This document shows, one piece after another, positions 1 to 64,000 of a DNA stretch of 64,000 nucleotides. The position numbers were made by a program, and so were the translations under genes. Location: NCBI GenBank assembly GCA_037916975.1, contig JBAIWX010000007.1, positions 41 through 64,040 on the forward strand, read 5' to 3'. The notes under the pieces are model-generated. The model worked only from the letters and a program-made list of their open reading frames with translations. It did no database searches and was not told where the DNA came from. Positions within the stretch are counted from its first letter, which is position 1, and each line of letters begins with the position of its first letter. The stretch is from Gemmatimonadales bacterium. Its GTDB lineage: Bacteria; Gemmatimonadota; Gemmatimonadetes; Gemmatimonadales; GWC2-71-9.

Positions 1-725
1 TGCCCGGCGAAGTGCACGGCGCCGCGCAGCCCGAGGCGCGCCGCCTGCCGCTCGAGGGCCGTGCGCTCGGGGCCGTCGCCGGCGAGCACCCAGCGGAGCG
101 CAGGGTGGGAGCCGGCGAGCCGTGCCGCCGCCTCGAGGAGGTCGGCGTGGCCCTTCTCGGGGGTCAGGGCGGCGACGGTGACGGCGACCGGCGCCGTCCC
201 GGGCCAGCCCAGGCGGGCCCGGATGCCGCTCGGCACGGCGCGTGCTGTCTCGTCGACGGGGATCGCGGAGGGGATGACCGTGATCCGGTCCGCCGGGACA
301 CCACCCGCCTCGAGCGCCTGCCGGACCGCCTCGGAGATCGCGATCGCCCGGCTCACGCGGCGCCAGGGCCCGGGGCCGACCGGAAAGACGACGCGGCGCG
401 TCGCGACCAGCGGCACGTCGCGCGGCGCGGCCCAGGCGGCGAGGCGGAGGGCGTGCGCGTCGTGGGCGTGGAGGAGGCTCCCGGGGCGGCGGGACTCGGA
501 TAAGATTGCGATGAAGGCCCGCGGGTCGAGCCCCGCGCGCCACGCCACCTCGCGCACGGGGATCCCGTCCGCGCGGCAGCGTCGCGCGAGTGCCGAGCCG
601 CGGCCGGTGAGCACGAGCTGCGGCGGGCCGCCTTGGCGGGCGAGTTCGCGGGCGAGGAGCCAGACCTGCCGCTCGCCACCGCGCCACGCCCGGCCGCGCG
701 CGAGGTGCACGACCCGCGTCAGCAC
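1..725 (-). CDS. Glycosyltransferase family 4 (GT-B, group 1), N-terminal ~241 aa; 3' end runs off the window
   Basis: My own translation of the minus strand from GTG at 725 (GAGGGGA 4 nt upstream) gives VLTRVVHLARGRAWRGGERQVWLLARELARQGG...LLHAHDAHALRLA...VIPSAIPVDE...LTPEKGHADLLEAA...LAGDGPER with no stop down to base 1. It is absent from the ORF track because it is open at the window edge. Confidence 0.6.
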   Translation of the reverse strand, partial: MLTRVVHLARGRAWRGGERQVWLLARELARQGGPPQLVLTGRGSALARRCRADGIPVREVAWRAGLDPRAFIAILSESRRPGSLLHAHDAHALRLAAWAAPRDVPLVATRRVVFPVGPGPWRRVSRAIAISEAVRQALEAGGVPADRITVIPSAIPVDETARAVPSGIRARLGWPGTAPVAVTVAALTPEKGHADLLEAAARLAGSHPALRWVLAGDGPERTALERQAARLGLRGAVHFAG

Positions 726-820
726 GGCGTCCCCTCATGACCGGGCGGGCGCGGGCCGATCCTCGGGAAGAGGGGGGCGGGGAGGGGCGGCACCACCACC
801 GCCAGCACGGAGGGCCAGTC

Positions 821-1546
821 GTGATCCGACCCGACACGCGCGGCCACCTCGGGGCCCGCGACCTGCAGCTCGTGATCCTGCTCCTGAGCCGCGGCTCGGC
901 GCCGAAGCGCCGGGCGCTCGAGCGGCGCCTGCAGCAGGAGGGCCCCGACGCGCTCCTCGACGCGCCGGAGCTGCTCGAGCGGCTGCTCGCGGTCCGCACC
1001 CTGCTCGTCCCGTCGGATCACCTGCTCTTCTACGTGCTCGTCCGCCACGCGCTCCGGCGCTCGGGCGTGGACGACCGCGACCTCGCCGACTACGTCGCGG
1101 CGGTGCTGCTGGCCTTCGGGCAGCGGGACCGCGCGTGGCGGGTGGACTGGAACGACGATGCCACGCACGAGTACTTCGTGGACCTGCTCGGCGACCTCGA
1201 GCGCACCACCGGCGACCGCCGCTTCAAGGTGCTCGCGCACCTCGGCAACTACGCGCTCTGGCTCGCGGGGGTGTTCCCCGACTACATCGCCGCGCGGCGG
1301 CTCCGGCGCGGCGGCCCCGACGTGAGCTACTACGAGGCGCTGGGGCGGCGGGGCTTCGGCCTCGCGTCGGACCATGCGCTCGCGGACCAGTACGGGCTCG
1401 ACGGCATCTTCCGCTCGGCGTCCGAGCGCTTCCGCGCGCTCCGGACCGCGCTCAACGGGCTGAGCGACCAGGTCTTCTTCCCGCACCACTGCACGCCCGA
1501 CCGGATCGCGCGCGCGCTCGAGGCCGGCGGGGGCCACGAGGCCTAG
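821..1546 (+). CDS. Conserved hypothetical protein (no family recognised)
   Basis: Track ORF 737..1546. The C-terminal ~200 aa have normal composition (YFVDLLGDLERTTGDRRFKVLAHLGNYALWLAGVFPDYI). GTG 821 has GGAGGG 6 nt upstream and was chosen as start; ATG 737 is an alternative. Confidence 0.5.
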   Translation: MIRPDTRGHLGARDLQLVILLLSRGSAPKRRALERRLQQEGPDALLDAPELLERLLAVRTLLVPSDHLLFYVLVRHALRRSGVDDRDLADYVAAVLLAFGQRDRAWRVDWNDDATHEYFVDLLGDLERTTGDRRFKVLAHLGNYALWLAGVFPDYIAARRLRRGGPDVSYYEALGRRGFGLASDHALADQYGLDGIFRSASERFRALRTALNGLSDQVFFPHHCTPDRIARALEAGGGHEA

Positions 1547-2274
1547 GCGCGCGGGGCGGCGGCGGCCGCCTCGACGAGCGCCGAGAAGAGCCCGCGATCC
1601 GGCGCGGCCGGGTCGGCATGCATCTCCTCCGGGTGCCACTGCACGGCGAGGAGCCAGCCCGCGCCGTCCTCCCCCTCGAACGCCTCGATGACGCCGTCGT
1701 CGGCCCAGCCCGTGGGGCGGAGGCCGGCGGCGAGGTCGCGCACCGCCTGGTGGTGGAACGAGTTCACCGTGAGGGCGGTCGCGCCGACGGCGGCGGCCGC
1801 CGCACTCCCGGCCGCGAGGCGCACCGCGTGCGTGCGGGCGTCGCGCGCGGCGGGCGGGTCGTGGGCCACGTGCGTGGGGCGCTCGGTCGGGAGGTCCTGC
1901 CAGAGGGTGCCGCCCAGCGCCACGTTCACGAGCTGGAGCCCGCGGCAGATGCCGAGCACCGGCAGGCCCCGCTGGCGCGCGGCGGCGAAGAGGGCGAGCT
2001 CGAAGCGGTCGCGCAGCCGGTCCACGCGCCCGAGCCGCGGGGAGGGCACCGCGCCGTACCAGGCGGGATCGAGGTCCTCGCCGCCGGTGAGGAGGAGGCC
2101 GTCCATCCCCTCGAGGGCGAGGGCGGCGTGCTCGGCGCCGACGAGCGGCGAGAGGATGACGGGGAGTGCGCCGGCGGCGCGCACCGCGTGCACGTAGCCC
2201 GCGTTGACGCCGGTGCGCTCGGCGCCCTGCACCTCGCGCCGCAGGCCGCTCACCGCGATGCGCGGCGGCGTCAC
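1543..2274 (-). CDS. Class I glutamine amidotransferase / peptidase C26 (gamma-glutamyl-GABA hydrolase-like)
   Basis: 243 aa with GICRGLQ (nucleophile Cys), SFHHQ and AVQWHPE signatures. There is a 4-nt overlap with the upstream lipoprotein gene. Confidence 0.8.
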   Translation of the reverse strand: MTPPRIAVSGLRREVQGAERTGVNAGYVHAVRAAGALPVILSPLVGAEHAALALEGMDGLLLTGGEDLDPAWYGAVPSPRLGRVDRLRDRFELALFAAARQRGLPVLGICRGLQLVNVALGGTLWQDLPTERPTHVAHDPPAARDARTHAVRLAAGSAAAAAVGATALTVNSFHHQAVRDLAAGLRPTGWADDGVIEAFEGEDGAGWLLAVQWHPEEMHADPAAPDRGLFSALVEAAAAAPRA

Positions 2275-2762
2275 GGCTGGCGGAGCGAGTCGGGGAAGAG
2301 CGGGCAGGCGGGGTCCTGCACGGCGCCCATCTCGAGCTCGATGCCGAGGAGCGGGAGGGTGAGGCGGCCGGCATTCACCACGCCGAGCTTCGGCGCGGCC
2401 TCGATGGGATCGGTCTCGAAGAGCATCACGCCCTGCACCGCGCCGCCCTTCTGGACGACGAGGACCCCGAACTTCGGGGCGAGGGTGGCGGGCAGCGCGC
2501 CCTCGACGCCGATCACGAGGCCCGAATCGGCCCGGCCGACGAGCGCCGGGAACGCCGGGCCGGCCGCGACGCGCGCCACGGTGCGCTCGGGGAGCCGCGC
2601 CGGGGGCTGCGAGAGCGTCTGCTGCGGGATGGTGAACTGCTCGAGGAGCCGCGCCGCGCCGGCGATGGCGACGATGCCGCAGGTGGGGTTCGAGGTACGG
2701 GCCGGCGCGCCGCGGCCGCAGGCGGCGAGGGCGAGGAGCGTCGGGAGGACGAGGCGTCGCAT
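2271..2762 (-). CDS. Putative lipoprotein, unknown function
   Basis: 163 aa. Signal peptide with lipobox (LLALAAC). Normal composition, no family recognised. Confidence 0.6.
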   Translation of the reverse strand: MRRLVLPTLLALAACGRGAPARTSNPTCGIVAIAGAARLLEQFTIPQQTLSQPPARLPERTVARVAAGPAFPALVGRADSGLVIGVEGALPATLAPKFGVLVVQKGGAVQGVMLFETDPIEAAPKLGVVNAGRLTLPLLGIELEMGAVQDPACPLFPDSLRQP

Positions 2763-2833
2763 GGTCGGGTCGCTCGGCGCGTGAAGGTCGGGAGCGGGTC
2801 GCTCGGCGGAAAGCTAACGCCCGGCGGGCCGCG

Positions 2834-3493
2834 TCAGAGCGAGGCGACCAGCAGGACGGCGATGATGCGGTTCTTCACCGGGCTGCCCGCGGTGAGCCCG
2901 CGCATCCCCTGCGCGATGCGTCCCTCGAGCCCGAGCGCGAAGCCGCTGCGGTAGAGCGTGACCCCGCCGCCGGCGACCCAGGTGAACTCGGCGCGGCGGA
3001 CCGGCAGGCCCGCGTCGGCGCATTCCACGGCGCTCACGCTGGTGCTCGACTCGAGGCGGAGGCTGCAGCCGGCACGGAGGCCGACGCCCGCGCCCCCGAA
3101 GAGGACGGGCCGCAGCCCCCGCGCACGGCGCGGCGGGGCGAGGCGCACGAGCACGGGGAGCTCGAGGTAGCCGAGCTCGAGCGCGGCGCGCGCGACGGTG
3201 TCGGCCGCGGTGGTGAAGGGGGTCTGGCCGCCCTTGATCACGAAGTTGAGCTCCGGCTGCACCGCGACCCACGGCGCCAGGCGCAGCCGGTACCAGGCGC
3301 CCACGAAGGCGCTCTGCCGGCCCTCGAGGGCGACCTCGCCGGGCCCCGGGGCGGGCAACCCCACGAAGCTCGCGCGCGAGTAGCCGAGCTGGAAGCCGAG
3401 GGCGCGCGGCACGCGCTGCTGCGCGGGCGCGGGGGCCGGCGCGGCGAGGAGCGCGGCGCCGAGCGCGAGGAGGGGGCGGAGGGCACGGGGCAT
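2834..3493 (-). CDS. Small outer-membrane beta-barrel protein (porin/OmpA-like beta-barrel family)
   Basis: Internal ATG (residue 128) of the 346-aa track ORF. MPRALRPLLALGAALLAAPAPAPAQQ signal peptide is followed by alternating hydrophobic beta-strand patterns (AWYRLRLAPWVAVQPELNFV, FTWVAGGGVTLY). The upstream part of the track ORF is Arg/Pro junk. Confidence 0.55.
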   Translation of the reverse strand: MPRALRPLLALGAALLAAPAPAPAQQRVPRALGFQLGYSRASFVGLPAPGPGEVALEGRQSAFVGAWYRLRLAPWVAVQPELNFVIKGGQTPFTTAADTVARAALELGYLELPVLVRLAPPRRARGLRPVLFGGAGVGLRAGCSLRLESSTSVSAVECADAGLPVRRAEFTWVAGGGVTLYRSGFALGLEGRIAQGMRGLTAGSPVKNRIIAVLLVASL

Positions 3494-3604
3494 CGCCCGC
3501 AAGATAGCGGCGCCGCGGCGTGCGCCGGGGCGCCGGCTCGCTTGACCCGGTGCCGCCGCGGGGCGTACTCTTCGCGGTTCCCTCAGCCACCCGCGGCCCT
3601 CCGC

Positions 3605-4162
3605 ATGTTCGAGAGCCTCAAGGCGCGCCTCGACCGCCTCTTCGCCGAGCACACCCCGCCCGCCGATGCCCGCGCCCGCGGCGCCCTGCTGCACGAGGCC
3701 GTGGTCGAGGCGAAGGTCGGGCTCGGCCGGCTGCGCGACGGGGTGGCGGCGACGGAGCGGGAGCTCGCGCAGGAGCGCGGGCACCTGGCGGACGCCGAGC
3801 GGCGCGGGCGGCTCGCCGCGGAGATCGGCGACGAGGAGACGGTGACCGTCGCCCAGCGCTTCGCGGAGCGGCACCGCGAGCGCGCCGGGGTGCTCGACCG
3901 GAAGCTGGCGGCGCAGCGGGAGGAACTGGCGCTCGCCGAGCGCGAGGTGGCGGAGATGACGGCGCAGCTCCGCGCGCGGCCCGCGGCCCAGGCCGACCGG
4001 TCGCTCGAGGCGGCGTGGCGCGACCTCGAGGCGGCGGGCGGGGCCCGCCCGGGCACGGACGCGGCCGACGACCTGCTCCGCGCCGAGGCCGACGCGGCGG
4101 CCCGGCAGGCGGCGGTCGAGGCCCAGCTCGCCGCGCTCAAGAAGAAGCTCGGCCGGGACTGA
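3605..4162 (+). CDS. Coiled-coil protein, PspA/IM30-like
   Basis: Start at ATG 3605 (MFESLKARLDRLF). Heptad-rich Ala/Glu/Arg sequence ending AVEAQLAALKKKL, reminiscent of the PspA family C-terminus. Family call is tentative. Confidence 0.45.
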   Translation: MFESLKARLDRLFAEHTPPADARARGALLHEAVVEAKVGLGRLRDGVAATERELAQERGHLADAERRGRLAAEIGDEETVTVAQRFAERHRERAGVLDRKLAAQREELALAEREVAEMTAQLRARPAAQADRSLEAAWRDLEAAGGARPGTDAADDLLRAEADAAARQAAVEAQLAALKKKLGRD

Positions 4163-4193
4163 CCGGCCCCGTCACGGACCCGAACCCACGACC

Positions 4194-5306
4194 ATGCCCC
4201 AGCGACGACTCCGCCGCCCCGTGCGGCGCCTCCCCCACGCGGCCCTCGCCCTCGCCGCCGCGGCGTTCGTTCCCCCCGTCGTTGCCCAGCAGCAGCCGAT
4301 CGCTCCCCCCGCGCACTTCGAGAAGCTCGCCCACACCTACAGCATCGTCGCGTGGGACTCGGTGACCGGCGACCTCGGCGTCGCGGTGCAGTCCAAGTTC
4401 CCGAACGTGGGCGGCATCGTCCCGTGGGCGAAGGCGGGCGTGGGCGCGGTCGCGACACAGAGCCTCGGGAACACGGCCTACGGCGAGCGCGGGCTCGAGC
4501 TCCTGGGCCTCGGCGCGTCGGCGGAGGAGGCGCTCCGCATCGTGATGCGCACCGACACGATGCTCGCCGACCGCCAGGTGGGGATCGTGGACGCGCGCGG
4601 GAACGCGGCGAGCTTCACCGGGACGCGCACCTTCGACTGGGCCGGCGGGCGGGTCGGCTGCGCGCCGGGCGCGGCGCCGGCGGGCGACTCGGTGCGGGTC
4701 GAGCGCGCGGCCGGCGGGTGCCAGGTGGCGGGCGGGAAGGGGGCGGTGATCGCGGGGCGCGGCTTCGCGGCGCAGGCGAACATCATGGTCTCCGACCGGA
4801 CCGTGCGGAACATGGCCGACGCCTACCAGCGCGCGACCGGCGACCTCGCGAGCCGCCTGATGGCGGCGCTCGAGGCGGGGCAGGCGGGCGGCGGGGACAA
4901 GCGCGGCATGCAGTCGGCGGCGCTCCTCGTCGTGCGGCGGGGCGGGGGCTACCTCGGCGCCAACGACCGCTTCATCGACATCCGCGTCTACGACGCGCCG
5001 CAGCCGATCGCGGAGCTCCAGCGGCTCCTCGCGCTCCACCGGCTCCACTTCTTCCCGAGCGAGCCGGCGGACCTCGTCCCGATCACGCCGGCGATCGTGC
5101 GGCAGCTCGAGCCGATCCTGCTCCGGGAGCCGGCGGGCCAGGCGCAGCACTGGCTCGCCGCGCCGCAGGGGAGCGCCACCCCGGCCTTCCTCGCGGCGCT
5201 CCGCGACTTCATGTACTGGGAGAACTACGACGTCCGCGTCCGCATGGACGGGCAGATCGACCGCGTCGTGCTGCAGGACATCCTCCGGAAGCGCGCCGGG
5301 CAGTGA
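4194..5306 (+). CDS. Secreted DUF1028 (Ntn-hydrolase fold) protein with C-terminal extra domain
   Basis: 370 aa. Signal peptide ...VVAQQQP. HTYSIVAWD...GVAVQSKF motif typical of DUF1028. The C-terminal ~90 aa (ITPAIVRQLEPILL...FMYWENY) look like a peptidoglycan-binding-like repeat. Confidence 0.7.
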   Translation: MPQRRLRRPVRRLPHAALALAAAAFVPPVVAQQQPIAPPAHFEKLAHTYSIVAWDSVTGDLGVAVQSKFPNVGGIVPWAKAGVGAVATQSLGNTAYGERGLELLGLGASAEEALRIVMRTDTMLADRQVGIVDARGNAASFTGTRTFDWAGGRVGCAPGAAPAGDSVRVERAAGGCQVAGGKGAVIAGRGFAAQANIMVSDRTVRNMADAYQRATGDLASRLMAALEAGQAGGGDKRGMQSAALLVVRRGGGYLGANDRFIDIRVYDAPQPIAELQRLLALHRLHFFPSEPADLVPITPAIVRQLEPILLREPAGQAQHWLAAPQGSATPAFLAALRDFMYWENYDVRVRMDGQIDRVVLQDILRKRAGQ

Positions 5307-5342
5307 GCGCCGCTTCGTGACCCCACCGACGGGAGACCACCG

Positions 5343-6869
5343 GTGACCTCGACCCCCCCGACCGCCCAGGACACGGCCTTCTTCGGCCACCCGCGCGGCC
5401 TGTCCACGCTCTTCTTCACCGAGATGTGGGAGCGCTTCGCCTACTACGGCATGCGCGCCATCCTCATCCTGTTCATGACCGCGTCGGTGGCGAACGGCGG
5501 CCTCGGCTTCGACGTCGCGAAGGCGGGCGCGGTGTACGGGACGTACGTCGCGCTGGTGTACATGCTCACGCTGCCGGGGGGCTGGATCGCCGACCGGATC
5601 CTCGGGCTCCGGCGCTCGGTGCTGTACGGCGGCATCCTCATCATGCTCGGCCAGGGGTGCCTCGCGGTGCCGGGGACGGCCTTCTTCTACCCGGGCCTCC
5701 TCCTGATGGTGCTCGGCGTGGGCCTCCTCAAGCCGAACGTGAGCGTCATCGTCGGCGAGCTGTACGGGCGCGAGGACGTGCGGCGCGACGCGGGCTTCTC
5801 GATCTTCTACATGGGGATCAACCTCGGCGCCTTCATCTCGCCGCTCATCGTGGGCTGGCTCGCGCAGAGCGACGGCTTCAAGGCGATGCTGCAGGGCTGG
5901 GGCATCACGCCCGAGACGTCGTGGCACTGGGGCTTCGGCGTGGGCGCGCTCGGCATGTTCCTCGGGCTGGTGCAGTACGTGCTGGGGTGGAAGCACCTGG
6001 GGGAGGCCGGGATGCACCCGAGCGTGGCCCCCGCCTCGGCGGAGGGCGCGGCGGCCCGGCGGCAGCTCTGGCTCGGGGCGGGGGCGCTCCTCGCCGTCGT
6101 CGCCGCCGTCGCGGCGCTCGTGGTGCAGGGGGTGCTGAGCGTGCAGACGGTGACGAACGCGTTCAGCGGGCTCTACTTCCTGATCGTCGTCGCGTTCTTC
6201 GTCTGGCTCTTCTTCTTCGGCACGTGGACGCGGGACGAGTACAAGCGGCTCGTCGTGATCCTCGTCCTCTTCGTGGGCGCCGCGATCTTCTGGTCGGCGT
6301 TCGAGCAGGCCGCGTCCACGCTCAACCTCTTCGCCAACGAGAAGACGCGGAACAGCGTCTTCGGGTGGACCTTCCCGGCGAGCTGGTTCCAGTCGGTGAA
6401 CGCGGTGATGATCATCGCGCTCGCGCCGGTGTTCGCGTGGATCTGGCTCGCCCTCGGCAAGCGCGACCCGTCGAGCCCGGCCAAGTTCGCCGTGGGGCTC
6501 CTCTTCGTGGGGCTCGGCTTCGCGGTGATGGTGGGGGCGGCGCAGGCGGCGGCGGGGGGCGAGAAGGTGAGCCCGGGGTGGCTCACGCTCACCTACCTCC
6601 TGCACACGATCGGCGAGCTCTGCCTCTCGCCGGTGGGCCTCAGCTCGATGACGAAGCTCGCGCCCGACCGGGTGAAGGGGCTGATGATGGGCGTCTGGTT
6701 CCTCGCCGCGTCCATGGGGAACCTGATCGCGGGGCGGGTGGTGGGCTTCCTCGAGAAGTTCAGCCCCGCGCAGATCTTCACGGCGGTGACGGCGTTCGCG
6801 ATCGTGGCGAGCGTCGTGATGTTCGCGCTCGTGGCGCCGATCCGCCGGATGCTCGAGCGCGAGGGCTAG
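5343..6869 (+). CDS. Proton-dependent oligopeptide transporter (POT/PTR2 family di-/tripeptide permease)
   Basis: 508 aa. FFGHPRGLSTLFFTEMWERFAYYGMRAIL and FYMGINLGAFISP PTR2 signatures, about 14 TM segments. Confidence 0.9.
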   Translation: MTSTPPTAQDTAFFGHPRGLSTLFFTEMWERFAYYGMRAILILFMTASVANGGLGFDVAKAGAVYGTYVALVYMLTLPGGWIADRILGLRRSVLYGGILIMLGQGCLAVPGTAFFYPGLLLMVLGVGLLKPNVSVIVGELYGREDVRRDAGFSIFYMGINLGAFISPLIVGWLAQSDGFKAMLQGWGITPETSWHWGFGVGALGMFLGLVQYVLGWKHLGEAGMHPSVAPASAEGAAARRQLWLGAGALLAVVAAVAALVVQGVLSVQTVTNAFSGLYFLIVVAFFVWLFFFGTWTRDEYKRLVVILVLFVGAAIFWSAFEQAASTLNLFANEKTRNSVFGWTFPASWFQSVNAVMIIALAPVFAWIWLALGKRDPSSPAKFAVGLLFVGLGFAVMVGAAQAAAGGEKVSPGWLTLTYLLHTIGELCLSPVGLSSMTKLAPDRVKGLMMGVWFLAASMGNLIAGRVVGFLEKFSPAQIFTAVTAFAIVASVVMFALVAPIRRMLEREG

Positions 6870-6878
6870 GCCCGTCCC

Positions 6879-7415
6879 TCAGTCGTGGCGGTCGGCGGCG
6901 TAGAGGAGCACGTCGCCGACCTCCTCGTCCCACAGGGCGCCGACCCGGCGCATCCCGATCTTCTCCGCCACGCGCACCGACTTCTCGTTCCAGGGCGGGA
7001 TCGTGGCCGCGACGCGCCGGACGCCCGGCTGGCGGAGGGCCCAGTCGAGGAGCCCCCCCGCCGCCTCGGTGGCGAAGCCGTGGCCCTCGTGGCCGGGATA
7101 GGTCGCGTAGCCCATGATGACGGCGCCCTCGGCGTCCGGGGGACCGCCGAGCCCGACCGAACCCACCGCCTGCCCGGTGTCCCGCCGCACCACGACCCAA
7201 CTCCACCACCCGTCCTGCGACGGGTCGCGCCGCAGGCGGTCGCGGAGGTCCGGCAGGACGTCCTCCATGAGCGGCGGCGGGGCGAGCGGCTGCGGGAAGG
7301 CGGCGCTCGTGAGTGCCGAGAGCCGGAGCGCGTCGCCCGCGAGGAGCGCGTCGATCGCCTCGGCGGAGAACGGCGTGAGGGTGAGGCGGTCGGTGCGGAT
7401 CGGGCCGGCGGGCAT
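6879..7415 (-). CDS. GNAT family N-acetyltransferase (RimJ/RimL-like)
   Basis: C-terminal 178 aa of the 571-aa track ORF starting MPAGPIRTDRLTLTPF. GYATYPGHEGHGFATEAAGGLLDWA acetyl-CoA-binding-type motif. Confidence 0.8.
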   Translation of the reverse strand: MPAGPIRTDRLTLTPFSAEAIDALLAGDALRLSALTSAAFPQPLAPPPLMEDVLPDLRDRLRRDPSQDGWWSWVVVRRDTGQAVGSVGLGGPPDAEGAVIMGYATYPGHEGHGFATEAAGGLLDWALRQPGVRRVAATIPPWNEKSVRVAEKIGMRRVGALWDEEVGDVLLYAADRHD

Positions 7416-7502
7416 GGGCGGCGCGCTCTCTTCTCGGGGGTCGGCGGGATTCTTACATTGGGACCAGCCGCCGGCAAGACCCGGCCCCACCCGGAGCATC
7501 CT

Positions 7503-8621
7503 ATGGCCAGCTTCACCCGCACGGCCGCCGTCTCGACCCACGGCCAGCGCACCCTCACCCGGCGCGAGTACACCGACCCGGCGCACTTCGCGGAGGAGCT
7601 CGAGCGCGTCTTCGCCGCCCACTGGGTCTGCGTCGGGCGCGAGGAGCAGGTGGCGAACCCCGGCGACTACGTGCTCGTGGACGTGGCGGGCGAGAGCCTC
7701 GTGCTGCTCCGCGACCGGGGCGGTGCCGTGCGCGCGCACTTCAACGTCTGCCGCCACCGCGGCACGCGGCTCTGCGAGGAGCCCTGCGGCACCCTGGGCG
7801 AGACGATCCAGTGCCCCTACCACGCGTGGACCTACGCGCTCGACGGCCGCCTCGTCGGCGTGCCGGACCAGAAGGAGTTCGAGGGGTTCGACCGCGGGCA
7901 GTTCGGCCTCAAGGCGGCGGCGGTCGCGACCTGGGGCGGGTTCCTCTTCGTGCACCTCGGCGACCGCCCGGAGCCGTTCGCCGAGTGGTTCGCGCCCGTG
8001 ATGGCGCGGAGCGCGCGGTGGGGCCTCGAGGGGCTGCGCGTGGCGCGCCGGATCGAGTACGACGTGCGCGCCAACTGGAAGATCCTCTTCGAGAACTACT
8101 CCGAGTGCTACCACTGCTCGCCGGCGCACCCGGCCCTCGCGCGGCTCTCCCCCTCCACGAGCGGGGAGAACGACCTCACCGACGGGCCGTTCCTCGGCGG
8201 CTTCATGCAGGTGACGCGCCCGGGCGGGAGCCTCACCGAGAGCGGCGCCAGCTGCGGGCTCCCGGTGGGCGACCTCCCCGAGGCGGAGCGGCAGCGCGTG
8301 TACTACTACTCGATCTTCCCGAACATGCTGCTGAGCCTGCACCACGACTACGTCATGGTGCACACCTTCCGCCCGCAGGCGCCCGATCGCACGCTCGTCA
8401 CCTGCGAGTTCCTCTTCCAGCCCGGCTCGCGCGAGGCGGGGTTCGACCCCGACGACGGCGTGCGCTTCTGGGACCGCACCAACCGCGAGGACTGGCATCT
8501 CTGCGAGCGCACGCAGCAGGGGGTCGGGAGCCGCGCCTACCGGCCCGGCCCCTACTCGCGGCGCGAGAGCGTGAGCGCCGCGTGGGACCGGCACTACCGG
8601 CAGGTGATGGCCGAGGGCTGA
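7503..8621 (+). CDS. Rieske [2Fe-2S] aromatic ring-hydroxylating oxygenase, alpha subunit-like
   Basis: 372 aa from ATG 7503 (MASFTRT). Rieske CRHRG...CPYHAW motif and mononuclear-iron motif NYSECYHCSPAHP. Confidence 0.85.
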   Translation: MASFTRTAAVSTHGQRTLTRREYTDPAHFAEELERVFAAHWVCVGREEQVANPGDYVLVDVAGESLVLLRDRGGAVRAHFNVCRHRGTRLCEEPCGTLGETIQCPYHAWTYALDGRLVGVPDQKEFEGFDRGQFGLKAAAVATWGGFLFVHLGDRPEPFAEWFAPVMARSARWGLEGLRVARRIEYDVRANWKILFENYSECYHCSPAHPALARLSPSTSGENDLTDGPFLGGFMQVTRPGGSLTESGASCGLPVGDLPEAERQRVYYYSIFPNMLLSLHHDYVMVHTFRPQAPDRTLVTCEFLFQPGSREAGFDPDDGVRFWDRTNREDWHLCERTQQGVGSRAYRPGPYSRRESVSAAWDRHYRQVMAEG

Positions 8622-8631
8622 GGCCGCAGGG

Positions 8632-9009
8632 ATGCGCCGGCTCTTCCACTACGAGGCGCGGGGCCTCCGGCCGCTCGGTCGCGCGGCCTTCCACCGCCGC
8701 CTGCTGCGGCACGGCGGGGTGGCCGCGGCGATGGTGGGCGTCTCCCTCGGGCTCGGCATGGCGGGCTACCACGTCTTCGAGCGCCTGCCGTGGCTCGACG
8801 CGTTCCTGAACGCGGCGATGCTGCTGGGCGGGATGGGGCCGGTGGACGTGCCCCGCACTTCGGCGGGGAAGTTCTTCGCGGGCTGCTACGCGCTGTACGC
8901 GGGGCTCGTCTTCCTCGTCGTGGCGGCGACGCTCCTGGCGCCGGTGCTCCACCGGCTGCTCCACCGCTTCCACTGGGAAGGCGCCGACGAACCCGGGGGG
9001 ACTCCGTGA
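8632..9009 (+). CDS. Small 2-TM membrane protein, ion-channel-like
   Basis: 125 aa. TM1 (VAAAMVGVSLGLGMAGY), re-entrant-like WLDAFLNAAMLLGGMGPVD, TM2 (FAGCYALYAGLVFLVVAATLLA). Resembles a K+ channel pore module with a non-canonical filter. Confidence 0.5.
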   Translation: MRRLFHYEARGLRPLGRAAFHRRLLRHGGVAAAMVGVSLGLGMAGYHVFERLPWLDAFLNAAMLLGGMGPVDVPRTSAGKFFAGCYALYAGLVFLVVAATLLAPVLHRLLHRFHWEGADEPGGTP

Positions 9010-9470
9010 GCGCACACCTCGTCCGTCTCGTGGCCCACCTGCGCTGGGCCGACGAGCGCGTCCTCGCCGCCCTGCGCGGCGCCACCTCGGCGCCCCCGCG
9101 CGCACTCGAGCTCTACGCACACGTGGTCGGCGCCGAGCACGTCTGGGTCGCCCGCCTCCACGACGAGGCGCCCCGGCTCCCGCCCTGGCCCACCCTCTCC
9201 CTCCACGCCGCCGCCGCGCTCGCCGAGGAGACGCATGCGGCGCTTGCGCAGCTGGCGGCCGGGCTCGACGCCGCGGGGGCCGCGCGCCTGGTGAGCTACC
9301 GGAACTCGGCGGGCACCGCCTTCCAGTCCACGGTCGAGGAGATCCTGCTGCAGGTGGCGCTCCACGGCGCCTACCACCGCGGCCAGGTGGCACTCCTCCT
9401 CCGCGAGGCCGGCGCCGATCCCGTCCCCACCGACTTCATCCTCTTCACGCGCGAGGGCGGCGCCCGCTGA
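9006..9470 (+). CDS. DinB family protein
   Basis: GTG 9006 overlaps the previous stop (GTGA). 154 aa with LRWADERVL...HVVGAEHVW...ALHGAYHRGQVALLLR, the DinB four-helix His triad pattern. Confidence 0.75.
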   Translation: MSAHLVRLVAHLRWADERVLAALRGATSAPPRALELYAHVVGAEHVWVARLHDEAPRLPPWPTLSLHAAAALAEETHAALAQLAAGLDAAGAARLVSYRNSAGTAFQSTVEEILLQVALHGAYHRGQVALLLREAGADPVPTDFILFTREGGAR

Positions 9471-9495
9471 CCGTCCGGCGGGCGGCGCCGGCGGG

Positions 9496-10518
9496 TCAGT
9501 GCGTCGGCCGCGCGTCCCGGCCCTTGAAGATCCGGAACAGGTAGGCGAGCGAGGGCACGAGCACGACGAAGCCCAGCGCGAGCGCGGCGAGGATGAGCTC
9601 GAGCGTCGCGGCGGGCGCGGCGGCGCCCTCGATCGTGAGGTCGGGCGGGAGCAGGTAGGGATACTGCACGAAGCCCCAGCCCCAGAGGATGAGCGTCGCC
9701 TGCACCGGGGCGGCGAGCCGCGCGAGCCGGTAGCGCCGCCGCAGGAGCGCGGCGAAGGCGGTGACGGCCGGCAGCGCCACCGCGGCGTGGTAGCCGGGGG
9801 ACCAGCGGCTGGCGACGAGCCCTTCCCAGACGTGCGGCGCCCCCGCCCGTGCCAGCGCGAGCGTCACCATCGCGGCGAGGAACAGCGCCACCTGCGCGGC
9901 GAGGGCGCGGCGGCGGAAGTCCTCCTGCAGCGCGGGGTCGCGCGCCTCGACGGTGAGGTACACCGCCGCGAGGAAGGCGAAGAGCGCGAGCGTGAGCGCG
10001 CCGATCGCGAAGGGGAAGGGCTGGAGCCACGGCGTCACGTAGCCCGCGGTGAACGACGCCGCCGGGGCCGCGGGAATCCGCCCGGCCGCCGCCGTCCCGG
10101 CCGCGACGCCCAGCAGCACGGGCGTCACGAGGCTCGCCCACGAGAACAGGAGCCCCCAGCGGCGCTGGACGTCGTCGCGCTGGCTGTCGTAGCTCCGGAA
10201 GGTGAAGGCGGAGCCGCGGAGCACGATCCCGACCAGCATGAGGGTGAGCGGGACGTGGAGCGTGATGGAGAGGCGGGCGAACGCCGCCGGGAAGCAGACG
10301 AAGAGCAGCACCACGACCAGGATGAGCCAGACGTGGTTCGCCTCCCAGATGGGGCCGATCGCGTCGGCGATGAGGGCGCGCTGCCGGGCGCGGCGCGGGC
10401 CGGTCGCGAGGAGGTCCCAGACGCCGCCGCCGAAGTCGGCGCCCGCCATCAGCACGTAGGCGGTGAGCGCCGCCAGGATGGCGGCGGCGACGAGGAAGGC
10501 CGGCGTGAGCTCAGGCAC
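9496..10518 (-). CDS. cydB: Cytochrome bd-type quinol oxidase subunit II
   Basis: 340 aa. LMAGADFGGGVWDLL...IGPIWEANHVWLI, typical of CydB. There is an 8-nt overlap with cydA. Confidence 0.9.
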   Translation of the reverse strand: MPELTPAFLVAAAILAALTAYVLMAGADFGGGVWDLLATGPRRARQRALIADAIGPIWEANHVWLILVVVLLFVCFPAAFARLSITLHVPLTLMLVGIVLRGSAFTFRSYDSQRDDVQRRWGLLFSWASLVTPVLLGVAAGTAAAGRIPAAPAASFTAGYVTPWLQPFPFAIGALTLALFAFLAAVYLTVEARDPALQEDFRRRALAAQVALFLAAMVTLALARAGAPHVWEGLVASRWSPGYHAAVALPAVTAFAALLRRRYRLARLAAPVQATLILWGWGFVQYPYLLPPDLTIEGAAAPAATLELILAALALGFVVLVPSLAYLFRIFKGRDARPTH

Positions 10519-11854
10519 CCTGCAGCACCGGCGGCACGTAGGTCCGCTGCCACTCGTCCACGTCGGGGCTCCGCACGATCTGCCGGTAGAGGAGCCAGAC
10601 CACGGCGACGGCGAGCGCCACGTAGAGCAGCGTGAAGAAGGTGAGCGGCACGACGAGCCCCGGCATCGGCGTCACCGCCTCCGCCGTCCGGAGCACCCCC
10701 TGGATGATCCACGGCTGGCGTCCCACCTCGGTCACCACCCATCCCGCCTCGATCGCGACGAAGCCCATCGGTGCGGCGAGGGCGAGTGCCCGCATGAGCC
10801 AGCGCCGGCCGGCGAGGTCCTGCCGCCGGAACGCGCACACCGCGGCCCAGAGCGACACGAGCAGCATGAAGGTGCCGAGGCCCACCATCAGGTCGAACGC
10901 GGCGTGCACGATCGCGACCGGCGGCCAGAGCTCGCGCGGGATGCGGTCGAGCCCGCGGACCTCGGCGGCCGGGTCGCCGTGGGCGAGGAAGGAGAGGAGC
11001 TTCGGCACCGGGATCGCGCCCTTCACCGTCATCGTCGCCTCGTCGGGGAAGCCGCCGATGAGGAGCGACGCCCCGGGCTCCGTGTGGAAGTGCGCCTCCA
11101 TCGCCGCGAACTTCGCGGGCTGGAGCCGGGCGAGCATCTTGGCGCTCAGGTCGCCCGAGACCGGCTGCACGATCGCCGCGGGCGCGCCCACGAGGAGCGC
11201 CACCGCGAGCGCCCGGCGGTGGAAGGCGTTCTGCGGCCGGCGCAGCAGCATCCAGGCGTGGATCCCGGCGACGCCGAGGCCGGTGGCGGCGTAGGCGGCG
11301 AGCGTCATGTGGAGCGCCTGGGTGAACGCCGCGGGGTTGAGCATCGCGCGCACCGGGTCGATGCCGGTGATGCGGCCCCCCTCGAGGGTGAAGCCCGTCG
11401 GGGCGTTCATCCAGCCGTTCGCCATCACGACGAAGATCCCCGACACCGCCCCGCTCGCCGCGACCAGCACCCCCGCCACGAGGTGCGCCCTCGGCGAGAG
11501 GCGGTCCCACCCGTACAGGTAGATCCCGAGGAAGATGGCCTCCGTGAAGAAGGCGAAGCCCTCGAGCGAGAAGGGCATGCCGATGATCGGGCCGGCGAAC
11601 TCCATGAAGCGCGGCCAGAGGAGCCCGAGCTCGAAGGAGAGCACCGTCCCCGACACCGCGCCCACCGCGAACATGATCGCCGTGCCCTTGGCCCACCGCT
11701 TCGTGAGCTCGAGGTAGAGCGCGTCCTTCGTCTGCCGCCAGCGCAGCTCCGACACCACCATCAGGAGCGGCATGCCGATCCCGATGACGGCGAAGACGAT
11801 GTGGAAGGCCAGCGAGATCGCCATCTGCGATCGCGCCGCGAAGAGGTCGGTCAT
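10511..11854 (-). CDS. cydA: Cytochrome bd-type quinol oxidase subunit I (short Q-loop type)
   Basis: 447 aa. ARSQMAISLAFHIVFAVIGIGMP..., GWVVTEVGRQPWIIQGVLRT motifs. Confidence 0.9.
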   Translation of the reverse strand: MTDLFAARSQMAISLAFHIVFAVIGIGMPLLMVVSELRWRQTKDALYLELTKRWAKGTAIMFAVGAVSGTVLSFELGLLWPRFMEFAGPIIGMPFSLEGFAFFTEAIFLGIYLYGWDRLSPRAHLVAGVLVAASGAVSGIFVVMANGWMNAPTGFTLEGGRITGIDPVRAMLNPAAFTQALHMTLAAYAATGLGVAGIHAWMLLRRPQNAFHRRALAVALLVGAPAAIVQPVSGDLSAKMLARLQPAKFAAMEAHFHTEPGASLLIGGFPDEATMTVKGAIPVPKLLSFLAHGDPAAEVRGLDRIPRELWPPVAIVHAAFDLMVGLGTFMLLVSLWAAVCAFRRQDLAGRRWLMRALALAAPMGFVAIEAGWVVTEVGRQPWIIQGVLRTAEAVTPMPGLVVPLTFFTLLYVALAVAVVWLLYRQIVRSPDVDEWQRTYVPPVLQGA

Positions 11855-11887
11855 GCGTCCCGTGCCGCGGTGCAGGAGTGGCTCATT

Positions 11888-11907
11888 CTTGTGAAACTAT
11901 TCACAAG
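11888..11907. promoter_or_regulatory. CRP/FNR-family operator-like palindrome upstream of cydAB
   Basis: CTTGTGAA-ACTA-TTCACAAG, a perfect 8-bp inverted repeat containing TGTGA-N6-TCACA. It is centred about 44 bp upstream of the cydA ATG in a locally AT-richer intergenic region. Confidence 0.5.
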
Positions 11908-12010
11908 CTGGCGCTTTCCTCAAGTACCCAGCGGCGGCGCGCGGGTTCGCCGCCCCACACCCGGCGCCGCCGGCGCGCCGGCCTGCGGGGAGCGCCGGGC
12001 CGTTCTGGCC

Positions 12011-12673
12011 TCACGCCGGCACCGGCAGCACCAGCTGGCCGGCACAGACCCACAGCCGGTCGCCCTCGCCCAGCTCGGGCTCGGCGCCGCCGGTGAAGCT
12101 CCCGAACGCGGGGAGGATCGCCGCCCTCGGCCCGATCACGAAGGCGGGGAGCCGCTCCCGCAGGCGACCGGGGCCGACGAGGCGCGCGGCGGGATGCAGG
12201 TGGCCCGAGAGCACGTAGCCCGTGGGGTCGGGCTCGGGGTGGTGGCGATGGACGAACGGTGCATCACGGACGGGCGCGTCGGCGCAGGCGATGCCGAGGT
12301 CGGCGGGCGGGTCGCCTGCGTGCCGGTCGTGGTTGCCCCGGACCAGGAGCAGCTCGACCGAGGCGTGCCGCTCGCGCCAGCGCCGGAGCGGCGCCAGCGT
12401 CGCGGCCGCCTCGCGGCCGGCGCGGGCGTGGAAGAGGTCGCCGAGGATGACGAGGCGGGTGGCGCCGGTCCGGTCGAGCGCACGCGTGAGCCGCGCGAGG
12501 TCGTCCGCCGTGGACCCGTGCGGCACCGGGATGCCGGCGGCGCGGAAGGTGGCGCCCTTGCCCCAGTGGAGGTCGGCCACCACGAGGGTGCGGCGGGCGG
12601 GCCACCAGAGGGCGCGCTCGGCGAGGAGCGCCACCTCGGTGCCGGCGAGCTCGAGGACGGGGTCGGTGGTCAC
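12011..12673 (-). CDS. pdeM: Ligase-associated DNA damage response endonuclease PdeM (metallophosphoesterase)
   Basis: 220 aa. VVADLHWGKGATFRAAGIPVP...VILGDLFH...VRGNHD...LSGHLHP, as in the PdeM family. Lies downstream of the DEXH helicase. Confidence 0.85.
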   Translation of the reverse strand: MTTDPVLELAGTEVALLAERALWWPARRTLVVADLHWGKGATFRAAGIPVPHGSTADDLARLTRALDRTGATRLVILGDLFHARAGREAAATLAPLRRWRERHASVELLLVRGNHDRHAGDPPADLGIACADAPVRDAPFVHRHHPEPDPTGYVLSGHLHPAARLVGPGRLRERLPAFVIGPRAAILPAFGSFTGGAEPELGEGDRLWVCAGQLVLPVPA

Positions 12674-12719
12674 GCGGCCAATCTAGCGAACGGCCGGGCC
12701 CCGGCGTGCCACGCCGGCG

Positions 12720-15449
12720 TCACTCGCCCCGCCGCGCCGCCGCGCGCTCGTACGCGGCGGTCATCCGCCGGACGCGGTCCTCGAGCTTCTCGGTCGTCAC
12801 CTGCTCGCGCGTGCGGTCCACGAGGATGGGGAACGAGAGCGGCGAGGGGCGCTCGAGCTCCGCGATCGTGACGCGGCCCGCGGCCATCCGCTCGAGGGCA
12901 CGCCCGAGCCGCGTGTGCTCGAGCTGGCGCTCCAGCACCTCGCGCTGCGCCTGGCGCAGCAGCAGGTTGTCGGGGTCGTAGCGGCTGAAGACGTCGTAGA
13001 GGAGCGCCGCCGAGGCCTGCAGCTGCTTCACCGACCTGTCGCGCCCCGGATAGCCCTGGAAGACGAGCCCGGCGACGCGCGCCACCTCGCGGAACTGGCG
13101 GCGCGCCAGCTCCGCCGCGTTGAGCGAGGCCAGGATGTCGTGCAGCAGGTGTTCCCGCGCGAGGAGGCCGGCCTCGAGCGCCTCCTCGAGCGGCGCCCGT
13201 TCGGGCGACAGGAGCTCGAAGCCGTAGTCGTTGCTCGCGAAGGTGAAGGAGATCGGCCGGAGCTGCGCGAGACGGTAGGCGAAGAGCGCCGACAGCCCCT
13301 CGTGCACGAGGCGCCCCTCGAAGGGGAAGATGAACAGGTGGTGGCCCTCGCCCGTCTCGACCCGCTCGACGAGCAGCTCGTCGGGCGCGGGGATGCGCGA
13401 CACCAGGGCCTGGAGCTCCAGCACCGGGCGTACCGCCGCCATCTCGGGCCCCTCGAACCGCCCCACGCGTGCCTGCTCCAGCCGGCCGCGGAGCGCCGCC
13501 GCGAGCTCGGTCGAGAGCGGCATCCGTGTCCCCTGCCAGCGCGGCACCGCGCCCTTCGGGCTCTTCGCCTTCCGCACCCAGGCGGTCATGTCGCGCACGC
13601 GCACGAACTCGAGGGGCTTCCCGGCGAAGATGAACCGGTCCCCGGCGCGCATCCGCGCGATGAAGCCCTCCTCCACCGTGCCGAGGGTGCCGCCGGTCAG
13701 GTAGCGGACCTTGAGGGCCGTGTCGCTCACGATGGTGCCGATCGAGAGGCGGTGCCGGAGCGCGATCATCCGGTCGGCCACCGTGAACACCCCCTCCCGC
13801 TCGCGCAGGCGGGCGTACTCCGGGTAGGCGCGGAGCGCCTCGCCGCCGCGCGCCGCGAAGTCGAGCACCCAGTCGAGTTCCGCCTCGGTGAGGTCCCGGT
13901 AGGCGTGGGTCGCGCGCGCCTCGGCGAGGAGCTCCTCGCGGGTGACGCCGCCGCCCAGGGCGAGCGTGCCGGCATGCTGGGCGAGGAGGTCGAGCGGCCG
14001 CTCGCGCGGGTGCCGCGCCTCGATGGCCCGCGCCGCGAGCGCGTCGCGCGCCGCGGCGACCTCGAGGAGCTCGAAGGCGTGGGTGGGCACGCAGGTCACG
14101 CGGCTCACCGCGCCGGGCTGGTGCCCCGAGCGGCCGGCGCGCTGGACGAGGCGGGCGACGCCCTTGGGGCTCCCGACCTGCAGCACCCGGTCCACCGGGG
14201 TGAAGTCCACGCCGAGGTCGAGGCTCGAGGTGCAGACGACGCAGCGGAGCGCCCCGCTCCGGAGCCCGGCCTCGACGGCGTCGCGGGCGCGGCGCTCGAG
14301 GGAGCCGTGGTGCAGCGCGAGGACGCCGGCCCAGTCCGGCCGCGCATCGAGCAGCGCCTGGAACCAGAGCTCGCACTGCGAGCGCGTGTTCGTGAAGACG
14401 AGCGCCGTCCGGCCCTCCTCCACCGCCTCGATAACGCGCGGCAGGAGGCGCACGTTCAGGTGCCCCGCCCACGGGAACTTCTCGATCGTCTCCGGAATGA
14501 GCGCGTCCACGGCCAGCGCCTTCGGCACGAGCCCCTGCACGAGGCGCCCCGGTCGCGGTCTCCCCTCGGCATCTCGACCCAGCAGCGTGACCATCGCCTC
14601 GTCGAGGTTGCCGAGCGTGGCGGAGAGTCCCCAGAGCCGGAGCCCGGGGGCGTAGCGGCGGAGCCGCGCCAGGCAGAGCTCCGCCTGCACCCCGCGCTTC
14701 GATGCCATGAGCTCGTGCCACTCGTCCACCACGACCGCGCGGAGGTCGGCGAAGAGCTCGGCGCGATCGGGTCGCGTGAGCAGGAGCGAGAGGCTCTCGG
14801 GGGTGGTGACGAGCGCGGTGGGGAGCCGCTCGCGCTGCCGCTGGCGCGTGGAGGCCGGCGTGTCGCCGGTGCGGGTTTCGACGGTCCAGGGGAGTGCCAG
14901 CGCCTCGACGGGCGCGCGGAGCGCCTCGGCGGTGTCGGCGGCGAGCGCGCGGAGCGGCGTGATCCACAGCACCCGCAGGGGGGCGGCGAGCGCGCGGCGT
15001 CGGGGGCGCTCCCGCCCGGCCGGGTGCTCGCGCAGCCACTCCCGCACTGGCCCGAGCCAGGCCGCGTACGTCTTGCCCGTCCCGGTGGCTGCGTGCACGA
15101 GCCCGCACTCGCCGGCTTCGAAGGCGTCCCAGACCTCGCGCTGGAAGGGGAAGGCGGTCCACCCGCGCGCCGCGAACCACGCGTCCAGCGCGGCCTCGGG
15201 CGTCGCGTCGGGGGGGAGCGGGAGGGGCGGGCCCGAGGCGCGCCGTTCCCGGGGAGCAGCCCGGCGGTCGTGGCGGCGGCGGGCGCCGTTGCGGCGGCCG
15301 TCCCCGACCGAGGGCTCGGCGTCCGCCTCGGCCGGCACGCTCGACTCGCCGCGCGCCGCCCGCTCCGCCCGGAGGCGACGGCGCGCCTCGGCGAGCTCCC
15401 GCTCGAGGGCGAGCCGGGGACGGCGTGGTGTGTCCATGGGGGGAAACAT
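12720..15449 (-). CDS. Ligase-associated DNA damage response DEXH-box helicase (Lhr-core-like)
   Basis: Track ORF 12720..15620. FPFQREVWDAF...LVHAATGTGKT (motif I), VVVDEWHEL (DEWH box), SSLDLGVDF, QRAGRSGH (motif VI). Start is uncertain (ATG 15449 or 15437). Basic low-complexity N-terminal extension. Confidence 0.9.
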   Translation of the reverse strand: MFPPMDTPRRPRLALERELAEARRRLRAERAARGESSVPAEADAEPSVGDGRRNGARRRHDRRAAPRERRASGPPLPLPPDATPEAALDAWFAARGWTAFPFQREVWDAFEAGECGLVHAATGTGKTYAAWLGPVREWLREHPAGRERPRRRALAAPLRVLWITPLRALAADTAEALRAPVEALALPWTVETRTGDTPASTRQRQRERLPTALVTTPESLSLLLTRPDRAELFADLRAVVVDEWHELMASKRGVQAELCLARLRRYAPGLRLWGLSATLGNLDEAMVTLLGRDAEGRPRPGRLVQGLVPKALAVDALIPETIEKFPWAGHLNVRLLPRVIEAVEEGRTALVFTNTRSQCELWFQALLDARPDWAGVLALHHGSLERRARDAVEAGLRSGALRCVVCTSSLDLGVDFTPVDRVLQVGSPKGVARLVQRAGRSGHQPGAVSRVTCVPTHAFELLEVAAARDALAARAIEARHPRERPLDLLAQHAGTLALGGGVTREELLAEARATHAYRDLTEAELDWVLDFAARGGEALRAYPEYARLREREGVFTVADRMIALRHRLSIGTIVSDTALKVRYLTGGTLGTVEEGFIARMRAGDRFIFAGKPLEFVRVRDMTAWVRKAKSPKGAVPRWQGTRMPLSTELAAALRGRLEQARVGRFEGPEMAAVRPVLELQALVSRIPAPDELLVERVETGEGHHLFIFPFEGRLVHEGLSALFAYRLAQLRPISFTFASNDYGFELLSPERAPLEEALEAGLLAREHLLHDILASLNAAELARRQFREVARVAGLVFQGYPGRDRSVKQLQASAALLYDVFSRYDPDNLLLRQAQREVLERQLEHTRLGRALERMAAGRVTIAELERPSPLSFPILVDRTREQVTTEKLEDRVRRMTAAYERAAARRGE

Positions 15450-15509
15450 ACCGGCGGGCCGCGGGCACGTTCCCGGAGGTCCCGGCGGGCCGGTCCACCG
15501 ATGCGAAAC

Positions 15510-15531
15510 GGGCCGCCCAACAGGGCGGCCC
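15510..15531 (-). terminator. Stem-loop downstream of the PEP-CTERM/membrane-protein pair
   Basis: GGGCCGCCC-AACA-GGGCGGCCC, a perfect 9-bp stem. On the minus strand it is followed by GTTTCG. It lies between the stop at 15559 and the helicase start. Confidence 0.4.
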
Positions 15532-15558
15532 GTGGCATTCGTCCGGCGGGCGTGGTGG

Positions 15559-16080
15559 CTAGGCCCGGCCCACGATCGGCTCGAGCCGCTCCTGCTTCTG
15601 GCGGCTGCTCGCAGCGACACCCGCGGCGCGCAGGGATGCGACGCCGGCCCAGAACAGCACGGCGGCGGCGAGCACGTTCTTGGCGAGGCCGCGCAGCCCC
15701 GAGAGCGCGATCGCCGTGCGCATTTCCGCGGGGGAGGTGGCGCGGAGTTCGACGACGTCCAGGGCGAGCAGCCCCGAGACGGCCAGCACGGCGAGCGCGA
15801 GCACGATCGCCAGCACGCCGGTCACGCGGAGGGCGCCGCGGTGCTGCAGCAGGCCCGCCGCGAGCAGGATGAGCGCCAGGCCGAGCAGCGGCGTGAGCAG
15901 GAAGCCGGAGAGGAGCGTGAGCGAGGCGAAGCGCCACTTCGCCTCGCCGGGCAGGAACGGGTAGATGCTGGTGACGTAGTCGAGCGCCGGCGACACGACG
16001 AGCAGGAGGCCGATCGCGTAGCAGGGCGCGGCCAGACGACGAAGCGGGGCCCCGGAGGGCCCCGCCGCGAGGGAGCTCAT
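15559..16080 (-). CDS. Integral membrane protein (4 predicted TM), unknown function
   Basis: C-terminal 173 aa of the 490-aa track ORF, from ATG 16080, 2 nt after the PEP-CTERM gene stop. Hydrophobic stretches CYAIGLLLVVSPAL, LTLLSGFLLTPLLGLALILLAAGLL, VTGVLAIVLALAVLAVSGLLAL, NVLAAAVLFWAGV. Confidence 0.6.
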   Translation of the reverse strand: MSSLAAGPSGAPLRRLAAPCYAIGLLLVVSPALDYVTSIYPFLPGEAKWRFASLTLLSGFLLTPLLGLALILLAAGLLQHRGALRVTGVLAIVLALAVLAVSGLLALDVVELRATSPAEMRTAIALSGLRGLAKNVLAAAVLFWAGVASLRAAGVAASSRQKQERLEPIVGRA

Positions 16081-16082
16081 CG

Positions 16083-16748
16083 TCAGGCCCCCGCCCCCCG
16101 GACCCGCATGAACACCATGAGGAGCAGGATGCCGGTGCCGAGGAGGAGGATCGTCGCCGGCTCGGGGGTGACCGTGATGAACTCCTGGTAGCCGCCCGTC
16201 GGGTAGACCTTGTTCACGTCGGTGATGACGAGCACGCTGGCCCAGTTCATCGACTGGCCGGCCGCGCTGTTGTACCAGGCGTTGAACTTGTCCTGCCAGC
16301 CGCTGATGACGTAGCTCGAGAAGCTGCCGAGCTGCGCCGTCGGGGTGAAGACGCTCCAGATCGTCGCGTGGACCTGGGCGGTGGTCCAGCCCAGCGCCGC
16401 GGCGTTCGGGAACTGCATCGAGAGCCAGGCGGCCTGGCGGTAGCGGAGGAGCGCGTCGGAGAAGGCGCCCCCGAAGCGCGTGCTCGCCAGGTTGGTCCCG
16501 TCGGCCAGGTTCGTCGTGTTCACCTTGTAGGTGAGGCCGACGTAGGCGTCGTTCAGGTAGTCCACGCAGGTCACGTCGATCGTCGGCGCGCCGGGACCGC
16601 TGCCGAGCACGCCCTTGTAGGGACCGACGTAGACCCCGTTCGCGACGGTGCTGCCGGGGTTCGTGATCTTGAAGTCCTGCTGCGCCGCGACCGGCAGCGC
16701 GAGGGCGCCCAAGGCGAGGGTGAGGACGGCGGACCGAAGCAGCTTCAC
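16083..16748 (-). CDS. PEP-CTERM sorting-domain secreted protein
   Basis: GTG 16748 gives VKLLRSAVLTLALGALALPVAAQQ signal peptide. The C-terminus VTPEPATILLLGTGILLLMVFMRVRG is a PEP-CTERM motif plus TM plus basic tail. Asn/Thr/Tyr-rich mature part. The track start (TTG 16889) was rejected. Confidence 0.8.
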   Translation of the reverse strand: MKLLRSAVLTLALGALALPVAAQQDFKITNPGSTVANGVYVGPYKGVLGSGPGAPTIDVTCVDYLNDAYVGLTYKVNTTNLADGTNLASTRFGGAFSDALLRYRQAAWLSMQFPNAAALGWTTAQVHATIWSVFTPTAQLGSFSSYVISGWQDKFNAWYNSAAGQSMNWASVLVITDVNKVYPTGGYQEFITVTPEPATILLLGTGILLLMVFMRVRGAGA

Positions 16749-16815
16749 GCGGGACTCCGTGGCCGGGATTGGCGGATGCAAGCAGTTGCAGTACTTGCTG
16801 ATGCCATCCGTAGGA

Positions 16816-16829
16816 GCACGGAGCGTGCC
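16816..16829 (-). promoter_or_regulatory. Possible sigma-54 (-24/-12) promoter for the PEP-CTERM gene
   Basis: The minus strand reads GGCACG-CTCC-GTGC (GG-N10-GC spacing), about 68 nt upstream of GTG 16748. Caveat: the element is itself palindromic (GCACG-GAG-CGTGC), so it may be an operator instead. Confidence 0.3.
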
Positions 16830-17059
16830 GAAATCGGGCGGCTGGAATCTGGACGGCCAGGGCACACGGCGTCCTGAAGCCGGTACCAAGGTCCCTGGTT
16901 AACTCGATGGCAATGAATCGCTTACAAAGGGATGTCGGGGTTCGTGCGGGACATCCGCACGGGCGGGCCGCGGCGCCAAGGGTTCGGCGCGCACGATCGA
17001 GCGGGATTCCGTTGCGACCCGACCACAACACGGGTGACCGAGTTGTTGCGCACGCCGAC

Positions 17060-18649
17060 TCAGGGTGGCAGGAGCGCGACCAGGCGCTCGAGGCGGTCGG
17101 CCTCGTGTGGCGGCTTGTCGCGCCGCCAGCGCACGATGCGGGGGAAGCGCACCGCGAGTCCTGCCTTGTGGCGGGGCGAGCGCTGGATGCCCTCGAACGC
17201 GAGCTGGAAGACGAGCGAGGGCTCGACCGAGCGCACGGGCCCGAACCGCTCGAGGGTGTGGCTCCTTACGAACTGGTCCACCTCGCGGATCTCGGCGTCC
17301 GTGAGCCCGGAATACGCCTTCGCGATCGTGACGAGCGCATCGCCCGACCAGACGGCGAAGGTATAGTCGGTGTAGAGGCCCGCGCGGCGACCGTGGCCCG
17401 GCTGCGCCGCGACGAGGACGGCGTCCACCTCGAACGGGTCCACCTTCCACTTCCACCAGTCGCCGCGGCGCCGTCCGACGCCGTACGGGGCGTCGGCCCG
17501 CTTGAGCATCAGCCCCTCCGCCCCGCGGCCGCGCGCCGACTCGCGCTCCCGCGCGAGCGCGGCCCAGCCCTCGGCCGCCACCGGCTCGGAGAGCCGCAGC
17601 GCGGCGCCCGCGGGGAGGGCCGCGACGAGCGCCTCGAGTGCCGCGCGGCGGCGGGCGAGCGGCCAGTCGCGCACGTCCGTTCCGCCGTGCTCGAGCAGGT
17701 CGTAGGCGACGAGCACGACGGGCACCTCGTCGAGCACCCGCCGCGTCAGCGTCTTCCGCCCGATGCGCCGCTGCAGGGCGCCGAAGGGGAGGGGCATGCC
17801 GTCGCGCCAGGGGAGCAGCTCGCCGTCCACGACGGTACCGTCGGGGAGGAAGGCCGCGGTCGCCTCCACCTCGGGAAACCGCCCGGCGAGCAGCTCCTCG
17901 CCACGCGACCAGACCCACGTCCCGCCCGCGCGCCGCACGAGCTGGGCGCGGATGCCGTCCCACTTCCACTCCGCCACCCACGCCGCGCGCGCGCCGAGTG
18001 CCTCTGGCGGCTGCTCGAGGGGATAGGCGAGGAAGAAGGGGTAGGGCCGGCTCCGGTCGGCGTCGCTCGTGTCGGCGGCGAGGAGCCGCCGGTAGAACTC
18101 GGGGGTCGGCTCCCATCGGCCCATGAGCCGGTGCGCAAGCACCTCCTCGGCGAGCCCCGACACCCCGGCCAGCGCGCGCAGCACGAGTCCTTCCGACACG
18201 CCGACGCGGAACGCCCCCGTGATGAGCTTGAGGAAGACGAACCGCGCACTGCCACCGAGCCGTCGCCACGCCTCGCGGAGCGCTTCCCGCTGCGCATCCG
18301 GCGCCTGGCCGGCGAGCGGGAGGAGGTGCCGCTCGACCCACTCCGCGAGGGGCGCCTCGTCGGTGGCGTCCACGGCGGGCATGAGCAGGGCGATGGTTTC
18401 GGCCAGGTCGCCGACGTGCTGGTAGCTCTCCTCGAAGAGCCATTCGGGTATGCCGGCGGCCTCGGCGGCCCACCGGCGCAGGTCCGGGGCGCGCACCGCC
18501 CGGCGCGGTCGCCGGCCGAGGAGGAACGCAAGCGCCCACGCGGCGTCGGCTGCCGGGGCCGCGCGGAAGTACTCCGCGAGGGCCGCCACCTTGGCCGACG
18601 TGGCGGTGGTGCGGTCGAGGGCCTCGTAGAGCGTGGCGAACGCCCTCAT
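17060..18649 (-). CDS. ATP-dependent DNA ligase (ligase-associated DNA damage response set)
   Basis: 529 aa from ATG 18649 inside the 849-aa track ORF. AEWKWDGIRAQL (adenylation motif I, KxDG), LPDGTVVDGELL, EGLMLKR, WWKWK motifs. Confidence 0.9.
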   Translation of the reverse strand: MRAFATLYEALDRTTATSAKVAALAEYFRAAPAADAAWALAFLLGRRPRRAVRAPDLRRWAAEAAGIPEWLFEESYQHVGDLAETIALLMPAVDATDEAPLAEWVERHLLPLAGQAPDAQREALREAWRRLGGSARFVFLKLITGAFRVGVSEGLVLRALAGVSGLAEEVLAHRLMGRWEPTPEFYRRLLAADTSDADRSRPYPFFLAYPLEQPPEALGARAAWVAEWKWDGIRAQLVRRAGGTWVWSRGEELLAGRFPEVEATAAFLPDGTVVDGELLPWRDGMPLPFGALQRRIGRKTLTRRVLDEVPVVLVAYDLLEHGGTDVRDWPLARRRAALEALVAALPAGAALRLSEPVAAEGWAALARERESARGRGAEGLMLKRADAPYGVGRRRGDWWKWKVDPFEVDAVLVAAQPGHGRRAGLYTDYTFAVWSGDALVTIAKAYSGLTDAEIREVDQFVRSHTLERFGPVRSVEPSLVFQLAFEGIQRSPRHKAGLAVRFPRIVRWRRDKPPHEADRLERLVALLPP

Positions 18650-19674
18650 GCCGCGGGCCCCGGCTCGTCGGCGCCGGCGCGGTCGTCGGGACGCTCGCCC
18701 TCGTAGCGCGTGGCGAGCGCCTCCGCCTCGAGGCCGCGCTCGCGCAGCCAGCGCACCAGGGTGCCGGTGAAGCCGTGCGTGACCCAGACGCGCGACGCCC
18801 CCGTCGCCGCGATGGCGGCGAGGAGGCCGGGCCAGTCGGCGTGGTCCGAGAGCACGAACCCGCGGTCGAGCCCGCGCCGGCGGCGCATGCCGCGTACCTG
18901 CATCCAGCCCGAGGCCATCGCGACGGAGGCCTCGCCGAAGCGGCGGGCCCACGGCGTGGCCTCCGCGCCCGGGGGGGCGAGCACGAGCGCGCGGCGCCAG
19001 CCGTCGTCGCGCCGGTCCATCGTGGCGGGGGCGGTCGCGGGGAGCGGCACGCCCGCGGCGCGGTAGAGCGCCGCCATCGTCTCCACCGCGCCGTGCGCGA
19101 GGATCGGCCCCGCGGCGGGGTCGAGCGCGGCGAGGAGCCGCTGGGCCTTGCCGAGCGCGTAGCCGAGGAGGAGGCTGGGCCGGCCCTCCGCCTGGTTCCC
19201 GCGCCACCAGGCGTGCAGCTCCGCGACGACCTCGTGCGCGCGGGGCCATCGGTACACCGGCAGTCCGAAGGTGGACTCGGTGACGAAGGTGTGGCACCGC
19301 ACCGGCTCCCACGGGTCGCAGGTCGGGTCGGGCTCGGTCTTGTAGTCGCCGGAGACGACCCACACCTCGCCCTGATGCTCCACGCGCACCTGTGCCGAGC
19401 CGAGGATGTGACCGGCGGGGTGCAGGGAGAGCTGCACCCCGTTGACCAGGCGACGCTCGCCCCAAAGGAGGGGCTCGACCGACGCGCCCGGCTCGAGCCG
19501 CTGGCGCGCGAGCGCGGCGCCGGGGACGCTGGTGAGGTAGTGGCGGCAGCCGCGGGCGAGGTGGTCGGCGTGCGCGTGGGTCACGACCGCGCGATCCACC
19601 GGACGCCACGGGTCCACGTGGAAGCCGCCGGCCTCGCAGTAGAGGCCGGCGTCGGTGAGGCGGAGGAGCGTCAC
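18646..19674 (-). CDS. Ligase-associated DNA damage response exonuclease (metallo-beta-lactamase/beta-CASP fold)
   Basis: GTG 19674 (VTLLRLTDAGLYCEAGGFHVDPW). THAHADH motif, ...ESTFG..., LSDHADW. 4-nt ATGA overlap with the ligase gene. Confidence 0.85.
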   Translation of the reverse strand: MTLLRLTDAGLYCEAGGFHVDPWRPVDRAVVTHAHADHLARGCRHYLTSVPGAALARQRLEPGASVEPLLWGERRLVNGVQLSLHPAGHILGSAQVRVEHQGEVWVVSGDYKTEPDPTCDPWEPVRCHTFVTESTFGLPVYRWPRAHEVVAELHAWWRGNQAEGRPSLLLGYALGKAQRLLAALDPAAGPILAHGAVETMAALYRAAGVPLPATAPATMDRRDDGWRRALVLAPPGAEATPWARRFGEASVAMASGWMQVRGMRRRRGLDRGFVLSDHADWPGLLAAIAATGASRVWVTHGFTGTLVRWLRERGLEAEALATRYEGERPDDRAGADEPGPAA

Positions 19675-19687
19675 GGCAGGCCGGGGA

Positions 19688-20278
19688 TCAGCTGACGGCC
19701 CGCGGCTCCGCGCCCGGGATCGGCGGGTGGTGCAGGGCGAGGAACCGCTCGATGCCGCGCCAGAGCTCGGCGATGTTCCGCCGGTTCTGGCCAAGGTCGC
19801 TCCGGCCGACGCGCGAGGCGCTCCGCACCTCGACCAGCGTCTGACCGTCCTGCTCGGTGAGGAGGATGTAGACGTCGTCCACGAACCGGAACAGGCGCGT
19901 GCGCCGAGTGGCCCAGAGGACGTCGTCGTTCCGGCCGGCGACGCGCCAGCGGGGCATGGCGCCGATCACGCCCTCGAGCGCGCGCGCCACGACCGCCCTC
20001 GGGGCCGGGAGGACGCGGGGGCGGAGCACGGGGTCTGCGGCGCCCGGCCGCGTCACGGCGACATTGCTGCCCGGGCCCTTCGCGAGGAGGGCCGTGACCT
20101 CGGCGGCGGTCGGGGCCCGGGTCACGGGTGGCGTGCCGCCGCAGGCGGCGAGCAGGAGCGCCAGGGCCGCGAGGCCGCGCCGCGGGTAGTGTCGCGCGCC
20201 CGGAGCATGTACCGTTCCACGCAGGGGCGGCACGCGCGGCCCCACCCCATCCACGACTCGCTCACGAGGCTGATCCAT
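19688..20278 (-). CDS. DUF1499-like lipoprotein
   Basis: Lipobox LALLLAAC-GG. RLFRFVDDVYILLTEQDGQTLVEVRSASRVGRSDLGQNRRNIAEL resembles DUF1499. Start is uncertain (ATG 20278, or GTG 20233 closer to the signal peptide). Confidence 0.55.
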   Translation of the reverse strand: MDQPRERVVDGVGPRVPPLRGTVHAPGARHYPRRGLAALALLLAACGGTPPVTRAPTAAEVTALLAKGPGSNVAVTRPGAADPVLRPRVLPAPRAVVARALEGVIGAMPRWRVAGRNDDVLWATRRTRLFRFVDDVYILLTEQDGQTLVEVRSASRVGRSDLGQNRRNIAELWRGIERFLALHHPPIPGAEPRAVS

Positions 20279-20705
20279 GCGTTCGGGCTCCATCGTACCG
20301 GCTCTCCTCGCCGCCGCGCTTGCCGTCGGCTGCGCCCCGTCCAAGCCACCGGCGCCGGCTCCCTCGGCGCGCGTGCGCATCCTCGCGCCGGCGAGGGGCG
20401 CCACGGTCCGCGTGCCGTTCGTGGTGCGGGTCTCGGCCATCGGCGTCGAGGTCGCGCCGTCCACCGGGTACCGCGAGCCGGGCAAGGGGCATCACCACCT
20501 CTTCTTCGACGCCGACCTGACGCCCGAGGACCAGGCGGTGTCGCGCACGGAGCAGATCGTCCACCTCGGCACCGGCGACTCGACCTACACGGTCACCTCG
20601 CTCGCCCCCGGGCGCCACCGGCTCATCCTCCGGCTCGCGGATGGGCTCCACTTCCCGATTCCCTACGTGGCGACGGACACGGTGACCTTCACGGTCGTCC
20701 AGTGA
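20277..20705 (+). CDS. DUF4399-like lipoprotein
   Basis: 142 aa. Lipobox LAVGC. GKGHHHLFFDADL motif characteristic of the DUF4399 family as I recall it. Confidence 0.55.
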   Translation: MRSGSIVPALLAAALAVGCAPSKPPAPAPSARVRILAPARGATVRVPFVVRVSAIGVEVAPSTGYREPGKGHHHLFFDADLTPEDQAVSRTEQIVHLGTGDSTYTVTSLAPGRHRLILRLADGLHFPIPYVATDTVTFTVVQ

Positions 20706-20760
20706 CCGCTGCGATCCCCTGCGGAACGTACCACGCCGGCGCGGCCGCGGTGAACGGGGC

Positions 20761-21651
20761 GTGAGCGCGGTACCCCTCGAGGAGGTTCGGGTGCCGGTCG
20801 GGGATGCCGAGCGCAGGGCCCTCGTCCGCCGGCCGTCGTCCGCGGGTCCCGAGCCGGCGCCGCTCGTCCTGATGTTTCACGGGGCGGGCAGCACGGCGCA
20901 GTTCGCCGCGGAGACGACGGGGTGGTGTGCGGCGGCAGGCCGGCACGGCTTCGTGGTCGCCTTCCCCGAGGGCACGCCGGCCGACCCGTCGCGGGCCCCG
21001 GAGTTCCGGACGAACCCACAGGCGTGGAACGACGGGTCGGGACGGGGGCATGCGGTGCGCGCCGCGGACGACGTGGCGTTCACGCGGGCGCTGCTCGACG
21101 AGCTCGGCCGGAGGATGCCCCTCGACCCCGGGCGCCGTTTCGTGACCGGCTTCTCGAACGGGGCGAGCCTGGCGTGGCGGCTGGGCGTCGAGCTCGCCGC
21201 GGACCTGGCGGCGATCGCGCCGGTGGCGGGGCACCTCTGGCTCGAGGCGCCGGCGCCGGCGCGCGTGCTGCCGGCGCTGGTGATCATGGGGGGCAGCGAC
21301 CCGCTCAACCCGGTCGCCGGCGGCCCGATCACGACGCCCTGGGGCCGGCGGACCACGGCCCCGCCGGCGCGGCGCTCGTTCGACCGGTGGCGGGCGCTCG
21401 CCGGCTGTCCCGGGGCGCCCGCGGTCGAGGAGCACGCACGCTGGCTCGTGGAGCGGTCCCCCGGCTGCGCGGGCGGGGTGCCCGTCGAGTTCCGCCTCGT
21501 GCACGACCTCGGGCATGCGTGGCCCGGCGGCCCGCGCGTGCTGCCCTCGTGGATCGGCGGGCCCGCGAGCGACGCGCTGGACGGCGCCGAGGCGATCTGG
21601 GGCTTCTTCGCCGCGCTCGGCGCCGCGACCATCGCAGGGTCCCCGCGATGA
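20761..21651 (+). CDS. Alpha/beta-hydrolase esterase, PHB-depolymerase (LpqC-like) family
   Basis: 296 aa, GTG start. LVLMFHGAG, GFSNGA nucleophile elbow, HDLGHAWPG. Confidence 0.7.
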   Translation: MSAVPLEEVRVPVGDAERRALVRRPSSAGPEPAPLVLMFHGAGSTAQFAAETTGWCAAAGRHGFVVAFPEGTPADPSRAPEFRTNPQAWNDGSGRGHAVRAADDVAFTRALLDELGRRMPLDPGRRFVTGFSNGASLAWRLGVELAADLAAIAPVAGHLWLEAPAPARVLPALVIMGGSDPLNPVAGGPITTPWGRRTTAPPARRSFDRWRALAGCPGAPAVEEHARWLVERSPGCAGGVPVEFRLVHDLGHAWPGGPRVLPSWIGGPASDALDGAEAIWGFFAALGAATIAGSPR

Positions 21652-22481
21652 CGATCCTAGCCTTCACCCTCCTCGTCGGCTGCGGTGCCTTCCTCGCCGG
21701 CCTCCTCGGCTCGCTCACGGGCCTGGGCGGCGGGATCGTGATCGTCCCGCTCCTCACGCTGGGCTTCGGCGTGGACCTGCGCTACGCGGTGGGCACGTCG
21801 CTCGTCTCGGTGATCGCGACGAGCTCGGGCGCCGCGGCGGCCTACGTGCGCGAGGGCTACTCCAACGTGCGCATCGGGATGCTGCTCGAGGTGGGGACGG
21901 TCACCGGCGCGCTCCTCGGCGCGTACGCCTCGGGGGTCCTCTCGCCCAACGTGATCGCGGTCGTCTTCGGGCTCGTGCTCCTGTTCACCGCGTTCCAGTC
22001 GCTGCAGCAGCGCACGGAGCGCCTCGCCGCCGCCTCGAGCCCGCTCGCGCGGCGGCTCCGGCTCCCGTCGTGGTACCCGACGCCAGCGGGGCACCGGCAC
22101 TACGAGGTGCGGAACGTCGGCCTCGGCGCGGCGCTCATGTTCGTCGCCGGCGCCCTCTCCGCCCTCCTCGGGATCGGCTCGGGCGTCGTGAAGGTGCTGG
22201 CCATGGACCGCGCGATGCACCTCCCGTTCAAGGTCTCGACGACGACGAGCAACTTCATGATCGGGGTCACCGCGGCGGCCAGCGCCGGCGTCTACCTGTC
22301 GCGCGGCTGGATCGACCCGGTGCTCGCGCTCCCCGTCGTGCTGGGGGTGCTCGCGGGCGCGCTGGTTGGGGCGCGCATCCTTTCCCGCGCGCCGGTCCGG
22401 CCGCTGCGGGTCCTCTTCACCAGCGTGGCGGTGGTCCTGGCCGCGGAGATGCTCTGGAAGGGCGTCCGGGGGGCCTTCTGA
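21648..22481 (+). CDS. TauE/SafE (DUF81) family anion exporter
   Basis: 277 aa from ATG 21648 (ATGA overlap with the esterase stop). LTGLGGGIVIVPLL and LLGIGSGVVKVLAM duplicated motifs, about 8 TM. Confidence 0.85.
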   Translation: MTILAFTLLVGCGAFLAGLLGSLTGLGGGIVIVPLLTLGFGVDLRYAVGTSLVSVIATSSGAAAAYVREGYSNVRIGMLLEVGTVTGALLGAYASGVLSPNVIAVVFGLVLLFTAFQSLQQRTERLAAASSPLARRLRLPSWYPTPAGHRHYEVRNVGLGAALMFVAGALSALLGIGSGVVKVLAMDRAMHLPFKVSTTTSNFMIGVTAAASAGVYLSRGWIDPVLALPVVLGVLAGALVGARILSRAPVRPLRVLFTSVAVVLAAEMLWKGVRGAF

Positions 22482-22873
22482 TGCACGCACCGGACGAGGA
22501 TCCGGACGACGTCCGCATGCACCACCTGCTCGGCAACCTGCTTCGCTGGGGGGTGCTGCTCTCGGCGGCCGTGACGCTCGCGGGCGGGGTGTTCCTGCTG
22601 GCGGCGAGGGGCGGGTCCCCCGTGGCCTACGGGGCATTCCGGGGCGAACCGGGGGCCCTCACCTCGGTGGCCGGGATCGTGCGCGGCGCGCTCGCCCTCC
22701 GCAGCGATGCCGTCGTGCAGCTGGGGGTGATCCTGCTCCTGGCGACGCCGATCGCGCGCGTCGTCTTCTCCCTCGTGGCGTTCCTCCGCCAGCGGGACCT
22801 GCCGTTCGTTCTGATGACGCTCTTCGTGCTCGCGGTCCTCGTCTTCAGCCTCGCCTTCGGCGGGCGGGCCTGA
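22481..22873 (+). CDS. DUF1634 membrane protein (usual TauE partner)
   Basis: 130 aa. TGATG 1-nt overlap with the TauE gene. LLRWGVLLSAAVTLAGGVFLL...LLLATPIARVVFSLVAF. Confidence 0.7.
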   Translation: MHAPDEDPDDVRMHHLLGNLLRWGVLLSAAVTLAGGVFLLAARGGSPVAYGAFRGEPGALTSVAGIVRGALALRSDAVVQLGVILLLATPIARVVFSLVAFLRQRDLPFVLMTLFVLAVLVFSLAFGGRA

Positions 22874-22882
22874 GGGCCGGCG

Positions 22883-23659
22883 CTAGAACACGAGCTGCAC
22901 GCCGCTGGTGAAGACGCGGTCGGTCTTCCGGAACCCCGGCTGCGGGACGTTGTCGAATCGCACCACGTAGGAGAGCTTCACCGCGAGGTGGCGCACCACC
23001 GGCGCCACGAGGGCGCTCTCGGTGTTGAGCCGCAAGTCGTCGGCTTCCTTGAGGTTCGGCAGCGCCTCCACGAACTGCTGCACGTAGGCCTTCTCCGCGA
23101 GCGCGAGCCGCCAGGTGAGCGCCGCGCGCCCGGTCACGAACGCGTCGAGCGAATCCGCGGTGGAGCGCTGCTGCACGGCGGCGAGGCCCGTCTCGACCAC
23201 CAGCCGCTGCCGGCTCTCCCGGCCCACGCGGGCCGCGAGGCCCGCGCCCTCCTCGAAGCGCCCGCTGATGCCCGCGAAGGGGTTCCGCTCGTAGTTGAAG
23301 CCCGCGAAGAAGCCGACGTTCCCGGTGGCGAACCAGTCGCCGCGCAGGGAGGCGCGCCAGAGGTTCGCGTTCGTCGTCCCGTCGTTCCGGCCGTAGATGT
23401 GCGCGAAGGCCTGCGCCACCTGCCAGCGCGCCTGGTTGAGCGTGACGCGTTCGCCGACGTTGAGCGTGGTGACCGAGGTGTTGCCGCCGGTGCTCACGAG
23501 GCCGAGGTCGAAGGCGAGCTCGGCGGGGTCCTTCGGGGGCTCGGGCGGGAGGCGCGGCTTCGCCACGACGGGGGAGGCGGCCGCCTCCTGCGCGCGGGCG
23601 CCGGGCGCGAGCGTGAGCAGGAGCGGCAGCAGCAGGGCCGCCGCGCGGCGCAGGGACAT
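22883..23659 (-). CDS. DUF481 outer-membrane beta-barrel protein (YdiY-like)
   Basis: 258 aa from ATG 23659 inside the 931-aa track ORF. Signal peptide ...APGARAQE. DLGLVSTGGNTSVTTLN...WF...FNYERN..., C-terminal ...SGVQLVF. Confidence 0.7.
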   Translation of the reverse strand: MSLRRAAALLLPLLLTLAPGARAQEAAASPVVAKPRLPPEPPKDPAELAFDLGLVSTGGNTSVTTLNVGERVTLNQARWQVAQAFAHIYGRNDGTTNANLWRASLRGDWFATGNVGFFAGFNYERNPFAGISGRFEEGAGLAARVGRESRQRLVVETGLAAVQQRSTADSLDAFVTGRAALTWRLALAEKAYVQQFVEALPNLKEADDLRLNTESALVAPVVRHLAVKLSYVVRFDNVPQPGFRKTDRVFTSGVQLVF

Positions 23660-23791
23660 CGGGGCTCCCGGGCTCCGGGTCGGACCGGGCGGGTGCCTCG
23701 GCCCGCGCGCCCGCTCGGGAACGCGCGGCGGGAACGATAGTGCTGCGAGCCGGGCGACTGTAGGGGTGGCACGGCTGCCCGCGCACGCCGG

Positions 23792-24478
23792 GTGTGTCTC
23801 CGCCGCCACGTCGGGCGTTACCTTGCAGCATCCCCCAAGCCAGGACCCGCCATCATCAGTCTCACGAGGTGCCGCCCGGTCCCCGGCGGGCGCGTGCTCG
23901 CGGTCCTTGCCGCCCTCGCGCTCGGCGCCTGCACGCCGCTCGGCGTCTGGCTGTACGAGGACCCGACCTTCGAGCTGTCCGGCGTGCGCGTCACGCCCGA
24001 CAGTGCGGGCCTGCTGCGCCTCGACCTCGCCTTCATGGCGTGCAACCGCAACGATTACGACCTGCAGGCCAGCGCCCTGGTCACCCGCCTCATGCTGGGC
24101 GGGCGCCAGGTGGGGGAGGGCAGCTCGGCGGAGCCGATCCTGCTCCGCATGCGGGACTCGGCGGTGGTGGAGCTGGCGCTCCACGTCCCGGCGGCCGAGC
24201 TCGCGGTGCCGGCGGACCTGCGCGAACGCGTGATCCCCTTCGAGCTGGCGGCGACGAGCACTGTCGGGACCCCGTCCGGGCGGCGGCCCCTGCGGTTCCT
24301 GCAGCGCGGCAAGGCGCGGTTGCCCCGCACCGGCAGCCCCGTCTGGCGTCCCGAGGAGCGGCGTGCCTGCCGCCCCGGCCTCTCGGTGCTGCCTCCGGCG
24401 ATGGGGCGCGGCCGGCCTTTCCCGCTCCAGCCGGACCCGATGCCGACGCCCGCCATGCCGCAGGGCGACCGACCCTGA
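23792..24478 (+). CDS. LEA_2/WHy-like lipoprotein
   Basis: Lipobox LALGAC. PTFELSGVRVT...LDLAFMACNRNDYDLQASALVTRLMLGGRQVGEG pattern of LEA14-like domains. Start is uncertain (GTG 23792 or GTG 23894). Confidence 0.45.
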   Translation: MCLRRHVGRYLAASPKPGPAIISLTRCRPVPGGRVLAVLAALALGACTPLGVWLYEDPTFELSGVRVTPDSAGLLRLDLAFMACNRNDYDLQASALVTRLMLGGRQVGEGSSAEPILLRMRDSAVVELALHVPAAELAVPADLRERVIPFELAATSTVGTPSGRRPLRFLQRGKARLPRTGSPVWRPEERRACRPGLSVLPPAMGRGRPFPLQPDPMPTPAMPQGDRP

Positions 24479-24586
24479 ACCGCTCCCCGTGCGGGTTCGG
24501 CGGTCGCTCGTCGTATGTCGCGGTAAGGCACCACGGGACGGCGGACCGACCGAAGCCCGTCGCGGTATCTTGCGCGAGTTTGCGGG

Positions 24587-25351
24587 GTGCGGAAGCCGAC
24601 GACGGAGGGGAGCGAGGTGCGACCACGGGCGGACAGGCCTGAAGCGCCGGGGCGAGGAGCGTGGCGCGAGGGTGCCCGCTGGCTCGCGGTCGGCGTCCTG
24701 CTGACGGCGTTCGCGGTGGGCGGCCGCGCCCTCGCCGCGTCCGTGCCGCGGCTCGTCGAGTGGGTCGGGGCGCAGGGTGCGGCGGGTGTCGCCGCGTTCG
24801 TGCTGGCCTACGCGGTGGGAACGGTGCTCCTCGTACCGGGCTCGCTCCTCACCCTCGCCGCCGGCGCCCTCTTCGGCCTCGCGAGGGGTACGCTGGTCGC
24901 GCTCGTCGCCGCGACGCTCGGTTCCACCGCGGCCTTCGTCGCGGGGCGGTTCGTCGTTCGCGAGCTCGTGGCGCGCCGGCTCGCGCGCGACCCGCGGCTC
25001 GCCGCGATCGCCGCCGCGGTGTCGCGGGACGGGCTCCGCATCACCCTGCTGCTCCGCCTCTCCCCGCTCGTCCCGTTCAACGTGCTCAATTACGCGCTCG
25101 CCCTCACGACGGTGCGGCTGCGCGACTTCCTGCTCGGGAGCGTCGGCATGCTGCCGGGCACCGCGCTCTACGTGTACGCCGGTACGCTGGCGGGGTCGGC
25201 GGCGGCCGCCGCCGGCGGCGCACCCCTGCCCCCGGCGGGGCGCGCGGCGCTGCTCGTGGCGGGATTCGTCGCGACCGTGCTCGCCACCCTGCTCGTGACG
25301 CGGGCTGCGCGGCGGGCGCTCGGGGAGGTTATGGGGCGCGCCGACGGCTGA
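24587..25351 (+). CDS. TVP38/TMEM64 (DedA-related) family membrane protein
   Basis: 254 aa. VLLVPGSLLTLAAGALFG...RLSPLVPFNVLNYALALT signature. Confidence 0.8.
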   Translation: MRKPTTEGSEVRPRADRPEAPGRGAWREGARWLAVGVLLTAFAVGGRALAASVPRLVEWVGAQGAAGVAAFVLAYAVGTVLLVPGSLLTLAAGALFGLARGTLVALVAATLGSTAAFVAGRFVVRELVARRLARDPRLAAIAAAVSRDGLRITLLLRLSPLVPFNVLNYALALTTVRLRDFLLGSVGMLPGTALYVYAGTLAGSAAAAAGGAPLPPAGRAALLVAGFVATVLATLLVTRAARRALGEVMGRADG

Positions 25352-25668
25352 TGCGCCCCGCCCCCTGACGCAGGCCCGTTCCGGGCCGCGCTCTTCCCGA
25401 ATCATGAAGGACCCCGGCATCCCGCCCGAAGTCTCGCGTGCCGAGTGCAACGAATCGTTCCACTCGCGCGATTGCATTACAGAAGCCCTACCGCGCGCCT
25501 CCCGTTTTTCAGCGTAAATCATTATCCGGCAATCCCTTGGTTTTGTTCTCCGCAGCGCTACGGATGGCCTGTCGGTTGCAACGATTTTCGACGCTGTTCG
25601 CGAGCTGCTTGCCGGAGACCCGACGACCCCCACCCGGACGCCCGGCGTCCGGGTCGCCAAGGATTGCG

Positions 25669-26604
25669 ATGTCCGCACCGACCGCCACGCTCGACCGCTC
25701 CGCCGAGGCCTCCCCCGCGCGCCGCCCCGCCGTCCGGAAGGGCCGCGGGGGGACGGTCGCCATCGTCGTCATCCTCGCGGCCCTCACCGCGGCATCGCTT
25801 GCGGGGCTCTCCTACTACCGCCTGCCGGCCGCGGCGCGCGTGCGCGACCCGCTCCACGCCTGGCTCAAGCCGTCCGGCCTGATCGGCCAGAGCGCGGGGA
25901 TCCTCGGCTTCCTCGTCTTCCTGTTCCTCTGGCTCTACCCGTTCCGCAAGAAGTACAAGTGGCTCGCGTGGACCGGTTCGGTGGGGAAGTGGCTCGACGT
26001 GCACGTCGTGACGGCGCTCGGGCTCCCGCTCCTCGTGGCGATCCACGCGGCGTGGAAGTTCGAGGGGCTGATCGGGCTCGGGTACGCCTCGATGCTGGTG
26101 GTGTGCGCGAGCGGCATCGTGGGCCGCTACCTGTATGCGCGGATCCCGCGCAGCCGGAGCGGTGTCGAGCTCACCCGCGACGAGGTGGCGGCGGAGCGCC
26201 GGGCGCTCGTGACCGAGATCGCCGCGGCGACGGGCCAGACGCCGGACCAGGTGAGCCGCACGCTGGACGAGGCGGCGGGGACGGCGGAGCAGGGCCTCGG
26301 CCGCGCCTTCGCGCGGATGCTCCTCAACGACCTGATCCGCTGGCGCACCACCCGCCGGCTCCTCCGCGAGTGGGGGCAGGCGGGCCCCGGGGGGACGCCG
26401 CTCCCGCCGGCGAAGATCCGCCAGCTCGCCGAACTGGTGAACAGCGAGATCGCGCTGGCGCAGCAGGCGCGCCTCCTCGAGGCGACGCAGGCGGCGTTCC
26501 GGCTCTGGCACGTCGCGCACCGGCCGTTCGCGGTCACCGCGCTCGTCGCCGTCACCGTCCACGTGATCGTGGTGATCGCGATGGGCGCGACCTGGTTCTG
26601 GTAG
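25669..26604 (+). CDS. 5-TM membrane protein with intramembrane His residues (possible b-heme/electron-entry subunit)
   Basis: 311 aa from ATG 25669; the upstream part of the track ORF crosses a low-GC leader. TM segments contain [32 protein letters not shown]. Long cytoplasmic helical insert. First gene of the cytochrome operon. Confidence 0.6.
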
Positions 26605-26611
26605 CCGCGCC

Positions 26612-28039
26612 GTGGAAATGCTCCTCACCACCCTCGTGGTGGTCGCGATCACGGCGCTCTCGGTGTGGCGGCACCTGCGCCAGCACGCGCCGGCGCGCCC
26701 GGCGGGCCAGGCCTGCGCGCGCTGCCGGGCAGCCGTGCCCGAGGGGGCGCGCACCTGCCCGAAGTGCGGGGTGCCCCTGCAGGTGTTCGAGGTGGTGGCG
26801 GCGCCCGCCGCGACGGCCGCACCCGCGGCGGCGGCGGGACAGCGGCACGCAGTGGTGCGGGCGGACGTCTGCGCGGGCTGCGGGACCTGCGTCGCGGCCT
26901 GCCCGGAGGACGGCGCGATCCGCCTCGAGAAGAAGCTGGCCGTCGTGGACCTCGCGCACTGCGTGGGTCACGGGGACTGCGCGGCGGCCTGCCCGGTCAA
27001 CGCGATCGTGGTCGGCGCGGGCGACGGCGTGCAGCGCGTCGAGGTGCCGGAGGTGGACCGGAGCTTCCGCGCGAACGTGCCGGGGATCTACGTCGTGGGG
27101 GAGCTGGGCGGGCGCGGCCTCATCAAGAACGCGGTCAACGAGGGGAAGGTCGCCGTCGAGGCGATCGCCCAGGAGCTGCCGCCGGGGCAGCTGCGGCTCG
27201 ACGGCTACCTGCACGCGCTCGACGTCGTGATCGTGGGCTCGGGCCCGGCGGGGCTGAGCGCCGGGCTCGAGGCGCACCGCGTGGGGCTCAAGTACGTGGT
27301 GCTCGAGCAGGGCTCGCTCGCCGACACGATCCGCCGCTACCCGCGCCACAAGCTCCTCTTCGCCGAGCCGCTCACGGTCCCGCTCTACGGAGACCTGTGG
27401 ATCTCGGATGCGTCGAAGGAGAACCTCCTCGCGGTCTGGGAGACGATCGTCCGGAAGACCGGGCTCACCGTGCTCACGGAGCACAAGGTCACGAACATCA
27501 TCCGCCGGGACGACATCCTCGAGGTGGTCGTGCCCGGGCGGAAGTTCCTCACGCGGCGGGTTGTCCTCGCCCTCGGCCGCCGCGGCACGCCCCGCAAGCT
27601 CGGCGTCCCCGGCGAGGAGCTGGGCAAGGTCGTCTACGACGTCGCCGAGATGGAGGACTTCAAGGGACGGCGGGTGCTCGTCGTGGGCGGCGGGGACAGC
27701 GCGCTCGAGTCGGCGATCGGGCTCGCGAGCCAGCCGGGGACGACGGTCACGCTCAGCTACCGCGGCACCTCCTTCGACAAGGCGAAGGAGCGGAACCGGG
27801 CCAAGCTCGACGCCGCCGTGGCCGCGGGCCGGGTGCGCCTCATGCTGCAGAGCCAGGTGCGGGAGATCCGCGACGACGTCGTCGTGCTGGACGTGGAGGG
27901 CGCCTCGACGATCCTCCCCAACGACGACGTGATCGTGCGGATCGGCGGCGAGGCCCCGTTCGCCTTCCTCGAGAAGATCGGCGTGCGGATCATCACCAAG
28001 GAGATCCGCCTGCAGCCGGACGTGCAGCAGCGTGCCTGA
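26612..28039 (+). CDS. Membrane-anchored Zn-ribbon / 2x FeS ferredoxin / FAD-NAD(P) pyridine-nucleotide-disulfide-type oxidoreductase fusion
   Basis: 475 aa. N-terminal TM ([16 protein letters not shown]). CARC-x11-[16 protein letters not shown] and [26 protein letters not shown] (FAD) and [14 protein letters not shown] (NAD(P)) dinucleotide folds. Confidence 0.8.
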
Positions 28040-30083
28040 CCTGCGCCGGCTCCTCCGCGCCGCGCTCCCCGCGCTCGCCGCCCTGGCCCTCGGCCGGGCG
28101 GCACCGGCGCACGCGCAGATCTCGCCCGGGCCGCTGGCGCAGCCGCATGCGCAGCTCGAGGGCACGCTCAAGTGCACCCAGTGCCACGCGAGCAGGAAGG
28201 AGGAGATGCCGAGGGTCTGCCTCGCCTGCCACCGGGAGATCGGCTGGCTCGTGGAGCGGAACCGCGGCCTCCACGCGCGCGAGCGCGCGACGCCCTGCCA
28301 GAGCTGCCACCCGGACCACGCGGGGCGCGACTTCGCGCTCGTGAGCTGGAAGGAGGGGGCGCCCGAGCGCTTCGACCACCAGCGCGCCGGCTTCCGGCTC
28401 GAGCTGAGCCACGCGAAGGCGAAGTGCGAGGCGTGCCACGCGGCCAAGTACCGCGTGTCGCCCGCGGCGGCGCTCGCCCCGCAGAAGGGCGCGCACTGGA
28501 CCGGCCTCGAGACGGGGTGCACCGCCTGCCACGAGGACGTCCACCAGGGCGCGCTGGACAAGGACTGCACCAAGTGCCACGACGCCGGGAAGTGGGTGCT
28601 CGCGCCCGGCTTCGACCACAAGACGACCCGCTACCCGCTCACCGGCGCGCACGACACCGTCTCGTGCGACGGCTGCCACCTCGCGAAGCGGCTGCCGCTC
28701 CGGCTCGCCGCGACGGGGAAGCCGATCCCGGTCTACAAGCCGCTCCAGTTCGGCGAGTGCTCGAGCTGCCACGCCGACCCGCACAAGGGGAAGTTCGGGG
28801 CCGAATGCTCGTCGTGCCACGTGACGGCGAGCTTCCGGAAGATCGACAAGGACAACTTCGACCACGAGAAGACGCGCTACCCGCTCCGCGGGAAGCACGC
28901 GGCGGTCGCGTGCGCCAAGTGCCACGCGCCGGGCGACCCGGCGGGGAAGAAGCCCCCATTCGCGCGCTGCGCGGACTGCCACCGCGACGACCCGCACGCC
29001 GGCACCGCGAAGCTCGCGGGCGCGGTGGCGGACTGCGCGAGCTGCCACAAGGTCGAGGGGTGGACCCCCGCGACGTACACGGTGGCCGACCACGACCGGG
29101 CGCCGTACCGCCTCGAGGGGAGGCACCGCGAGGTGCGGTGCGCCGAGTGCCACCAGAAGCGGCCGCCGGGCGTGCCGGCGGCGGTCCTCGGCAGTGCGGG
29201 CGTCCAGCTCCGGCCCGCGTCCAAGGCGTGCCGTGACTGCCACGCCGACGACCACGGGGGCCAGCTCGCCCAGCGGCCCGACAAGGGCGCGTGCGAGGCC
29301 TGCCACAGGGTCGCGGGCTGGGACCAGACCACCTACGGCATCGCCGAGCACGCGAAGCTCCGGCTTCCCCTCGACGGCAAGCACGCGACGATCCGCTGCG
29401 GCGCGTGCCATGCGGCCGACCGCAAGGGCCTGCCGGGGTTCGCCAACGTCGCGGCCCTCGGCAAGGCGCGCGTGCTCATGAAGCTGGCGAGCGCCGAGTG
29501 CGCCTCGTGCCACGTGGACGTGCACGACGGTCGGTTCGCCCAGGGCGGCGAGCGCGCCAAGCCGGAGGGGTGTGCGGCGTGCCACGACGCGCGCGCCTTC
29601 CGGCCCTCCACCGTCGCCGCGGCGCAGCACGAGCGGTACGCCTTCCGGCTCGAGGGCGCCCACCGGGCGACGCCCTGCGTCGCCTGCCACGCCGACCTCA
29701 AGACCACGGCCGGCGGCAGCTTCCTGCTCGCGGCGGCGCGCAAGCCGGCGACGCCGCTCGCGCTCGCCGTGGCGAAGCGGGACTGCGCGGACTGCCACGC
29801 GAGCGAGAGCCCGCACGGCGACCAGTTCGCGGGCCGGAAGGACCGGGGGGCCTGCGAGGCCTGCCACTCGGTGGCGGCGTTCGCGCCCGCCGACCGGTTC
29901 GACCACGACCGTGACGCGTCGTTCTCCCTCGCGGGGGCCCATGCCAGGGTGCCCTGCGCCAAGTGCCACGTGCCCGACGCCCAGGCCGCCGCGCGCGGCG
30001 GGGTGCGGGTGCGCTACCGGCCGCTCTCGGGGAAGTGCGAGAGCTGCCACGACGACGCCACCGCGCGTCGCCCGACCCGCTAG
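28032..30083 (+). CDS. Multiheme c-type cytochrome, 23 CxxCH motifs, signal peptide
   Basis: 683 aa. I counted 23 CxxCH, arranged as seven three-heme modules plus one two-heme module. Signal peptide ...AAPAHAQ with no lipobox. 8-nt overlap with the upstream gene. Confidence 0.9.
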
Positions 30084-30092
30084 GAGGCCGCC

Positions 30093-31370
30093 ATGCGCCG
30101 ATCCCGGTTCGTCGCGCTCGCCGCGCTGCTCCCCGCCCTCGTGGGTGGGCGGCTCGCGGCGCAGGACACGGGGCAGGACCCCGGGCAGAACCCGCACGGC
30201 CCGCTCAAGGTCGAGTGCAGCACCTGCCACGTCGCCACCAGCTGGACGGTCGTGCGGCCGGCGAAGCAGTTCGCGCACGCGCCGGCCACCTTCCCGCTCC
30301 AGGGGGCCCACGCGAGCACCTCATGCCGCGCCTGCCACCGGGCGCTCGACTTCACCGGCACGCCGACGGCCTGCGTGAGCTGCCACAAGGACGTGCACCA
30401 GGGCGAGCTCGGCGCCGACTGCGCCCGCTGCCACTCGGCGCGGAGCTTCGTGGACCGCGCGACGATGCTGCGCCAGCACCAGACGGCGCGCTTCGTCCTC
30501 ACGGGCTCGCACGCCGCGGTGGACTGCGAGCAGTGCCACACGGCAAAGGGGCAGGGACGGCTCGCGTTCACGAACACCCCGTCGCGCTGCGAGGACTGCC
30601 ACCTCGACCGCTTCGCCGCGACGCGGAACCCCGACCACACTGCCGGCGGCTTCTCGCGCGACTGCAACCAGTGCCACGCCACGGCGCTCTGGACCCCCGC
30701 GCGGTTCAACCACGCGGCGGGCCGCTTCCCGCTCACGGGGGCGCACCGCGCGGTGGCCTGCGACCAGTGCCACGCCAACAACCGCTTCGCCGGCACGCCG
30801 ACGGCCTGCGTGGGCTGCCACCTGACGGACTGGCAGGGGACCACGAACCCGAGCCACCAGACGCTCAACTTCCCGCAGGAGTGCACCCAGTGCCACTCCA
30901 CCGTGTCGTGGAGCGGCGCGACCTTCGACCACACGGTGACCGGGTTCACGCTCACCGGCCAGCACAAGTCGGTGGCGTGCACCGACTGCCACAAGAACGG
31001 CGTCTTCGCCGGCACCCCGACCACCTGCGTCGGGTGCCACCAGCAGGACTACGCCGGCACGACGAACCCGAACCACCAGGCGGCGGGTTTCCCGACCGAC
31101 TGCGCGTCGTGCCACACCACGGCGGGATGGGCGGGCGCGACCTTCAACCACGACGGGACCTTCTTCCCCATCTACTCCGGGGCGCACCGCGGCCAGTGGA
31201 CCGACTGCGCCACGTGCCACACGAGCCCCACGAACTTCGCGACGTTCACGTGCCTCACGTGCCACGTGCACGACAAGCCCACGATGGACGCCAAGCACCA
31301 GGGGCGCGCCGGGTACACCTACGACAGCCAGGCGTGCTACCGCTGCCATCCGCAGGGGAGGGCCGGCTGA
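30093..31370 (+). CDS. Multiheme c-type cytochrome, 16 CxxCH motifs, signal peptide
   Basis: 425 aa. 16 CxxCH counted, with the same F-[DN]-H...G-x-H...CxxCH module as the preceding gene. Signal peptide ...GGRLAAQD with no lipobox. Confidence 0.9.
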   Translation: MRRSRFVALAALLPALVGGRLAAQDTGQDPGQNPHGPLKVECSTCHVATSWTVVRPAKQFAHAPATFPLQGAHASTSCRACHRALDFTGTPTACVSCHKDVHQGELGADCARCHSARSFVDRATMLRQHQTARFVLTGSHAAVDCEQCHTAKGQGRLAFTNTPSRCEDCHLDRFAATRNPDHTAGGFSRDCNQCHATALWTPARFNHAAGRFPLTGAHRAVACDQCHANNRFAGTPTACVGCHLTDWQGTTNPSHQTLNFPQECTQCHSTVSWSGATFDHTVTGFTLTGQHKSVACTDCHKNGVFAGTPTTCVGCHQQDYAGTTNPNHQAAGFPTDCASCHTTAGWAGATFNHDGTFFPIYSGAHRGQWTDCATCHTSPTNFATFTCLTCHVHDKPTMDAKHQGRAGYTYDSQACYRCHPQGRAG

Positions 31371-32941
31371 TGCGGACCACGACGCTCCTCCTCGGCGCGC
31401 TGGCGCTCGCGACGCCGCTCGCGGCCCAGGACTCGGCCGCGACGCGCAGCGCGCGGATCACCTACCTCACCAGCACCACCGCGTACCTCGACGCAGGGCG
31501 GGAGGACGGCCTCGCGACCGGTGCGCTCCTCGACGTGCGGCGGCAGGGGGCGAGCGTGGGCGCGCTGCGGGTGACGGACCTCTCGTCCCACCGGGCGGCC
31601 GGCGAGATCGTCCGTGCCGACCAGCCGCTCGCCGTCGGCGACTCGGCCTGGTACGTCCCGGTCGCCGCGCCCGCCGAGGCGCAGGTGGCGCAGGCGGGCG
31701 ACGCGAGCGCGGCCCGGCGCCGCGGCCGCCACCCCGACGCGCTCCGGGGCCGGATCGGCGTGCGCTACCTGTACAGCTCGGCGGCGGGGGGCGCGCGGGA
31801 CCTCTCGCAGCCCGCGCTCGACGTGCGGCTCGACGGCACGAACCTCGGCGGCACGCCGCTCGGGCTCGCCGTGGACGTGCGCGCCCGCTGGACCAACACC
31901 GGCGGCACCGGCGCCGTGACCACCAACGACGGGGTGGCGCGCGTCTACCAGGCCGCGCTGCTCGTCGAGTCGGCGAAGAGCCCGGTCCGCGCCGTCGTGG
32001 GCCGCCAGCTGTCGCCGACCATCGCCACGGTGAGCTTCCTCGACGGCGCGCTCGTCGAGGCGCGCGGGAAGAGCTGGGCCGTGGGCGCGATCGGCGGGAC
32101 GGAGCCGGACCCGGTCACCTTCGCCTGGTCGAAGGACATCACCGACGTCGGCGGGTACGTGCAGCTGCGGAGCCCGGTCGGCGCGGCGAAGCGCTGGAGC
32201 GCGACGCTCGGGGCCGTCGGCTCGTACACCGAGAGCCGCGCCAACCGGGAGTTCGCCTACCTGCAGGGGAGCTACCTCGACCGGAACGTCTCGGCCTTCC
32301 TGGCGCAGGAGCTGGACTACTACCGCCCCTGGAAGGTGGCCCTCGGCGAGAAGAGCAGCCTCTCGCCCACGAGCACCTTCGCGAGCCTGCGCGTCCGCGT
32401 GAGCGACGGCGTGAGCCTCTCCGCCGGCTACGACAACCGGCGCAACGTGCGGCTCTTCCGCGACGCGGTGAACCCCGAGACGGTCTTCGACGATTCGTTC
32501 CGGCAGGGCGTGTGGGGCGGGGCCTTCTTCTCCTTCGCACGGCACCTGCACCTCGGGCTCGATGCGCGCACGAGCGACGGCGGCACCGCCGGCCACGCCG
32601 ACCTCTACTCGGTGACCATGGGGGCGACGAACCTCGGGCGGGCCGGCCTCTCGATCCGGGGCCGCGGGACGCGCTACCAGAACGCGGTGCAGGACGGCTG
32701 GCTCGGCTCGCTCTCGGTGGGCGTCTCGCCCGGCTCGCGGCTCTCCCTCGAGGTGAACGGCGGGCTGCGGAGCGAGCACAACGCCGCGGCCGACCCCGCG
32801 ACGCAGCAGGTGACGTGGGTGGGCGGCTACGCCGACTTCTCGCTGCTGCGGTCGCTCTACCTGATGGTCTCGGCCACCCACGAGTCGGGCGCCCTCGAGG
32901 GGAGCGACCAGGGCTACCTGAGCCTCACCTGGCGCTTCTGA
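31370..32941 (+). CDS. Outer-membrane beta-barrel protein with N-terminal soluble domain (putative porin partner of the cytochromes)
   Basis: 523 aa from ATG 31370 (TGATG overlap with the cytochrome stop) inside the 992-aa track ORF. Signal peptide ...TPLAAQD, many amphipathic strands, aromatic C-terminus ...YLSLTWRF. Confidence 0.7.
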   Translation: MRTTTLLLGALALATPLAAQDSAATRSARITYLTSTTAYLDAGREDGLATGALLDVRRQGASVGALRVTDLSSHRAAGEIVRADQPLAVGDSAWYVPVAAPAEAQVAQAGDASAARRRGRHPDALRGRIGVRYLYSSAAGGARDLSQPALDVRLDGTNLGGTPLGLAVDVRARWTNTGGTGAVTTNDGVARVYQAALLVESAKSPVRAVVGRQLSPTIATVSFLDGALVEARGKSWAVGAIGGTEPDPVTFAWSKDITDVGGYVQLRSPVGAAKRWSATLGAVGSYTESRANREFAYLQGSYLDRNVSAFLAQELDYYRPWKVALGEKSSLSPTSTFASLRVRVSDGVSLSAGYDNRRNVRLFRDAVNPETVFDDSFRQGVWGGAFFSFARHLHLGLDARTSDGGTAGHADLYSVTMGATNLGRAGLSIRGRGTRYQNAVQDGWLGSLSVGVSPGSRLSLEVNGGLRSEHNAAADPATQQVTWVGGYADFSLLRSLYLMVSATHESGALEGSDQGYLSLTWRF

Positions 32942-32956
32942 GCGCGCGCCGGCGCG

Positions 32957-32972
32957 GCGCGGCCGGCCGCGC
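32957..32972. terminator. GC palindrome between convergent genes
   Basis: GCGCGGCC/GGCCGCGC, a perfect 16-nt palindrome between stops at 32941 (+) and 32987 (-). No U-tract. Confidence 0.3.
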
Positions 32973-32986
32973 CCCGCGAGGTGCGG

Positions 32987-33364
32987 TCAGGTCGCGCGCC
33001 CGGTCCGTGCCCGCCGCCGCAGGATCGCCGCGTACAGCGCGACGTTGACGGCGAGCGCGCCCGCGCCGATGACGAACTGCGCCTCGCGCGTGAGTCCCTC
33101 GGGATAGAGCCAGGCGAGGAGGTAGTGGCCCAGGAAATCACCCGTGTAGCCCGCCTCGCCCGCCCGCCGGCGCAGCGCCGCCTCGAGCGGCGTGAGCGGG
33201 CAGGTCCCTCCCGTCCATTCGATCAGGACTCCCCAGGCGGCCGCCGGCAGGTGCAGCCACGCGAGGCGGGGCCAGCGGCGCACGAGGAACGCCCCGCCCG
33301 CCACGAAGAGCGCGAAGCCCGCGTGCAGCAGGAGGACGAGGTCGGCGAGCCAGCCCCAGGGCAT
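32987..33364 (-). CDS. DUF2784 membrane protein
   Basis: 125 aa from ATG 33364. LLLHAGFALFVAGGAFL...WGVLIEWTGGTCPLTPLE motif. Confidence 0.65.
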   Translation of the reverse strand: MPWGWLADLVLLLHAGFALFVAGGAFLVRRWPRLAWLHLPAAAWGVLIEWTGGTCPLTPLEAALRRRAGEAGYTGDFLGHYLLAWLYPEGLTREAQFVIGAGALAVNVALYAAILRRRARTGRAT

Positions 33365-33403
33365 GCCCGGAGGGTGCGGCCGCGGCTGGCGGCGCGCCAG
33401 CGG

Positions 33404-33432
33404 TTGACGGCGGTCGTCCGCCGCTTTATCGT
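33404..33432 (+). promoter_or_regulatory. Sigma-70-like promoter
   Basis: TTGACG-N17-TATCGT, with an alternative -10 TAAAGT just downstream, in the divergent intergenic region. Confidence 0.35.
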
Positions 33433-33521
33433 GTAAAGTGACTTCTGCCCCGTGCCCGGAGCGCCGAGTGGCTGCACCGCTGCCGCGTCCCGCCGAACCG
33501 CCCGCGCTCCACGCGCGCGCG

Positions 33522-34073
33522 ATGGCGAACCTGGACTTCATCCGTGACACGATGGAGCGCGCCTCCGCCTTCACCGGCGTGCCCGGCTGGGGCGGGGTGC
33601 TCATGGGCATCTCCGCGATCGGCGCCGCCGCCGTGGCGGCGCGGCAGTCGGCGGGCGAGCGGTGGCTCGCCACGTGGGCGGTCGAGGCGCTCGCCGGCAT
33701 CGTGATCGGCAGCGTGGCGCTCGCGCGGAAGGTGCGCCGCCACGAGGGCTACGTGCTCACCCGGCCGCTCCGCCGCTTCCTGCTCGGCTACCTGCCACCC
33801 CTCGGCGTGGGGGCACTCCTCACGCTCGTGCTCGCGCGCGCCGGCGTGTACGGCCTGCTCCCGGCGCTCTGGCTCCTCCTCTACGGCACCGCGCTCGTGA
33901 CGGGCGGCGCCTTCTCCGTGCGCATCGTGCCGGTGATGGGCGCCTGCTTCCTCGCCCTCGGGATCGCGGCGATCGTGGCCCCCCCGGCGTGGGGCGATGC
34001 CTGGATGGCGCTCGGCTTCGGCGGGCTGCACGTGGTGTTCGGCACCTGGATCGCGCGGAGGCACGGTGGCTAA
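33522..34073 (+). CDS. Membrane protein (5 TM), unknown function
   Basis: From ATG 33522 (MANLDFIRDTMERA); GTG 33438 is an alternative. Hydrophobic segments throughout. 8-nt overlap with the downstream regulator. Confidence 0.55.
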   Translation: MANLDFIRDTMERASAFTGVPGWGGVLMGISAIGAAAVAARQSAGERWLATWAVEALAGIVIGSVALARKVRRHEGYVLTRPLRRFLLGYLPPLGVGALLTLVLARAGVYGLLPALWLLLYGTALVTGGAFSVRIVPVMGACFLALGIAAIVAPPAWGDAWMALGFGGLHVVFGTWIARRHGG

Positions 34074-34467
34074 GGGACCGCAGCCGGCCCGGCGCCTCGA
34101 CGGTGACCCGCCCGGGCCGCCCGTCCTCGAAGGCGTGCGCGGGGGCGCGCCCGGCGACGCCCTCGACCTCGATCGCCTGATCCACGAGCGGATGCGCCTC
34201 GCGATCGTGAGCGCGCTCGCCGTGAACGAGTCGCTGAGCTTCAACGAGCTCAAGCAGTTGCTCGGCATGACCGACGGGAACCTGAGCGTGCACGCGCGCA
34301 AGCTGGAGGAGGCGGGCTACGTGCGGTGCGAGAAGACCTTCGACGGCCGGACTCCCCGCACCGACTATCGCCTCACGCGCGAGGGCCGGGCGGCGCTCGA
34401 GCGGTACCTGGCGCACATGGAGGCGCTGATCCGCGCGGTGGGCGCGGAGCGGCCCGGCGACGGGTGA
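34066..34467 (+). CDS. Winged-helix transcriptional regulator (ArsR/MarR-like)
   Basis: GTG 34066 with GGAGG 4 nt upstream. IHERMRLAIVSALAVNESLSFNELKQLLGMTDGNLSVHARKLEEAGYV...DGRTPRTDYRLT. Confidence 0.7.
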   Translation: MAKGPQPARRLDGDPPGPPVLEGVRGGAPGDALDLDRLIHERMRLAIVSALAVNESLSFNELKQLLGMTDGNLSVHARKLEEAGYVRCEKTFDGRTPRTDYRLTREGRAALERYLAHMEALIRAVGAERPGDG

Positions 34468-34496
34468 ACCGGGCCGGTCGCCAGCGCGAGACGCAC

Positions 34497-34518
34497 GGGG
34501 CGCGAGTCGCCCCTTTTT
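34497..34518 (+). terminator. Rho-independent terminator
   Basis: GGGGCG-CGAGT-CGCCCC followed by TTTTT, 30 nt after the regulator stop. Confidence 0.6.
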
Positions 34519-34534
34519 CGGGGAAGGCAACTTT

Positions 34535-35302
34535 ATGATACAAAGAGCTTCGCCTGCGGTGCCCGACGGACTGCACGTCGCGCTCGTGATGGACGGGAAC
34601 GGGCGCTGGGCCGAACGGCGGGGGCTTCCGCGGGTGACGGGCCACCGGGCGGGCGCGGCGGCCGCACGGCGCGTCGTCGAAGCCGCGCCGCACTGCGGGA
34701 TCGGCGTCCTCTCGCTCTACGCCTTCTCCGCGGACAACTGGCGGCGGCCGCCGGGCGAGGTCTCCGCGCTCTTCCGGTTGCTCGGCACCTTCCTGCGGCG
34801 CGAGGTGCTGCGCGCCGAAATGGAGGGGGTACGCGTGAACGTGGTCGGGCGGCGCGACCGCCTGCCGGCGGCGCTCCGGCACGCCATCGACGACGCCGAG
34901 CGGCGGACTCGGGGCGGCGGGCGCCTGCTCCTCCGACTCGCGGTGGACTACTCGGCGCGCGACGCCATCCGGCGGGCGGCCGCCTGCTGCGCCGGGGACG
35001 AGGCGCCGACCCGGGAGGCATTCGCGGCCGCGCTCGCGGCGGTGGACCACGCGGAGCCGGCGCCGCCGGTGGACCTGCTCGTGCGGGCCGGTGGCGAGCA
35101 GCGGCTCAGCGACTTCCTGCTGTGGGAGTCCGCGTACGCCGAACTGCTGTTCCTCGACACGCCGTGGCCGGACTTCGGCGCGACCGACCTGGCGCAGGCG
35201 GTGGAGGCCTATCGCCGGCGCGAGCGGCGGTTCGGGGGCGCGGGCCGTCCCGCCGCAGTCGCCCTGCGCCCGGCCCTCACCGTGACCCGGAGGACCGGAT
35301 GA
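34535..35302 (+). CDS. uppS: Undecaprenyl-diphosphate synthase (cis-isoprenyl transferase)
   Basis: 255 aa. HVALVMDGNGRWA...GHRAG...LYAFSADNWRRP...RLSDFLLWESAYAEL. Confidence 0.9.
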   Translation: MIQRASPAVPDGLHVALVMDGNGRWAERRGLPRVTGHRAGAAAARRVVEAAPHCGIGVLSLYAFSADNWRRPPGEVSALFRLLGTFLRREVLRAEMEGVRVNVVGRRDRLPAALRHAIDDAERRTRGGGRLLLRLAVDYSARDAIRRAAACCAGDEAPTREAFAAALAAVDHAEPAPPVDLLVRAGGEQRLSDFLLWESAYAELLFLDTPWPDFGATDLAQAVEAYRRRERRFGGAGRPAAVALRPALTVTRRTG

Positions 35303-35919
35303 TGCAGCTCGATCCGGGGTCGATGCTCGCCGCGCTGCTGCGCCTCGTCGGGGCGGGCGGCTTCCTGGTCGTGGTCGCCGGCGTGCTCGGCGCGTCCGCG
35401 GTGGCGGCGTGGGCGCTCGTCCGCCGCCGGCGGCCGGTCGCGCGGCTCGCGGCGGGCGTGGCGGGCGTGCTCGTGGCGCTCTGGGGGCTCGCGCTCCTGC
35501 TGGGCCCCGCCGTGCTCGGCGGGCGCCTCCTCGCGCCGGGCGACGAACTCGCGTTCTGCGGTCTCGACTGCGACCTCCACGTCGCGGTGACGGGCGTGCG
35601 GCGCGACAGCGAGCTGGTCGTCACGGTGCGGGCGCGGAGCGACGCGAAGCGCGTCACGCAGGACCCGAGCCTGCTGCGGCTGCGCGTGCGCGACGCCGCG
35701 TCGCGGCGCTGGGACGCCGAGCCGCCGGGGCTCGTGCGGCCGCTCGGGCCGGGGGAGAGCTACGAGCAGGAGCTGCGCTTCCGGGTGCCCGCGGAGGCGA
35801 GTGGCCTCGTGCTCGTGGGCGGGTGGCGCGACTGGGCGGGCTACCTGGTCCCGGGGCCGGACCACCCGGCGGTGCAGGAACGCACGGGCGTGCCGCTCGA
35901 GCGGCGCGGCCCGTCGTGA
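35299..35919 (+). CDS. Membrane-anchored hypothetical protein
   Basis: ATGATG at 35299 overlaps the uppS stop. Two N-terminal TM segments, then a soluble domain (ELAFCGLDCDLHVAVTG...). No family recognised. Confidence 0.5.
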   Translation: MMQLDPGSMLAALLRLVGAGGFLVVVAGVLGASAVAAWALVRRRRPVARLAAGVAGVLVALWGLALLLGPAVLGGRLLAPGDELAFCGLDCDLHVAVTGVRRDSELVVTVRARSDAKRVTQDPSLLRLRVRDAASRRWDAEPPGLVRPLGPGESYEQELRFRVPAEASGLVLVGGWRDWAGYLVPGPDHPAVQERTGVPLERRGPS

Positions 35920-36032
35920 GCGCGCCCGCGGGGACGTGGCGCGCGGTCGACTCGGGAAGCTGGTGCGGGCTCCTTGCGTCGCGATGGCGGCGCTGGTGGC
36001 GCCGCCGCAAGCGGGAGCGGAAGGAGCAGGGC

Positions 36033-36935
36033 GTGGAACGTCGTCGGGGACCTCGGGTGATCCTGCCGCCGGAGCGCGAGTCGCGCGAGGGTGGCCATGG
36101 GCTGCGGCTCGACCGCCGGGCGTGGCTCACGATGGTGGGGGCGGGGAGCGCCGCGGCGCTTGGCGGCTGCGCGTGGGCCTTCGGTCCCGAGGCCGCGGAC
36201 GTCGAGCTCACGCGCCACGTGATCGGGGTGCCGTCGCTTGCCCCGGCGCTCGAGGGGCTGCGCGTGGCGCTGGTCACCGACGTGCACCTGCCGGCCAACG
36301 GCCCGGCGGCGCGCCACGCGCTCGCGCTCCTCGCCCGCGAGCGGCCCGAGGTGGTCGTGCTCACCGGCGACATGGTGGAGCGGCCGGCGGGTCTCGGCGA
36401 CCTGAAGGAGTTCGCGGCGGCGGCGCGCGGCAGCATGGCCACCTTCGCGACGCTCGGCAACTGGGAGCGGGTCGGCGGGATCGCGCCGACGACGCTCGAC
36501 GCACTCTACCGCGACGCGGGGGTGACGCTGCTCGTCAACGCGCGGGCGCTCGTCGGGGCGGGTGGAGCGCGGCTCGCGATCGGCGGGCTCGACGATCCCG
36601 TGCGCGGGGCGCCCGATGCCGGCCCGATCCTCCGGGACGGCCGCTCCGCCGACGCCGAGTTCTGGCTGGTGCACGCGCCCGGCTACGTGGACCGCCTCCC
36701 GCCGGGCGCGCGGGGGCACGTCGCGGCGGTGCTCGCGGGGCACACGCACGGCGGGCAGATCCGCCTGCCGTTCGTGCCGCCGATGCTGCCGGCGTGCTCG
36801 GGCGGTTACGTGGCGGGGTGGTATCGCGAGGCGCCGCTGCCCCTGTACGTGTCGCGCGGGGTGGGCACGACCCAGGTCCGCGCGCGGTTCCGCTGCCCGC
36901 CGGAGGTGGCGCTCTTCACGCTCCGGAGGGCATAG
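36033..36935 (+). CDS. Metallophosphoesterase with Tat-like signal
   Basis: GTG 36033 with AAGGAG 6 nt upstream. LDRRAWLTMVGAGSAAALGGCAWA. VTDVHL, LTGDMV, GNWE, GHTHGG phosphoesterase motifs. Confidence 0.8.
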   Translation: MERRRGPRVILPPERESREGGHGLRLDRRAWLTMVGAGSAAALGGCAWAFGPEAADVELTRHVIGVPSLAPALEGLRVALVTDVHLPANGPAARHALALLARERPEVVVLTGDMVERPAGLGDLKEFAAAARGSMATFATLGNWERVGGIAPTTLDALYRDAGVTLLVNARALVGAGGARLAIGGLDDPVRGAPDAGPILRDGRSADAEFWLVHAPGYVDRLPPGARGHVAAVLAGHTHGGQIRLPFVPPMLPACSGGYVAGWYREAPLPLYVSRGVGTTQVRARFRCPPEVALFTLRRA

Positions 36936-36957
36936 CGCGGGGCGGCGGCGGCCGCCG

Positions 36958-37290
36958 TCAGTACACGCGCCCGCCGAGCGGCACCTCGCGCTCGGCGGCG
37001 AGCAGCACCACGCGTCCCTCCGCGTCGGGCAGGCCGAGGACGAGCACCTGCGACTCGAACCCGGCCACCTTGCGACTCCCGAGGTTCACTGCCGCCACGA
37101 CCAGCCGTCCGACCAGCTCCTCGGCGCGGTAGAGCGCCGTGAGCTGCGCGCTCGAGGTGCGCTCGCCGAGGGGGCCGAAGTCGATCCACAGCTTGTAGGC
37201 CGGCTTCCGTGCCTTCTCGTTCACCTCGCAGCGCAGGACGCGCCCCACGCGGAGGTCGAGCAGTTCGAAGGCCTCGATCGGCGTGGTCAT
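36958..37290 (-). CDS. tRNA-binding (EMAP/CsaA-like) protein
   Basis: 110 aa from ATG 37290. LDLRVGRVLRCEVNEKARKPAYKLWIDFG...VAAVNLGSRKVAGFESQ. Confidence 0.85.
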   Translation of the reverse strand: MTTPIEAFELLDLRVGRVLRCEVNEKARKPAYKLWIDFGPLGERTSSAQLTALYRAEELVGRLVVAAVNLGSRKVAGFESQVLVLGLPDAEGRVVLLAAEREVPLGGRVY

Positions 37291-38111
37291 GCGAGCAGCT
37301 CGCCCCGCAGGATGGTGATCGCGCGCCCGCCCAGCAGGACGCGGTCGCCCGCGCGGCGCACGCGGATGGTGCCGCCGCGGCGCGAGGCCTGCACGCCCGT
37401 CAGCGTGTCGCGCCCGAGGCGCTCGCCCCAGAGCGGGGCGAGCGCGCAGTGCGCCGAGCCGGTGACCGGGTCCTCGGGGACGCCGGACTGCGGCGCGAAG
37501 AACCGGGAGACGAAGTCCACCCCGGCGGCGTCGCCGGGCGCCGTGACGATCACGCCGCGCACCGGCAACCGGGCCACGAGTCGCAGGTCGGGCGCGACGG
37601 CGCGCACCGCGGCGGCCTCGCCCAACTCGGCGATGAGGTCGAAGCGCGAGCGCCAGCAGCGTGCGGGGGCCGTCCCGAGTGCCGCGGCGAGTGCGGCGGC
37701 GGCATCGGGGGCGGGGACGGGCGGCGTGGCGGGAAAGTCGAGCTCGATGAACTCCCCGGCGCGCGTCGCCGAGAGCGGGCCGCTCCGCGTCTCGAAGCGG
37801 GCGGGCCGGCCGGGGTCGAGGCGGCCGGCGTCCCAGAGCACGTGCGCGGCGGCGAGCGTGGCGTGCCCGCAGAGGTCCACCTCGACGCTCGGGGTGAACC
37901 AGCGGAGGCCGAACGCCTCGCCCCGTGGCACGACGAAGGCCGTCTCCGCCAGGTTCATCTCGGTGGCGACCGCCTGCATCCACGCGGCGTCGCGAGGGGC
38001 GTCGAGGAGGCAGACGGCGGCGGGGTTCCCCGCGAACGGGGCGTCGGCGAAGGCGTCCACCGTGCAGAGGGGCACCGGCGTCACGGTGCCCCCGCGTCGT
38101 TCGGTGCCCAT
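37287..38111 (-). CDS. PhzF family isomerase
   Basis: 274 aa from ATG 38111. VDAFADAPFAGNPAAV...EMNLAETAFV...DLCGHATLAAAH...EDPVTGSAHCALAP. Confidence 0.85.
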   Translation of the reverse strand: MGTERRGGTVTPVPLCTVDAFADAPFAGNPAAVCLLDAPRDAAWMQAVATEMNLAETAFVVPRGEAFGLRWFTPSVEVDLCGHATLAAAHVLWDAGRLDPGRPARFETRSGPLSATRAGEFIELDFPATPPVPAPDAAAALAAALGTAPARCWRSRFDLIAELGEAAAVRAVAPDLRLVARLPVRGVIVTAPGDAAGVDFVSRFFAPQSGVPEDPVTGSAHCALAPLWGERLGRDTLTGVQASRRGGTIRVRRAGDRVLLGGRAITILRGELLA

Positions 38112-38179
38112 CGGGGGTTGTACGAGTCCTGCCGGCGCTCCATCGCTCCTCCTCGGGGCGGACGCCGGCAAATCTAGCG

Positions 38180-40156
38180 TCAGGCGGTCGCGAGGGCGGT
38201 GGCCTGGATGAGGCGGCGGACGGTGTTGGCGAGGTCGCCGAGCTCGAACGGCTTGCGGAGGAAGGCGTCCGGCGCGACGCCGCCGGCCTCGGGCTGCAGC
38301 TCGCGGAGCGTGCTGCCCGAGACGAGCACGACGGGGAGTCCCGGGGCCCGGCGCTTGAGCTCGCCGAGGAGGGTCCAGCCCGACATGCGCGGCATGCGGT
38401 GGTCCACCACGGCGACGCGCACCTCGGCGGCGTGGCGCGCGTGGAGCTCGAGCCCCTCCTCGCCGTCGCCCGCCTCGAGGACGCGGAAACCGCAGTGCTC
38501 GAGTGCCTGCCGGAGCGGGCGGCGCACGTCGGGATCGTCGTCCACGAGGAGGATCGTCCCCTCGGCGGGGGTGCCCGGGGTGGGCTCGGCCGGCGCGGGC
38601 GCCGCGGCCGCACGGGGCAGGTAGAGGCTCACGATCGTGCCGCCGCCCGGCGTCGCGCCGAGCGTGAGGTGGGCGCCCTGCTGTGCGAGGAGCGCCGGCG
38701 CCCCGGCGAGGTCGGCGAGCGCCACGGCCCCGGCGCCCCGGGGCCAGTGACCGCCGACACCTTCGTCCTCGGCGGCCCCGGTGTCGGCGACGTCGAGCCG
38801 GACGAAGTCGCGCGGGCTCCCGCCCACGGCCTGCGTGACGCGTGCGGTGCGGAGCGCCAGCGTGCCGCCCTGGGCCATCGCGTCGCGCGCGCGCAGGGCG
38901 AAGGCGAGCACGAGGTCCACCACCTGCTCGGGATCCACGAGCACGCTCCACCCGCGGTGCTCGAGGCGCGTGACGAGGCGGATGGCGGCGGGCAGCTCGC
39001 GCGCCAGCTGCCGCTCCACGTCCTGCGCGAGGACGACCGGGTCCACCACGCGCCGCTCCGCGGGCTCGGGATGCGTCAGCTGCCGGAGCCGGCGCACGAG
39101 GCGCGCCGCGTTGCGGACGCCCACCTGCGCGTGCTCGAGCTCGGCGACGGCGGTCGCCTCCCCCTCGGCGAGGCGGCGCGCCGTCTCGATGCCGCCGCCG
39201 ATCGCGGCGAGCGCGTTGTTGAGGTCGTTGGCCGCCTCGTCCACGACGGAGGCGAACGCCGCGGCGAGCGGGCTCGTGGGGGCCGGGCGGGCCTCGCGCA
39301 CCACGGCGATCCAGTGGGCGCGCACCTCCGCGGCCGGGACGTGCGCGAGCGACACCTCGCACGGGAACTCGCGGCCGTCCGGGAGGCGGCCCCAGCAGCC
39401 GACGACGTGCCGGATGCCGCGGCGGGCCGCGTCTCGCAGCTGCGCCGCGACCGGCCCCGGCGTGGCGGCGGCTCCGCTGCGGAGCAGGCGGTCCACCGGC
39501 ATCCCCGGCAGGGCCGCCTCGCCGAGGCCGAAGAGCGCGCCGGCGGCCGGGTTCGCCGCGACGACGGTGCCGTCGGCGTCCACCACGAGGGTGGCGTCCG
39601 GAAGCCAGGGAAGGACGATGGCGTGCGGGGGAGTGCTCGGGCCGACGGGGGCGCGTGGCGCCGCGGGAACGGCGGCGGGTGGCGGCGCGGGCTCCGGCAC
39701 CCGACGCGCCGCGTCCGCCTCGATCGGCTCGAGGTCGCGCCAGCGGAACCGCGCGAGGTCGCCCGCGGTCGGCGCCGGGGCCGAGGGCTGCACGCGGAGC
39801 TCGAGGGCAGCGAGGCGGGCCCGGATGGTGCTGGGCCGCTGCGGGCCGACGAGCACGTCGTCGGCGCCCGCCTTGAGCGCGGCGATCAGCTCCCCGCCCA
39901 GTGGCGTCGGCAGGAGGACGACCAGGATGGGGCGCGGCGTGCCCTGCCGCCGGCGCGCGCGGCGGCAGGCCTCGAAGGCGTCGTTCCCCTCGGCGAGGCG
40001 CTCCACGATGACGAGCGGCGCGCCACCCGCCTCGAGCTGCGGCAGCAGCTCCTCGAGCACGGGGGCCACGCGCCGGACGCGGTGGCCGCGCTCGGCGAGG
40101 ATGCCCTCCCATTCGCGGAGCCGCTCGGGGCTCCGGACCGCGACGACGACGTCCAT
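38180..40156 (-). CDS. Hybrid pseudo-receiver / PAS / degenerate histidine-kinase core / receiver protein
   Basis: 658 aa. The C-terminal REC is canonical (LLVDDDPDV...VAVVDHRMP...VLVSGS...KPF). The H-box position reads AANDLNNAL (Asn where His is expected). The N-box reads ALRARDAM. There are no G1/G2 boxes. The N-terminal REC-like domain has Glu at the phospho-Asp position (LVIVERL). Confidence 0.8.
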   Translation of the reverse strand: MDVVVAVRSPERLREWEGILAERGHRVRRVAPVLEELLPQLEAGGAPLVIVERLAEGNDAFEACRRARRRQGTPRPILVVLLPTPLGGELIAALKAGADDVLVGPQRPSTIRARLAALELRVQPSAPAPTAGDLARFRWRDLEPIEADAARRVPEPAPPPAAVPAAPRAPVGPSTPPHAIVLPWLPDATLVVDADGTVVAANPAAGALFGLGEAALPGMPVDRLLRSGAAATPGPVAAQLRDAARRGIRHVVGCWGRLPDGREFPCEVSLAHVPAAEVRAHWIAVVREARPAPTSPLAAAFASVVDEAANDLNNALAAIGGGIETARRLAEGEATAVAELEHAQVGVRNAARLVRRLRQLTHPEPAERRVVDPVVLAQDVERQLARELPAAIRLVTRLEHRGWSVLVDPEQVVDLVLAFALRARDAMAQGGTLALRTARVTQAVGGSPRDFVRLDVADTGAAEDEGVGGHWPRGAGAVALADLAGAPALLAQQGAHLTLGATPGGGTIVSLYLPRAAAAPAPAEPTPGTPAEGTILLVDDDPDVRRPLRQALEHCGFRVLEAGDGEEGLELHARHAAEVRVAVVDHRMPRMSGWTLLGELKRRAPGLPVVLVSGSTLRELQPEAGGVAPDAFLRKPFELGDLANTVRRLIQATALATA

Positions 40157-40163
40157 CGCCGGG

Positions 40164-40694
40164 TCAGCCCGGCGGGACCTGTCGGGCGCTCGCGAACGCC
40201 AGGTCCACCTGCGCCTGGCGGCTGGCGACGTCGTGGATGGTCGCGTCGGGGTTGTAGCTGTCGGGGGCCGGTGCGCCGGGCGCGCCCGCGGCGATGAGGC
40301 CGCTGACGTCCGCCACGCGGGCCTCGAGGTCGGCGAGCAGCGCCGTCACGCCGGCGAGCTGCTGCGCGATGATGTCCTGGAACTGCAGGCACTCGTAGAG
40401 CGAGTTCACCTCGCCGCGCAGGTGGTCGAACGCGTCGGGGCCGGCGTCGCCGCGCTCGAGGGCATCGATGTGGGCGAGCGTGCGGTCGAGGCCGTCGAGC
40501 AGCCGCAGCGTCGCCGACTCGCTCGTGGCGCTGATCTCGTGCAGGCGCGCGTGCGAGTCGCGCAGCCGGTCGGTGTCCACGGCCTGCACGGCGGCCCGGC
40601 CCTGCCGGAGGTTGCGCCGCAGCTCCGCGAGCTCGGCGGCCACCTGGGCGAGCAGGCGCTCGGTGGCGCCCGGCTCCTCTGGTCCTGCGGTCAC
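40164..40694 (-). CDS. CheZ-like phosphatase
   Basis: 176 aa helical protein. LQFQDIIAQQL matches the CheZ catalytic FQDLTGQ (Asp/Gln) motif. The C-terminal RQAQVDLAF resembles the CheY-binding tail. Confidence 0.5.
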   Translation of the reverse strand: MTAGPEEPGATERLLAQVAAELAELRRNLRQGRAAVQAVDTDRLRDSHARLHEISATSESATLRLLDGLDRTLAHIDALERGDAGPDAFDHLRGEVNSLYECLQFQDIIAQQLAGVTALLADLEARVADVSGLIAAGAPGAPAPDSYNPDATIHDVASRQAQVDLAFASARQVPPG

Positions 40695-40753
40695 GTCCGT
40701 CCCTCCCTGGTCGGCGTGCCGGGTCGGGGCGCCGGTGGCGCCCCGGACGGCGC

Positions 40754-41071
40754 TTACTCGAGACCGAGGTCCTTGCGGGCCCGCTGGCCGATGGTGTCCA
40801 GCACTTCGGGCCGGTCGTAGAAGCCGCCCTGCACGCGGTCGAGCACGGTGCGCAGGCGCTCGGCGGAGAGGCCCGAGGCCGTGCCGGCGGGCGTGCCGCC
40901 CGCGATGCGGCGCGACTCCTCGGAGAGCTCCACGCTGTCGCGGGCCCCCTCCTTCGCCTCCTCGGCGCGGGTCGACGCCGTGTCGCGCGCCGCCTGGGCG
41001 CCGTGGGCGTGGCCGAGCCGCGTGGCATCCGCGGCGGGCATCGAGCCGGACTTCATGGGATCAACGGTCAT
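40754..41071 (-). CDS. flgM: Anti-sigma-28 factor FlgM
   Basis: 105 aa. DSVELSEES, then ERLRTVLDRVQGGFYDRPEVLDTIGQRA (the G-x-Y C-terminal sigma-28-binding helices). Confidence 0.7.
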   Translation of the reverse strand: MTVDPMKSGSMPAADATRLGHAHGAQAARDTASTRAEEAKEGARDSVELSEESRRIAGGTPAGTASGLSAERLRTVLDRVQGGFYDRPEVLDTIGQRARKDLGLE

Positions 41072-41077
41072 GGCGTC

Positions 41078-41521
41078 TCACCTCTCGGGCGACTGGGCCG
41101 CGGCGGCGTCCTGGCCGGGCTGGCCGGACACCGGCGGCTGGTCGGCCGTCCCCAGTGCAAGGACATCGAGCCCCGCGAAGAACTGCGCGAAGCGATCCAC
41201 GGTGCGCCCCTCGCCCGCATCGGCCGATCCGCGCGCGGGGTCGGCCTTCCGGCGGCTGGCCTCGGTGCGCGGCTCCGAGCTCTGCACGAGCTTGCGCAAC
41301 TCGGCCGGGCTCAGGTGCAACTCCACGTCGCCGGGATTGGCGCCCATGGCGCTCGCGAGCGCGCGGGCCTCGGACGAGAGGCTCACCACGTCGCTGCCCG
41401 CAGGCTCGGCCCGGGCCTCCAGCGGTACGGCCGGCGCCGCCTCCGCGCGGGCCCGCCGGGCGCCCCCGGCGGGTTCGGGGAACGCGGGGGTTCCCGACGG
41501 TCCAACGGCTCGAACTGACAT
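41078..41521 (-). CDS. Hypothetical flagellar-locus protein with FlgM-like N-terminal motif
   Basis: 147 aa. GAGGGA 9 nt upstream of ATG 41521. DVVSLSSEARALA motif. First gene downstream of a strong sigma-28 promoter. Confidence 0.5.
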   Translation of the reverse strand: MSVRAVGPSGTPAFPEPAGGARRARAEAAPAVPLEARAEPAGSDVVSLSSEARALASAMGANPGDVELHLSPAELRKLVQSSEPRTEASRRKADPARGSADAGEGRTVDRFAQFFAGLDVLALGTADQPPVSGQPGQDAAAAQSPER

Positions 41522-41635
41522 GTGCTCGGTCCCTCATTCCCGGTGCGCCGGACCCCCGGCGACCGGGGCGAAGTCGAGCCCTTCCTTAGGCTTGCGCGCG
41601 CCGGTCCCATGGCGCGGTTTCCCACTCAACAGGAA

Positions 41636-41663
41636 GTATCGGCAGGAGGGGACGGATCTTTAG
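41636..41663 (-). promoter_or_regulatory. Sigma-28 (FliA) class promoter
   Basis: The minus strand reads CTAAAG ATCCGTCCCCTCCT GCCGATAC, i.e. TAAA-N15-GCCGATAC, against the enteric consensus TAAA-N15-GCCGATAA. Confidence 0.6.
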
Positions 41664-41679
41664 GGTCGGCCCAGGGGGG

Positions 41680-42093
41680 TCAGGCGTGCCGGTCGACCAG
41701 GGCAGGTTCGGGGGCGAGGTGGCCGGCCCGCGCCACGGCGGCGAGCTCGGCGGCCACGGCATCCCGCCGGGCGGCGATCCGGGCGGCCAGCGCGGTGGCG
41801 TCGGCGACCGCCGCGGCGGCCTCGTCGCGGCAGCCGGCGAGGGCCTCGTGGGTGGCGGTGTCGGACGAGCGGATCGCGGCCGGTCCCCCGGCCTCGCGGA
41901 GGGCGAACGCGATGGGCAGGGCCGCCGCCTCCAGGGCGCGGTGCACCACCCCGGCCGCGGTGAGGCGGTCGTCGAGCGCCTCGGCGTCGCCGGCATCGAG
42001 CGCGACGCGCGCCCCGTCCAGCTCGCGGCGGTAGTCCGCCCAGCGCGTGCGCTGCTCGGCGAGGAGGTGCGCGAGGGCCCAGGGATGCGGCAT
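41680..42093 (-). CDS. Hypothetical helical protein, possible FlgN/FliT-type flagellar chaperone
   Basis: 137 aa from ATG 42093, immediately after fliS. All-helical Ala/Glu/Arg-rich sequence (LLAEQRTRWADYRRELDGARVALDAGDAEAL). The call is based on position only. Confidence 0.35.
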   Translation of the reverse strand: MPHPWALAHLLAEQRTRWADYRRELDGARVALDAGDAEALDDRLTAAGVVHRALEAAALPIAFALREAGGPAAIRSSDTATHEALAGCRDEAAAAVADATALAARIAARRDAVAAELAAVARAGHLAPEPALVDRHA

Positions 42094-42101
42094 GCGGGGG
42101 C

Positions 42102-42494
42102 TCAGGAGGCGGCGGCCACGGGGGCCTGCACCTGCGCCGAGGCCTTCACCCACGCCTCGTGGAGCTCGCTCACGCAGCGGTACACGCGGTCGAGGCGTGC
42201 GGGCGCTGGGGTCCGCATCTGGTCGAGGAGCTCGTCCATGAAGGTCTGGTAGAGCGCGCCGAGCTGCAGCGCGAGCTCGCCGCCCTGCTCGAAGTCGAGG
42301 GCGCCGAGGAGCTCGTCGAGCCCGGCGTGGGCGCGGCCGAGCTGGTGGATGCGCGCCATCGCGTCGTTCGCGTCCATCGCCTGCCGCGCGAGGCGCAGGC
42401 TGCTGAGCACGTGGATGTACACCATCGCGATCAGCTTCGCGGGGGAGGCGCTCGCGACCTCGAGGTCGCGGTACCGGCCGGCCTGCGGCGTCAT
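42102..42494 (-). CDS. fliS: Flagellar export chaperone FliS
   Basis: 130 aa from ATG 42494. SPAKLIAMVYIHVLSSLRLA...AHAGLDELLGALDFEQGGELALQLGALYQF-type FliS pattern. Confidence 0.85.
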   Translation of the reverse strand: MTPQAGRYRDLEVASASPAKLIAMVYIHVLSSLRLARQAMDANDAMARIHQLGRAHAGLDELLGALDFEQGGELALQLGALYQTFMDELLDQMRTPAPARLDRVYRCVSELHEAWVKASAQVQAPVAAAS

Positions 42495-42496
42495 GG

Positions 42497-43849
42497 CTAC
42501 CCCTTGAGCGTGGAGAGCTGCGAGAGCGACCCGGTGCTCTGCCCCTGGAGGCGGCTGAGCGCGGATTCCATCCGGGCGAACTGGAGGTTGAGCTGGGAGC
42601 GGCGCTGCGCGAGGCGGGCGTCCACGCGCGCGATCCGCTCGTTGAGCGAGTCGATGCGGGCGCGCAGCTGCGTCTCGCGCGTCGCGATGCTGCCGGTCCC
42701 GACGCGGACGAGGTCGTCGGCGAGGCTCGCAAAGGCGGCGCCGCGGTCGGCGGCCATGGCGGTCACGTCGTCGCGGTGCGCGGCGTAGGCGTCGTCGAAC
42801 TTGGCCGCGTTGAACGTCATCCGGCCCTCGCTCGTCAGGCTCACGCCGACGGCGGCGAGGGTCTGGGTGTCCACCCCGACGCTCGTCACCCGCGCGAGCA
42901 CCGTGTTGGACAGCGAGAAGCGGGTGCTGCGGAGCAGGGTGTCGCCGTAGAGCGGGGCCTGGACCCCGTTCACCGGCTGGGCCTGCTGCCCCTTCATGTA
43001 GTCCACGATCCCGTTGTACGCGTCCACGAAGGCCTGCATCGCGTCGCGCGCCGCCTTCGGGTCGGCCGCGATGCGCAGGGTCGCCGTCGTGCCCTGCTCC
43101 TCCGCGAGGAGGTTCAGGGTGACGCCGGGGATCGCGTCGGTGATCGTGTTGGAGCTCCGGGTCACGTCCACCCCGTCCACCCGGATCTTCGCGTCCTGGC
43201 CGGCGGTCGTGAGCAGGTCGAGTTCCCCCGCGCCGAGCACGCCATCGGGGCTCCCGTCGGCGAGGGTGAGCGAGGCGGCGCCGGTCGTCGAGGCCTTGAG
43301 GACGAGGGCGTAGTGCGTCCCGTCGGTCGAGATGACCGACGCGCGCACCTTCGTCGGGGAGGTCCCGGTGTCGAGGGCGTTGATCGCGTCGCGCACGGCG
43401 TTGAGCGAGTCGCCCGCGGCGACGGTGACGGTCTGGCCGTTGACGGTGAACGTGCCGGTGAAGCCGAGGGCCGCGCCCGGGTCGGTGACGGTCGCCTGCG
43501 AGCGGGCGACGCCGGCGCGCGCGCGCTGGACGACCTCGACCTCGTAGTCGCCGGGCTTGGCGAGCAGGCCGGTGGTCGCGCTGAAGAGCGGGCTGCCCGC
43601 GGACGTGGTGCCGGTGACGGTCGCGGCGAGCGCGCCGAGGCCGGAGCCGTCCTTGAGCTTCGTGGCGGCGGTGTTGAGCGCGCCGACCAGGGTGCGGTAC
43701 TTCCCCCACTGGTCGAGCTGGTCCTGCACCTTCGAGACGGTCGCCTCGTCCCGCGCGGCGGGGGCCCGCTCCTGGGCGATGATGGCATCCACGAGCTTCT
43801 TCGTGTCGATGCCGCTCGAGAGGCCGCTGAAGGAGGTGAGCGGGTCCAT
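42497..43849 (-). CDS. fliD: Flagellar filament cap protein FliD
   Basis: 450 aa. MDPLTSFSGLSSGIDTKKLVDAII N-terminus and C-terminal QLNLQFARMESALSRLQGQ heptads. Confidence 0.9.
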   Translation of the reverse strand: MDPLTSFSGLSSGIDTKKLVDAIIAQERAPAARDEATVSKVQDQLDQWGKYRTLVGALNTAATKLKDGSGLGALAATVTGTTSAGSPLFSATTGLLAKPGDYEVEVVQRARAGVARSQATVTDPGAALGFTGTFTVNGQTVTVAAGDSLNAVRDAINALDTGTSPTKVRASVISTDGTHYALVLKASTTGAASLTLADGSPDGVLGAGELDLLTTAGQDAKIRVDGVDVTRSSNTITDAIPGVTLNLLAEEQGTTATLRIAADPKAARDAMQAFVDAYNGIVDYMKGQQAQPVNGVQAPLYGDTLLRSTRFSLSNTVLARVTSVGVDTQTLAAVGVSLTSEGRMTFNAAKFDDAYAAHRDDVTAMAADRGAAFASLADDLVRVGTGSIATRETQLRARIDSLNERIARVDARLAQRRSQLNLQFARMESALSRLQGQSTGSLSQLSTLKG

Positions 43850-43881
43850 GGGGCGTCAGGGGTCGGGGAGGGGCGGTGGCG

Positions 43882-43907
43882 GGAGGCCGGCGTCGCCGCC
43901 GGCCTCC
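43882..43907 (-). terminator. Stem-loop between fliC and fliD
   Basis: GGAGGCCGGCG-TCGC-CGCCGGCCTCC, a perfect 11-bp stem 16 nt after the fliC stop. No U-tract, so it may attenuate rather than terminate. Confidence 0.4.
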
Positions 43908-43922
43908 GCGCCGTGGCCGGGC

Positions 43923-44747
43923 TCAGCCGCGGAGCAGCGAGAGCACGCCCTGCGAGGACGCGTTCGCCTGCGCCAGCATCGCCACGCCGGCCTGCTGCAG
44001 CACCTGGAACTTCGTGAAGTTCGTGGTCTCCTCCGCCACGTCGAGGTCGCGGATCACCGACTCGGCCGCCTGGATGTTCTGCTTCCGGATGGCCGCGTTG
44101 TCGGCGGCGTAGTCGATGCGGTTCTGCGCCGCGCCGATCTGGCCGATGACCGCCGCGATCTTGGTGCGCGCGCCGGAGAGCGCGGCGAGCGCGCCCGAGG
44201 CGTTCGCGGTGCTGCTGACCGAGGAGCTGTTGAGGCCCAGGGTCGTGAGGTCGAGGGCGTTGATCGAGATCGTGACCTTCGCCGTCGAGGCGGTCGACGA
44301 GCCGACGCGGAAGTCCTTGTTGGCGTAGCCGCCGGTGAGGAGCGCCGTGCCCTGGTACTGCGTTTCACCCACGATCCGGGTGATTTCGTTCTTGAGCTGC
44401 GTGAACTCGGCGTCGAGGTTCGTCTGGTCGCTCGAGGACACGTTCGCGGTCGCCGACGAGGTCGCCAGCTCGCGCATACGGTCGAGGATGCTCGACAGCT
44501 GGTTCACGGTGCCGTCGGCGATGTCGAGCACGGCGCGCGCCTGGGCGGCGTTGCGCTGCGCGGCGCCGAGGGCCTTGGCCTCGCTCCGCAGGCCGTTGGC
44601 GATCGCCGCGCCCGCCACGTCGTCCGCCGACCGGTTGATGCGGAAGCCCGAGGAGAGCTTCTCGATGCTCCGACCGAGGTTCCGGTTGGTGACGGTGAGG
44701 TTGCGGTAGGCGGCGTTCGCCGAGGTGTTGGTCTGGATGACCGACAT
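43923..44747 (-). CDS. fliC: Flagellin
   Basis: 274 aa from ATG 44747 (AGGAG 8 nt upstream). MSVIQTNTSANAAYRNL...SSGFRINRSADD N-terminus, ...LQQAGVAMLAQANASSQGVLSLLRG C-terminus. Short Ser/Thr-rich central region. Confidence 0.95.
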   Translation of the reverse strand: MSVIQTNTSANAAYRNLTVTNRNLGRSIEKLSSGFRINRSADDVAGAAIANGLRSEAKALGAAQRNAAQARAVLDIADGTVNQLSSILDRMRELATSSATANVSSSDQTNLDAEFTQLKNEITRIVGETQYQGTALLTGGYANKDFRVGSSTASTAKVTISINALDLTTLGLNSSSVSSTANASGALAALSGARTKIAAVIGQIGAAQNRIDYAADNAAIRKQNIQAAESVIRDLDVAEETTNFTKFQVLQQAGVAMLAQANASSQGVLSLLRG

Positions 44748-44761
44748 GGGGACTGCTCCTG

Positions 44762-46873
44762 TTACCGATGATTCCGCGGCGTCCCTGCCACGGTCCTGCG
44801 GGAGACGGGCCGTTGCCGGCCTCGCAGAGCAGTATCGGCAGTCCCCCCGGCGACTTGAGCCGGGGCCGCCCCGGCGGCCCCCAGCGCGGCGCGGAGGGGG
44901 GCGGTCTCGGCGGTGCCGTCGGCGAACGCCACCGCGAGCTCGAGGCCGGCGAGCGGGGCCACCATCGGCTCGGCGCCGGGGCGCGAGGTGTCGTCCAGCT
45001 CGCGGGCGCTCAGGGTGAGCCGCGCGAACCAGGCGGGCTCGGCGTCCCGGCAGGTCACGAGGCCGAAGAGCGCCGCGGTCGCGGGGTCGGTCTCCACCCG
45101 CACGGCGCGCGTGGCGTCGCCGAGCCACGCGAGGCCCTCGGTCATCCCGAGGCCGGTGCGGCACGAGACGAGGTGCGAGGCGGGCTGCGTGTGGTCCACG
45201 GTGCGGCCGCCGAGGGGGAAGGCCTCCGGCCGGTCGCCGCCCAGGTGGGTCGCGTAGAAGAGGGAGCCCCGGTCGAATCCCTCGGGCCGCAGGGTCAGGT
45301 GGCCGAGCCGGAGGGTCCCGAGCGGCTCGCCGGCGAAGTGGAGGCGCCAGCGCAGCCCCACGCGGGTGCCCGCGCCGGCGACGGTCACGCGCTTCTCGAT
45401 CGGCCCGAGCGGCGTGCCGATGCGCGCGTCGAGGTGCAGCGCCTCCGCCGCGGGGTCCCAGGTGAGCTCGGGCTCCACCGCCTCGAGGTCGGTCACCTGC
45501 GGCTGGCCGAGCGCGGCGAGCACGAGGAAGCCGGTGTACTGGTCGGCGCTCAGGCTCATGTCGGCGAAGTAGCCGTGCGGGAGCGAGCCGTAGAGCGGGC
45601 GGTCGCCGTGTGCGCGGACGGTGCAGGCATCCACCGCGAGCCCGCGGCGGCGGTTGAGCCGCACCACGAGCTCCGGCGTCTCCACCACGACGACGCGCCC
45701 CTCCCGCCGGACCTGCACGTGGTCGGGCCAGTGGCCCCGGCCGTGGCGCGGCGGCGGCGCCGTCGGCGGCGCGGGAGGCGCGAGGCGCGCGCGGGCGGCG
45801 GCCCAGCGACGCGGCGTCACGTGGGTGCGGAGGTCGCTCGCCCAGAGGGTGCAGAGGTCGCGCCAGGCCGCGGGGTCCTGCTCGTCGTGCGCGGCCAGCG
45901 CGCGGTAGCGGCGCCAGCAGGCGGAGTTGAGGCCGAGGTCGTCGCGGCCCGTGATCGCCCAGCGGGAGAGGGTGTACTTCGCCTGCTTCTTGACCGGCAC
46001 CGGCTGCTCCGCGTCCCCGAGCGGGAGCACGGGGCCCTCGGGGTCGAGGAGCGCCAGCGCGTCGGAGGGGAGGGCGAGCTCGATGCCGGGCTCCCGCGCC
46101 AGTGCCCCGGCCAGGTGACGGATCCGGTCCCACTCGACGAGCGCCGGCAGCGCCGCCTCGGTGCGGTACCGTCCCGGGCGGAAGTCGAAGACCTCGGCGT
46201 CGCCGCCGTAGAGCGCGAGTGCCCGTGGCTCGCGGCCGGCGAAGCGGCGGAGGTACTCGAGCAGCTCCTCGGGCTCGAGGTCGCCGTGGGCGAGGCGCTG
46301 GAACTTCTGGAAGGCGATCGAGTGGTTCCACAGCACGGGGAGCGTGGAGCCGTCGGCCCCGAGCGCGCGCTGGGGGCGGAGCCCGAGCTCGCGGGGCCAC
46401 CCGGGGTGCAGCGCCGCCGGGTTCTCCCACTCCATCACCAGCGCCTCGTAGCCGGCCTCCCGGTAGAGCGGCACGAGCGAGGCGGACCACGCCTGCTCGT
46501 TCACCAGCGCGAGCGTCGGCCGCCGGCCGAGGAGGCGCTCGTAGGTCGCGTGGCCGAGGGCGAGGTTCCAGCGGTTCACGCGCGCCGGCACGAGGGGGCC
46601 GATGAGCTGGACGTAGCCCGAGCCGACGAATTCCGCCCGGCCCCGGGCGACGAGGGCGCGCAGCTCCTCGAGCCAGCCGGGATCGAGCTCGGCGATGCGC
46701 TCGAGGGTCCACCCCGACGCCTCGAGCCCCACCGGGAGGTGGCCGTCCCGCGCGAGGGCGAGCAGCGGCCGGTAGCAGCGCTCGATCACCTGCGCGTGCT
46801 GCTCCTCCTCCACCGAGGAGAAGGCCAGGTTCAGGTGGAAGACGGTGTAGAGGCGGAGCGCGGCGGTGCTCAT
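44762..46873 (-). CDS. GH57-like (glycoside hydrolase 57 / polysaccharide-deacetylase-type barrel) protein with large C-terminal domain
   Basis: 703 aa from ATG 46873 (ATGA overlap with the ATP-grasp gene). N-terminus LYTVFHLNLAFSSVEEEQ...GLEASGWTLE...GSGYVQLIGPL resembles GH57-type catalytic domains. Family call is tentative. Confidence 0.55.
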   Translation of the reverse strand: MSTAALRLYTVFHLNLAFSSVEEEQHAQVIERCYRPLLALARDGHLPVGLEASGWTLERIAELDPGWLEELRALVARGRAEFVGSGYVQLIGPLVPARVNRWNLALGHATYERLLGRRPTLALVNEQAWSASLVPLYREAGYEALVMEWENPAALHPGWPRELGLRPQRALGADGSTLPVLWNHSIAFQKFQRLAHGDLEPEELLEYLRRFAGREPRALALYGGDAEVFDFRPGRYRTEAALPALVEWDRIRHLAGALAREPGIELALPSDALALLDPEGPVLPLGDAEQPVPVKKQAKYTLSRWAITGRDDLGLNSACWRRYRALAAHDEQDPAAWRDLCTLWASDLRTHVTPRRWAAARARLAPPAPPTAPPPRHGRGHWPDHVQVRREGRVVVVETPELVVRLNRRRGLAVDACTVRAHGDRPLYGSLPHGYFADMSLSADQYTGFLVLAALGQPQVTDLEAVEPELTWDPAAEALHLDARIGTPLGPIEKRVTVAGAGTRVGLRWRLHFAGEPLGTLRLGHLTLRPEGFDRGSLFYATHLGGDRPEAFPLGGRTVDHTQPASHLVSCRTGLGMTEGLAWLGDATRAVRVETDPATAALFGLVTCRDAEPAWFARLTLSARELDDTSRPGAEPMVAPLAGLELAVAFADGTAETAPLRAALGAAGAAPAQVAGGTADTALRGRQRPVSRRTVAGTPRNHR
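44832..44858 (-). promoter_or_regulatory. Sigma-28 promoter of fliC, embedded in the 3' end of the upstream ORF
   Basis: The minus strand reads CTCAAGT CGCCGGGGGGACT GCCGATAC, i.e. TCAA-N15-GCCGATAC, about 85 nt upstream of the fliC ATG. Confidence 0.65.
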
Positions 46874-48090
46874 GCGGCGGTCCGGATGCCGAGCGCGGCC
46901 ACCGCCGCCTCGGCGCGCGCGACGGCCTCGGCGCGGTCGCGGCCCACGGCGATGGCACAGGCGGCGCGCAGCGTGTGGTTCGACGGGGGTGGCAGCTCGT
47001 CGCCGGGGCGCACGAAGCAGACCACGCGGCGCACGCCCGGGAGCGCCGCCGCGCGCTCCACGCCCTCGACCGCGGTCACGCGGCCCGGGGGCGGGAAGGC
47101 GTAGCGGATCGCCACGCCCTCGGCGCGGACGGGGACGAGCTCCTCCGCGCGGACCGTCTCGCCCAGGGCGAGGCGGATCGCGGCGCCGACGAAGTCCACG
47201 CCCGTGTGGAGCGGGATCTGGTCGGAGGAGAGCCAGCCGCCGCTCAGGCGCGCGGCGATCTCGATCACCTTCGGGCCCTCCGGGGTGAGGACCATGTCTC
47301 CCTTGATCACGCCCCGCGCGATCCCGAGCGCCGCCCCGGCGCGGGCCGCGAGCTCGGCGACGGCGTCGCGGTCCCGCGGCGCCAGCACCGACGGCTGCTG
47401 GCCGCCGTTCTCGATGATGAACGGTGCGTAGCGGTCGAGCAGCTCGTAGTTCCGCTCGGCGAAGCCCAGCGTCACCGTCCGGTCGCCCAGCGCGAGCGCC
47501 TCCGTGCTGAACTGCGGCCCCGTTTCGTATTCCTCGACCATCACCCGCCCGGTCGGGCTGTGGCGCACCGACTCGGCCCACGCCCACGCGGGGTCGGTGT
47601 CGCGCGCGAGGCGGAGGACGCCGCGCGCGCCGCGGCTGTCCACCGGCTTGAGCACGAGGGGGCGTGGGTGGTCGCGGAGGAGCGCGCCGAGCTCGGCGGC
47701 GCCCGCGACCGGACGGAACCACGGCACCGCCACCCCCGCGGCGCGGAGCCGCTCCTTCATGGCGAGCTTGTCCGCGGCCAGGTGCGCCGCGTCGAGCGGC
47801 AGGCCGGGGAGGCCGAGGGCATGGGCGACGGTCGCGACGGTGACGGGCACGTCGGCACCCAGGCTCAGCACGCCGTCCACGCGGCCGCCGGCGGCCCGAT
47901 GCGCCGCCGCGGCCCGCACGACCCCCTCCGGGTCGTAGGTGCTCGCCACGAGCACGTGGTCGGCGAGGCGAGCGCCGGGGGCGTCGGGGTTCAGGTCCGC
48001 GACGGCGACGTCGAGGCCCAGCGCGCGGGCGCGCTCGATGCCGGGGACGGCCTCGAGCCCGCCGCCCACGACGAGGAGCGTCCTACGCAC
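46870..48090 (-). CDS. ATP-grasp domain ligase
   Basis: 406 aa. LLVVGGG pre-ATP-grasp Rossmann region, DKLAMKERL...PLVLKPVDSRGARGV...MVEEY...IEIAARLSGG. Confidence 0.8.
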   Translation of the reverse strand: MRRTLLVVGGGLEAVPGIERARALGLDVAVADLNPDAPGARLADHVLVASTYDPEGVVRAAAAHRAAGGRVDGVLSLGADVPVTVATVAHALGLPGLPLDAAHLAADKLAMKERLRAAGVAVPWFRPVAGAAELGALLRDHPRPLVLKPVDSRGARGVLRLARDTDPAWAWAESVRHSPTGRVMVEEYETGPQFSTEALALGDRTVTLGFAERNYELLDRYAPFIIENGGQQPSVLAPRDRDAVAELAARAGAALGIARGVIKGDMVLTPEGPKVIEIAARLSGGWLSSDQIPLHTGVDFVGAAIRLALGETVRAEELVPVRAEGVAIRYAFPPPGRVTAVEGVERAAALPGVRRVVCFVRPGDELPPPSNHTLRAACAIAVGRDRAEAVARAEAAVAALGIRTAA

Positions 48091-49798
48091 GGGTCCACAT
48101 CCGGTCGAGCGTCTGGCCGGCGAGGAGCATCGGCGAGACGTCCTCGAGCGGGTCCACGACGCAGTGGAGCAGGGCGGGGCCCCTGGCCTCGAGGAGGCGG
48201 GCCACCGCCGCGGGCAGCGCCGCCGCGGCCGAGACCGTCTCCGCCTGCAGCCCGTAGGCGCGCGCGATCGCGGCGAAGTCCGGGTTCCACTTGTCGCCGC
48301 AGGTCGGGTCGCGCTGCCAGTTGAGCCGCTGGAACTGCGATACGATGCCGAGGCGGTGGTTGTCGAGCACGACCACCTTCACCGGCAGCTCGTAGGCGAC
48401 GAGCGTCGCGAGCTCCTGGATGTTCATCTGGAGCGAGCCGTCCCCGACGATGCAGAGCACCGTCGTGCCGGGGGCGCAGTGCTGGGCACCCATCGCCACG
48501 GGCAGGTCGAAGCCCATCGCCCCGTGCCCGCCGGAGGTGAGCCAGCGCCGCGTGGGGAAGTCGAAGTCGAAGTGGCGCGCCACCCACTGCTGGTGCGACC
48601 CGACGCCCGAGACGCAGACCACCGGGCGCCCCGCGGTCGCGCGGTTGAGCCCGGCCACCACCGCCTGCGGCTTGAGCGGGTCGCCGCCCTCGACCCGGAG
48701 GCCGTGCTCGGCCCGCCACGCGGCGAGCTGCGCGTGCCACGGGGCCCGGTCGGGGACGCGCCGGCCCCGCAGCGCGGCGAGGAGCCCGGCGAGGCCGTCC
48801 CGCGCGCCGGCGTGGATCACGCAGTGCGAGGCCACGCGCGGGTGCGCGAGCTCGGCGGGATCGAGCTCGATGCGCACGATCCGCGCGCGCGGCGCGAACT
48901 GGTCGGTGCGCGAGCCGGTCTGCCGCAGGTCGAGGCGCGAGCCCACGACGACGAGCACGTCGGCGTGCTGGATCGCGAGGCCGGCGACCTGGTTGCCGGT
49001 GTGCCCGTGGAAGCCGAGCGCGAGCGGGTGCGCCGTCGGGAAGGCGCCCAGCCCGAGGAGGCTCATCGTCACCGGGATCCCGCCCTCGAGCGCGAGGGCG
49101 CGGAGCTCCGTCTCCGCGCCCGCGAGGAGCACCCCCTGCCCGGCGAGGAGGAGCGGCCGTTCCGCCGTCGCGAGCCACTCCGCCGCCTCTGCGAGGCGCG
49201 CCGGGTCGGGCACCAGGACCGGCGCCGGCTCCGCCGGGGCCGGCACGGCCGCGGGCGCCTCGCCCAGCTGGCCGCGCTGCACGTCCATCGGCAGGTCCAC
49301 GAGCACGGGGCCGGGGCGGCCTTCGCCCGCGAGGCGGAACGCCTCGGCCATCGCGCCCGCGACCTCGGCCGGGGTGCGCGGCTGGAACTGCGCCTTGGTG
49401 ATCGGCGCCATGAGGGCGACGGTGTCCACCTCCTGGAAGCCCCGCTGGCGCACCGGCCGGGTGCCGCGCATGTCCCCGGTGCCGACCTGGCCGGTGCACA
49501 CCACGAGCGGCACCGAGTCGAACCAGGCGTCGGCGACCGGGGTCACGACGTTCGTGACGCCGGGTCCCGAGGAGACGAGCACCACCTGCGTGCTGCCGTG
49601 GATGCGCGCGGCGGCGAGCGCGGCGTAGCCGGCGCCCTGCTCGTGCCGGGGGCAGAGGATGCCGATGCCCGCGTCCTCGAGGAGGTCGAGCACCGGGGCG
49701 ATCGTGCCGCCCGGATAGACGTACGCCGACTCGATCGCGTGGCGCCGGAAGGCCGCGACGACCGCGTGGGCGCCGGTGAGGACGAGCGTGTCAACCAA
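48083..49798 (-). CDS. Thiamine-diphosphate-dependent enzyme (acetolactate-synthase-like/YerE-like carboligase)
   Basis: 571 aa. PGGTIAPVLD...HEQGAGYAA...SGPGVTN N-domain, and the ThDP motif IVGDGSLQMNIQELAT. Confidence 0.85.
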   Translation of the reverse strand: MVDTLVLTGAHAVVAAFRRHAIESAYVYPGGTIAPVLDLLEDAGIGILCPRHEQGAGYAALAAARIHGSTQVVLVSSGPGVTNVVTPVADAWFDSVPLVVCTGQVGTGDMRGTRPVRQRGFQEVDTVALMAPITKAQFQPRTPAEVAGAMAEAFRLAGEGRPGPVLVDLPMDVQRGQLGEAPAAVPAPAEPAPVLVPDPARLAEAAEWLATAERPLLLAGQGVLLAGAETELRALALEGGIPVTMSLLGLGAFPTAHPLALGFHGHTGNQVAGLAIQHADVLVVVGSRLDLRQTGSRTDQFAPRARIVRIELDPAELAHPRVASHCVIHAGARDGLAGLLAALRGRRVPDRAPWHAQLAAWRAEHGLRVEGGDPLKPQAVVAGLNRATAGRPVVCVSGVGSHQQWVARHFDFDFPTRRWLTSGGHGAMGFDLPVAMGAQHCAPGTTVLCIVGDGSLQMNIQELATLVAYELPVKVVVLDNHRLGIVSQFQRLNWQRDPTCGDKWNPDFAAIARAYGLQAETVSAAAALPAAVARLLEARGPALLHCVVDPLEDVSPMLLAGQTLDRMWTRA

Positions 49799-50522
49799 GG
49801 TGGAACCCTCCGTTCACGCCGAGCACCTGCCCGGTGACGTAGCCTGCGGCGGGCGACGCGAGGAAGGCGATGGCGTCCGCCACTTCCCCGGCGCTGCCGG
49901 CCCGGCCGAGCGGGACCTGCTGGAGCTTCTGCGCGGCGCCCGCGCTCGCGCGCTCGGCGGCGGTCATCTCGGTCTCGATGAGGCCCGGGGCGACGGCATT
50001 CACGCGGACGCGCGGGGCCCCGAGCCGGGCCAGCGAGCGCGTCAGGCTGATGAGCGCCGCCTTGCTCGCGGCGTAGTGCACGGCGAGCGTCCCGCCCACC
50101 TGCCCGCCGACCGAGCTCACGTTCACCACCGTGCCGGAGGCGTCCTCGAGCAGCGGCCACGCCTCCTGGCAGAGCTGGAAGACGCCCCGGAGGTTCACGG
50201 CGAGCATCTCGTCCCACTCGTCGTCGGTGATCGCGGACCACGGCTTCTGCACGAGCATCCCCGCGTTGTTGACCAGCAGGTCGAGCCCGCCCCACGCGGC
50301 GCGCACGGCGGCGACGAGGGTGCGCGCCGAGGCGCGCTCTCCCTGCGCGTAGGGCAGCGCGAGTGCGCGCCGGCCGATGGCGGAGATGGCGGCGGCGGCG
50401 TCCTGCGCCTCGCGCTCGCGCCGGTGCCAGGTGACGGCGACGTCCCAGCCGGCGCGGGCGAGGGCCAGCGCCGTCGCCCGGCCGATCCCCCGGCCGCCCC
50501 CGGTCACGAGCGCGCGCGGCAC
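49791..50522 (-). CDS. Short-chain dehydrogenase/reductase (FabG-like)
   Basis: 243 aa from GTG 50522. TGGGRGIG, NNAG, S...YAASK catalytic motif, PGLIET. Confidence 0.85.
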   Translation of the reverse strand: MPRALVTGGGRGIGRATALALARAGWDVAVTWHRREREAQDAAAAISAIGRRALALPYAQGERASARTLVAAVRAAWGGLDLLVNNAGMLVQKPWSAITDDEWDEMLAVNLRGVFQLCQEAWPLLEDASGTVVNVSSVGGQVGGTLAVHYAASKAALISLTRSLARLGAPRVRVNAVAPGLIETEMTAAERASAGAAQKLQQVPLGRAGSAGEVADAIAFLASPAAGYVTGQVLGVNGGFHLG

Positions 50523-50524
50523 GG

Positions 50525-51772
50525 TCAGTAGGCCTCGACGCGGTCGTAGAGCCGCACGATCCGCCCGGCGGGCACGCCGAGTTCCTGCGCGGCGGCCGCG
50601 ATCGCCCCGGTGTGGCCGTACGAGGAGACGACGAGGCACGCATCCGCCCAGTCCACGGCGGCGAGCGCGTCGGGGGGCACGATGGGGAGCCCGCGCCAGC
50701 GGCGGCCGAGCTTCACGGGGTCGCGGTCCACGAGGAGGAACTCGCGGCCCGGGTCGTGGAAGAGCGTCGTAAGCTGGTGCAGGAACTCGGTGTGCGCCCC
50801 CGCGCCCCAGATCGCCACCCGCCGGAAGGGGTGCACGGCGGCGAGCCGGGCCTCGACCCGCGCCACGGCGCGGTGCCAGCCGGCGAGGTAGTCGAGGAGG
50901 CGGGCGTGGTCGCCCTCGCTCGCGGTGGGTGCCCGCGGGGTGGCGGGCCGGGCGACGACGCGGCAGCCGCCGTAGCCCGGCGCCATCCACGTCTCGACGA
51001 TCGCCCAGCCGGCGCGCGCGAGCGTCTCCGCGAGGGTGTGCCGGCTGAAGTGCGTCGTGTGCTGGACGGAGAAGAAGCCGTTGATGTCCTCGCGGAGGCC
51101 GGTCTCGAGCACCGGCACCTCGACCACGAGGGCCGTGCCGGCGTGCGCGATGCGCCGCAGGTTCTCGAGCACCTGCACCGGGCGGGGCAGGTGCTCGAGG
51201 ACCATGAACATGGTGATCACGTCGGGCACGGTCGCCGGGCGGAAGTGCTCGAAGTCGCCCAGGACCAGCTCCACCGGCTCGCCTGCGAGGCGTGCGCGGG
51301 CCCGCTCGAGGGCGGGGGCGTCGAGGTCCACGCCGACCTTCCGGAGCCCGGGGCCCATCGTGGCGAGGAGCCGCCCCTCGAAGCAGCCGGCGTCGAGCAC
51401 CGCGGCGCCCGGCTCGAGGAGGCCGCGGGCGCGGAGCCAGGCGACCTGCTCCTCGGGCCGTCCTTCGGTGCTCAGGTACGACTGGCCGGCCTCCGCGAAG
51501 AGGCAGGCGTAGCCGTAGGGGGTGTAGACCGGGTCGAGGTAGAGCGCGAGGCAGTCGCGGCACTGCCGTTCGCGGACATCCACCCGCTTCGGCACCGTCG
51601 CCGAGTCGGTGAAGAACTGGAAGTCGGAGAGCTCGAGCACGGTGCGGGCCCGCCGCGAGTCGCAGACCGGGCAGGGGCGGTGCATGAGCAGCGCGGCGTC
51701 GGTGCGCGCGGGCGCGGCGGCGTCGAGCGCGCTCCAGCGCGCCGCAGGCGCGGCGACAGGGGCGGCAGTCAT
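50525..51772 (-). CDS. SAM-dependent methyltransferase with N-terminal Zn-ribbon and C-terminal Rossmann-like domain (sugar C-methyltransferase architecture)
   Basis: 415 aa. CPVC...CRDC, VLDAGCFEGRL SAM motif, and a C-terminal VAIWGAGAHTEFL domain. Confidence 0.7.
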   Translation of the reverse strand: MTAAPVAAPAARWSALDAAAPARTDAALLMHRPCPVCDSRRARTVLELSDFQFFTDSATVPKRVDVRERQCRDCLALYLDPVYTPYGYACLFAEAGQSYLSTEGRPEEQVAWLRARGLLEPGAAVLDAGCFEGRLLATMGPGLRKVGVDLDAPALERARARLAGEPVELVLGDFEHFRPATVPDVITMFMVLEHLPRPVQVLENLRRIAHAGTALVVEVPVLETGLREDINGFFSVQHTTHFSRHTLAETLARAGWAIVETWMAPGYGGCRVVARPATPRAPTASEGDHARLLDYLAGWHRAVARVEARLAAVHPFRRVAIWGAGAHTEFLHQLTTLFHDPGREFLLVDRDPVKLGRRWRGLPIVPPDALAAVDWADACLVVSSYGHTGAIAAAAQELGVPAGRIVRLYDRVEAY

Positions 51773-52506
51773 CGGATCCCCGAGGGCACGGCGCGGGGCA
51801 CGTGCCGGTTCAGGTCCACGAGGTCGGGCCGGGCGTCGAGCGCGGCCAGGAGGTCGGTCGTCCGGAACGGGCGCGGGAGCGCATCGAGCGCCCCGGCGAG
51901 TGTATCGGCGAAGGCGAGGTCGGCGGGGTCGTCCACCGAGAGCCGGAGGCCGGGCCGGGCGGCGTCACGCGCGGGAATCGGGATCTCCGCCACGCGGAGC
52001 GTGCCGAGCCGGTGCCGCGCGAGGAGGGCGAGGTGCTCGCGCTCGGCGGGGTCGGTCACCGTCGGCGCGAGCGCCGCGAGCGTGGCGACCCGCCAGGGGT
52101 CGATCCCCTCGTGGATGCTCGGCCGGTCGCCGGTGGCGCAGTCGGCGCCGGTGGCCCGCATCACCCGCACGGCGGCGTCCACCACGTCGGGGCAGAGGAA
52201 GGGGCAGTCGCCCGTGATGCGGAGGACGACGTCGAGCGACCAGCGGCGGGCGGCGTCGAGATACCGCTGCAGCACGTCGTCCACCGGCCCGCGATGGCAG
52301 GGGACGCCCGCCGCGTCGCACCACGCCGCGACGGCGTCGTCGCCCGGGTCGGTGGTCGTCGCGACGGCGACGAGGTCGAGCGTGGTCGCGAGCCGGAGCC
52401 GTTCCACCGCGCGCGCGAGCAGCGGCCGGCCGGCGATCGGCCGGAGGACCTTGCCCGGCAGCCGCGTGCTGCCCATGCGGGCCTGGACGACGGCGCCCGC
52501 CCTCAT
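51769..52506 (-). CDS. Cytidylyltransferase (SpsF/PseF-like nonulosonate CMP-transferase family)
   Basis: 245 aa from ATG 52506. AVVQARMGSTRLPGKVL...RITGDCPF. Confidence 0.7.
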   Translation of the reverse strand: MRAGAVVQARMGSTRLPGKVLRPIAGRPLLARAVERLRLATTLDLVAVATTTDPGDDAVAAWCDAAGVPCHRGPVDDVLQRYLDAARRWSLDVVLRITGDCPFLCPDVVDAAVRVMRATGADCATGDRPSIHEGIDPWRVATLAALAPTVTDPAEREHLALLARHRLGTLRVAEIPIPARDAARPGLRLSVDDPADLAFADTLAGALDALPRPFRTTDLLAALDARPDLVDLNRHVPRAVPSGIR

Positions 52507-53483
52507 GCGGCCTCCGCGAGCTCGGCGGCGAGGGCCGCGAGGCGCGCCGCCCCGTCGGCTTCCGCGAGTGCCTCGCGGGCGCGGGGTGCGGAGCCGCCGC
52601 ACCACACGGGGTCCAGCACCGTCTCGGCGAGCCGCGCCGTGACCGCCGCCGCGTCGAAGGCATGCCCGGCACCGGCGAAGGCGCCGACGCCCGCGGCCTC
52701 GAGCCGGCGGGCGGCGGCGTCGTCCTCCGCACGATGGGACAGCCACGCGACCGGCGTGCCGAGCGCGCCGGCGTCGTAGGCGGTGGTGCCGAAGCCGGTG
52801 ATCACGGCGCGGGCGCCCGCGAGGCGGCGGACGAGCTCCCCGCGCGTGGGGGCGCGGAGCACCGTCGCGCCCCGCGCCGCGAGGCGCTCGGCGCGCGCGG
52901 CGTCCATGGCGGGGCCGGCGACCACCGTCACGGCGCCCGCCTGCGGCAGCGACGCGAGCAGGTCGTACAGCCGCTCCGTCAGGCCGAGCGGGTCGGCGCC
53001 GCCCACCGTGAGGAGCGTCCCGTGGCGCCCGTCGGGCCAGCGGGTCGCGACGTGAGTCCGGACCTCCGGCGCCAGCAGGCACCAGGCGGCGCCGTGGAGC
53101 GCGGGGGTGCCCGGCGGGAGGTCGGCGTGCAGGGCGGGGATGACCGTCCGCGTCGCCGCATCGAGGCAGTCCACGCGGTCGAGCACGATCGTCGGCGCAC
53201 CGGCGCGGCGCGCCGCGGCGAGGATCGCGGCGACGTCCCGGCGCGTGTCCACCAGCAGGCATCGCGCGTCGCGCACCGTGGACGCGGGCTCCCCCCAGCC
53301 GGCCACCTCCGCCCGGGGCCGCTCCCGCGCGAGCGCGCGGCGCGCCGCCAGGTCGCCCTCGAGGTGGAACCGGCTCGAGAGCCCGCGCCGGTCGGCCGCT
53401 TCGGCGACGCTCAGGCAGCGATAGAGGTGGCCCAGGCCCTCGCGGGCGTCGGCGCTCGTCACGAACGCGAGGTCGGTGCTCAC
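52503..53483 (-). CDS. PseG/SpsG-like UDP-sugar hydrolase (GT28 C-terminal-like fold)
   Basis: 326 aa from GTG 53483 (GTGA overlap). FVTSADAREGLGHLYRCLSVAEA...TVGGADP...ITGFGTTAYD. Confidence 0.55.
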   Translation of the reverse strand: MSTDLAFVTSADAREGLGHLYRCLSVAEAADRRGLSSRFHLEGDLAARRALARERPRAEVAGWGEPASTVRDARCLLVDTRRDVAAILAAARRAGAPTIVLDRVDCLDAATRTVIPALHADLPPGTPALHGAAWCLLAPEVRTHVATRWPDGRHGTLLTVGGADPLGLTERLYDLLASLPQAGAVTVVAGPAMDAARAERLAARGATVLRAPTRGELVRRLAGARAVITGFGTTAYDAGALGTPVAWLSHRAEDDAAARRLEAAGVGAFAGAGHAFDAAAVTARLAETVLDPVWCGGSAPRAREALAEADGAARLAALAAELAEAA

Positions 53484-54340
53484 GGCGCCACCAGCCCGGC
53501 GCGCGTCGCGCGGAGGGGGCGGAGCCCGTCGTGCGGGTCGGCGCGCCACGCGCGGTCGGGCGCCTCGCTCGGCGCGGGGACCTTCGTGCCGCTGCCGTCG
53601 GCGGCGTCCGCCTCGCGCACCTGCGCGATGAGCGCCCGCATCGGCTCGGGGAGCCAGCAGTGGCCGGTGCGGAACTCGTCCCCCTGGCCGTCGAGGTCGA
53701 GGTGGAACTCGACGAACGACGCCCCCCAGCGGTGCACCGCGCGGTGGATCACGCCGGGGCGCACGCTGTGGTCGGACCAGCCCACCGCGCAGCGGAACTG
53801 CCGGCGCAGCGTCTCGAGCGCCGCGAGGTTGCAGTCCTCGAGCGGCGTCGGGTAGCCGGAGACGCAGTGGAGCAGCGTCAGGTCGCGCGCCCCCGCGCCG
53901 CGGGCCACCGCGACGGCGTGGCCGATCTCGTCGAGGGTCGCCATCCCGGTGGAGAGCACGAGCGGCTTCCCGGTCGCCGCGCAGGCCCGCAGGAGCTCGT
54001 CCCAGAGCAGCTCGTACGAGGCCACCTTGTAGAACGCGACGAAGGGCCGCAGCTCCTCGACCGCCTCGAGGTAGAACGGCGTGCAGCCGAAGGCGACGCC
54101 GCGGTCGGCGCACCGGCGCGCGATGGGCTCGAGGAAGGCGACCGGCAGCTCCCACGCCTCGCGGGCCCGCAGCTGCGCGTGGCGCGCGAGGGCCTCCGGG
54201 GCGAAGAGCTCCCGCACCCGGAAGAGCTGGAACTTGACGGCGTCGCAGCCGATGTCGGCCGCCGCGTCCACGAAGGCGAGGCAGCGGTCGAGGTCCCGGC
54301 CGTGGTTGCTCGATACCTCGGCGACGAAGCGCACGCTCAT
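53480..54340 (-). CDS. NeuB-family nonulosonic acid synthase (PseI/SpsE-like), no SAF domain
   Basis: 286 aa. VAEVSSNHGRDLDRCLAFVDAAADIGCDAVKFQ...KVASYEL...STGMATLDEI...LLHCVSGYPTP...GWSDHS. Confidence 0.8.
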   Translation of the reverse strand: MSVRFVAEVSSNHGRDLDRCLAFVDAAADIGCDAVKFQLFRVRELFAPEALARHAQLRAREAWELPVAFLEPIARRCADRGVAFGCTPFYLEAVEELRPFVAFYKVASYELLWDELLRACAATGKPLVLSTGMATLDEIGHAVAVARGAGARDLTLLHCVSGYPTPLEDCNLAALETLRRQFRCAVGWSDHSVRPGVIHRAVHRWGASFVEFHLDLDGQGDEFRTGHCWLPEPMRALIAQVREADAADGSGTKVPAPSEAPDRAWRADPHDGLRPLRATRAGLVAP

Positions 54341-55497
54341 GCCGCCTCCCGCACCCGCCCGACCACCTCGCGCACCGTCGCGATGACGGTGGCGACGTCG
54401 GCGTCGCCGAGCGCGGGGTACATCGGGAGCGAGATGGCCCCCGCGTAGTACGCCTCCGCCTGCGGCAGCGTCGTCGTGGCATGGCCGGTCCGCCGCCAGT
54501 ACGGGTGCCGGTACACGGGGAGGTAGTGCACGTTCACGAGCAGCCCCGCGGCGCGGAGCGCCTCGAACGTGGCGCGGCGGCGGCCGGCGGGCACCCGGAT
54601 CACGTAGAGGTGGTAGCTCCCCTCCGACCAGGCCGGGGAGCGCAGCGGCGCGAGGCCCGGCACGCCGTCGAAGGCGGCGTCATACCGCGCGGCGATCTCC
54701 CGGCGCCGCGCGACGAAGGCGGGCAGCCGGCGCAGCTGGCTCCGGCCGAGCGCGCACTGGAGGTCGGTGATCCGGTAGTTGAAGCCGAGCTCGTGCTGCT
54801 CGTAGTACCACGGCCCCTCGTCGCGGGTCAGCTCGGCCGGGTCGCGCGTGATCCCATGGGTGCGGAACCGGCGGAGCCGCGCGGCGAGCGCGGCGTCGTT
54901 GGTCGTGACCGCGCCGCCCTCGCCGGTCGTGATGTGCTTCACGGGGTGGAAGCTGAAGCAGCACATCGCGCTGTGGGCGCACGCGCCGACCCGGTGCCAG
55001 CGGCCGTCGGCCGTGCGGTAGCGCGCGCCCAGCGCGTGCGCCGCGTCCTCGACGATCGCCCAGCCGCGCCGGGCCGCGACCGCCGCGAGGCGCTCGAGGT
55101 CCGCGACGTGGCCCGCGAGGTGGACGGGCACGACCGCCCCGACCTCGGGCGCCATCTCGCGCGCCACGGCCTCGGGGTCGAGCAGCGCGAAGGCGGGGTC
55201 CACGTCCGCGAAGCGGACCGGGGCGCCCAGGTAGCGCGCGGCGTTCGCCGTGGCGGCGAAGGTGATCGGGGAGGTGAGGATGCCGCGGTCCGGCCCGAGG
55301 TCGAGCGCCGCGTAGGCGGCGTGCAGCGCGGCGGTGCCGCTGTTGAACGCCACGGCGAAGCGCGCGCCGACCGCGGCGGCGAGGTCGGCCTCGAACGCCT
55401 CGACCCCCGGTCCCTGCGTCAGGGCGGGGGCACGGACCGCCGCCATCACCGCGGCGACGTCCGACTCGTCGATCCACTGCCGGCCGTAGGGGAGCAT
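54337..55497 (-). CDS. pseC: UDP-4-amino-4,6-dideoxy-N-acetyl-beta-L-altrosamine transaminase (DegT/DnrJ/EryC1 family)
   Basis: 386 aa from ATG 55497. MLPYGRQWIDESDV start typical of PseC. SFHPVKHITTGEGG contains the PLP-Lys. Confidence 0.8.
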   Translation of the reverse strand: MLPYGRQWIDESDVAAVMAAVRAPALTQGPGVEAFEADLAAAVGARFAVAFNSGTAALHAAYAALDLGPDRGILTSPITFAATANAARYLGAPVRFADVDPAFALLDPEAVAREMAPEVGAVVPVHLAGHVADLERLAAVAARRGWAIVEDAAHALGARYRTADGRWHRVGACAHSAMCCFSFHPVKHITTGEGGAVTTNDAALAARLRRFRTHGITRDPAELTRDEGPWYYEQHELGFNYRITDLQCALGRSQLRRLPAFVARRREIAARYDAAFDGVPGLAPLRSPAWSEGSYHLYVIRVPAGRRRATFEALRAAGLLVNVHYLPVYRHPYWRRTGHATTTLPQAEAYYAGAISLPMYPALGDADVATVIATVREVVGRVREAA

Positions 55498-55499
55498 CG

Positions 55500-56519
55500 T
55501 CAGAGGAGCCCCTGCGTCGCGAGGAGCTCGCGCACCTGCGTCACGGTGAGCCGCTCGGGGTTCGTGTCGCTCCGGTACACGAAGTCGTCCGGCACGGCGT
55601 GGCCGTTCTGCCGGGCGTAGTGCCCGTTCCACCAGGGGAAGTGCGGCTGGACGACGTAGTAGTCGCCCATGTCGAGCGTCGTGCGCGCGTCGTCGGCGGA
55701 GATCATGAGCTCGTGGAGCTTCTCCCCGGGCCGGATCCCCACGTGCCGGAGCGGGACGCCGGGCGCCACCGCCTCGGCGACCGTCAGGATGTCGGCGGAG
55801 GGGATCTTCGGCACGAAGAGCTCGCCGCCCAGCATCCGGCCGAGCGAGGCGAGGACGAATTGGACGCCCTGCTCGAGGGTGATCCAGAAGCGCGTCATCC
55901 GCTCGTCGGTGATGGGCAGGAACCCCTCCCGGCGCTGCTCCAGGAAGAAGGGGACCACGCTGCCGCGGCTCCCGACCACGTTGCCGTACCGGACGACGGC
56001 CATCCGCGGGCCGCGACCGCCGCTGTAGGCGTTGCCCGCGACGAAGAGCTTGTCCGAGCAGAGCTTCGTGGCGCCGTAGAGGTTGACCGGGTTCGCCGCC
56101 TTGTCGGTGCTGAGCGCCACGACGCGCTCGACGCCGCGGCTCACCGCCGCGTCGATGACGTTCTGGGCGCCCAGGATGTTCGTCTTGATGCACTCGAACG
56201 GGTTGTACTCCGCCGCCGGCACCTGCTTGAGCGCCGCGGCGTGGACCACGATCTGCACGTCGTCGAGCGCGCGGTGGAGCCGCTCGGCGTCGCGCACGTC
56301 GCCGAGGAAGAAGCGCATCCGGGGGTCCGGGAACTGCCGCTGCATCTCCGACTGCTTGAGCTCGTCGCGGCTGTAGACGATCACGCGCCGCGGGTTGTGG
56401 TGCTGCAGCAGCTCGGCCACGAAGGCCCGGCCGAACGAGCCGGTGCCGCCGGTCACGAGGAAGGACCGGCCGTCGAAGAGGTTGGCGGAGTACATCCGCG
56501 CTTCGGACGCGGCGCTCAT
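55500..56519 (-). CDS. pseB: UDP-N-acetylglucosamine 4,6-dehydratase (inverting)
   Basis: 339 aa from ATG 56519. LVTGGTGSFG, STDKAANPVNLYGATK, VRYGNVVGSRGSV. Confidence 0.85.
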   Translation of the reverse strand: MSAASEARMYSANLFDGRSFLVTGGTGSFGRAFVAELLQHHNPRRVIVYSRDELKQSEMQRQFPDPRMRFFLGDVRDAERLHRALDDVQIVVHAAALKQVPAAEYNPFECIKTNILGAQNVIDAAVSRGVERVVALSTDKAANPVNLYGATKLCSDKLFVAGNAYSGGRGPRMAVVRYGNVVGSRGSVVPFFLEQRREGFLPITDERMTRFWITLEQGVQFVLASLGRMLGGELFVPKIPSADILTVAEAVAPGVPLRHVGIRPGEKLHELMISADDARTTLDMGDYYVVQPHFPWWNGHYARQNGHAVPDDFVYRSDTNPERLTVTQVRELLATQGLL

Positions 56520-58243
56520 GCGGGACTCCCGATGGATTGGGGTGCCCGCCGCGGGCGGCGGGCGCGGGGACCGCGGGCGATGCGCCGCAGCGCCGCGAGC
56601 TTGCGCGGCAGCGGCGCGGCGTCGGCCCGCGCGTAGCTGGCGAGGGGATGCGGCCCCGCGGGGGGGCGGAGCGCCCGCAGTGCGGCGGCGAGCTCGGCCG
56701 CCGTGCGCGTCACGGCCACCGGGGCGCGGTCGAGCCAGGTGACGCCGGCGCCCGAAAGGTGGACCACGAAGGGCACGCCGAGCTGCGCGGCCGCGAAGAG
56801 CGTCGTGGACGAGCCGGTGATGGCGCCGTCCGCCCCGTGCAGCACCGTCCAGGGGTCGAGGCCCGTCTCGATGCGCACGTCCGGGAAGCCGCGCTCGGCG
56901 CAGTGCCCACGGATCATGTCCGGGTTGTCGTGGAACGGGTGGCACTTCACCACGATCTCGGCGCCCGGGTGCACCTCGGCGAGCGCGGTGAGCGCATCGT
57001 CCAGCATCGCCTCCCCGTGCAGGACCGAGGCCTCCGCGTTCCACGGCGCGCCGGTGGGCGACGGGAGGATCACGAAGCGCTTCCGCGGGGCGGGCGGCAC
57101 CGGCTCGTCCCGGAGCGCGGCGAGGTGCGCCCCCGCCTGCGGCCAGCCGATCACCCAGCGCTCGCCGTGGAACGCCGCGCGATCGAGCTCGCGCGCCGCC
57201 TCGCGGCTCCAGACGAGGTGGTGGTCCGCGTAGCGGTGGTTCGGGTGCCCTGCCTCGATGCCCATGAAGGCGCCGTGCTGCACCAGCACCGTGGGGATGC
57301 CGAGGCGCCGGCAGGCGAGGAGCTTCGCGCGGTGCTCGGGAAAGTAGTCGTTGCCGGTCACGAGGAGGCGCACCTCGGCCGCCGCATAGGCGGCGCGCGC
57401 GTACTCGTACTCCTCGACGAGGTGCGGCTGCCAGAGGAGCGCCAGGTGCACCGCCAGCTCGCGCTCCCACGGCTCGGCGAGCGTCTCGAGCGCGGCGGGG
57501 CAGCCGGGGTCCTCGAGCGGGGCGCGCGCCTCGCGCGCCTCCGCCCGCGCGACCGGCCCGTCGTAGGTCGCCGGCCAGCGGGCCCGCTCCTCCTGGATGA
57601 ACTCGAGCACCCGGCCGCGCGACGCGAGCAGGTCGGGCATCAGGTGCGCGATCTCGTTGGTGTGGTGCACGAGCGCGCGCGGCGCGCGGCTCCTCGGCAG
57701 CGTGCGGCCGCGCCAGCTCGGCCGCACGAAGTCCTGCGGCCGCGGCATGAGCGGGTAGTCGTGGCGGCGCGAGATCGTCTCGGCGCGGTCGTCGTGCGGG
57801 TCGAAGGCCGCCGTCGGGACCTCGAGCTCCTGGCAGGTGAGGTTGATCACCGCCCCCTGGATCCAGCCCTCGAGGTCGTGCACGACCGCCGTCCGGCTCC
57901 CGAGGCGGTCGAGGCCCGCCTGCACGAGCCGGCGCGTCCGCGCCCCCTGGCTGCTCACGTAGAGCAGGGGCAGCTCGAGCGCCCACCACGCCCAGTCGGC
58001 GTAGGAGGTCGTCGCCGGCATGGTCGTGCCGGTGACCGCGCGCACGAGGCGCGACGTGTGGTGCTGCATCGCCAGCCGCTCGGCGGGACCGAGGAGCTCG
58101 TCCTCGAGGAGGCAGGGGATGTCGAGCTCGGCGCAGACGTCGCGGGTGGCCGTGGACCAGGTGCCCACGAGCGCGGGGCGCTCGCCGGCACGCACCAGCT
58201 CGAGCACGCTGCGGCCGCTGTTGAGGATGGCGAGAAAAGACAT
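56516..58243 (-). CDS. Large GT-B-like protein, candidate (flagellin) glycosyltransferase
   Basis: Track ORF 56516..58279 (TTG). ATG 58243 (MSFLAILNSG) is preferred. The C-terminal Rossmann-like half has VVKCHPFH and ITGSSTTLFAAAQLGVP. No named family recognised. Confidence 0.5.
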   Translation of the reverse strand: MSFLAILNSGRSVLELVRAGERPALVGTWSTATRDVCAELDIPCLLEDELLGPAERLAMQHHTSRLVRAVTGTTMPATTSYADWAWWALELPLLYVSSQGARTRRLVQAGLDRLGSRTAVVHDLEGWIQGAVINLTCQELEVPTAAFDPHDDRAETISRRHDYPLMPRPQDFVRPSWRGRTLPRSRAPRALVHHTNEIAHLMPDLLASRGRVLEFIQEERARWPATYDGPVARAEAREARAPLEDPGCPAALETLAEPWERELAVHLALLWQPHLVEEYEYARAAYAAAEVRLLVTGNDYFPEHRAKLLACRRLGIPTVLVQHGAFMGIEAGHPNHRYADHHLVWSREAARELDRAAFHGERWVIGWPQAGAHLAALRDEPVPPAPRKRFVILPSPTGAPWNAEASVLHGEAMLDDALTALAEVHPGAEIVVKCHPFHDNPDMIRGHCAERGFPDVRIETGLDPWTVLHGADGAITGSSTTLFAAAQLGVPFVVHLSGAGVTWLDRAPVAVTRTAAELAAALRALRPPAGPHPLASYARADAAPLPRKLAALRRIARGPRARRPRRAPQSIGSPA

Positions 58244-58368
58244 GCCCGCCGGGTGAGCAAGCGGCGGGCCATGGTCCAAGTCGTTGATTTACTGCGCGTT
58301 GCGAGTCGTCGCCGAGTCCGGGTCGGCAGGGTCTTCCGGCGGGCGCGGCAAGGTCTGCCGCCGGGCGA

Positions 58369-58848
58369 CTATCCCTGCAACTGGGCCCGCAGGTCCAGTT
58401 CGTGGCGGGTGTGCCAGGGCGAGTCGTGCGCGACGAACTGCCGGGCGACGTGGCGGCGCCGGTCGATCAGCAGGGGGGCCTGCAGGTTGACGGTGCAGGG
58501 CGCCGAGCGATCCGCGGGCAGGGTCACGATGCAGCGGACGTCGAGGTCGCCGTCCCGCGTCGCCTGCTCCTCCTCGTCGGTGCCGTCCACGACGTCCAGC
58601 GCGAAGTCGGCGAAGAAGCGGAAGGGGTCCACCGTGAGGAAGACGACGCCGGCATCGCCCGTCTCCTGCAGCCACGCGATCCCCTCGGCGGGGGTCGGGA
58701 GCAGGACGAAGTCCCGCTCGCCGGCGAAGCCGAGCAGCCCCTCGGGGAAGTGGATGAAGTCGCGGCGGTCCACGGTCAGCGGCCCGAAGAGCCGGGTGCG
58801 GATCGTCACCGGCTCCGCGGCCGCCGGGGTGAGGGCGGGTGCGCTCAT
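58369..58848 (-). CDS. fliW: Flagellar assembly factor FliW
   Basis: 159 aa from ATG 58848 (ATGA overlap with flgL). IHFPEGLLGFAGERDFVLLP...IAWLQE...FLTVDPF...TVNLQAPLLI. Confidence 0.85.
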   Translation of the reverse strand: MSAPALTPAAAEPVTIRTRLFGPLTVDRRDFIHFPEGLLGFAGERDFVLLPTPAEGIAWLQETGDAGVVFLTVDPFRFFADFALDVVDGTDEEEQATRDGDLDVRCIVTLPADRSAPCTVNLQAPLLIDRRRHVARQFVAHDSPWHTRHELDLRAQLQG

Positions 58849-59753
58849 CGCAGGTAATCGGTGAGGTTGAGGTTGAACACCTTGGTCGCGGCGAGGAGCG
58901 CCGACTGCATCGAGGACTGGGCGGCCGCGAAGCTGGTCACGGCGGTCTCCGCCGGGATGTTCCACGCCTCGCTCTGGCGGTCCTCCGTGAGCGACTGCAG
59001 CGAGGTGAGCTGGGCCTCGGCCGCGTCCACGTCCCGGCCCCGTCCGCCGACGTCGGCGAGGCGGAGCTGGATCGTGTCCTGGACGGTCTTGAGGGCGTCG
59101 GTGGCGGCGTTGATGCCGGGGACGTCGTTCGCGCGGAGCGCGTCCCGGAGGCTCTGCAGCGTCGAGAGCACGCCGCTCGACACCAGGAGCTGGTCGCCGT
59201 CGGTGTTCACCTGGATCGCCCGGCCGGGACCGAGGTCCACCCGGCGCGCCGCCGTGGCACCGGCGTTGCCGTTGTAGACGTAGTTGGTCACGCCGGCGGG
59301 GCTCGCGGGGTCCCGGGCGAACGGCGCGGCGGTGACGACCGTGCCGCCGAAGAGGTACTCGTTGCCGAGCGCGGTGTTGCCGAGGGCGGCCGCCTGGTCG
59401 AGGAGGCTCTGGATGTCGTCGGCGGAGATGGCCCGGGTCGCGGCGCTCGCGTTCGCGCTCGCCTGGGTGAGGGCCGTCTCACGGGCGGTGTCGAGGAGGT
59501 CGGCGACCTGGTTCACGACCGCCTCCTCGGCGCTCAGCCTCGAGCGCACGGCGGTCACGTTGCGCCGGTACTGGGCCACGGCGCGGAGCTGGGTCAGGCT
59601 GCGGAGCACCTCGGTGGCGCCCAAGGGGTCGTCGGCGAGCCGCTCGAAACGCCGGCCGGTGCTGACCTGCTGCTGCGCCTGGTAGACGCGCTCCATGGTG
59701 CGGCCAAGGTCCCCCTGGAGCCGTCCGTAGACCATCGCGGTCGTGATGCGCAT
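58845..59753 (-). CDS. flgL: Flagellar hook-associated protein 3 (hook-filament junction) FlgL
   Basis: 302 aa. MRITTAMVYGRLQGDL...QQQVSTGRRFERLADDP N-terminus and a flagellin-like C-terminus. Confidence 0.85.
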   Translation of the reverse strand: MRITTAMVYGRLQGDLGRTMERVYQAQQQVSTGRRFERLADDPLGATEVLRSLTQLRAVAQYRRNVTAVRSRLSAEEAVVNQVADLLDTARETALTQASANASAATRAISADDIQSLLDQAAALGNTALGNEYLFGGTVVTAAPFARDPASPAGVTNYVYNGNAGATAARRVDLGPGRAIQVNTDGDQLLVSSGVLSTLQSLRDALRANDVPGINAATDALKTVQDTIQLRLADVGGRGRDVDAAEAQLTSLQSLTEDRQSEAWNIPAETAVTSFAAAQSSMQSALLAATKVFNLNLTDYLR

Positions 59754-59810
59754 GCCTCGCTCCGTCCTCCCTGCGCGCGCCGGGTGACAACGTTCTTCCG
59801 GGCCACTACA

Positions 59811-59838
59811 TTCTCGGAACGTTCTGCCGGGGACTTGA
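59811..59838 (-). promoter_or_regulatory. Weak sigma-28-like promoter upstream of flgL
   Basis: The minus strand reads CTCAAGT CCCCGGCAGAACGT TCCGAGAA, i.e. TCAA-N16-TCCGAGAA (6 of 8 matches to GCCGATAA). Confidence 0.3.
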
Positions 59839-59881
59839 GGCGCATCCTGCCGGTCAGCCCCGGCCCCTCGTTCCGGGGTCC

Positions 59882-61306
59882 ATGGCCACGATTCTCTGCG
59901 TGGACGACGAGCCGGCGGTCGGCGTCGTCCTCGAGCACACCCTCGCCAAGATCGGCCACACGCCCGTCCTCGTCGGCAGCGTCGAGGAGGCGATGGCCAC
60001 CGTGGCGCGCACCCCCGTGGACCTCATCATCGCCGACTACCGGATGCCCCGGCTCACGGGTCTCGACCTGCTGAGCCTGCTCGAGCGGGACGGCTTCCGG
60101 ATCCCCGTCATCATCATGACCGGCTACTCGAGCATCGAGCACGCCGTCATGTCCATCAAGTCCGGTGCCATCGACTACCTGACCAAGCCGATCCGGAGCG
60201 AGACGCTCGAGATCGCCGTGGCGCAGGCGCTGGAGGTGGTGCGGCTCCGGCGGGAGAACGAGACCTTCCGGCGCGAGATCATGAAGATGCGCGCCGGCCG
60301 GACCCTGGTCGGCGAGAGCGAGCGGTTCCGGCGGATCATGGAGCTCATCGCCACGGTGGCCCCCACGCGGGCGACGGTGCTCCTCCAGGGCGAGTCGGGG
60401 ACGGGCAAGGAGCTCTTCGCCCGGGCCATCCACGACCAGAGCCCGCGGGCGGACGGTCCCTTCGTCACGATCAACTGCGCCGCGATGCCGGAGGGGCTGG
60501 TGGAGAGTGCCCTGTTCGGGCACGAGAAGGGCGCGTTCACCGGGGCGACGGTGCGGACGCCGGGGGCGTTCGAGCGGGCGCACGGCGGCACGCTGCTGCT
60601 CGACGAGATCTCGGAGATGCGGCTCGACCTGCAGGCCAAGCTCCTGCGCGTGATCCAGGAGCAGGAGTTCGAGCGGGTCGGCGGCACCCAGTCCATCAAG
60701 GTGGACGTACGGCTCGTCGCCACCACGAACCGGGACCTCAAGGGCGAGGTGGACGCGGGGAAGTTCCGCAGCGACCTCTACTACCGGCTCAACGTGGTGC
60801 CGATCCAGACGCCGCCGCTGCGGGACCGGGTGGAGGACATCCCGCGCCTGGTGCACCACTTCCTGCACCGCGCCGCGGAGCAGCTGGGCACCGAGGTGCC
60901 GCAGATCACCCCCGACGCGCTCGCCTACCTGCAGGCGTACCACTGGCCGGGCAACATCCGGGAGCTCGGGAACGTCATCGAGCGCGCGGCGATCCTGTGC
61001 CGGGGCGGGGCCCTCAAGCGGGAGCATTTCGAGGCCCACCTGCTCGGGGCCGGGGTGCCGCCCTCGGCCGCAAGCTCCGCGGCGCCGGCCGCCGCGGCGG
61101 CGCCCCCCGCGGTGCGGGCCCCGTCGCCGGTGCCGGACGAGTCCACGTTCAACCTCGAGGAGCTCGAGCGGCAGATGATCACGCGCGCCCTCGCGGCCAC
61201 CGGGGGCAACCGCACGCGCGCCGCCAAGCTCCTGGGCATCTCCGAGCGCACGCTCCGCAACAAGCTCAACACCCCGCGCAACGGCTCGCCCACCGAGGCC
61301 GCCTGA
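59882..61306 (+). CDS. Sigma-54-dependent response regulator (NtrC/FleR/FlbD class)
   Basis: 474 aa. REC (LIIADYRMP), AAA+ (GESGTGKE, GAFTGA, ELFGHEKGAFTGA-type loop), C-terminal Fis HTH (RAAKLLGISERTLRNK). Confidence 0.9.
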   Translation: MATILCVDDEPAVGVVLEHTLAKIGHTPVLVGSVEEAMATVARTPVDLIIADYRMPRLTGLDLLSLLERDGFRIPVIIMTGYSSIEHAVMSIKSGAIDYLTKPIRSETLEIAVAQALEVVRLRRENETFRREIMKMRAGRTLVGESERFRRIMELIATVAPTRATVLLQGESGTGKELFARAIHDQSPRADGPFVTINCAAMPEGLVESALFGHEKGAFTGATVRTPGAFERAHGGTLLLDEISEMRLDLQAKLLRVIQEQEFERVGGTQSIKVDVRLVATTNRDLKGEVDAGKFRSDLYYRLNVVPIQTPPLRDRVEDIPRLVHHFLHRAAEQLGTEVPQITPDALAYLQAYHWPGNIRELGNVIERAAILCRGGALKREHFEAHLLGAGVPPSAASSAAPAAAAAPPAVRAPSPVPDESTFNLEELERQMITRALAATGGNRTRAAKLLGISERTLRNKLNTPRNGSPTEAA

Positions 61307-61340
61307 CTGCGTCCCGCCGGGGCCGCGCCGGGTCCCGGGC

Positions 61341-61368
61341 TCAAGTTCCGACTCCCCTTCGCCGATAA
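61341..61368 (+). promoter_or_regulatory. Sigma-28-like promoter upstream of flgB
   Basis: TCAAGT TCCGACTCCCCTTC GCCGATAA, i.e. TCAA-N16-GCCGATAA, 240 nt upstream of the flgB ATG. Confidence 0.4.
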
Positions 61369-61410
61369 CCTCCCGATGCGCGCGTGATCCGGCAGGACGG
61401 ATCCGCCGCG

Positions 61411-61425
61411 CGGCAGCCTTTGCCG
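61411..61425. promoter_or_regulatory. Palindrome, possible enhancer (UAS) for the sigma-54 activator
   Basis: CGGCA-GCCTT-TGCCG, located 125-139 bp upstream of the -24 element at 61550. Confidence 0.25.
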
Positions 61426-61548
61426 ACGCGCTCGGTCGGCCCTGCCGGATGACCCGCCGCGACGCTCGCGCGCCGCACCTCCGCCCGACACCCCCAAGCA
61501 CCCACCTCCCAACGAGTTAGCGAGCGCCGTCGCGCGGCCTCCGGCGCG

Positions 61549-61564
61549 CGGCACGGCCCATGCC
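61549..61564 (+). promoter_or_regulatory. Sigma-54 (-24/-12) promoter of flgBC-fliE
   Basis: C GGCACG GCCC ATGC C, against the consensus TGGCACG-N4-TTGC. GG at 61550-51 and GC at 61562-63. About 45 nt upstream of ATG 61608. Confidence 0.5.
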
Positions 61565-61607
61565 CATCAGCGCCGTCGAGTCCAGCCACACTCGTGGGGG
61601 TTCGACG

Positions 61608-61901
61608 ATGATCCGATCGCTCTTCGGCGCCGGCACCGCGGTGAATGCACTGCGCGGGGGCCTGGAGGAACAGATGGCCACCCAGCGCGGCATCGCCGCC
61701 CGGGTGCAGCGCGCCGTGCAGTCGAGCTCGGAGCGCGGCTTCGCCGGCGAGCTCCAGCAGGCGGGCAAGCGCCAGCAGGCCGAGGTGGACATCCAGGCGG
61801 AGATGGCATCGCTCGCGGACACGCAGATCCGCTACGAGGCGACGGCCAAGCTCCTCTCCGGCGCCTACCAGAAGCTCCGCACGGCGATCCGCAATGGCTG
61901 A
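61608..61901 (+). CDS. flgB: Flagellar proximal rod protein FlgB (short, divergent)
   Basis: 97 aa from ATG 61608 (MIRSLFG). C-terminal LADTQIRYEATAKLLSGAYQKLRTAIR is rod-protein-like. Position is directly before flgC. The N-terminal NIAN-type motif is not seen. Confidence 0.55.
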   Translation: MIRSLFGAGTAVNALRGGLEEQMATQRGIAARVQRAVQSSSERGFAGELQQAGKRQQAEVDIQAEMASLADTQIRYEATAKLLSGAYQKLRTAIRNG

Positions 61902-62304
61902 CCCGGTCCGGGGCTTCCCCGCGCTCCCGCGCCCCATCCGCTCGCTCATGCGGCCCCTGCAGGCGGCCGCGGCGGGGATGACGATCCAGCAGCGGTTCAT
62001 GGAGGCGATCTCGCGGAACATCGCGAACGCCGAGACGACGCGGACCGCCGAGGGCGGGCCGTACCGCCGCGAGGTCGTGACGACCGACGGCGCCACCACG
62101 CAGGTCCGGCAGGATGCGTCGGCCGGGCGGATGGTCTACGACCCGGGGCACCCCGACGCGAACGCGATGGGCTTCGTGCAGATGCCCAACGTGGACATCG
62201 CGCAGGAGACGGTGGACCTGGTGATCGCGCGGCGCATGCACGAGGCGAACGCGAGCGTCTTCCAGGCGGCGAAGGGCATGCTCCGCCGCGCGCTCGAGAT
62301 CTGA
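61894..62304 (+). CDS. flgC: Flagellar proximal rod protein FlgC
   Basis: 136 aa. SRNIANAETTRT..., YDPGHPDANAMGFVQMPNVD, EMVDL-type ETVDLVIARRMHEANASVFQAAK. Confidence 0.85.
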   Translation: MADPVRGFPALPRPIRSLMRPLQAAAAGMTIQQRFMEAISRNIANAETTRTAEGGPYRREVVTTDGATTQVRQDASAGRMVYDPGHPDANAMGFVQMPNVDIAQETVDLVIARRMHEANASVFQAAKGMLRRALEI

Positions 62305-62313
62305 CGGAGGATC

Positions 62314-62625
62314 GTGATGAGCATCTCGTCCGTGGGTGGCGGCCTCCCGGCCGCGTACCGCCTGCCCGGCACCGGTGCCGCCCCGCACGCGGCGGCGCCC
62401 GCCGCGCCGGCCCGTCCCGCCGCGCCGTTGCGCGCCCCCGAGGCGGCCGACGCGCCGCCGGCGGGGAGTGACCCCAAGCTCTGGAGCGTGCTCACGGCGG
62501 AGGAGCGCTCCTACTTCCGCCGCATGGCGGAACTCGGCGCGGTGACCTACGCCCCCGGCCAGCGGGCGGCCCAGCCCCCCGCCGCCGCGGCGCCGCTCGG
62601 CAACCGCGTGGACGTCCGGGCCTGA
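62314..62625 (+). CDS. Hypothetical Pro/Ala-rich protein inserted between flgC and fliE
   Basis: 103 aa. GGAGGA 5 nt upstream of the ATG, high third-position GC. The only ordered-looking segment is DPKLWSVLTAEERSYFRRMAELG. Confidence 0.5.
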   Translation: MMSISSVGGGLPAAYRLPGTGAAPHAAAPAAPARPAAPLRAPEAADAPPAGSDPKLWSVLTAEERSYFRRMAELGAVTYAPGQRAAQPPAAAAPLGNRVDVRA

Positions 62626-62628
62626 GCG

Positions 62629-62931
62629 ATGACGGCCCCGATCGGTCCCGGCGTCAGCGGCTTCTCGCTCGCCCCGATGGAGCGCCCGGACGGCCCCGCG
62701 CCGTCGGGGGGGCCGTCCTTCGCGGACGCGCTCAAGCGCGGCATCAGCGACGTGAGCAGCCTGCAGGACGAGTCGAAGGACATGATCGGCGCCTTCCTGC
62801 GCGGCGAGCCGGTGGAGCTCCACCAGGTGATGGCCGCGAGCGAGGAAGCCGGCATCGCGCTCGAGCTCCTCGTCGAGATGCGCAACAAGCTCACCGACGC
62901 CTACCGCGCGGTGATGAACACGCAGGTCTGA
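62629..62931 (+). CDS. fliE: Flagellar hook-basal body complex protein FliE
   Basis: 100 aa. SFADALKRGISDVSSLQDES...LHQVMAASEEAGIALELLVEMRNKLTDAYRAVMNTQV. Confidence 0.8.
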   Translation: MTAPIGPGVSGFSLAPMERPDGPAPSGGPSFADALKRGISDVSSLQDESKDMIGAFLRGEPVELHQVMAASEEAGIALELLVEMRNKLTDAYRAVMNTQV

Positions 62932-62944
62932 GCCCCGCGCCCCC

Positions 62945-64000
62945 GTGTCCGCTCCCCTCCCGCCCGTCCTGGCCGACGCCGTCCGCGGCATGACCGGCAC
63001 GCGCCGCTTCGTCGGCCTCGCCGTCCTCGCCGGCGCCCTCGCGCTCCTCTGGGTCGCGAGCCGCTGGGCGACGCGCCCGACCTACGTCACGCTCTACAAG
63101 GACCTCGAGCTGGGCGCCGCCGGCGAGGTCACCGCCGCGCTCCAGAAGGCGAACATCCCCTTCGAGCTCGCGAGCGGGGGCAGCGAGGTGCTGGTGCCGG
63201 TGTCGCAGCAGGCCCAGGCGCGCGTGCAGCTCGCGCAGCAGGGGCTCCCGACGAGCGGCACGCCGGGGTGGCGGCTCTTCGACGAGACGCCCCTTGGCGA
63301 GACCGAGGCGCGCGAGCGGGTGCGCTACCGGCGCGCGCTCGAGGGCGAGCTCTCGAAGCAGGTGAGCGAGATGCGCGGCGTCCAGAAGGCGGTCGTCCGC
63401 CTGACGCCGCCCGAGACGAGCCCGCTCCGGCGGCTCGAGCGGCCGGCGAAGGCGTCGGTGATGCTCCGCCTCCGTCCCGGCGCGGCGCTCGGCGCAGCGG
63501 ACGTGCAGGGGATCGCCTACCTCGTCGCCAACAGCGTCGAGCAGCTCACGGTCGAGAACGTCGCCATCATGGACGACGCCGGCCGCCTCCTCTCGACGCC
63601 GATGGAGCCCGGCAACGCCTTCGGCCTCTCCTCGCGCCAGCAGGACCTGCGCAAGGCGGTCGAGGGCGACCTCTCGGGCAAGGTGCAGGCGATGCTCGCC
63701 AGCCGCTTCACGCCGACCCAGGCGCGCGTGCAGGTGACCGCCGACCTCGACTTCGACCAGGTCGAGAAGACGATCGAGTCGTTCGACCCCGACCGGCAGG
63801 TGCTCCAGACGGAGCAGCGGGAGGAGGCGACGCCCGACCCCGAGTCCGGCGGCAACCGGACGGTGATCCGCAACGACTACCAGAACAGCCGGGAGACGCA
63901 GCGCGTGATCGGCGCGGTGGGCGCGATCCGCCGCCTCAACGTCGCGGTGCTGCTCGACGCGAACGCGCTCCCCGCCGACACCGCGCAGGGCGGGCGGGCG
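62945..64000 (+). CDS. fliF: Flagellar M-ring protein FliF (N-terminal 352 aa; continues beyond the window)
   Basis: My own translation from GTG 62945: ...RRFVGLAVLAGALALLWVA...YVTLYKDLELGAAGEVTAALQKANIPFEL...VLVP...ARVQLAQQGLP...VVRLTPPE...IAYLVANSVEQLTVENVAIMDDAGRLLS. No stop before 64000, so it is absent from the ORF track. Confidence 0.85.
   Translation, partial: MSAPLPPVLADAVRGMTGTRRFVGLAVLAGALALLWVASRWATRPTYVTLYKDLELGAAGEVTAALQKANIPFELASGGSEVLVPVSQQAQARVQLAQQGLPTSGTPGWRLFDETPLGETEARERVRYRRALEGELSKQVSEMRGVQKAVVRLTPPETSPLRRLERPAKASVMLRLRPGAALGAADVQGIAYLVANSVEQLTVENVAIMDDAGRLLSTPMEPGNAFGLSSRQQDLRKAVEGDLSGKVQAMLASRFTPTQARVQVTADLDFDQVEKTIESFDPDRQVLQTEQREEATPDPESGGNRTVIRNDYQNSRETQRVIGAVGAIRRLNVAVLLDANALPADTAQGGRA

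Follow-up and report, generated by a model that had tools for sequence, protein, structure and literature searches.

A five-gene porin-cytochrome operon of a Gemmatimonadales bacterium with a putative NAD(P)H-linked electron feeder

Which electron-transfer system is encoded by five adjoining genes of a Gemmatimonadales bacterium, and from where would it draw its electrons? The genes lie on the forward strand of a 64-kb stretch of DNA (64,000 nucleotides, referred to here as the window) and were originally predicted to form an electron conduit of undescribed architecture in a host that is not a classic metal reducer, which fits its placement in the Gemmatimonadales. A recheck of the sequence bore out the five coupled genes with their coordinates and counts. 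The gene g1 (25669-26604, 311 aa) encodes a 5-TM inner-membrane protein, a putative di-heme b electron shuttle of the type called 'IMP' in PCC3 clusters. It is followed by g2 (26612-28039, 475 aa), a membrane-anchored cytoplasmic protein which joins a Zn-ribbon and two Fe-S motifs to a TrxR-type FAD/NAD(P) oxidoreductase. Two secreted cytochromes c come next, g3 (28032-30083, 683 aa), with 23 CxxCH motifs in c7-like triheme repeats, and g4 (30093-31370, 425 aa), with 16, giving the predicted 39 c-type hemes. The last gene, g5 (31370-32941), encodes a 523-aa outer-membrane protein ending in ...TWRF. The junctions are a 7-nt gap, an 8-nt overlap, a 9-nt gap and a 1-nt overlap (TGATG), as claimed, and the descriptions of the five products (TM segments, His residues in helices, Zn-ribbon/FeS/FAD composition, secretion, barrel) were all upheld.

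The 317-nt leader 5' of g1 (25352-25668, forward strand) is indeed low in GC, with 64% compared with about 69-80% in the neighbouring 500-nt windows, and is partly conserved with the closest relative, locus L001. A search against Rfam matched no family, and no sigma-70-type promoter was found in the leader. The sigma-54-like element TGGCCTGTCGGTTGCA (25565-25580, forward strand), 89 nt before the g1 ATG, is a weak candidate that agrees with 9 of 11 consensus positions and has GG/GC in register. Such an element was found in 6/80 related loci and on the reverse strand in 3/80, and is therefore not a conserved feature. The genes flanking the operon are unrelated, and the window contains no ORF outside the operon with at least two CxxCH motifs. 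As expected from the original prediction, no NapC/NirT, CbcL or ImcH-type feeder gene is present in the operon.

The membrane protein g1 contains five hydrophobic segments, with H112 and H126 in TM3 and H284 and H298 in TM5. These residues belong to the motifs W108-x3-H112-x13-H126 and W280-x3-H284-x13-H298, and a third motif, S148-G-x-x-G152, is located in TM4. The WX3HX13H motifs and SGxxG are invariant across 22 homologs, and the four His residues across 42 diverse sequences. Although an in-frame GTG is present at 25438, close homologs are 308-311 aa long. Weak Pfam matches to Ferric_reduct and DUF4405 occur in 20 and 19 of 22 family members, respectively, the Ferric_reduct score of g1 itself being far under the Pfam threshold (12 vs 28 bits); heme b binding has been demonstrated for DUF4405 proteins (PMC11334425). 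The AF2 model is mediocre (pLDDT 72); Foldseek matched it to no NOX, MsrQ or cytochrome b structure, and an hhalign comparison with E. coli MsrQ was not significant (E 0.16). Between TM4 and TM5, at about residues 159-275 (26143-26493, forward strand), the model contains a helical insert, assigned to the cytoplasm, whose 17 K+R residues agree with a positive-inside topology and which might offer a docking surface for g2.

In g2, Pfam recognises DZR (the Zn-ribbon), a Fer4_10 dicluster and Pyr_redox_3 (E 7e-41, residues 206-460). The ferredoxin-like domain (26852-27004, forward strand) has two Fe-S motifs, in the second of which His replaces the second Cys; this C-x2-H-x2-C-x3-CP pattern is kept in 7/7 aligned homologs from several phyla. 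The FAD/NAD(P)-binding domain (27221-27991, forward strand) carries the Rossmann motifs GSGPAG and GGGDSA. Among solved structures, g2 is closest to YpdA/Bdr and to ferredoxin-NADP reductases of the TrxR type. The protein has a single N-terminal TM anchor, retained in every phylum aligned, and no Cys past residue 127. A role as disulfide reductase is ruled out by the Cys-free flavin domain, and g2 is therefore predicted to be an electron-transfer flavoprotein.

Of the two cytochromes, g3 contains 48 His residues and 29.7 aa per heme, and Pfam Cytochrome_C7 is found in 9 of its stretches. A homolog with exactly 23 motifs occurs in 44/47 Gemmatimonadota loci, as well as in Emticicia and a Saprospiraceae MAG. 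In contrast, g4 (26.6 aa per heme) has homologs with 12-70 motifs, whose heme counts equal 1 mod 3 in 31/46 cases (p = 2.5e-6). A fixed g3 beside a variable g4 is what one would expect if the periplasmic wire had a set distance to bridge and the outer one did not. Both signal peptides are Sec-type, and the claimed lack of a lipobox holds, since the first Cys of each protein belongs to a heme motif. Neither cytochrome appears to be a close homolog of a characterised reductase, as no sequence relative of either was found among the solved structures searched.

The fifth protein consists of a signal peptide, a small N-terminal beta domain (residues 26-95), a disordered linker (99-121) and a barrel (125-522), which AF2 models with 22 strands (mean pLDDT 79.6) and not as a small barrel of <16 strands. 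It has no sequence match in Pfam, NCBIfam or PDB, and a profile comparison with solved barrels found none by sequence. Foldseek returned only generic large barrels, namely ushers, OccK porins and TonB-dependent receptors. The two terminal residues, R522 and F523, are invariant.

All five proteins recur together across phyla in dozens of other genomes, so the gene arrangement is not due to chance. Of 51 Gemmatimonadota loci having g1, g3, g4 and g5, 48 have a g2 homolog no more than 10 kb away. In 25 of them it separates g1 from g3, in 22 it lies upstream in divergent orientation (18 loci and the four in which the barrel gene is inverted), and in one it is placed elsewhere. The full set is also found on plasmid pEMTOL02 of the cultured Emticicia oligotrophica DSM 17448 (BLASTP E-values of 6e-39, 2e-101, 7e-101, 4e-89 and 6e-20 for g1 to g5). 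It likewise occurs, with g2 at varying positions, in Ignavibacteriaceae, in Saprospiraceae and in two more loci, so that g2 is present in five loci beyond Gemmatimonadota. Overall, the system was seen in Gemmatimonadota, Bacteroidota, Ignavibacteriaceae, Calditrichota, Krumholzibacteriota and some Chloroflexota.

The closest described counterpart is PCC3, a predicted porin-cytochrome cluster of Proteobacteria. As published (He et al. 2017, PMC5566968), it consists of a porin, a pair of very large multiheme cytochromes and an inner-membrane protein with 5 TM and, putatively, two b hemes. It is reported from Alpha-, Beta- and Gammaproteobacteria, e.g., Sideroxydans and Leptothrix (PMC5566968; Hoover et al. 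2023, PMC9900912). Four of our five parts match its defining features as given in the published description. The PCC3 membrane protein is ~300 aa long and has 5 TM, with WX3HX13H in both TM3 and TM5 and SGXXG in TM4, all features that g1 has, and the L. cholodnii barrel has 22 predicted TM regions. The PCC3 'periplasmic' cytochrome carries a near-constant number of hemes (21, 24 or 27) in triheme repeats, with some 26-27 aa to each heme (23 and 29.7 in g3), and the second cytochrome a highly variable number, 10 to more than 60 (16 in g4, 12-70 in relatives). Both are predicted systems. They differ in lineage (Proteobacteria vs Gemmatimonadota, Bacteroidota and others), in the PCC3 order of four genes (extracellular cytochrome, porin, periplasmic cytochrome, membrane protein) and in the cytoplasmic partner, absent from PCC3, for which g2 is a near-constant fifth member here. 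Furthermore, the PCC3 membrane protein is hypothesised to be a quinone-reactive cytochrome b (He et al. 2017, PMC5566968), with quinone as the proposed electron partner.

Other conduits are less similar. MtrCAB of Shewanella and MtoAB/PioAB likewise combine a barrel in the outer membrane with a periplasmic multiheme cytochrome and another cytochrome on the outer side, but they use decaheme proteins, lipoprotein MtrC, a CymA (NapC/NirT) feeder and a barrel for which 28 TM motifs are predicted, compared with 22 strands in g5. The solved MtrB structure has 26 strands. Against the DmsE/MtrA family model, g3 scores 46.9 bits (cut-off 192.2). The Geobacter Pcc complex (OmaB-OmbB-OmcB), also present in Ignavibacterium album, likewise pairs a porin with cytochromes, and 18-22 strands are predicted for its barrel (Shi et al. 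2014, PMC4245776); however, its periplasmic and outer cytochromes hold 5-14 and 1-15 hemes (23 in g3; 16, and up to 70, in g4), its outer cytochromes are lipoproteins, and it is fed by ImcH/CbcL.

For the inner membrane, the likeness is to NOX/FRE and MsrQ-Fre systems, in which electrons pass from NAD(P)H through flavin and two stacked b hemes (His pairs on TM3/TM5) to an acceptor on the far side. E. coli MsrQ is reported to be fed by a separate cytosolic flavin reductase, so split feeder systems have precedent. Unlike NOX/FRE proteins, g1 has 5 TM instead of 6, carries a cytoplasmic insert of about 115 aa and stays below the Pfam threshold, while g2 is a separate TrxR-fold dehydrogenase with Fe-S clusters. 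The acceptor would be a 23-heme cytochrome in place of O2, Fe(III) chelate or MsrP. A comparable module is found on Methylophaga and Sphingobium plasmids, where a g1 relative (26% identity, E 2.6e-12), which has SGxxG and two copies of HX13H, sits between a FAD_binding_6 + NAD_binding_1 + Fer2 protein and a 7-heme, c7-like cytochrome c. This module is also listed by He et al. (2017, Supplementary Table 6), e.g., for R. palustris TIE-1. Its flavoprotein is of the FNR type with a plant-type 2Fe-2S cluster, is non-homologous to the TrxR-type g2 with 2x[4Fe-4S], and weakly matches a ferric-reductase NAD-binding domain. The module has one small cytochrome and no barrel, and adjoins heavy-metal-responsive regulators among metal-resistance genes.

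The best reading of the operon is a trans-envelope cytochrome conduit. More specifically, we give roughly even credence to a five-component system spanning the whole envelope, in which a split, NOX-like NAD(P)H-to-heme-b feeder would be wired to a PCC3-like conduit. Held at the cytoplasmic face by its one TM helix, g2 would oxidise NAD(P)H at its FAD and pass the electrons over two Fe-S clusters to g1. There, two stacked b hemes, ligated by H112/H284 on the cytoplasmic side and by H126/H298 on the periplasmic side, would carry them through the membrane as in ferric-reductase/NOX/MsrQ proteins, with no need for quinone. The fixed-length 23-heme wire g3 would cross the periplasm and enter the 22-strand barrel g5, and g4, freely variable in length, would continue the wire on the cell surface or outside it, delivering electrons to an insoluble or high-molecular-weight acceptor, e.g., Fe(III)/Mn(IV) oxides or humics. 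Gene content, motifs, the barrel model and the synteny across phyla are direct results, whereas cofactor binding, g2-g1 contact, the choice of the cytochrome within the barrel, outward direction and quinone independence are what we infer from sequence and synteny. The plasmid module, probably an analogous replacement of g2 by another NAD-binding flavo-FeS protein, favours this reading. Against it count the mediocre g1 model and its weak or non-significant likeness to NOX, MsrQ and Ferric_reduct proteins, the quinone-reactive role hypothesised for this kind of membrane protein, the 3/51 Gemmatimonadota loci with no g2 inside 10 kb, the absence from g4 of an evident secretion route or a lipid anchor to hold it at the surface, and the fact that outward NAD(P)H-driven flow dissipates membrane potential instead of building it.

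The same proteins might work inwards, with electrons taken up from a partner cell or from Fe(II), Mn(II) or reduced humics outside the cell passing through g4, g5 and g3 to g1, which would reduce the quinone pool as a cytochrome b, leaving g2 as an accessory or alternative outlet. All four PCC3 features are present, PCC3 is found in iron oxidizers, its gene for the membrane protein increased in step with iron-oxidation activity in Sideroxydans CL21, and the cytochrome bd oxidase encoded in the window is a possible quinol sink. We nevertheless consider such uptake rather unlikely, as a quinone route leaves unexplained both the near-universal linkage of a membrane-anchored NAD(P)-type flavo-FeS protein and its swap for a different one in Proteobacteria. 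Electrons from such donors could reach NAD(P)+ only against both the redox gradient and the membrane potential, and Gemmatimonadota, Emticicia and Saprospiraceae are known as organotrophs rather than iron oxidizers. It is also conceivable, but improbable in our view, that the system stays within the periplasm, serving a soluble substrate or acting as a capacitor (a role suggested in the literature for giant cytochromes), with g5 as an unthreaded substrate porin or scaffold. The missing lipobox or recognised surface-sorting signal on both cytochromes and the barrel-free, three-gene proteobacterial module among metal-resistance genes would suit this. However, no complete locus, from Gemmatimonadota to Bacteroidota, has the cytochromes without a linked barrel gene, g5 is large and keeps its N-terminal periplasmic domain across phyla, and 12-70 hemes in g4 are hard to fit into a periplasm of fixed width while g3 has 23.

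That g1 and g2 form a maintenance module, e.g., one that holds the heme or the apocytochrome cysteines in the reduced state as these very large cytochromes mature, while respiratory electrons come from an unlinked quinol dehydrogenase, seems very improbable. A fused ccsA/ResB adjoins the cluster in Emticicia and the Saprospiraceae MAG, a CcmE-like ORF (judged by sequence alone) lies near it in locus L062, and the thiol-disulfide-related YpdA is among the closest solved relatives of g2; yet the active-site Cys of YpdA is missing from g2, neither CxxC nor any other thiol motif occurs in g1, and no maturation gene adjoins the operon in the window. A design with four His residues and two hemes typifies electron shuttles and not thiol-transfer proteins (DsbD/CcdA).

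The original claim that the architecture is undescribed thus stands in part: four of the parts correspond to described PCC3 features, while the literature searched held no description of a g2-type flavo-FeS partner or of a conduit read as NAD(P)H-fed, nor reports of the system in Gemmatimonadota, Bacteroidota, Ignavibacteriaceae or Calditrichota. The new element would be g2, a membrane-anchored, predicted NAD(P)H-type flavo-FeS enzyme linked to the putative conduit across several phyla.

The five open reading frames of the operon, their coordinates, lengths and four junctions, were reproduced exactly as first described. All lie on the forward strand: g1 (25669-26604) encodes a 311-aa membrane protein, g2 (26612-28039) a 475-aa flavo-FeS protein, g3 (28032-30083) and g4 (30093-31370) two multiheme cytochromes, and g5 (31370-32941) a 523-aa outer-membrane barrel. 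No open reading frame of the 64-kb window other than g3 and g4 contains two or more CxxCH motifs. The flanking genes are of kinds unrelated to the operon (DUF481, LEA_2-like and VTT/DedA-like genes upstream; DUF2784, winged-helix regulator and UppS genes downstream), and the operon is self-contained. Its 317-nt leader (25352-25668) has a GC content of 64%, against roughly 69-80% in the surrounding region. An Rfam search with the leader had no match, and scans for sigma-70 promoters and intrinsic terminators were likewise negative. A near-palindrome within the leader (GTGCAAC-GAATC-GTTCCAC, 25445-25463), partially conserved in the closest relative (locus L001), could be a regulator site. A sigma-54-like -24/-12 element, TGGCCTGTCGGTTGCA, is located at 25565-25580, 89 nt upstream of g1; among 80 related loci it recurs in only 6, and it is not a conserved feature. 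Elsewhere the window carries the gene of a sigma-54 activator, a response regulator (59747-61303, forward strand), as well as FliD and FliF genes (42500-43855, reverse strand; 62918-64000, forward strand), and these flagellar genes indicate that the host organism, placed in Gemmatimonadales, is probably motile. The genes cydAB, for subunits I and II of cytochrome bd oxidase, a high-affinity quinol oxidase, are found about 14 kb upstream of the operon (9499-11896, reverse strand).

With each GTDB species represented by a single genome, a scan found relatives of g1 at at least 208 loci, and the best 80 of these 208 belong almost entirely to Gemmatimonadota. Fifty-one loci have all of g1, g3, g4 and g5, and they preserve the order g1-g3-g4-g5; in four of them the barrel gene is inverted. 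A g2 homolog is located between g1 and g3 in 25 of the 51 and is divergent and immediately upstream in 22 (18 loci plus the four with an inverted barrel); it lies elsewhere in one, and none was found within 10 kb in the remaining three. In one Gemmatimonadales locus with a divergent g2 (L062, 5152-8381), that gene is followed by a CcmE-like open reading frame and then by a 799-aa NapA-like molybdopterin oxidoreductase with a Tat signal, both calls being made by eye on translated sequences rather than by domain search.

Beyond this group, the g1 family comprises 2,468 clusters at 50% identity (E <= 1e-3), with named members in Krumholzibacteriia, Calditrichia, Ardenticatenaceae, Ignavibacteriaceae, Bacteroidales and Saprospiraceae; there are no Proteobacteria among the distant matches listed. 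A complete module is carried by the 100-kb plasmid pEMTOL02 of Emticicia oligotrophica DSM 17448, a cultured aerobe. On it, ccsA is followed in turn by genes for a membrane protein of 281 aa, an NAD(P)-binding protein of 440 aa, cytochromes with 23 hemes (635 aa) and 40 hemes (1001 aa), and a hypothetical protein of 538 aa. The five components of this module are 31% (E 6e-39), 41% (2e-101), 32% (7e-101), 42% (4e-89) and 25% (6e-20) identical to g1 through g5, respectively. Four more genomes contain all five components: one MAG each of Ignavibacteriaceae and Saprospiraceae, and two others. In these the g2 homolog follows the membrane protein, a TPR gene or the barrel. A 2024 survey termed the very large cytochromes of Saprospiraceae 'undescribed'. 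In both Emticicia (L081, 8809-11895) and the Saprospiraceae MAG (L084, 20799-20870), a gene for a fused ResB/CcsA-type cytochrome c synthase adjoins the module, and the barrel gene is followed by a short gene that lacks a counterpart in the window, encoding a GW-domain protein in Emticicia and a 252-aa product with a lipoprotein-like N-terminus in the MAG. The interpretation of the operon as an electron conduit is well supported by comparative genomics.

The claim that its architecture is undescribed did not hold, since four of the five parts show every published defining feature of PCC3, a predicted four-gene porin-cytochrome cluster. He et al. (2017, PMC5566968) reported PCC3 and PCC4 clusters from Proteobacteria, iron oxidizers among them. 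Besides a porin, PCC3 has two cytochromes, one termed 'periplasmic' (median 21 hemes) and one termed 'extracellular' (median 34 hemes, reaching 63 or more). Its fourth part is a conserved inner-membrane protein of about 300 aa with five transmembrane helices, SGXXG on TM4 and WX3HX13H on TM3 and TM5, regarded by those authors as a ferric-reductase-like di-heme b protein (PMC5566968). Later work gives 21, 24 or 27 hemes for the periplasmic protein and 10-35 for the outer one, and describes PCC3 as functionally unverified. In the present operon, g5 supplies the outer-membrane barrel, with 22 strands compared with 22 predicted transmembrane regions in the L. cholodnii porin; g3 falls within the range of about 21-27 hemes, is built of repeats and has a low ratio of amino acids to hemes; g4 is a second cytochrome whose heme number is large and highly variable; and g1 matches the membrane protein in its size, its five transmembrane segments and the exact published motif set. 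The difference is that PCC3 has four genes without a cytoplasmic redox partner, whereas g2 is here a conserved fifth member. Proteobacterial PCC3 references were absent from the supplements of the paper, and a tblastn search of g1 and g3 against 72,556 plasmids found none. Judged by motifs and features, the operon would work like PCC3; motifs alone do not prove family identity, because the membrane proteins of PCC3 and PCC4 themselves have motifs in common without detectable overall homology (PMC5566968). As far as the searchable literature shows, what is new is the conserved fifth component, the NOX-like reading of the membrane protein and the phylogenetic range.

The two cytochromes appear to form the wire of this conduit. 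The g3 protein contains 23 CxxCH motifs and 48 His (29.7 aa per heme) and the g4 protein 16 motifs and 33 His (26.6 aa per heme); neither contains CX3CH or CX4CH variants, and the His totals fit bis-His ligation. In both proteins the hemes are packed at a very high density. Both are strings of c7-type triheme units, the motif spacings of g3 recurring in threes. While g3 homologs have 23 CxxCH motifs in 44 of 47 loci, g4 homologs range from 12 to 70, with 25-58 in other phyla. The heme counts of the latter equal 1 modulo 3 in 31 of 46 cases (13, 16, 19, 22 and so on to 64 and 70; p = 2.5e-6; loci L002-L078), and this clustering at 3n+1 implies that g4 lengthens and shortens by triheme modules. 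The constancy of g3 would fit a wire spanning the periplasm, and the free variation of g4 a wire at the cell surface. An AlphaFold2 model of g5, built with 30 homologs (mean pLDDT 79.6), comprises a small beta domain at the N-terminus (residues 26-95), then a disordered linker (99-121) and a barrel of 22 strands (125-522), and the chain ends in F. In 8 of the 30 homologs, the N-terminal domain bears a weak resemblance to FlgT_C. Foldseek matched the model only to generic large barrels (ushers, OccK porins and TonB-dependent receptors), and Pfam and NCBIfam searches with g5 gave no match above threshold.

Several described systems were weighed and rejected. MtrCAB and MtoAB pair a decaheme cytochrome of the DmsE/MtrA family with an MtrB-type barrel; here g3 scored 46.9 bits on TIGR03508, whose cut-off is 192.2, the hemes number 23 rather than 10, and the g5 profile had no match among PDB sequences. 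In the Geobacter Pcc conduit (OmaB/OmbB/OmcB), the periplasmic cytochrome has 5-14 hemes and the outer one is a lipoprotein with 1-15 hemes (PMC4245776); here the cytochromes have 23 and 16, and g3, g4 and g5 all carry Sec-type signal peptides that lack a lipobox Cys. Identity of g3 or g4 with a known periplasmic reductase was rejected as well, since the NCBIfam models for HmcA, hydrazine dehydrogenase, QrcA and DmsE all scored far under their cut-offs; by sequence, neither cytochrome has a relative among solved structures at E <= 0.01.

How electrons would enter the PCC3-like conduit depends on g1 and g2. Hydropathy gives five hydrophobic segments in g1, which contains the motifs W108-x3-H112-x13-H126, S148-G-x-x-G152 and W280-x3-H284-x13-H298. 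The whole set is invariant across 22 homologs, and the four His across 42 sequences at only 26-44% identity. Two His pairs separated by 13 residues on TM3 and TM5 (H112/H126 and H284/H298) constitute the NOX/FRE/MsrQ pattern. Pfam and NCBIfam searches returned no match above threshold: PF01794 (Ferric_reduct) scored 12.3 bits against a cut-off of 28. Below threshold, weak matches to Ferric_reduct were found in 20 of the 22 homologs (best E 0.006) and to DUF4405, whose proteins have been demonstrated to bind heme b (PMC11334425), in 19 of the 22. Foldseek with the moderately confident g1 model (pLDDT 72) found nothing in the PDB at E < 1, PDB sequence and profile searches (A1, A3) gave nothing meaningful, and an hhalign comparison of the membrane-protein profile with E. 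coli MsrQ was not significant (E 0.16), only the W-x3-H...H stretch being aligned. The positive-inside distribution places the N-terminus and the insert 159-275 in the cytoplasm, so that H112 and H284 would be close to the cytoplasm and H126 and H298 close to the periplasm. On the proposed reading, g1 would be a NOX-like di-heme b electron shuttle.

In g2, Pfam detects a double zinc ribbon, a 4Fe-4S dicluster domain (Fer4_10) and Pyr_redox_3 (E 7e-41). The nearest solved structures are YpdA/Bdr (E 3e-29) and TrxR-type ferredoxin-NADP reductases, including 3ab1, 5ygq and 3lzw. Assignment to the YpdA/Bdr bacillithiol-disulfide reductases (TIGR04018) was rejected: g2 scored 158.2 bits, well short of the cut-off of 339.9, and its first Rossmann motif is GSGPAG where YpdA has a Cys. 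Because all 11 Cys lie within the zinc-ribbon and Fe-S motifs, with none beyond residue 127, g2 is, by its sequence, not a disulfide reductase. It does show the features of a TrxR-type ferredoxin-NAD(P)+ reductase fused to a 2x[4Fe-4S] ferredoxin: there are two Rossmann motifs with a ferredoxin domain next to them, and a redox-active CxxC is absent. Overall it looks like a membrane-tethered fusion of ferredoxin and ferredoxin:NAD(P) reductase. In the second Fe-S motif, C-x2-H-x2-C-x3-CP (26960-26995, residues 117-128), a His replaces the second Cys of ferredoxin and is kept in 7 of 7 aligned homologs from several phyla, and in four Bacteroidota-type homologs the second Cys of the first motif is changed to Ser or Thr as well. 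This suggests either a [4Fe-4S] cluster with a His ligand or a [3Fe-4S] cluster, which is possibly the electron exit toward g1. The divergent copy of L062, the sole one of its kind examined, has lost the zinc ribbon and kept the membrane anchor and both Fe-S motifs. By hydropathy, g2 has a single N-terminal hydrophobic segment and lacks an export signal; with zero positive charges ahead of this anchor and several behind it, the cofactor domains are predicted to be cytoplasmic. One metagenomic open reading frame (P0267, 863 aa) joins a truncated g1-like part to Fer4 and Pyr_redox domains; it is either a natural g1-g2 fusion or a frameshift artefact and was set aside as evidence.

The strongest argument for the shuttle role of g1 comes from a three-gene module on Methylophaga (L082, 10055-13409) and Sphingobium (L087, 2246-5603) plasmids. 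Here two genes flank that of a shorter g1 relative (E 2.6e-12), which retains the His spacing of g1 and SGxxG. One flanking gene encodes a 612-636-aa transmembrane protein of the FNR type (FAD_binding_6, NAD_binding_1 and 2Fe-2S) that also weakly matches the ferric-reductase NAD-binding domain, and the other a 7-heme cytochrome c. The module corresponds to the 'cytochrome + membrane protein + other redox protein' type in Table S6 of He et al. (PMC5566968). Searching with g3 located the module on 13 plasmids from sphingomonads (Sphingobium, Sphingomonas, Rhizorhabdus), and 10 of the 14 matching plasmids were typed as conjugative. It adjoins heavy-metal-responsive regulators, DUF1622 and copper-binding proteins, and may serve a periplasmic metal redox function. 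One membrane-protein family is thus combined with two unrelated NAD(P)-type flavo-FeS partners, from which we infer that it acts as an electron shuttle linking a cytoplasmic pyridine-nucleotide dehydrogenase to the c hemes of the periplasm, as in a split NOX/FRE or MsrQ-Fre arrangement.

We infer all functions assigned to the five-gene system from sequence and synteny. On the proposed mechanism, g2 and g1 would together form a split NOX-like NAD(P)H dehydrogenase that delivers electrons from the cytoplasm straight into a heme wire spanning the periplasm and the outer membrane, the outer segment of which would change in length by three-heme steps. Transfer from NAD(P)H outward to bis-His c hemes is downhill and assisted by the membrane potential, while inward reduction of NAD(P)+ is uphill on both counts; on bioenergetic grounds, the flow would be outward. 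That this amounts to quinone-independent extracellular electron transfer in Gemmatimonadota, Bacteroidota, Ignavibacteriaceae and Calditrichota is a tentative reading, to which we give somewhat less than even credence. The system also suggests a NOX-type shuttle, in place of a quinone-reactive cytochrome b, as a possible identity of the unexplained PCC3/PCC4 membrane protein of iron oxidizers. The cultured host Emticicia oligotrophica, with its plasmid-borne module, makes the system testable.

If true, the proposal would add a fourth feeder of porin-cytochrome conduits to CymA, ImcH/CbcL and bc-type complexes, and would assign a function to the giant cytochromes of Saprospiraceae and their relatives. 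It would also change metagenome searches for extracellular electron transfer, for which the present markers are CymA, ImcH, CbcL, Mtr and Omc. The range of the g1 family takes in abundant lineages of soil, groundwater and activated sludge that are not regarded as electroactive; should the NAD(P)H-fed reading prove correct, organotrophs among them could unload reducing power onto minerals or humics, bypassing quinones.

Follow-up and report, generated by a model that had tools for sequence, protein, structure and literature searches.

Two multihaem cytochromes encoded side by side in a 64,000-nucleotide stretch of a Gemmatimonadales contig (JBAIWX010000007.1; hereafter the window) are built from a small, repeated three-haem unit, and both probably serve as modular wires in a 'PCC3'-like porin-cytochrome conduit rather than as stand-alone periplasmic proteins. 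Their genes lie in a cluster in the order membrane protein, FeS-flavoprotein, 23-haem cytochrome, 16-haem cytochrome, outer-membrane protein (Table 1). The five genes are joined by start/stop overlaps or by gaps of no more than 10 nt, the overlaps including 8 nt between the end of the flavoprotein gene and the start of the 23-haem cytochrome gene, and 1 nt between the stop of the 16-haem cytochrome gene and the start of the outer-membrane protein gene; the cluster is predicted to be translationally coupled. Cytochrome c assembly proteins are encoded by the same genome.

Table 1. The gene cluster and the parts of its two cytochromes (positions in the window)
Feature	Position	Strand	Evidence
Inner-membrane protein, likely di-haem b type, 311 aa	25669..26604	+	no Pfam/NCBIfam family
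Membrane-anchored FeS-flavoprotein, 475 aa	26612..28039	+	Pfam matches
23-haem c-type cytochrome, 683 aa	28032..30083	+	23 CxxCH
23-haem protein, atypical N-terminal three-haem unit, residues 30-93, haems 1-3	28119..28310	+	shuffle z 0.7
23-haem protein, six canonical three-haem units, residues 94-612, haems 4-21	28311..29867	+	unit alignments, shuffle test, DNA core
23-haem protein, truncated C-terminal unit, residues 613-673, haems 22-23	29868..30050	+	unit alignment
16-haem c-type cytochrome, 425 aa	30093..31370	+	16 CxxCH
16-haem protein, constant N-terminal part (haem 1 + units 1, 2)	30162..30677	+	spacings kept in relatives
16-haem protein, two 73-aa core units	30678..31115	+	lag-73 autocorrelation
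16-haem protein, constant C-terminal three-haem unit	31116..31349	+	unit alignment, haem spacings
Outer-membrane protein, likely beta-barrel partner, 523 aa	31370..32941	+	signal peptide, ends W-R-F

The repeated unit of both cytochromes comprises 68-94 aa, with three haem motifs and three conserved additional histidines. When units were compared by local alignment with CxxCH masked, mean scores were 44.6 within the 23-haem protein (shuffle mean 22.8, z = 23.5) and 63.7 within the 16-haem protein (z = 31.9); units of one protein averaged 38.6 against those of the other (z = 27.2). In the 16-haem protein, ungapped autocorrelation gave a peak of 0.59 at a lag of 73 aa, the shuffle maximum being -0.16. 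The periodicity thus persists beyond the CxxCH motifs themselves, as the original prediction of polymers of a three-haem unit had implied, and the example strings that it quoted are all present in the two proteins. At the DNA level, a core of 54-70 nt recurs with 60-76% identity; however, its start-to-start spacing is not the 250-270 nt proposed but about 228-282 nt in the 23-haem gene and 201-234 nt in the 16-haem gene, and Tandem Repeats Finder called no long-period array. Tandem duplication of one small three-haem unit would best explain the origin of both cytochromes.

The 683-aa protein carries a Sec signal peptide without a lipobox cysteine. Its first three haems show no likeness to the repeated unit in the shuffle test, so we read its layout as 3 + 6x3 + 2 rather than the 7x3 + 2 originally suggested; this atypical segment is also where the best Pfam Cytochrom_c3_2 and Cytochrom_CIII stretches fall. 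The canonical units, of 76-94 aa each, follow the pattern [WF]...F-D-H-x8-9-G-x-H-x4-CxxCH ... CxxCH-x-D-x-H-x-G ... CxxCH. Unit alignment indicates that the last unit is missing its middle haem, and the distal histidines of this truncated unit, H625 and H637, are invariant across 52 orthologues.

Like its neighbour, the 425-aa protein has a Sec signal peptide that lacks a lipobox; its layout is the 1 + 5x3 expected of it. Its N-terminal part consists of an N-P-H-G motif, the single haem 1, unit 1 (68 aa) and unit 2 (81 aa), with haem spacings (36,16,16,35,21,25) that are conserved in relatives containing from 13 to 58 haems. The core unit has spacings of 32,16,25, and its two copies here are 68% identical in nucleotides and 55% in amino acids; the C-terminal unit has spacings of 35,15,28. 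That this protein uses the same unit as its neighbour is borne out by the between-protein score, but not in every detail: in units 2-4 the histidine of CxxCH-x-D-x-H is replaced by F, W or Y, and the third histidine lies 6-7 residues further on, within an N-P-x-H motif.

Conserved distal histidines number one per haem in both cytochromes. In the 23-haem protein, 23 non-motif histidines are invariant across the 52 orthologues, and in the 16-haem protein 15 are invariant in 19 orthologues, with one more conserved in at least 90%. Because each unit combines three haems with three histidines as sixth ligands, every haem of both proteins should be bis-His, in agreement with the earlier suggestion. 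Methionine is nearly absent (two residues in the 23-haem protein, counting the GTG start, and three in the 16-haem protein), and on these sequences a His-Met haem is judged impossible.

Relatives of the membrane protein were found in at least 563 species genomes, and we fetched 80 loci via this protein. Most of the complete loci retain the whole cluster; counterparts of the 23-haem protein (cytochrome 1), the 16-haem protein (cytochrome 2) and the outer-membrane protein are present in nearly all that reach far enough, and at nearly every locus a flavoprotein gene accompanies them, whether in line or divergent. In five congeners and one genome of the same family, the membrane protein gene is followed directly by both cytochrome genes and then, wherever the contig extends so far, by the outer-membrane gene, with the flavoprotein gene divergent and just upstream. 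Cytochrome 1 has 23 haems at 51 loci and 20 at 14, and 116 of the 120 listed homologues of the 23-haem protein contain 23 CxxCH motifs. Where its gene is intact, cytochrome 2 contains 12 to 58 haems (3n+1 in 40 of 62 counts), including a length series of 10+3n, i.e., 13 to 58 haems for n = 1 to 16, in which the spacings are [36,16,16,35,21,25] + n x (32,16,25) + [35,15,28]; the protein in the window is the member with n = 2. The system occurs in Gemmatimonadota, Eisenbacteria, Krumholzibacteriota and Bacteroidota, and names of cytochrome matches indicate it in Acidobacteriota and Zixibacteria. In Emticicia oligotrophica, all five genes are located on a plasmid. No proteobacterial proteins appeared among the named top matches.

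The membrane protein matched no family in Pfam or NCBIfam. It has five hydrophobic segments, with W-x3-H-x13-H on segments 3 and 5 (residues 108-126 and 280-298) and S-G-x-x-G on segment 4 (residues 148-152), and these motifs are kept in all 120 homologues among those listed. In the flavoprotein, a hydrophobic helix at the N-terminus is combined with CxxC pairs resembling a zinc ribbon, a 2x[4Fe-4S] ferredoxin domain and an oxidoreductase domain of the FAD/NAD(P)-binding kind (Pfam Pyr_redox_3, 6.8e-41; Pyr_redox_2, Fer4_10, Fer4_7); against NCBIfam, YpdA/TrxR-like matches stayed below their cut-offs. The outer-membrane protein also matched no Pfam or NCBIfam family. Relatives encoded at other loci share 32-47% identity with it in tblastn, most of them with R-F as the final residues. 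As a lead only, the named Atlas clusters nearest to it are outer-membrane beta-barrels (0.86-0.87). Complex prediction for this protein with the 16-haem protein gave a score of 0.47 (best of three controls, 0.00), a weak pass at a mark that 58 of 80 solved complexes and 2 of 110 mismatched pairs also attained; scores of 0.60 or less that attained it came from only seven of the 80 solved complexes and from both mismatches. The runs shared at least 50% of contacts, with a partner pLDDT of at least 73, from shallow, 19-row alignments; they hint that the two proteins may pair.

The closest known system appears to be the uncharacterised PCC3 porin-cytochrome cluster, whose function has not been experimentally demonstrated (PMC5566968; PMC10734462). 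Inner-membrane proteins of PCC3 and PCC4 are five-helix proteins of about 300 aa that carry WX3HX13H on the third and fifth helices and SGxxG on the fourth (PMC5566968), and the membrane protein here bears exactly this signature. Both systems have an inner-membrane protein, a long 'periplasmic' cytochrome, a variable 'extracellular' cytochrome and an outer-membrane protein in the same order, with 26-30 residues per haem. The periplasmic cytochromes of PCC3 contain 21, 24 or 27 haems, three per repeat (PMC5566968; PMC10734462), compared with 23 or 20 here. Among its outer cytochromes the number of haems differs, and T/S/A/G are abundant (PMC5566968); cytochrome 2 likewise varies widely and has a similarly rich composition (S/T/N/Q/G 36% and charged residues 14% of the mature 16-haem chain). 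Unlike the present system, PCC3 has been reported only in Alpha-, Beta- and Gammaproteobacteria (PMC5566968; PMC10734462), and its description lacks a linked FeS-flavoprotein gene. The likeness described here lies in gene order, motifs, haem counts and composition. MtrCAB and OmaB-OmbB-OmcB also pair an outer-membrane barrel with two multihaem proteins, one periplasmic and one at the surface, as we propose here, but with 8-12 haems rather than 23 and 16-58; the present cluster has no lipoprotein cytochrome and a different inner-membrane entry module.

It is rather unlikely, in our view, that the same hardware works inward, drawing on Fe(II), Mn(II), a mineral, a cathode or another external donor and delivering to the membrane protein, the electrons possibly ending in the quinone pool rather than in the flavoprotein. 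Multihaem bis-His chains are reversible, as established for Mtr/Mto-type conduits. However, reduction of NAD(P)+ from Fe(II) is uphill, so the NAD(P)-binding flavoprotein linked at nearly every locus fits a cytoplasmic donor better. PCC3 itself was originally described from iron oxidisers, with a model in which it takes up electrons, and He et al. (2017) read its membrane protein as a quinone-active cytochrome b (PMC5566968), both of which would suit inward flow, but in Sideroxydans ES-1 PCC3 is down-regulated on Fe(II) (PMC5566968; PMC10734462). Nothing in the sequence fixes the direction, and the outward flow that we prefer is a guess.

The repeat unit is supported as a distant relative of the class III (c3/c7) cytochrome superfamily, and the 'c7-type' label originally applied would hold at that level only. 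The Pfam c7 model (PF14522, cut-off 24.8 bits) matched the 23-haem protein at 94.2 bits over nine stretches and the 16-haem protein at 74.1 bits over five. Taken singly, six of ten units had PF14522 as their best family, at 17-27.7 bits and aligned to positions 11 or 13 to 66 of 67; three of the ten passed the cut-off, so that unit by unit the relation looks marginal. With hhalign, the unit profile matched PpcA (sequence identical to PDB 1OS6) weakly, with E = 7.5e-5, a probability of 62% and all three CxxCH motifs aligned. Among the PDB matches of the unit profile, E was 8.3e-8 for GSU1996 (3OV0) and from 2e-9 to 2.5e-8 for 16-haem HmcA. No solved structure superposed on a two-unit model (pLDDT 83.5) at Z >= 2. 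Like the unit, PpcA has three CxxCH within about 70 aa, all bis-His, and its F-P-H-K-A-H aligns with the [FY]-P-L-x-G-x-H before the unit's first haem motif. However, the first distal histidine lies 10-11 residues upstream of the second here but 3 in PpcA, and the third follows the second haem motif here whereas His47 precedes it in PpcA, given the histidine-to-haem assignments that we take PpcA to have.

The data do not support a GSU1996-type 'nanowire' domain, TIGR04257 scoring 17.8 (23-haem) and 16.1 (16-haem) bits against a cut-off of 40; GSU1996 domains also have one His-Met haem apiece (PMC10138318), which the present proteins could not form. GSU1996, GSU0592 and GSU2210 of Geobacter sulfurreducens resemble our proteins in having tandem three-haem domains (about 75-80 aa) on one polypeptide, seen as a haem wire. 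It is nevertheless improbable that both cytochromes are free periplasmic 'nanowires' or capacitors of this type, storing or relaying electrons there and not across the outer membrane, as the original prediction pictured. The single-chain tandem units, the c7 matches and the signal peptides without lipobox would be compatible with this, and a capacitor role has been raised for PCC3 cytochromes too (PMC5566968; PMC10734462). However, GSU1996 is described as periplasmic, whereas the genes here sit mid-operon between a membrane redox module and an outer-membrane protein, a tight linkage maintained in many phyla, and a cytochrome 2 of 13 to 58 haems beside a fixed cytochrome 1 is hard to accommodate within a periplasm of fixed width. 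It is highly improbable that these proteins act as multihaem enzymes, or partner such enzymes directly (NrfA, HAO or octahaem-reductase types), or are members of the MtrA/DmsE decahaem family, as the matches to DmsE/MtrA (46.9 bits), hydrazine dehydrogenase (20.8) and QrcA (31.3) are far below the cut-offs (192, 900 and 180 bits), the PDB matches of the unit profile, although including NrfA, NrfB and MtrA, are scattered across many unrelated multihaem families that score alike per stretch and are thus motif-driven, no CxxxCH, CxxxxCH, CxxCK or other variant was found in either cytochrome, and a conserved sixth-ligand histidine for every haem leaves no open catalytic site to be expected.

What the analysis shows is the modular build of both cytochromes, their histidine count, the linkage of the genes and the length series; cellular locations, partners and the direction of flow are inferred. 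In the PCC3-like conduit, NAD(P)H or a comparable donor would reduce the cytoplasmic FeS-flavoprotein, which would in turn reduce two b-haems in the five-helix membrane protein. From there the electrons would cross the periplasm along the fixed-length 23-haem cytochrome, and the variable-length cytochrome, with 16 haems here, would dock at the outer-membrane barrel and hand over to an acceptor outside the cell; its variation in length between species suits a wire at the surface more than one spanning the periplasm. If this reading is true, the cluster would constitute an electron path from the cytoplasm to the cell surface.

Both cytochromes proved to be chains of a three-haem module. The first (683 aa) contains 23 CxxCH motifs and the second (425 aa) 16, variant haem motifs being absent from both, and cutting each chain after every third CxxCH yielded units of 68-94 aa that aligned well. 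A unit starts with W or F, then F-[DN]-H, then [FY]-P-L-x-G-x-H 4-5 residues before the first CxxCH; after a loop of variable length come the second CxxCH, followed by x-D-x-H-x-G, and finally the third. With the CxxCH motifs masked, unit-versus-unit local scores were 23-32 SD above 200 shuffles, within as well as between the two cytochromes, bearing out the modular construction claimed in the original prediction. Ungapped autocorrelation gave a clean 73-aa period for the second cytochrome and no period for the first, because its unit lengths differ.

The arrangement foreseen for the 425-aa protein, about 5x3+1, agreed with the count, which gives 1 + 5x3, i.e., five units and one haem. However, the 683-aa protein, which had been read as 7x3+2, begins with three haems unrelated to the repeated unit (z 0.7), while its last unit is without the middle haem; its layout is 3 + 6x3 + 2, i.e., seven full or partial units and one atypical. 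At the DNA level a core of 54-70 nt recurs at 60-76% identity, so that a repeat exists, but its copies are spaced 228-282 nt apart in the first gene and 201-234 nt apart in the second rather than the 250-270 nt or so proposed. Tandem Repeats Finder called no long-period repeat in the cytochrome genes, where the repeat is old at the DNA level.

Exactly 23 non-motif His residues are invariant among 52 orthologues of the first cytochrome. For the second, with 19 orthologues, the number is 15, and a sixteenth occurs in at least 90% of them. Conserved extra His residues therefore match the haems one for one (23/23 and 16/16), and Met is almost absent (2 in the first protein and 3 in the second, with one start codon included). 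On these counts each unit would bring three motifs together with a sixth ligand for each, and bis-His ligation is expected at all 39 haems, as had been anticipated from the extra His in each module. The signature CxxCH-x-D-x-H-x-G, ascribed to both proteins, holds as a general pattern but is broken in units 2-4 of the second cytochrome, where an aromatic residue replaces the D-x-H His. A candidate ligand in these units, judged by sequence, is the His of an N-P-x-H motif a few residues downstream.

The modules had also been classed as c7-type, with a profile search suggested as a check. Both whole proteins passed Pfam PF14522 ("c7 and related"; gathering cut-off 24.8 bits), with 94.2 bits over 9 stretches and 74.1 bits over 5, but single units scored 17-27.7 bits and just 3 of 10 passed alone. 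PF14522 was the best family for 6 of the 10, and PF02085 (class III c3) was better for the other 4. A profile of the unit matched PpcA (sequence identical to 1OS6) weakly by hhalign, with all three motifs aligned (probability 62%, E 7.5e-5, 52 columns). We take the distal His residues of PpcA to be H-x2-H before haem I plus one just before the second haem motif. In the window's units, by contrast, H-x10-H precedes the first motif and the third distal His comes 3-4 (or 11-12) residues beyond the second, so the ligand positions are not those of a c7-type domain of the PpcA pattern.

The likeness drawn to GSU1996 of Geobacter sulfurreducens holds for the tandem arrangement of several triheme domains on one chain, but not for the domains themselves. 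The model for that type, TIGR04257 ("nanowire_3heme"), gave 17.8 and 16.1 bits against a cut-off of 40, and the single His-Met haem of each GSU1996 domain (PMC10138318) is impossible in proteins with 2 and 3 Met in all. The c7 assignment thus stands at superfamily level, by PF14522, but fails at TIGR04257 and at the third distal His, and we read the unit as class III triheme, diverged and outside the GSU1996 domain family.

Structural searches did not narrow this further. A unit-profile search of the PDB matched 149 multihaem entries about equally, with no single family singled out, and single-sequence searches of both cytochromes against PDB sequences gave nothing at E <=0.01. An AlphaFold2 model of the whole 683-aa protein (pLDDT 71.4, pTM 0.43) gave no useful match: the best Foldseek hit, to MtrA, had E 1.3, and VIA-align reached Z <=2.4, mostly over the signal-peptide helix. 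A haem-free two-unit model (pLDDT 83.5) matched no chain at Z >=2 among 48,161 PDB representatives and nothing in Foldseek at E <=0.001; a second look at Foldseek's 15 chains was also blank. These blanks do not indicate a new fold, because secondary structure is almost absent from apo-models of haem proteins. Among known families, the MtrA/DmsE decahaem model (TIGR03508) was rejected at 46.9 and 25.2 bits against a cut-off of 192.2. A catalytic enzyme of NrfA or HAO type was rejected on the lack of a Pfam match, the hydrazine dehydrogenase score of 20.8 bits against a cut-off of 900, the lack of CxxCK and the presence of one conserved distal His per haem.

The cytochrome genes lie, in DNA of 72-79% G+C, within a set of five whose neighbours overlap by 8 and 1 nt or are separated by 7-9 nt, and which therefore looks like one translationally coupled operon (see table). 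The names of the window's closest database relatives point to a Gemmatimonadales genome.

Genes of the cluster in the window, with the corresponding genes of plasmid pEMTOL02 numbered in order after ccsA
Gene product	Position	Strand	Basis of call	Gene on pEMTOL02
Membrane protein	25669-26604	+	codon-position G+C and ORF reading	1: 281-aa membrane protein, same motifs as the window's
FeS-flavoprotein	26612-28039	+	codon-position G+C and ORF reading	2: NAD(P)-binding FeS protein, 41% identical to the window's flavoprotein
683-aa cytochrome	28032-30083	+	codon-position G+C and ORF reading	3: 23-haem "cytochrome c3 family protein"
425-aa cytochrome	30093-31370	+	codon-position G+C and ORF reading	4: 40-haem "cytochrome c3 family protein", n = 10
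523-aa putative outer-membrane protein, signal peptide, W-R-F at C-terminus	31370-32941	+	codon-position G+C and ORF reading	5: 538-aa hypothetical, 25% identical to the window's outer-membrane protein

The membrane protein (311 aa) has five hydrophobic segments; the third and fifth carry W-x3-H-x13-H (residues 108-126 and 280-298) and the fourth S-G-x-x-G (148-152), motifs kept in 120 of 120 listed homologues. It matched no Pfam or NCBIfam family, its sub-threshold Pfam match (E 0.097) being towards ferric reductase / NADPH oxidase domains. In the FeS-flavoprotein a membrane anchor is joined to a ferredoxin domain and an FAD/NAD(P) oxidoreductase domain. The putative outer-membrane protein, whose gene adjoins that of the second cytochrome, is conserved across related loci but likewise matched no Pfam or NCBIfam family, and Atlas clusters for it and for the membrane protein were unnamed. 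Complex prediction for the outer-membrane and 16-haem proteins, from shallow 19-row alignments, scored 0.47 against 0.00 for the best control; runs shared at least 50% of contacts, with partner pLDDT >=73. In calibration 58 of 80 solved complexes and 2 of 110 mismatches reached this mark, scores of <=0.60 belonging to just 7 of the 80 and to both mismatches, so that the prediction lends weak support to a contact. The first ~100 residues of the outer-membrane protein (31370-31700) are unlike barrel strands and could form a periplasmic docking domain; Y39, G43, G47 and G51 are invariant there, and one Cys column nearly so. The genome also encodes cytochrome c assembly genes. The public gene call P0003 (625 aa, 100% identical to the first cytochrome) starts 58 residues later (28032-28205), which would cost the protein its signal peptide and first haem motif; judged by orthologues, GTG at 28032 fits better as the start.

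In other genomes the two cytochromes vary by whole units. Among 80 related loci fetched, the first has 23 haems in 51 and 20 in 14, a difference of one three-haem unit, so the "fixed" wire has also evolved in this way. Loci with the 20-haem form bear the label Eisenbacteria or Krumholzibacteriota, apart from a few with another phylum label or none (range L020-L098). Intact genes for the second cytochrome encode 12-58 haems, spaced as [36,16,16,35,21,25] + n x (32,16,25) + [35,15,28], which gives 10+3n haems, n being 2 in the window and reaching 16 elsewhere. In the window's own genus the haem number is 16, 24 or 33, and the core units of the long versions are ~85% identical to each other versus 55% for the window's pair, so copy-number changes are recent and ongoing. 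In two congeners (L012 6505-8100 and L014 6378-7973) core units within one 33-haem second cytochrome are 70-95% identical (mean 85%), suggesting that the cassette was amplified recently or evolves in concert. Split genes, for the second cytochrome in another congener (L011 10156-12210; 16+8 haems in two open frames) and for the first at L014 (8676-10808; 17+6 haems), are frameshifts or assembly errors in repetitive DNA. The second cytochrome is poor in charge (14% charged residues, 36% S/T/N/Q/G). A fixed first wire and a variable second one encoded beside an outer-membrane gene would fit a periplasm-spanning and a surface role, respectively.

By gene content and motifs, we liken the cluster to the porin-cytochrome class PCC3 described in proteobacteria (He et al., 2017, PMC5566968; Hoover et al., 2023, PMC10734462). 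This class comprises a porin, an "extracellular" cytochrome with many haems in variable number, a "periplasmic" cytochrome whose median haem number is 21, and a membrane protein (He et al., 2017). The inner-membrane proteins of PCC3 and PCC4, of ~300 aa, have five helices, helix 4 with SGxxG and helices 3 and 5 each with WX3HX13H, and are interpreted as di-haem b proteins (He et al., 2017), and the window's membrane protein carries this exact signature. A supplementary figure of the same paper shows periplasmic cytochromes of 24 haems in 8 repeats and 21 in 7, i.e., three haems per repeat. Among Gallionellaceae, 21, 24 or 27 haems are present on the periplasmic protein and 10-35 on the outer one. 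The window's first cytochrome is similarly built of repeats, with 23 haems (20 or 23 in relatives) against 21-27, and its second, of large and variable haem number, is of low complexity, charge-poor and rich in T/S/N/Q/G, as the outer PCC3 cytochrome is rich in T/S/A/G. PCC3 of Sideroxydans ES-1 was down-regulated on Fe(II), and the window's cluster bears on the putative function of the proteobacterial PCC3 clusters.

Aligning the membrane protein against species-representative genomes revealed relatives in at least 563, of which the best 80 belong to Gemmatimonadota, Eisenbacteria and Krumholzibacteriota; ten distant relatives examined yielded one name only, Ignavibacteriales. The order membrane protein, 23-haem cytochrome, second cytochrome is kept in five congeners and one genome of the same family, in which the outer-membrane gene comes next wherever the contig extends and the flavoprotein gene is divergent just upstream. 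Two layouts exist among the window, L011-L016 and L020-L098. Flavoproteins encoded in line, between the membrane protein and first cytochrome as in the window, are 56-66% identical to the window's protein, and divergent ones 40-45%. The window's own congeners have the divergent layout and first cytochromes just 52-56% identical, whereas the best database matches reach 70%. Exchange of the cluster within the genus is possible. At six loci (L037, L062, L071, L073, L094 and L098, ~200-7000) a second multihaem gene set with 8-9, 18 and 16 CxxCH, absent from the window, lies a few kb upstream. A MAG labelled Hyphomicrobiales (L045 / G031) falls in a phylum of 206 species genomes, 74 with the membrane protein, and its label is probably wrong; an "Actinomycetes" MAG with cluster genes (L060) also looks misassigned.

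A protein search of plasmids returned one record, pEMTOL02 (NC_018749.1, ~100 kb) of Emticicia oligotrophica DSM 17448 (Bacteroidota). All five genes lie there directly after the cytochrome-assembly gene ccsA (L111 11911-20607; plasmid region 81299-89995), labelled in RefSeq as "cytochrome c3 family protein" and hypothetical proteins only. This makes the system a mobile one, found in an aerobe that can be cultured.

How might these parts work together? Electrons from a cytoplasmic donor would enter the flavoprotein and its FeS clusters, and the two b-haems of the membrane protein would carry them over the membrane, as in ferric reductase / NADPH oxidase domains. He et al. (2017, PMC5566968) drew the same analogy for their membrane protein. 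The 23-haem chain would take the electrons on, with exit via the barrel-associated variable wire. The parts list and its conservation are observed, and from there we infer localisation, contacts and direction of flow. As a tentative proposal, which we hold to be possible though doubtful, the cluster would perform quinone-independent, NADPH-oxidase-like export (cytoplasmic NAD(P)H to FAD to 2x[4Fe-4S] to two b-haems to 23-haem periplasmic wire to surface wire), the length of the surface wire depending genetically on how many copies of a 73-76-aa three-haem cassette it contains (10+3n haems, n = 1-16) and the whole unit moving between phyla on plasmids. Flow may instead be inward, with uptake from Fe(II) or a cathode, or the cytochromes may act purely as a capacitor.

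Tandem triheme cytochromes are already published, as are PCC3-type clusters with repeat-built cytochromes of variable length. In the searchable literature we did not find this lineage in Gemmatimonadota and allied phyla, the constant FeS-flavoprotein partner, the 10+3n series, an all-bis-His triheme unit with a shifted third ligand, or a copy on a plasmid of a culturable bacterium. A cave metagenome paper of 2026 mentions porin-cytochrome groups whose cytochrome genes are very long, with porins of ~20 strands and a "ferredoxin-NADP reductase" close by; this may be the same system. The clusters of peat Acidobacteriota and Verrucomicrobiota in a 2026 preprint, with cytochromes of 8-13 haems, are a different one.

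To our knowledge, extracellular electron transfer is not something for which Gemmatimonadota and their neighbours are known, abundant though they are in soils and sediments. If export by this cluster is real, it would represent a widespread, uncharacterised form of such transfer among soil and water bacteria for which it is not a known trait, such as Gemmatimonadota, Eisenbacteria, Bacteroidota and Acidobacteriota. With relatives of the membrane protein in so many species-level genomes, it would be a common putative route for electrons to or from the outside. The 10+3n series is a natural modular build of protein wires of chosen length from a 73-aa cassette, which would be of use for bioelectronics and for tests of how conduction scales with haem number. 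The plasmid-borne copy in the cultured, aerobic E. oligotrophica DSM 17448 makes the function of the cluster directly testable.
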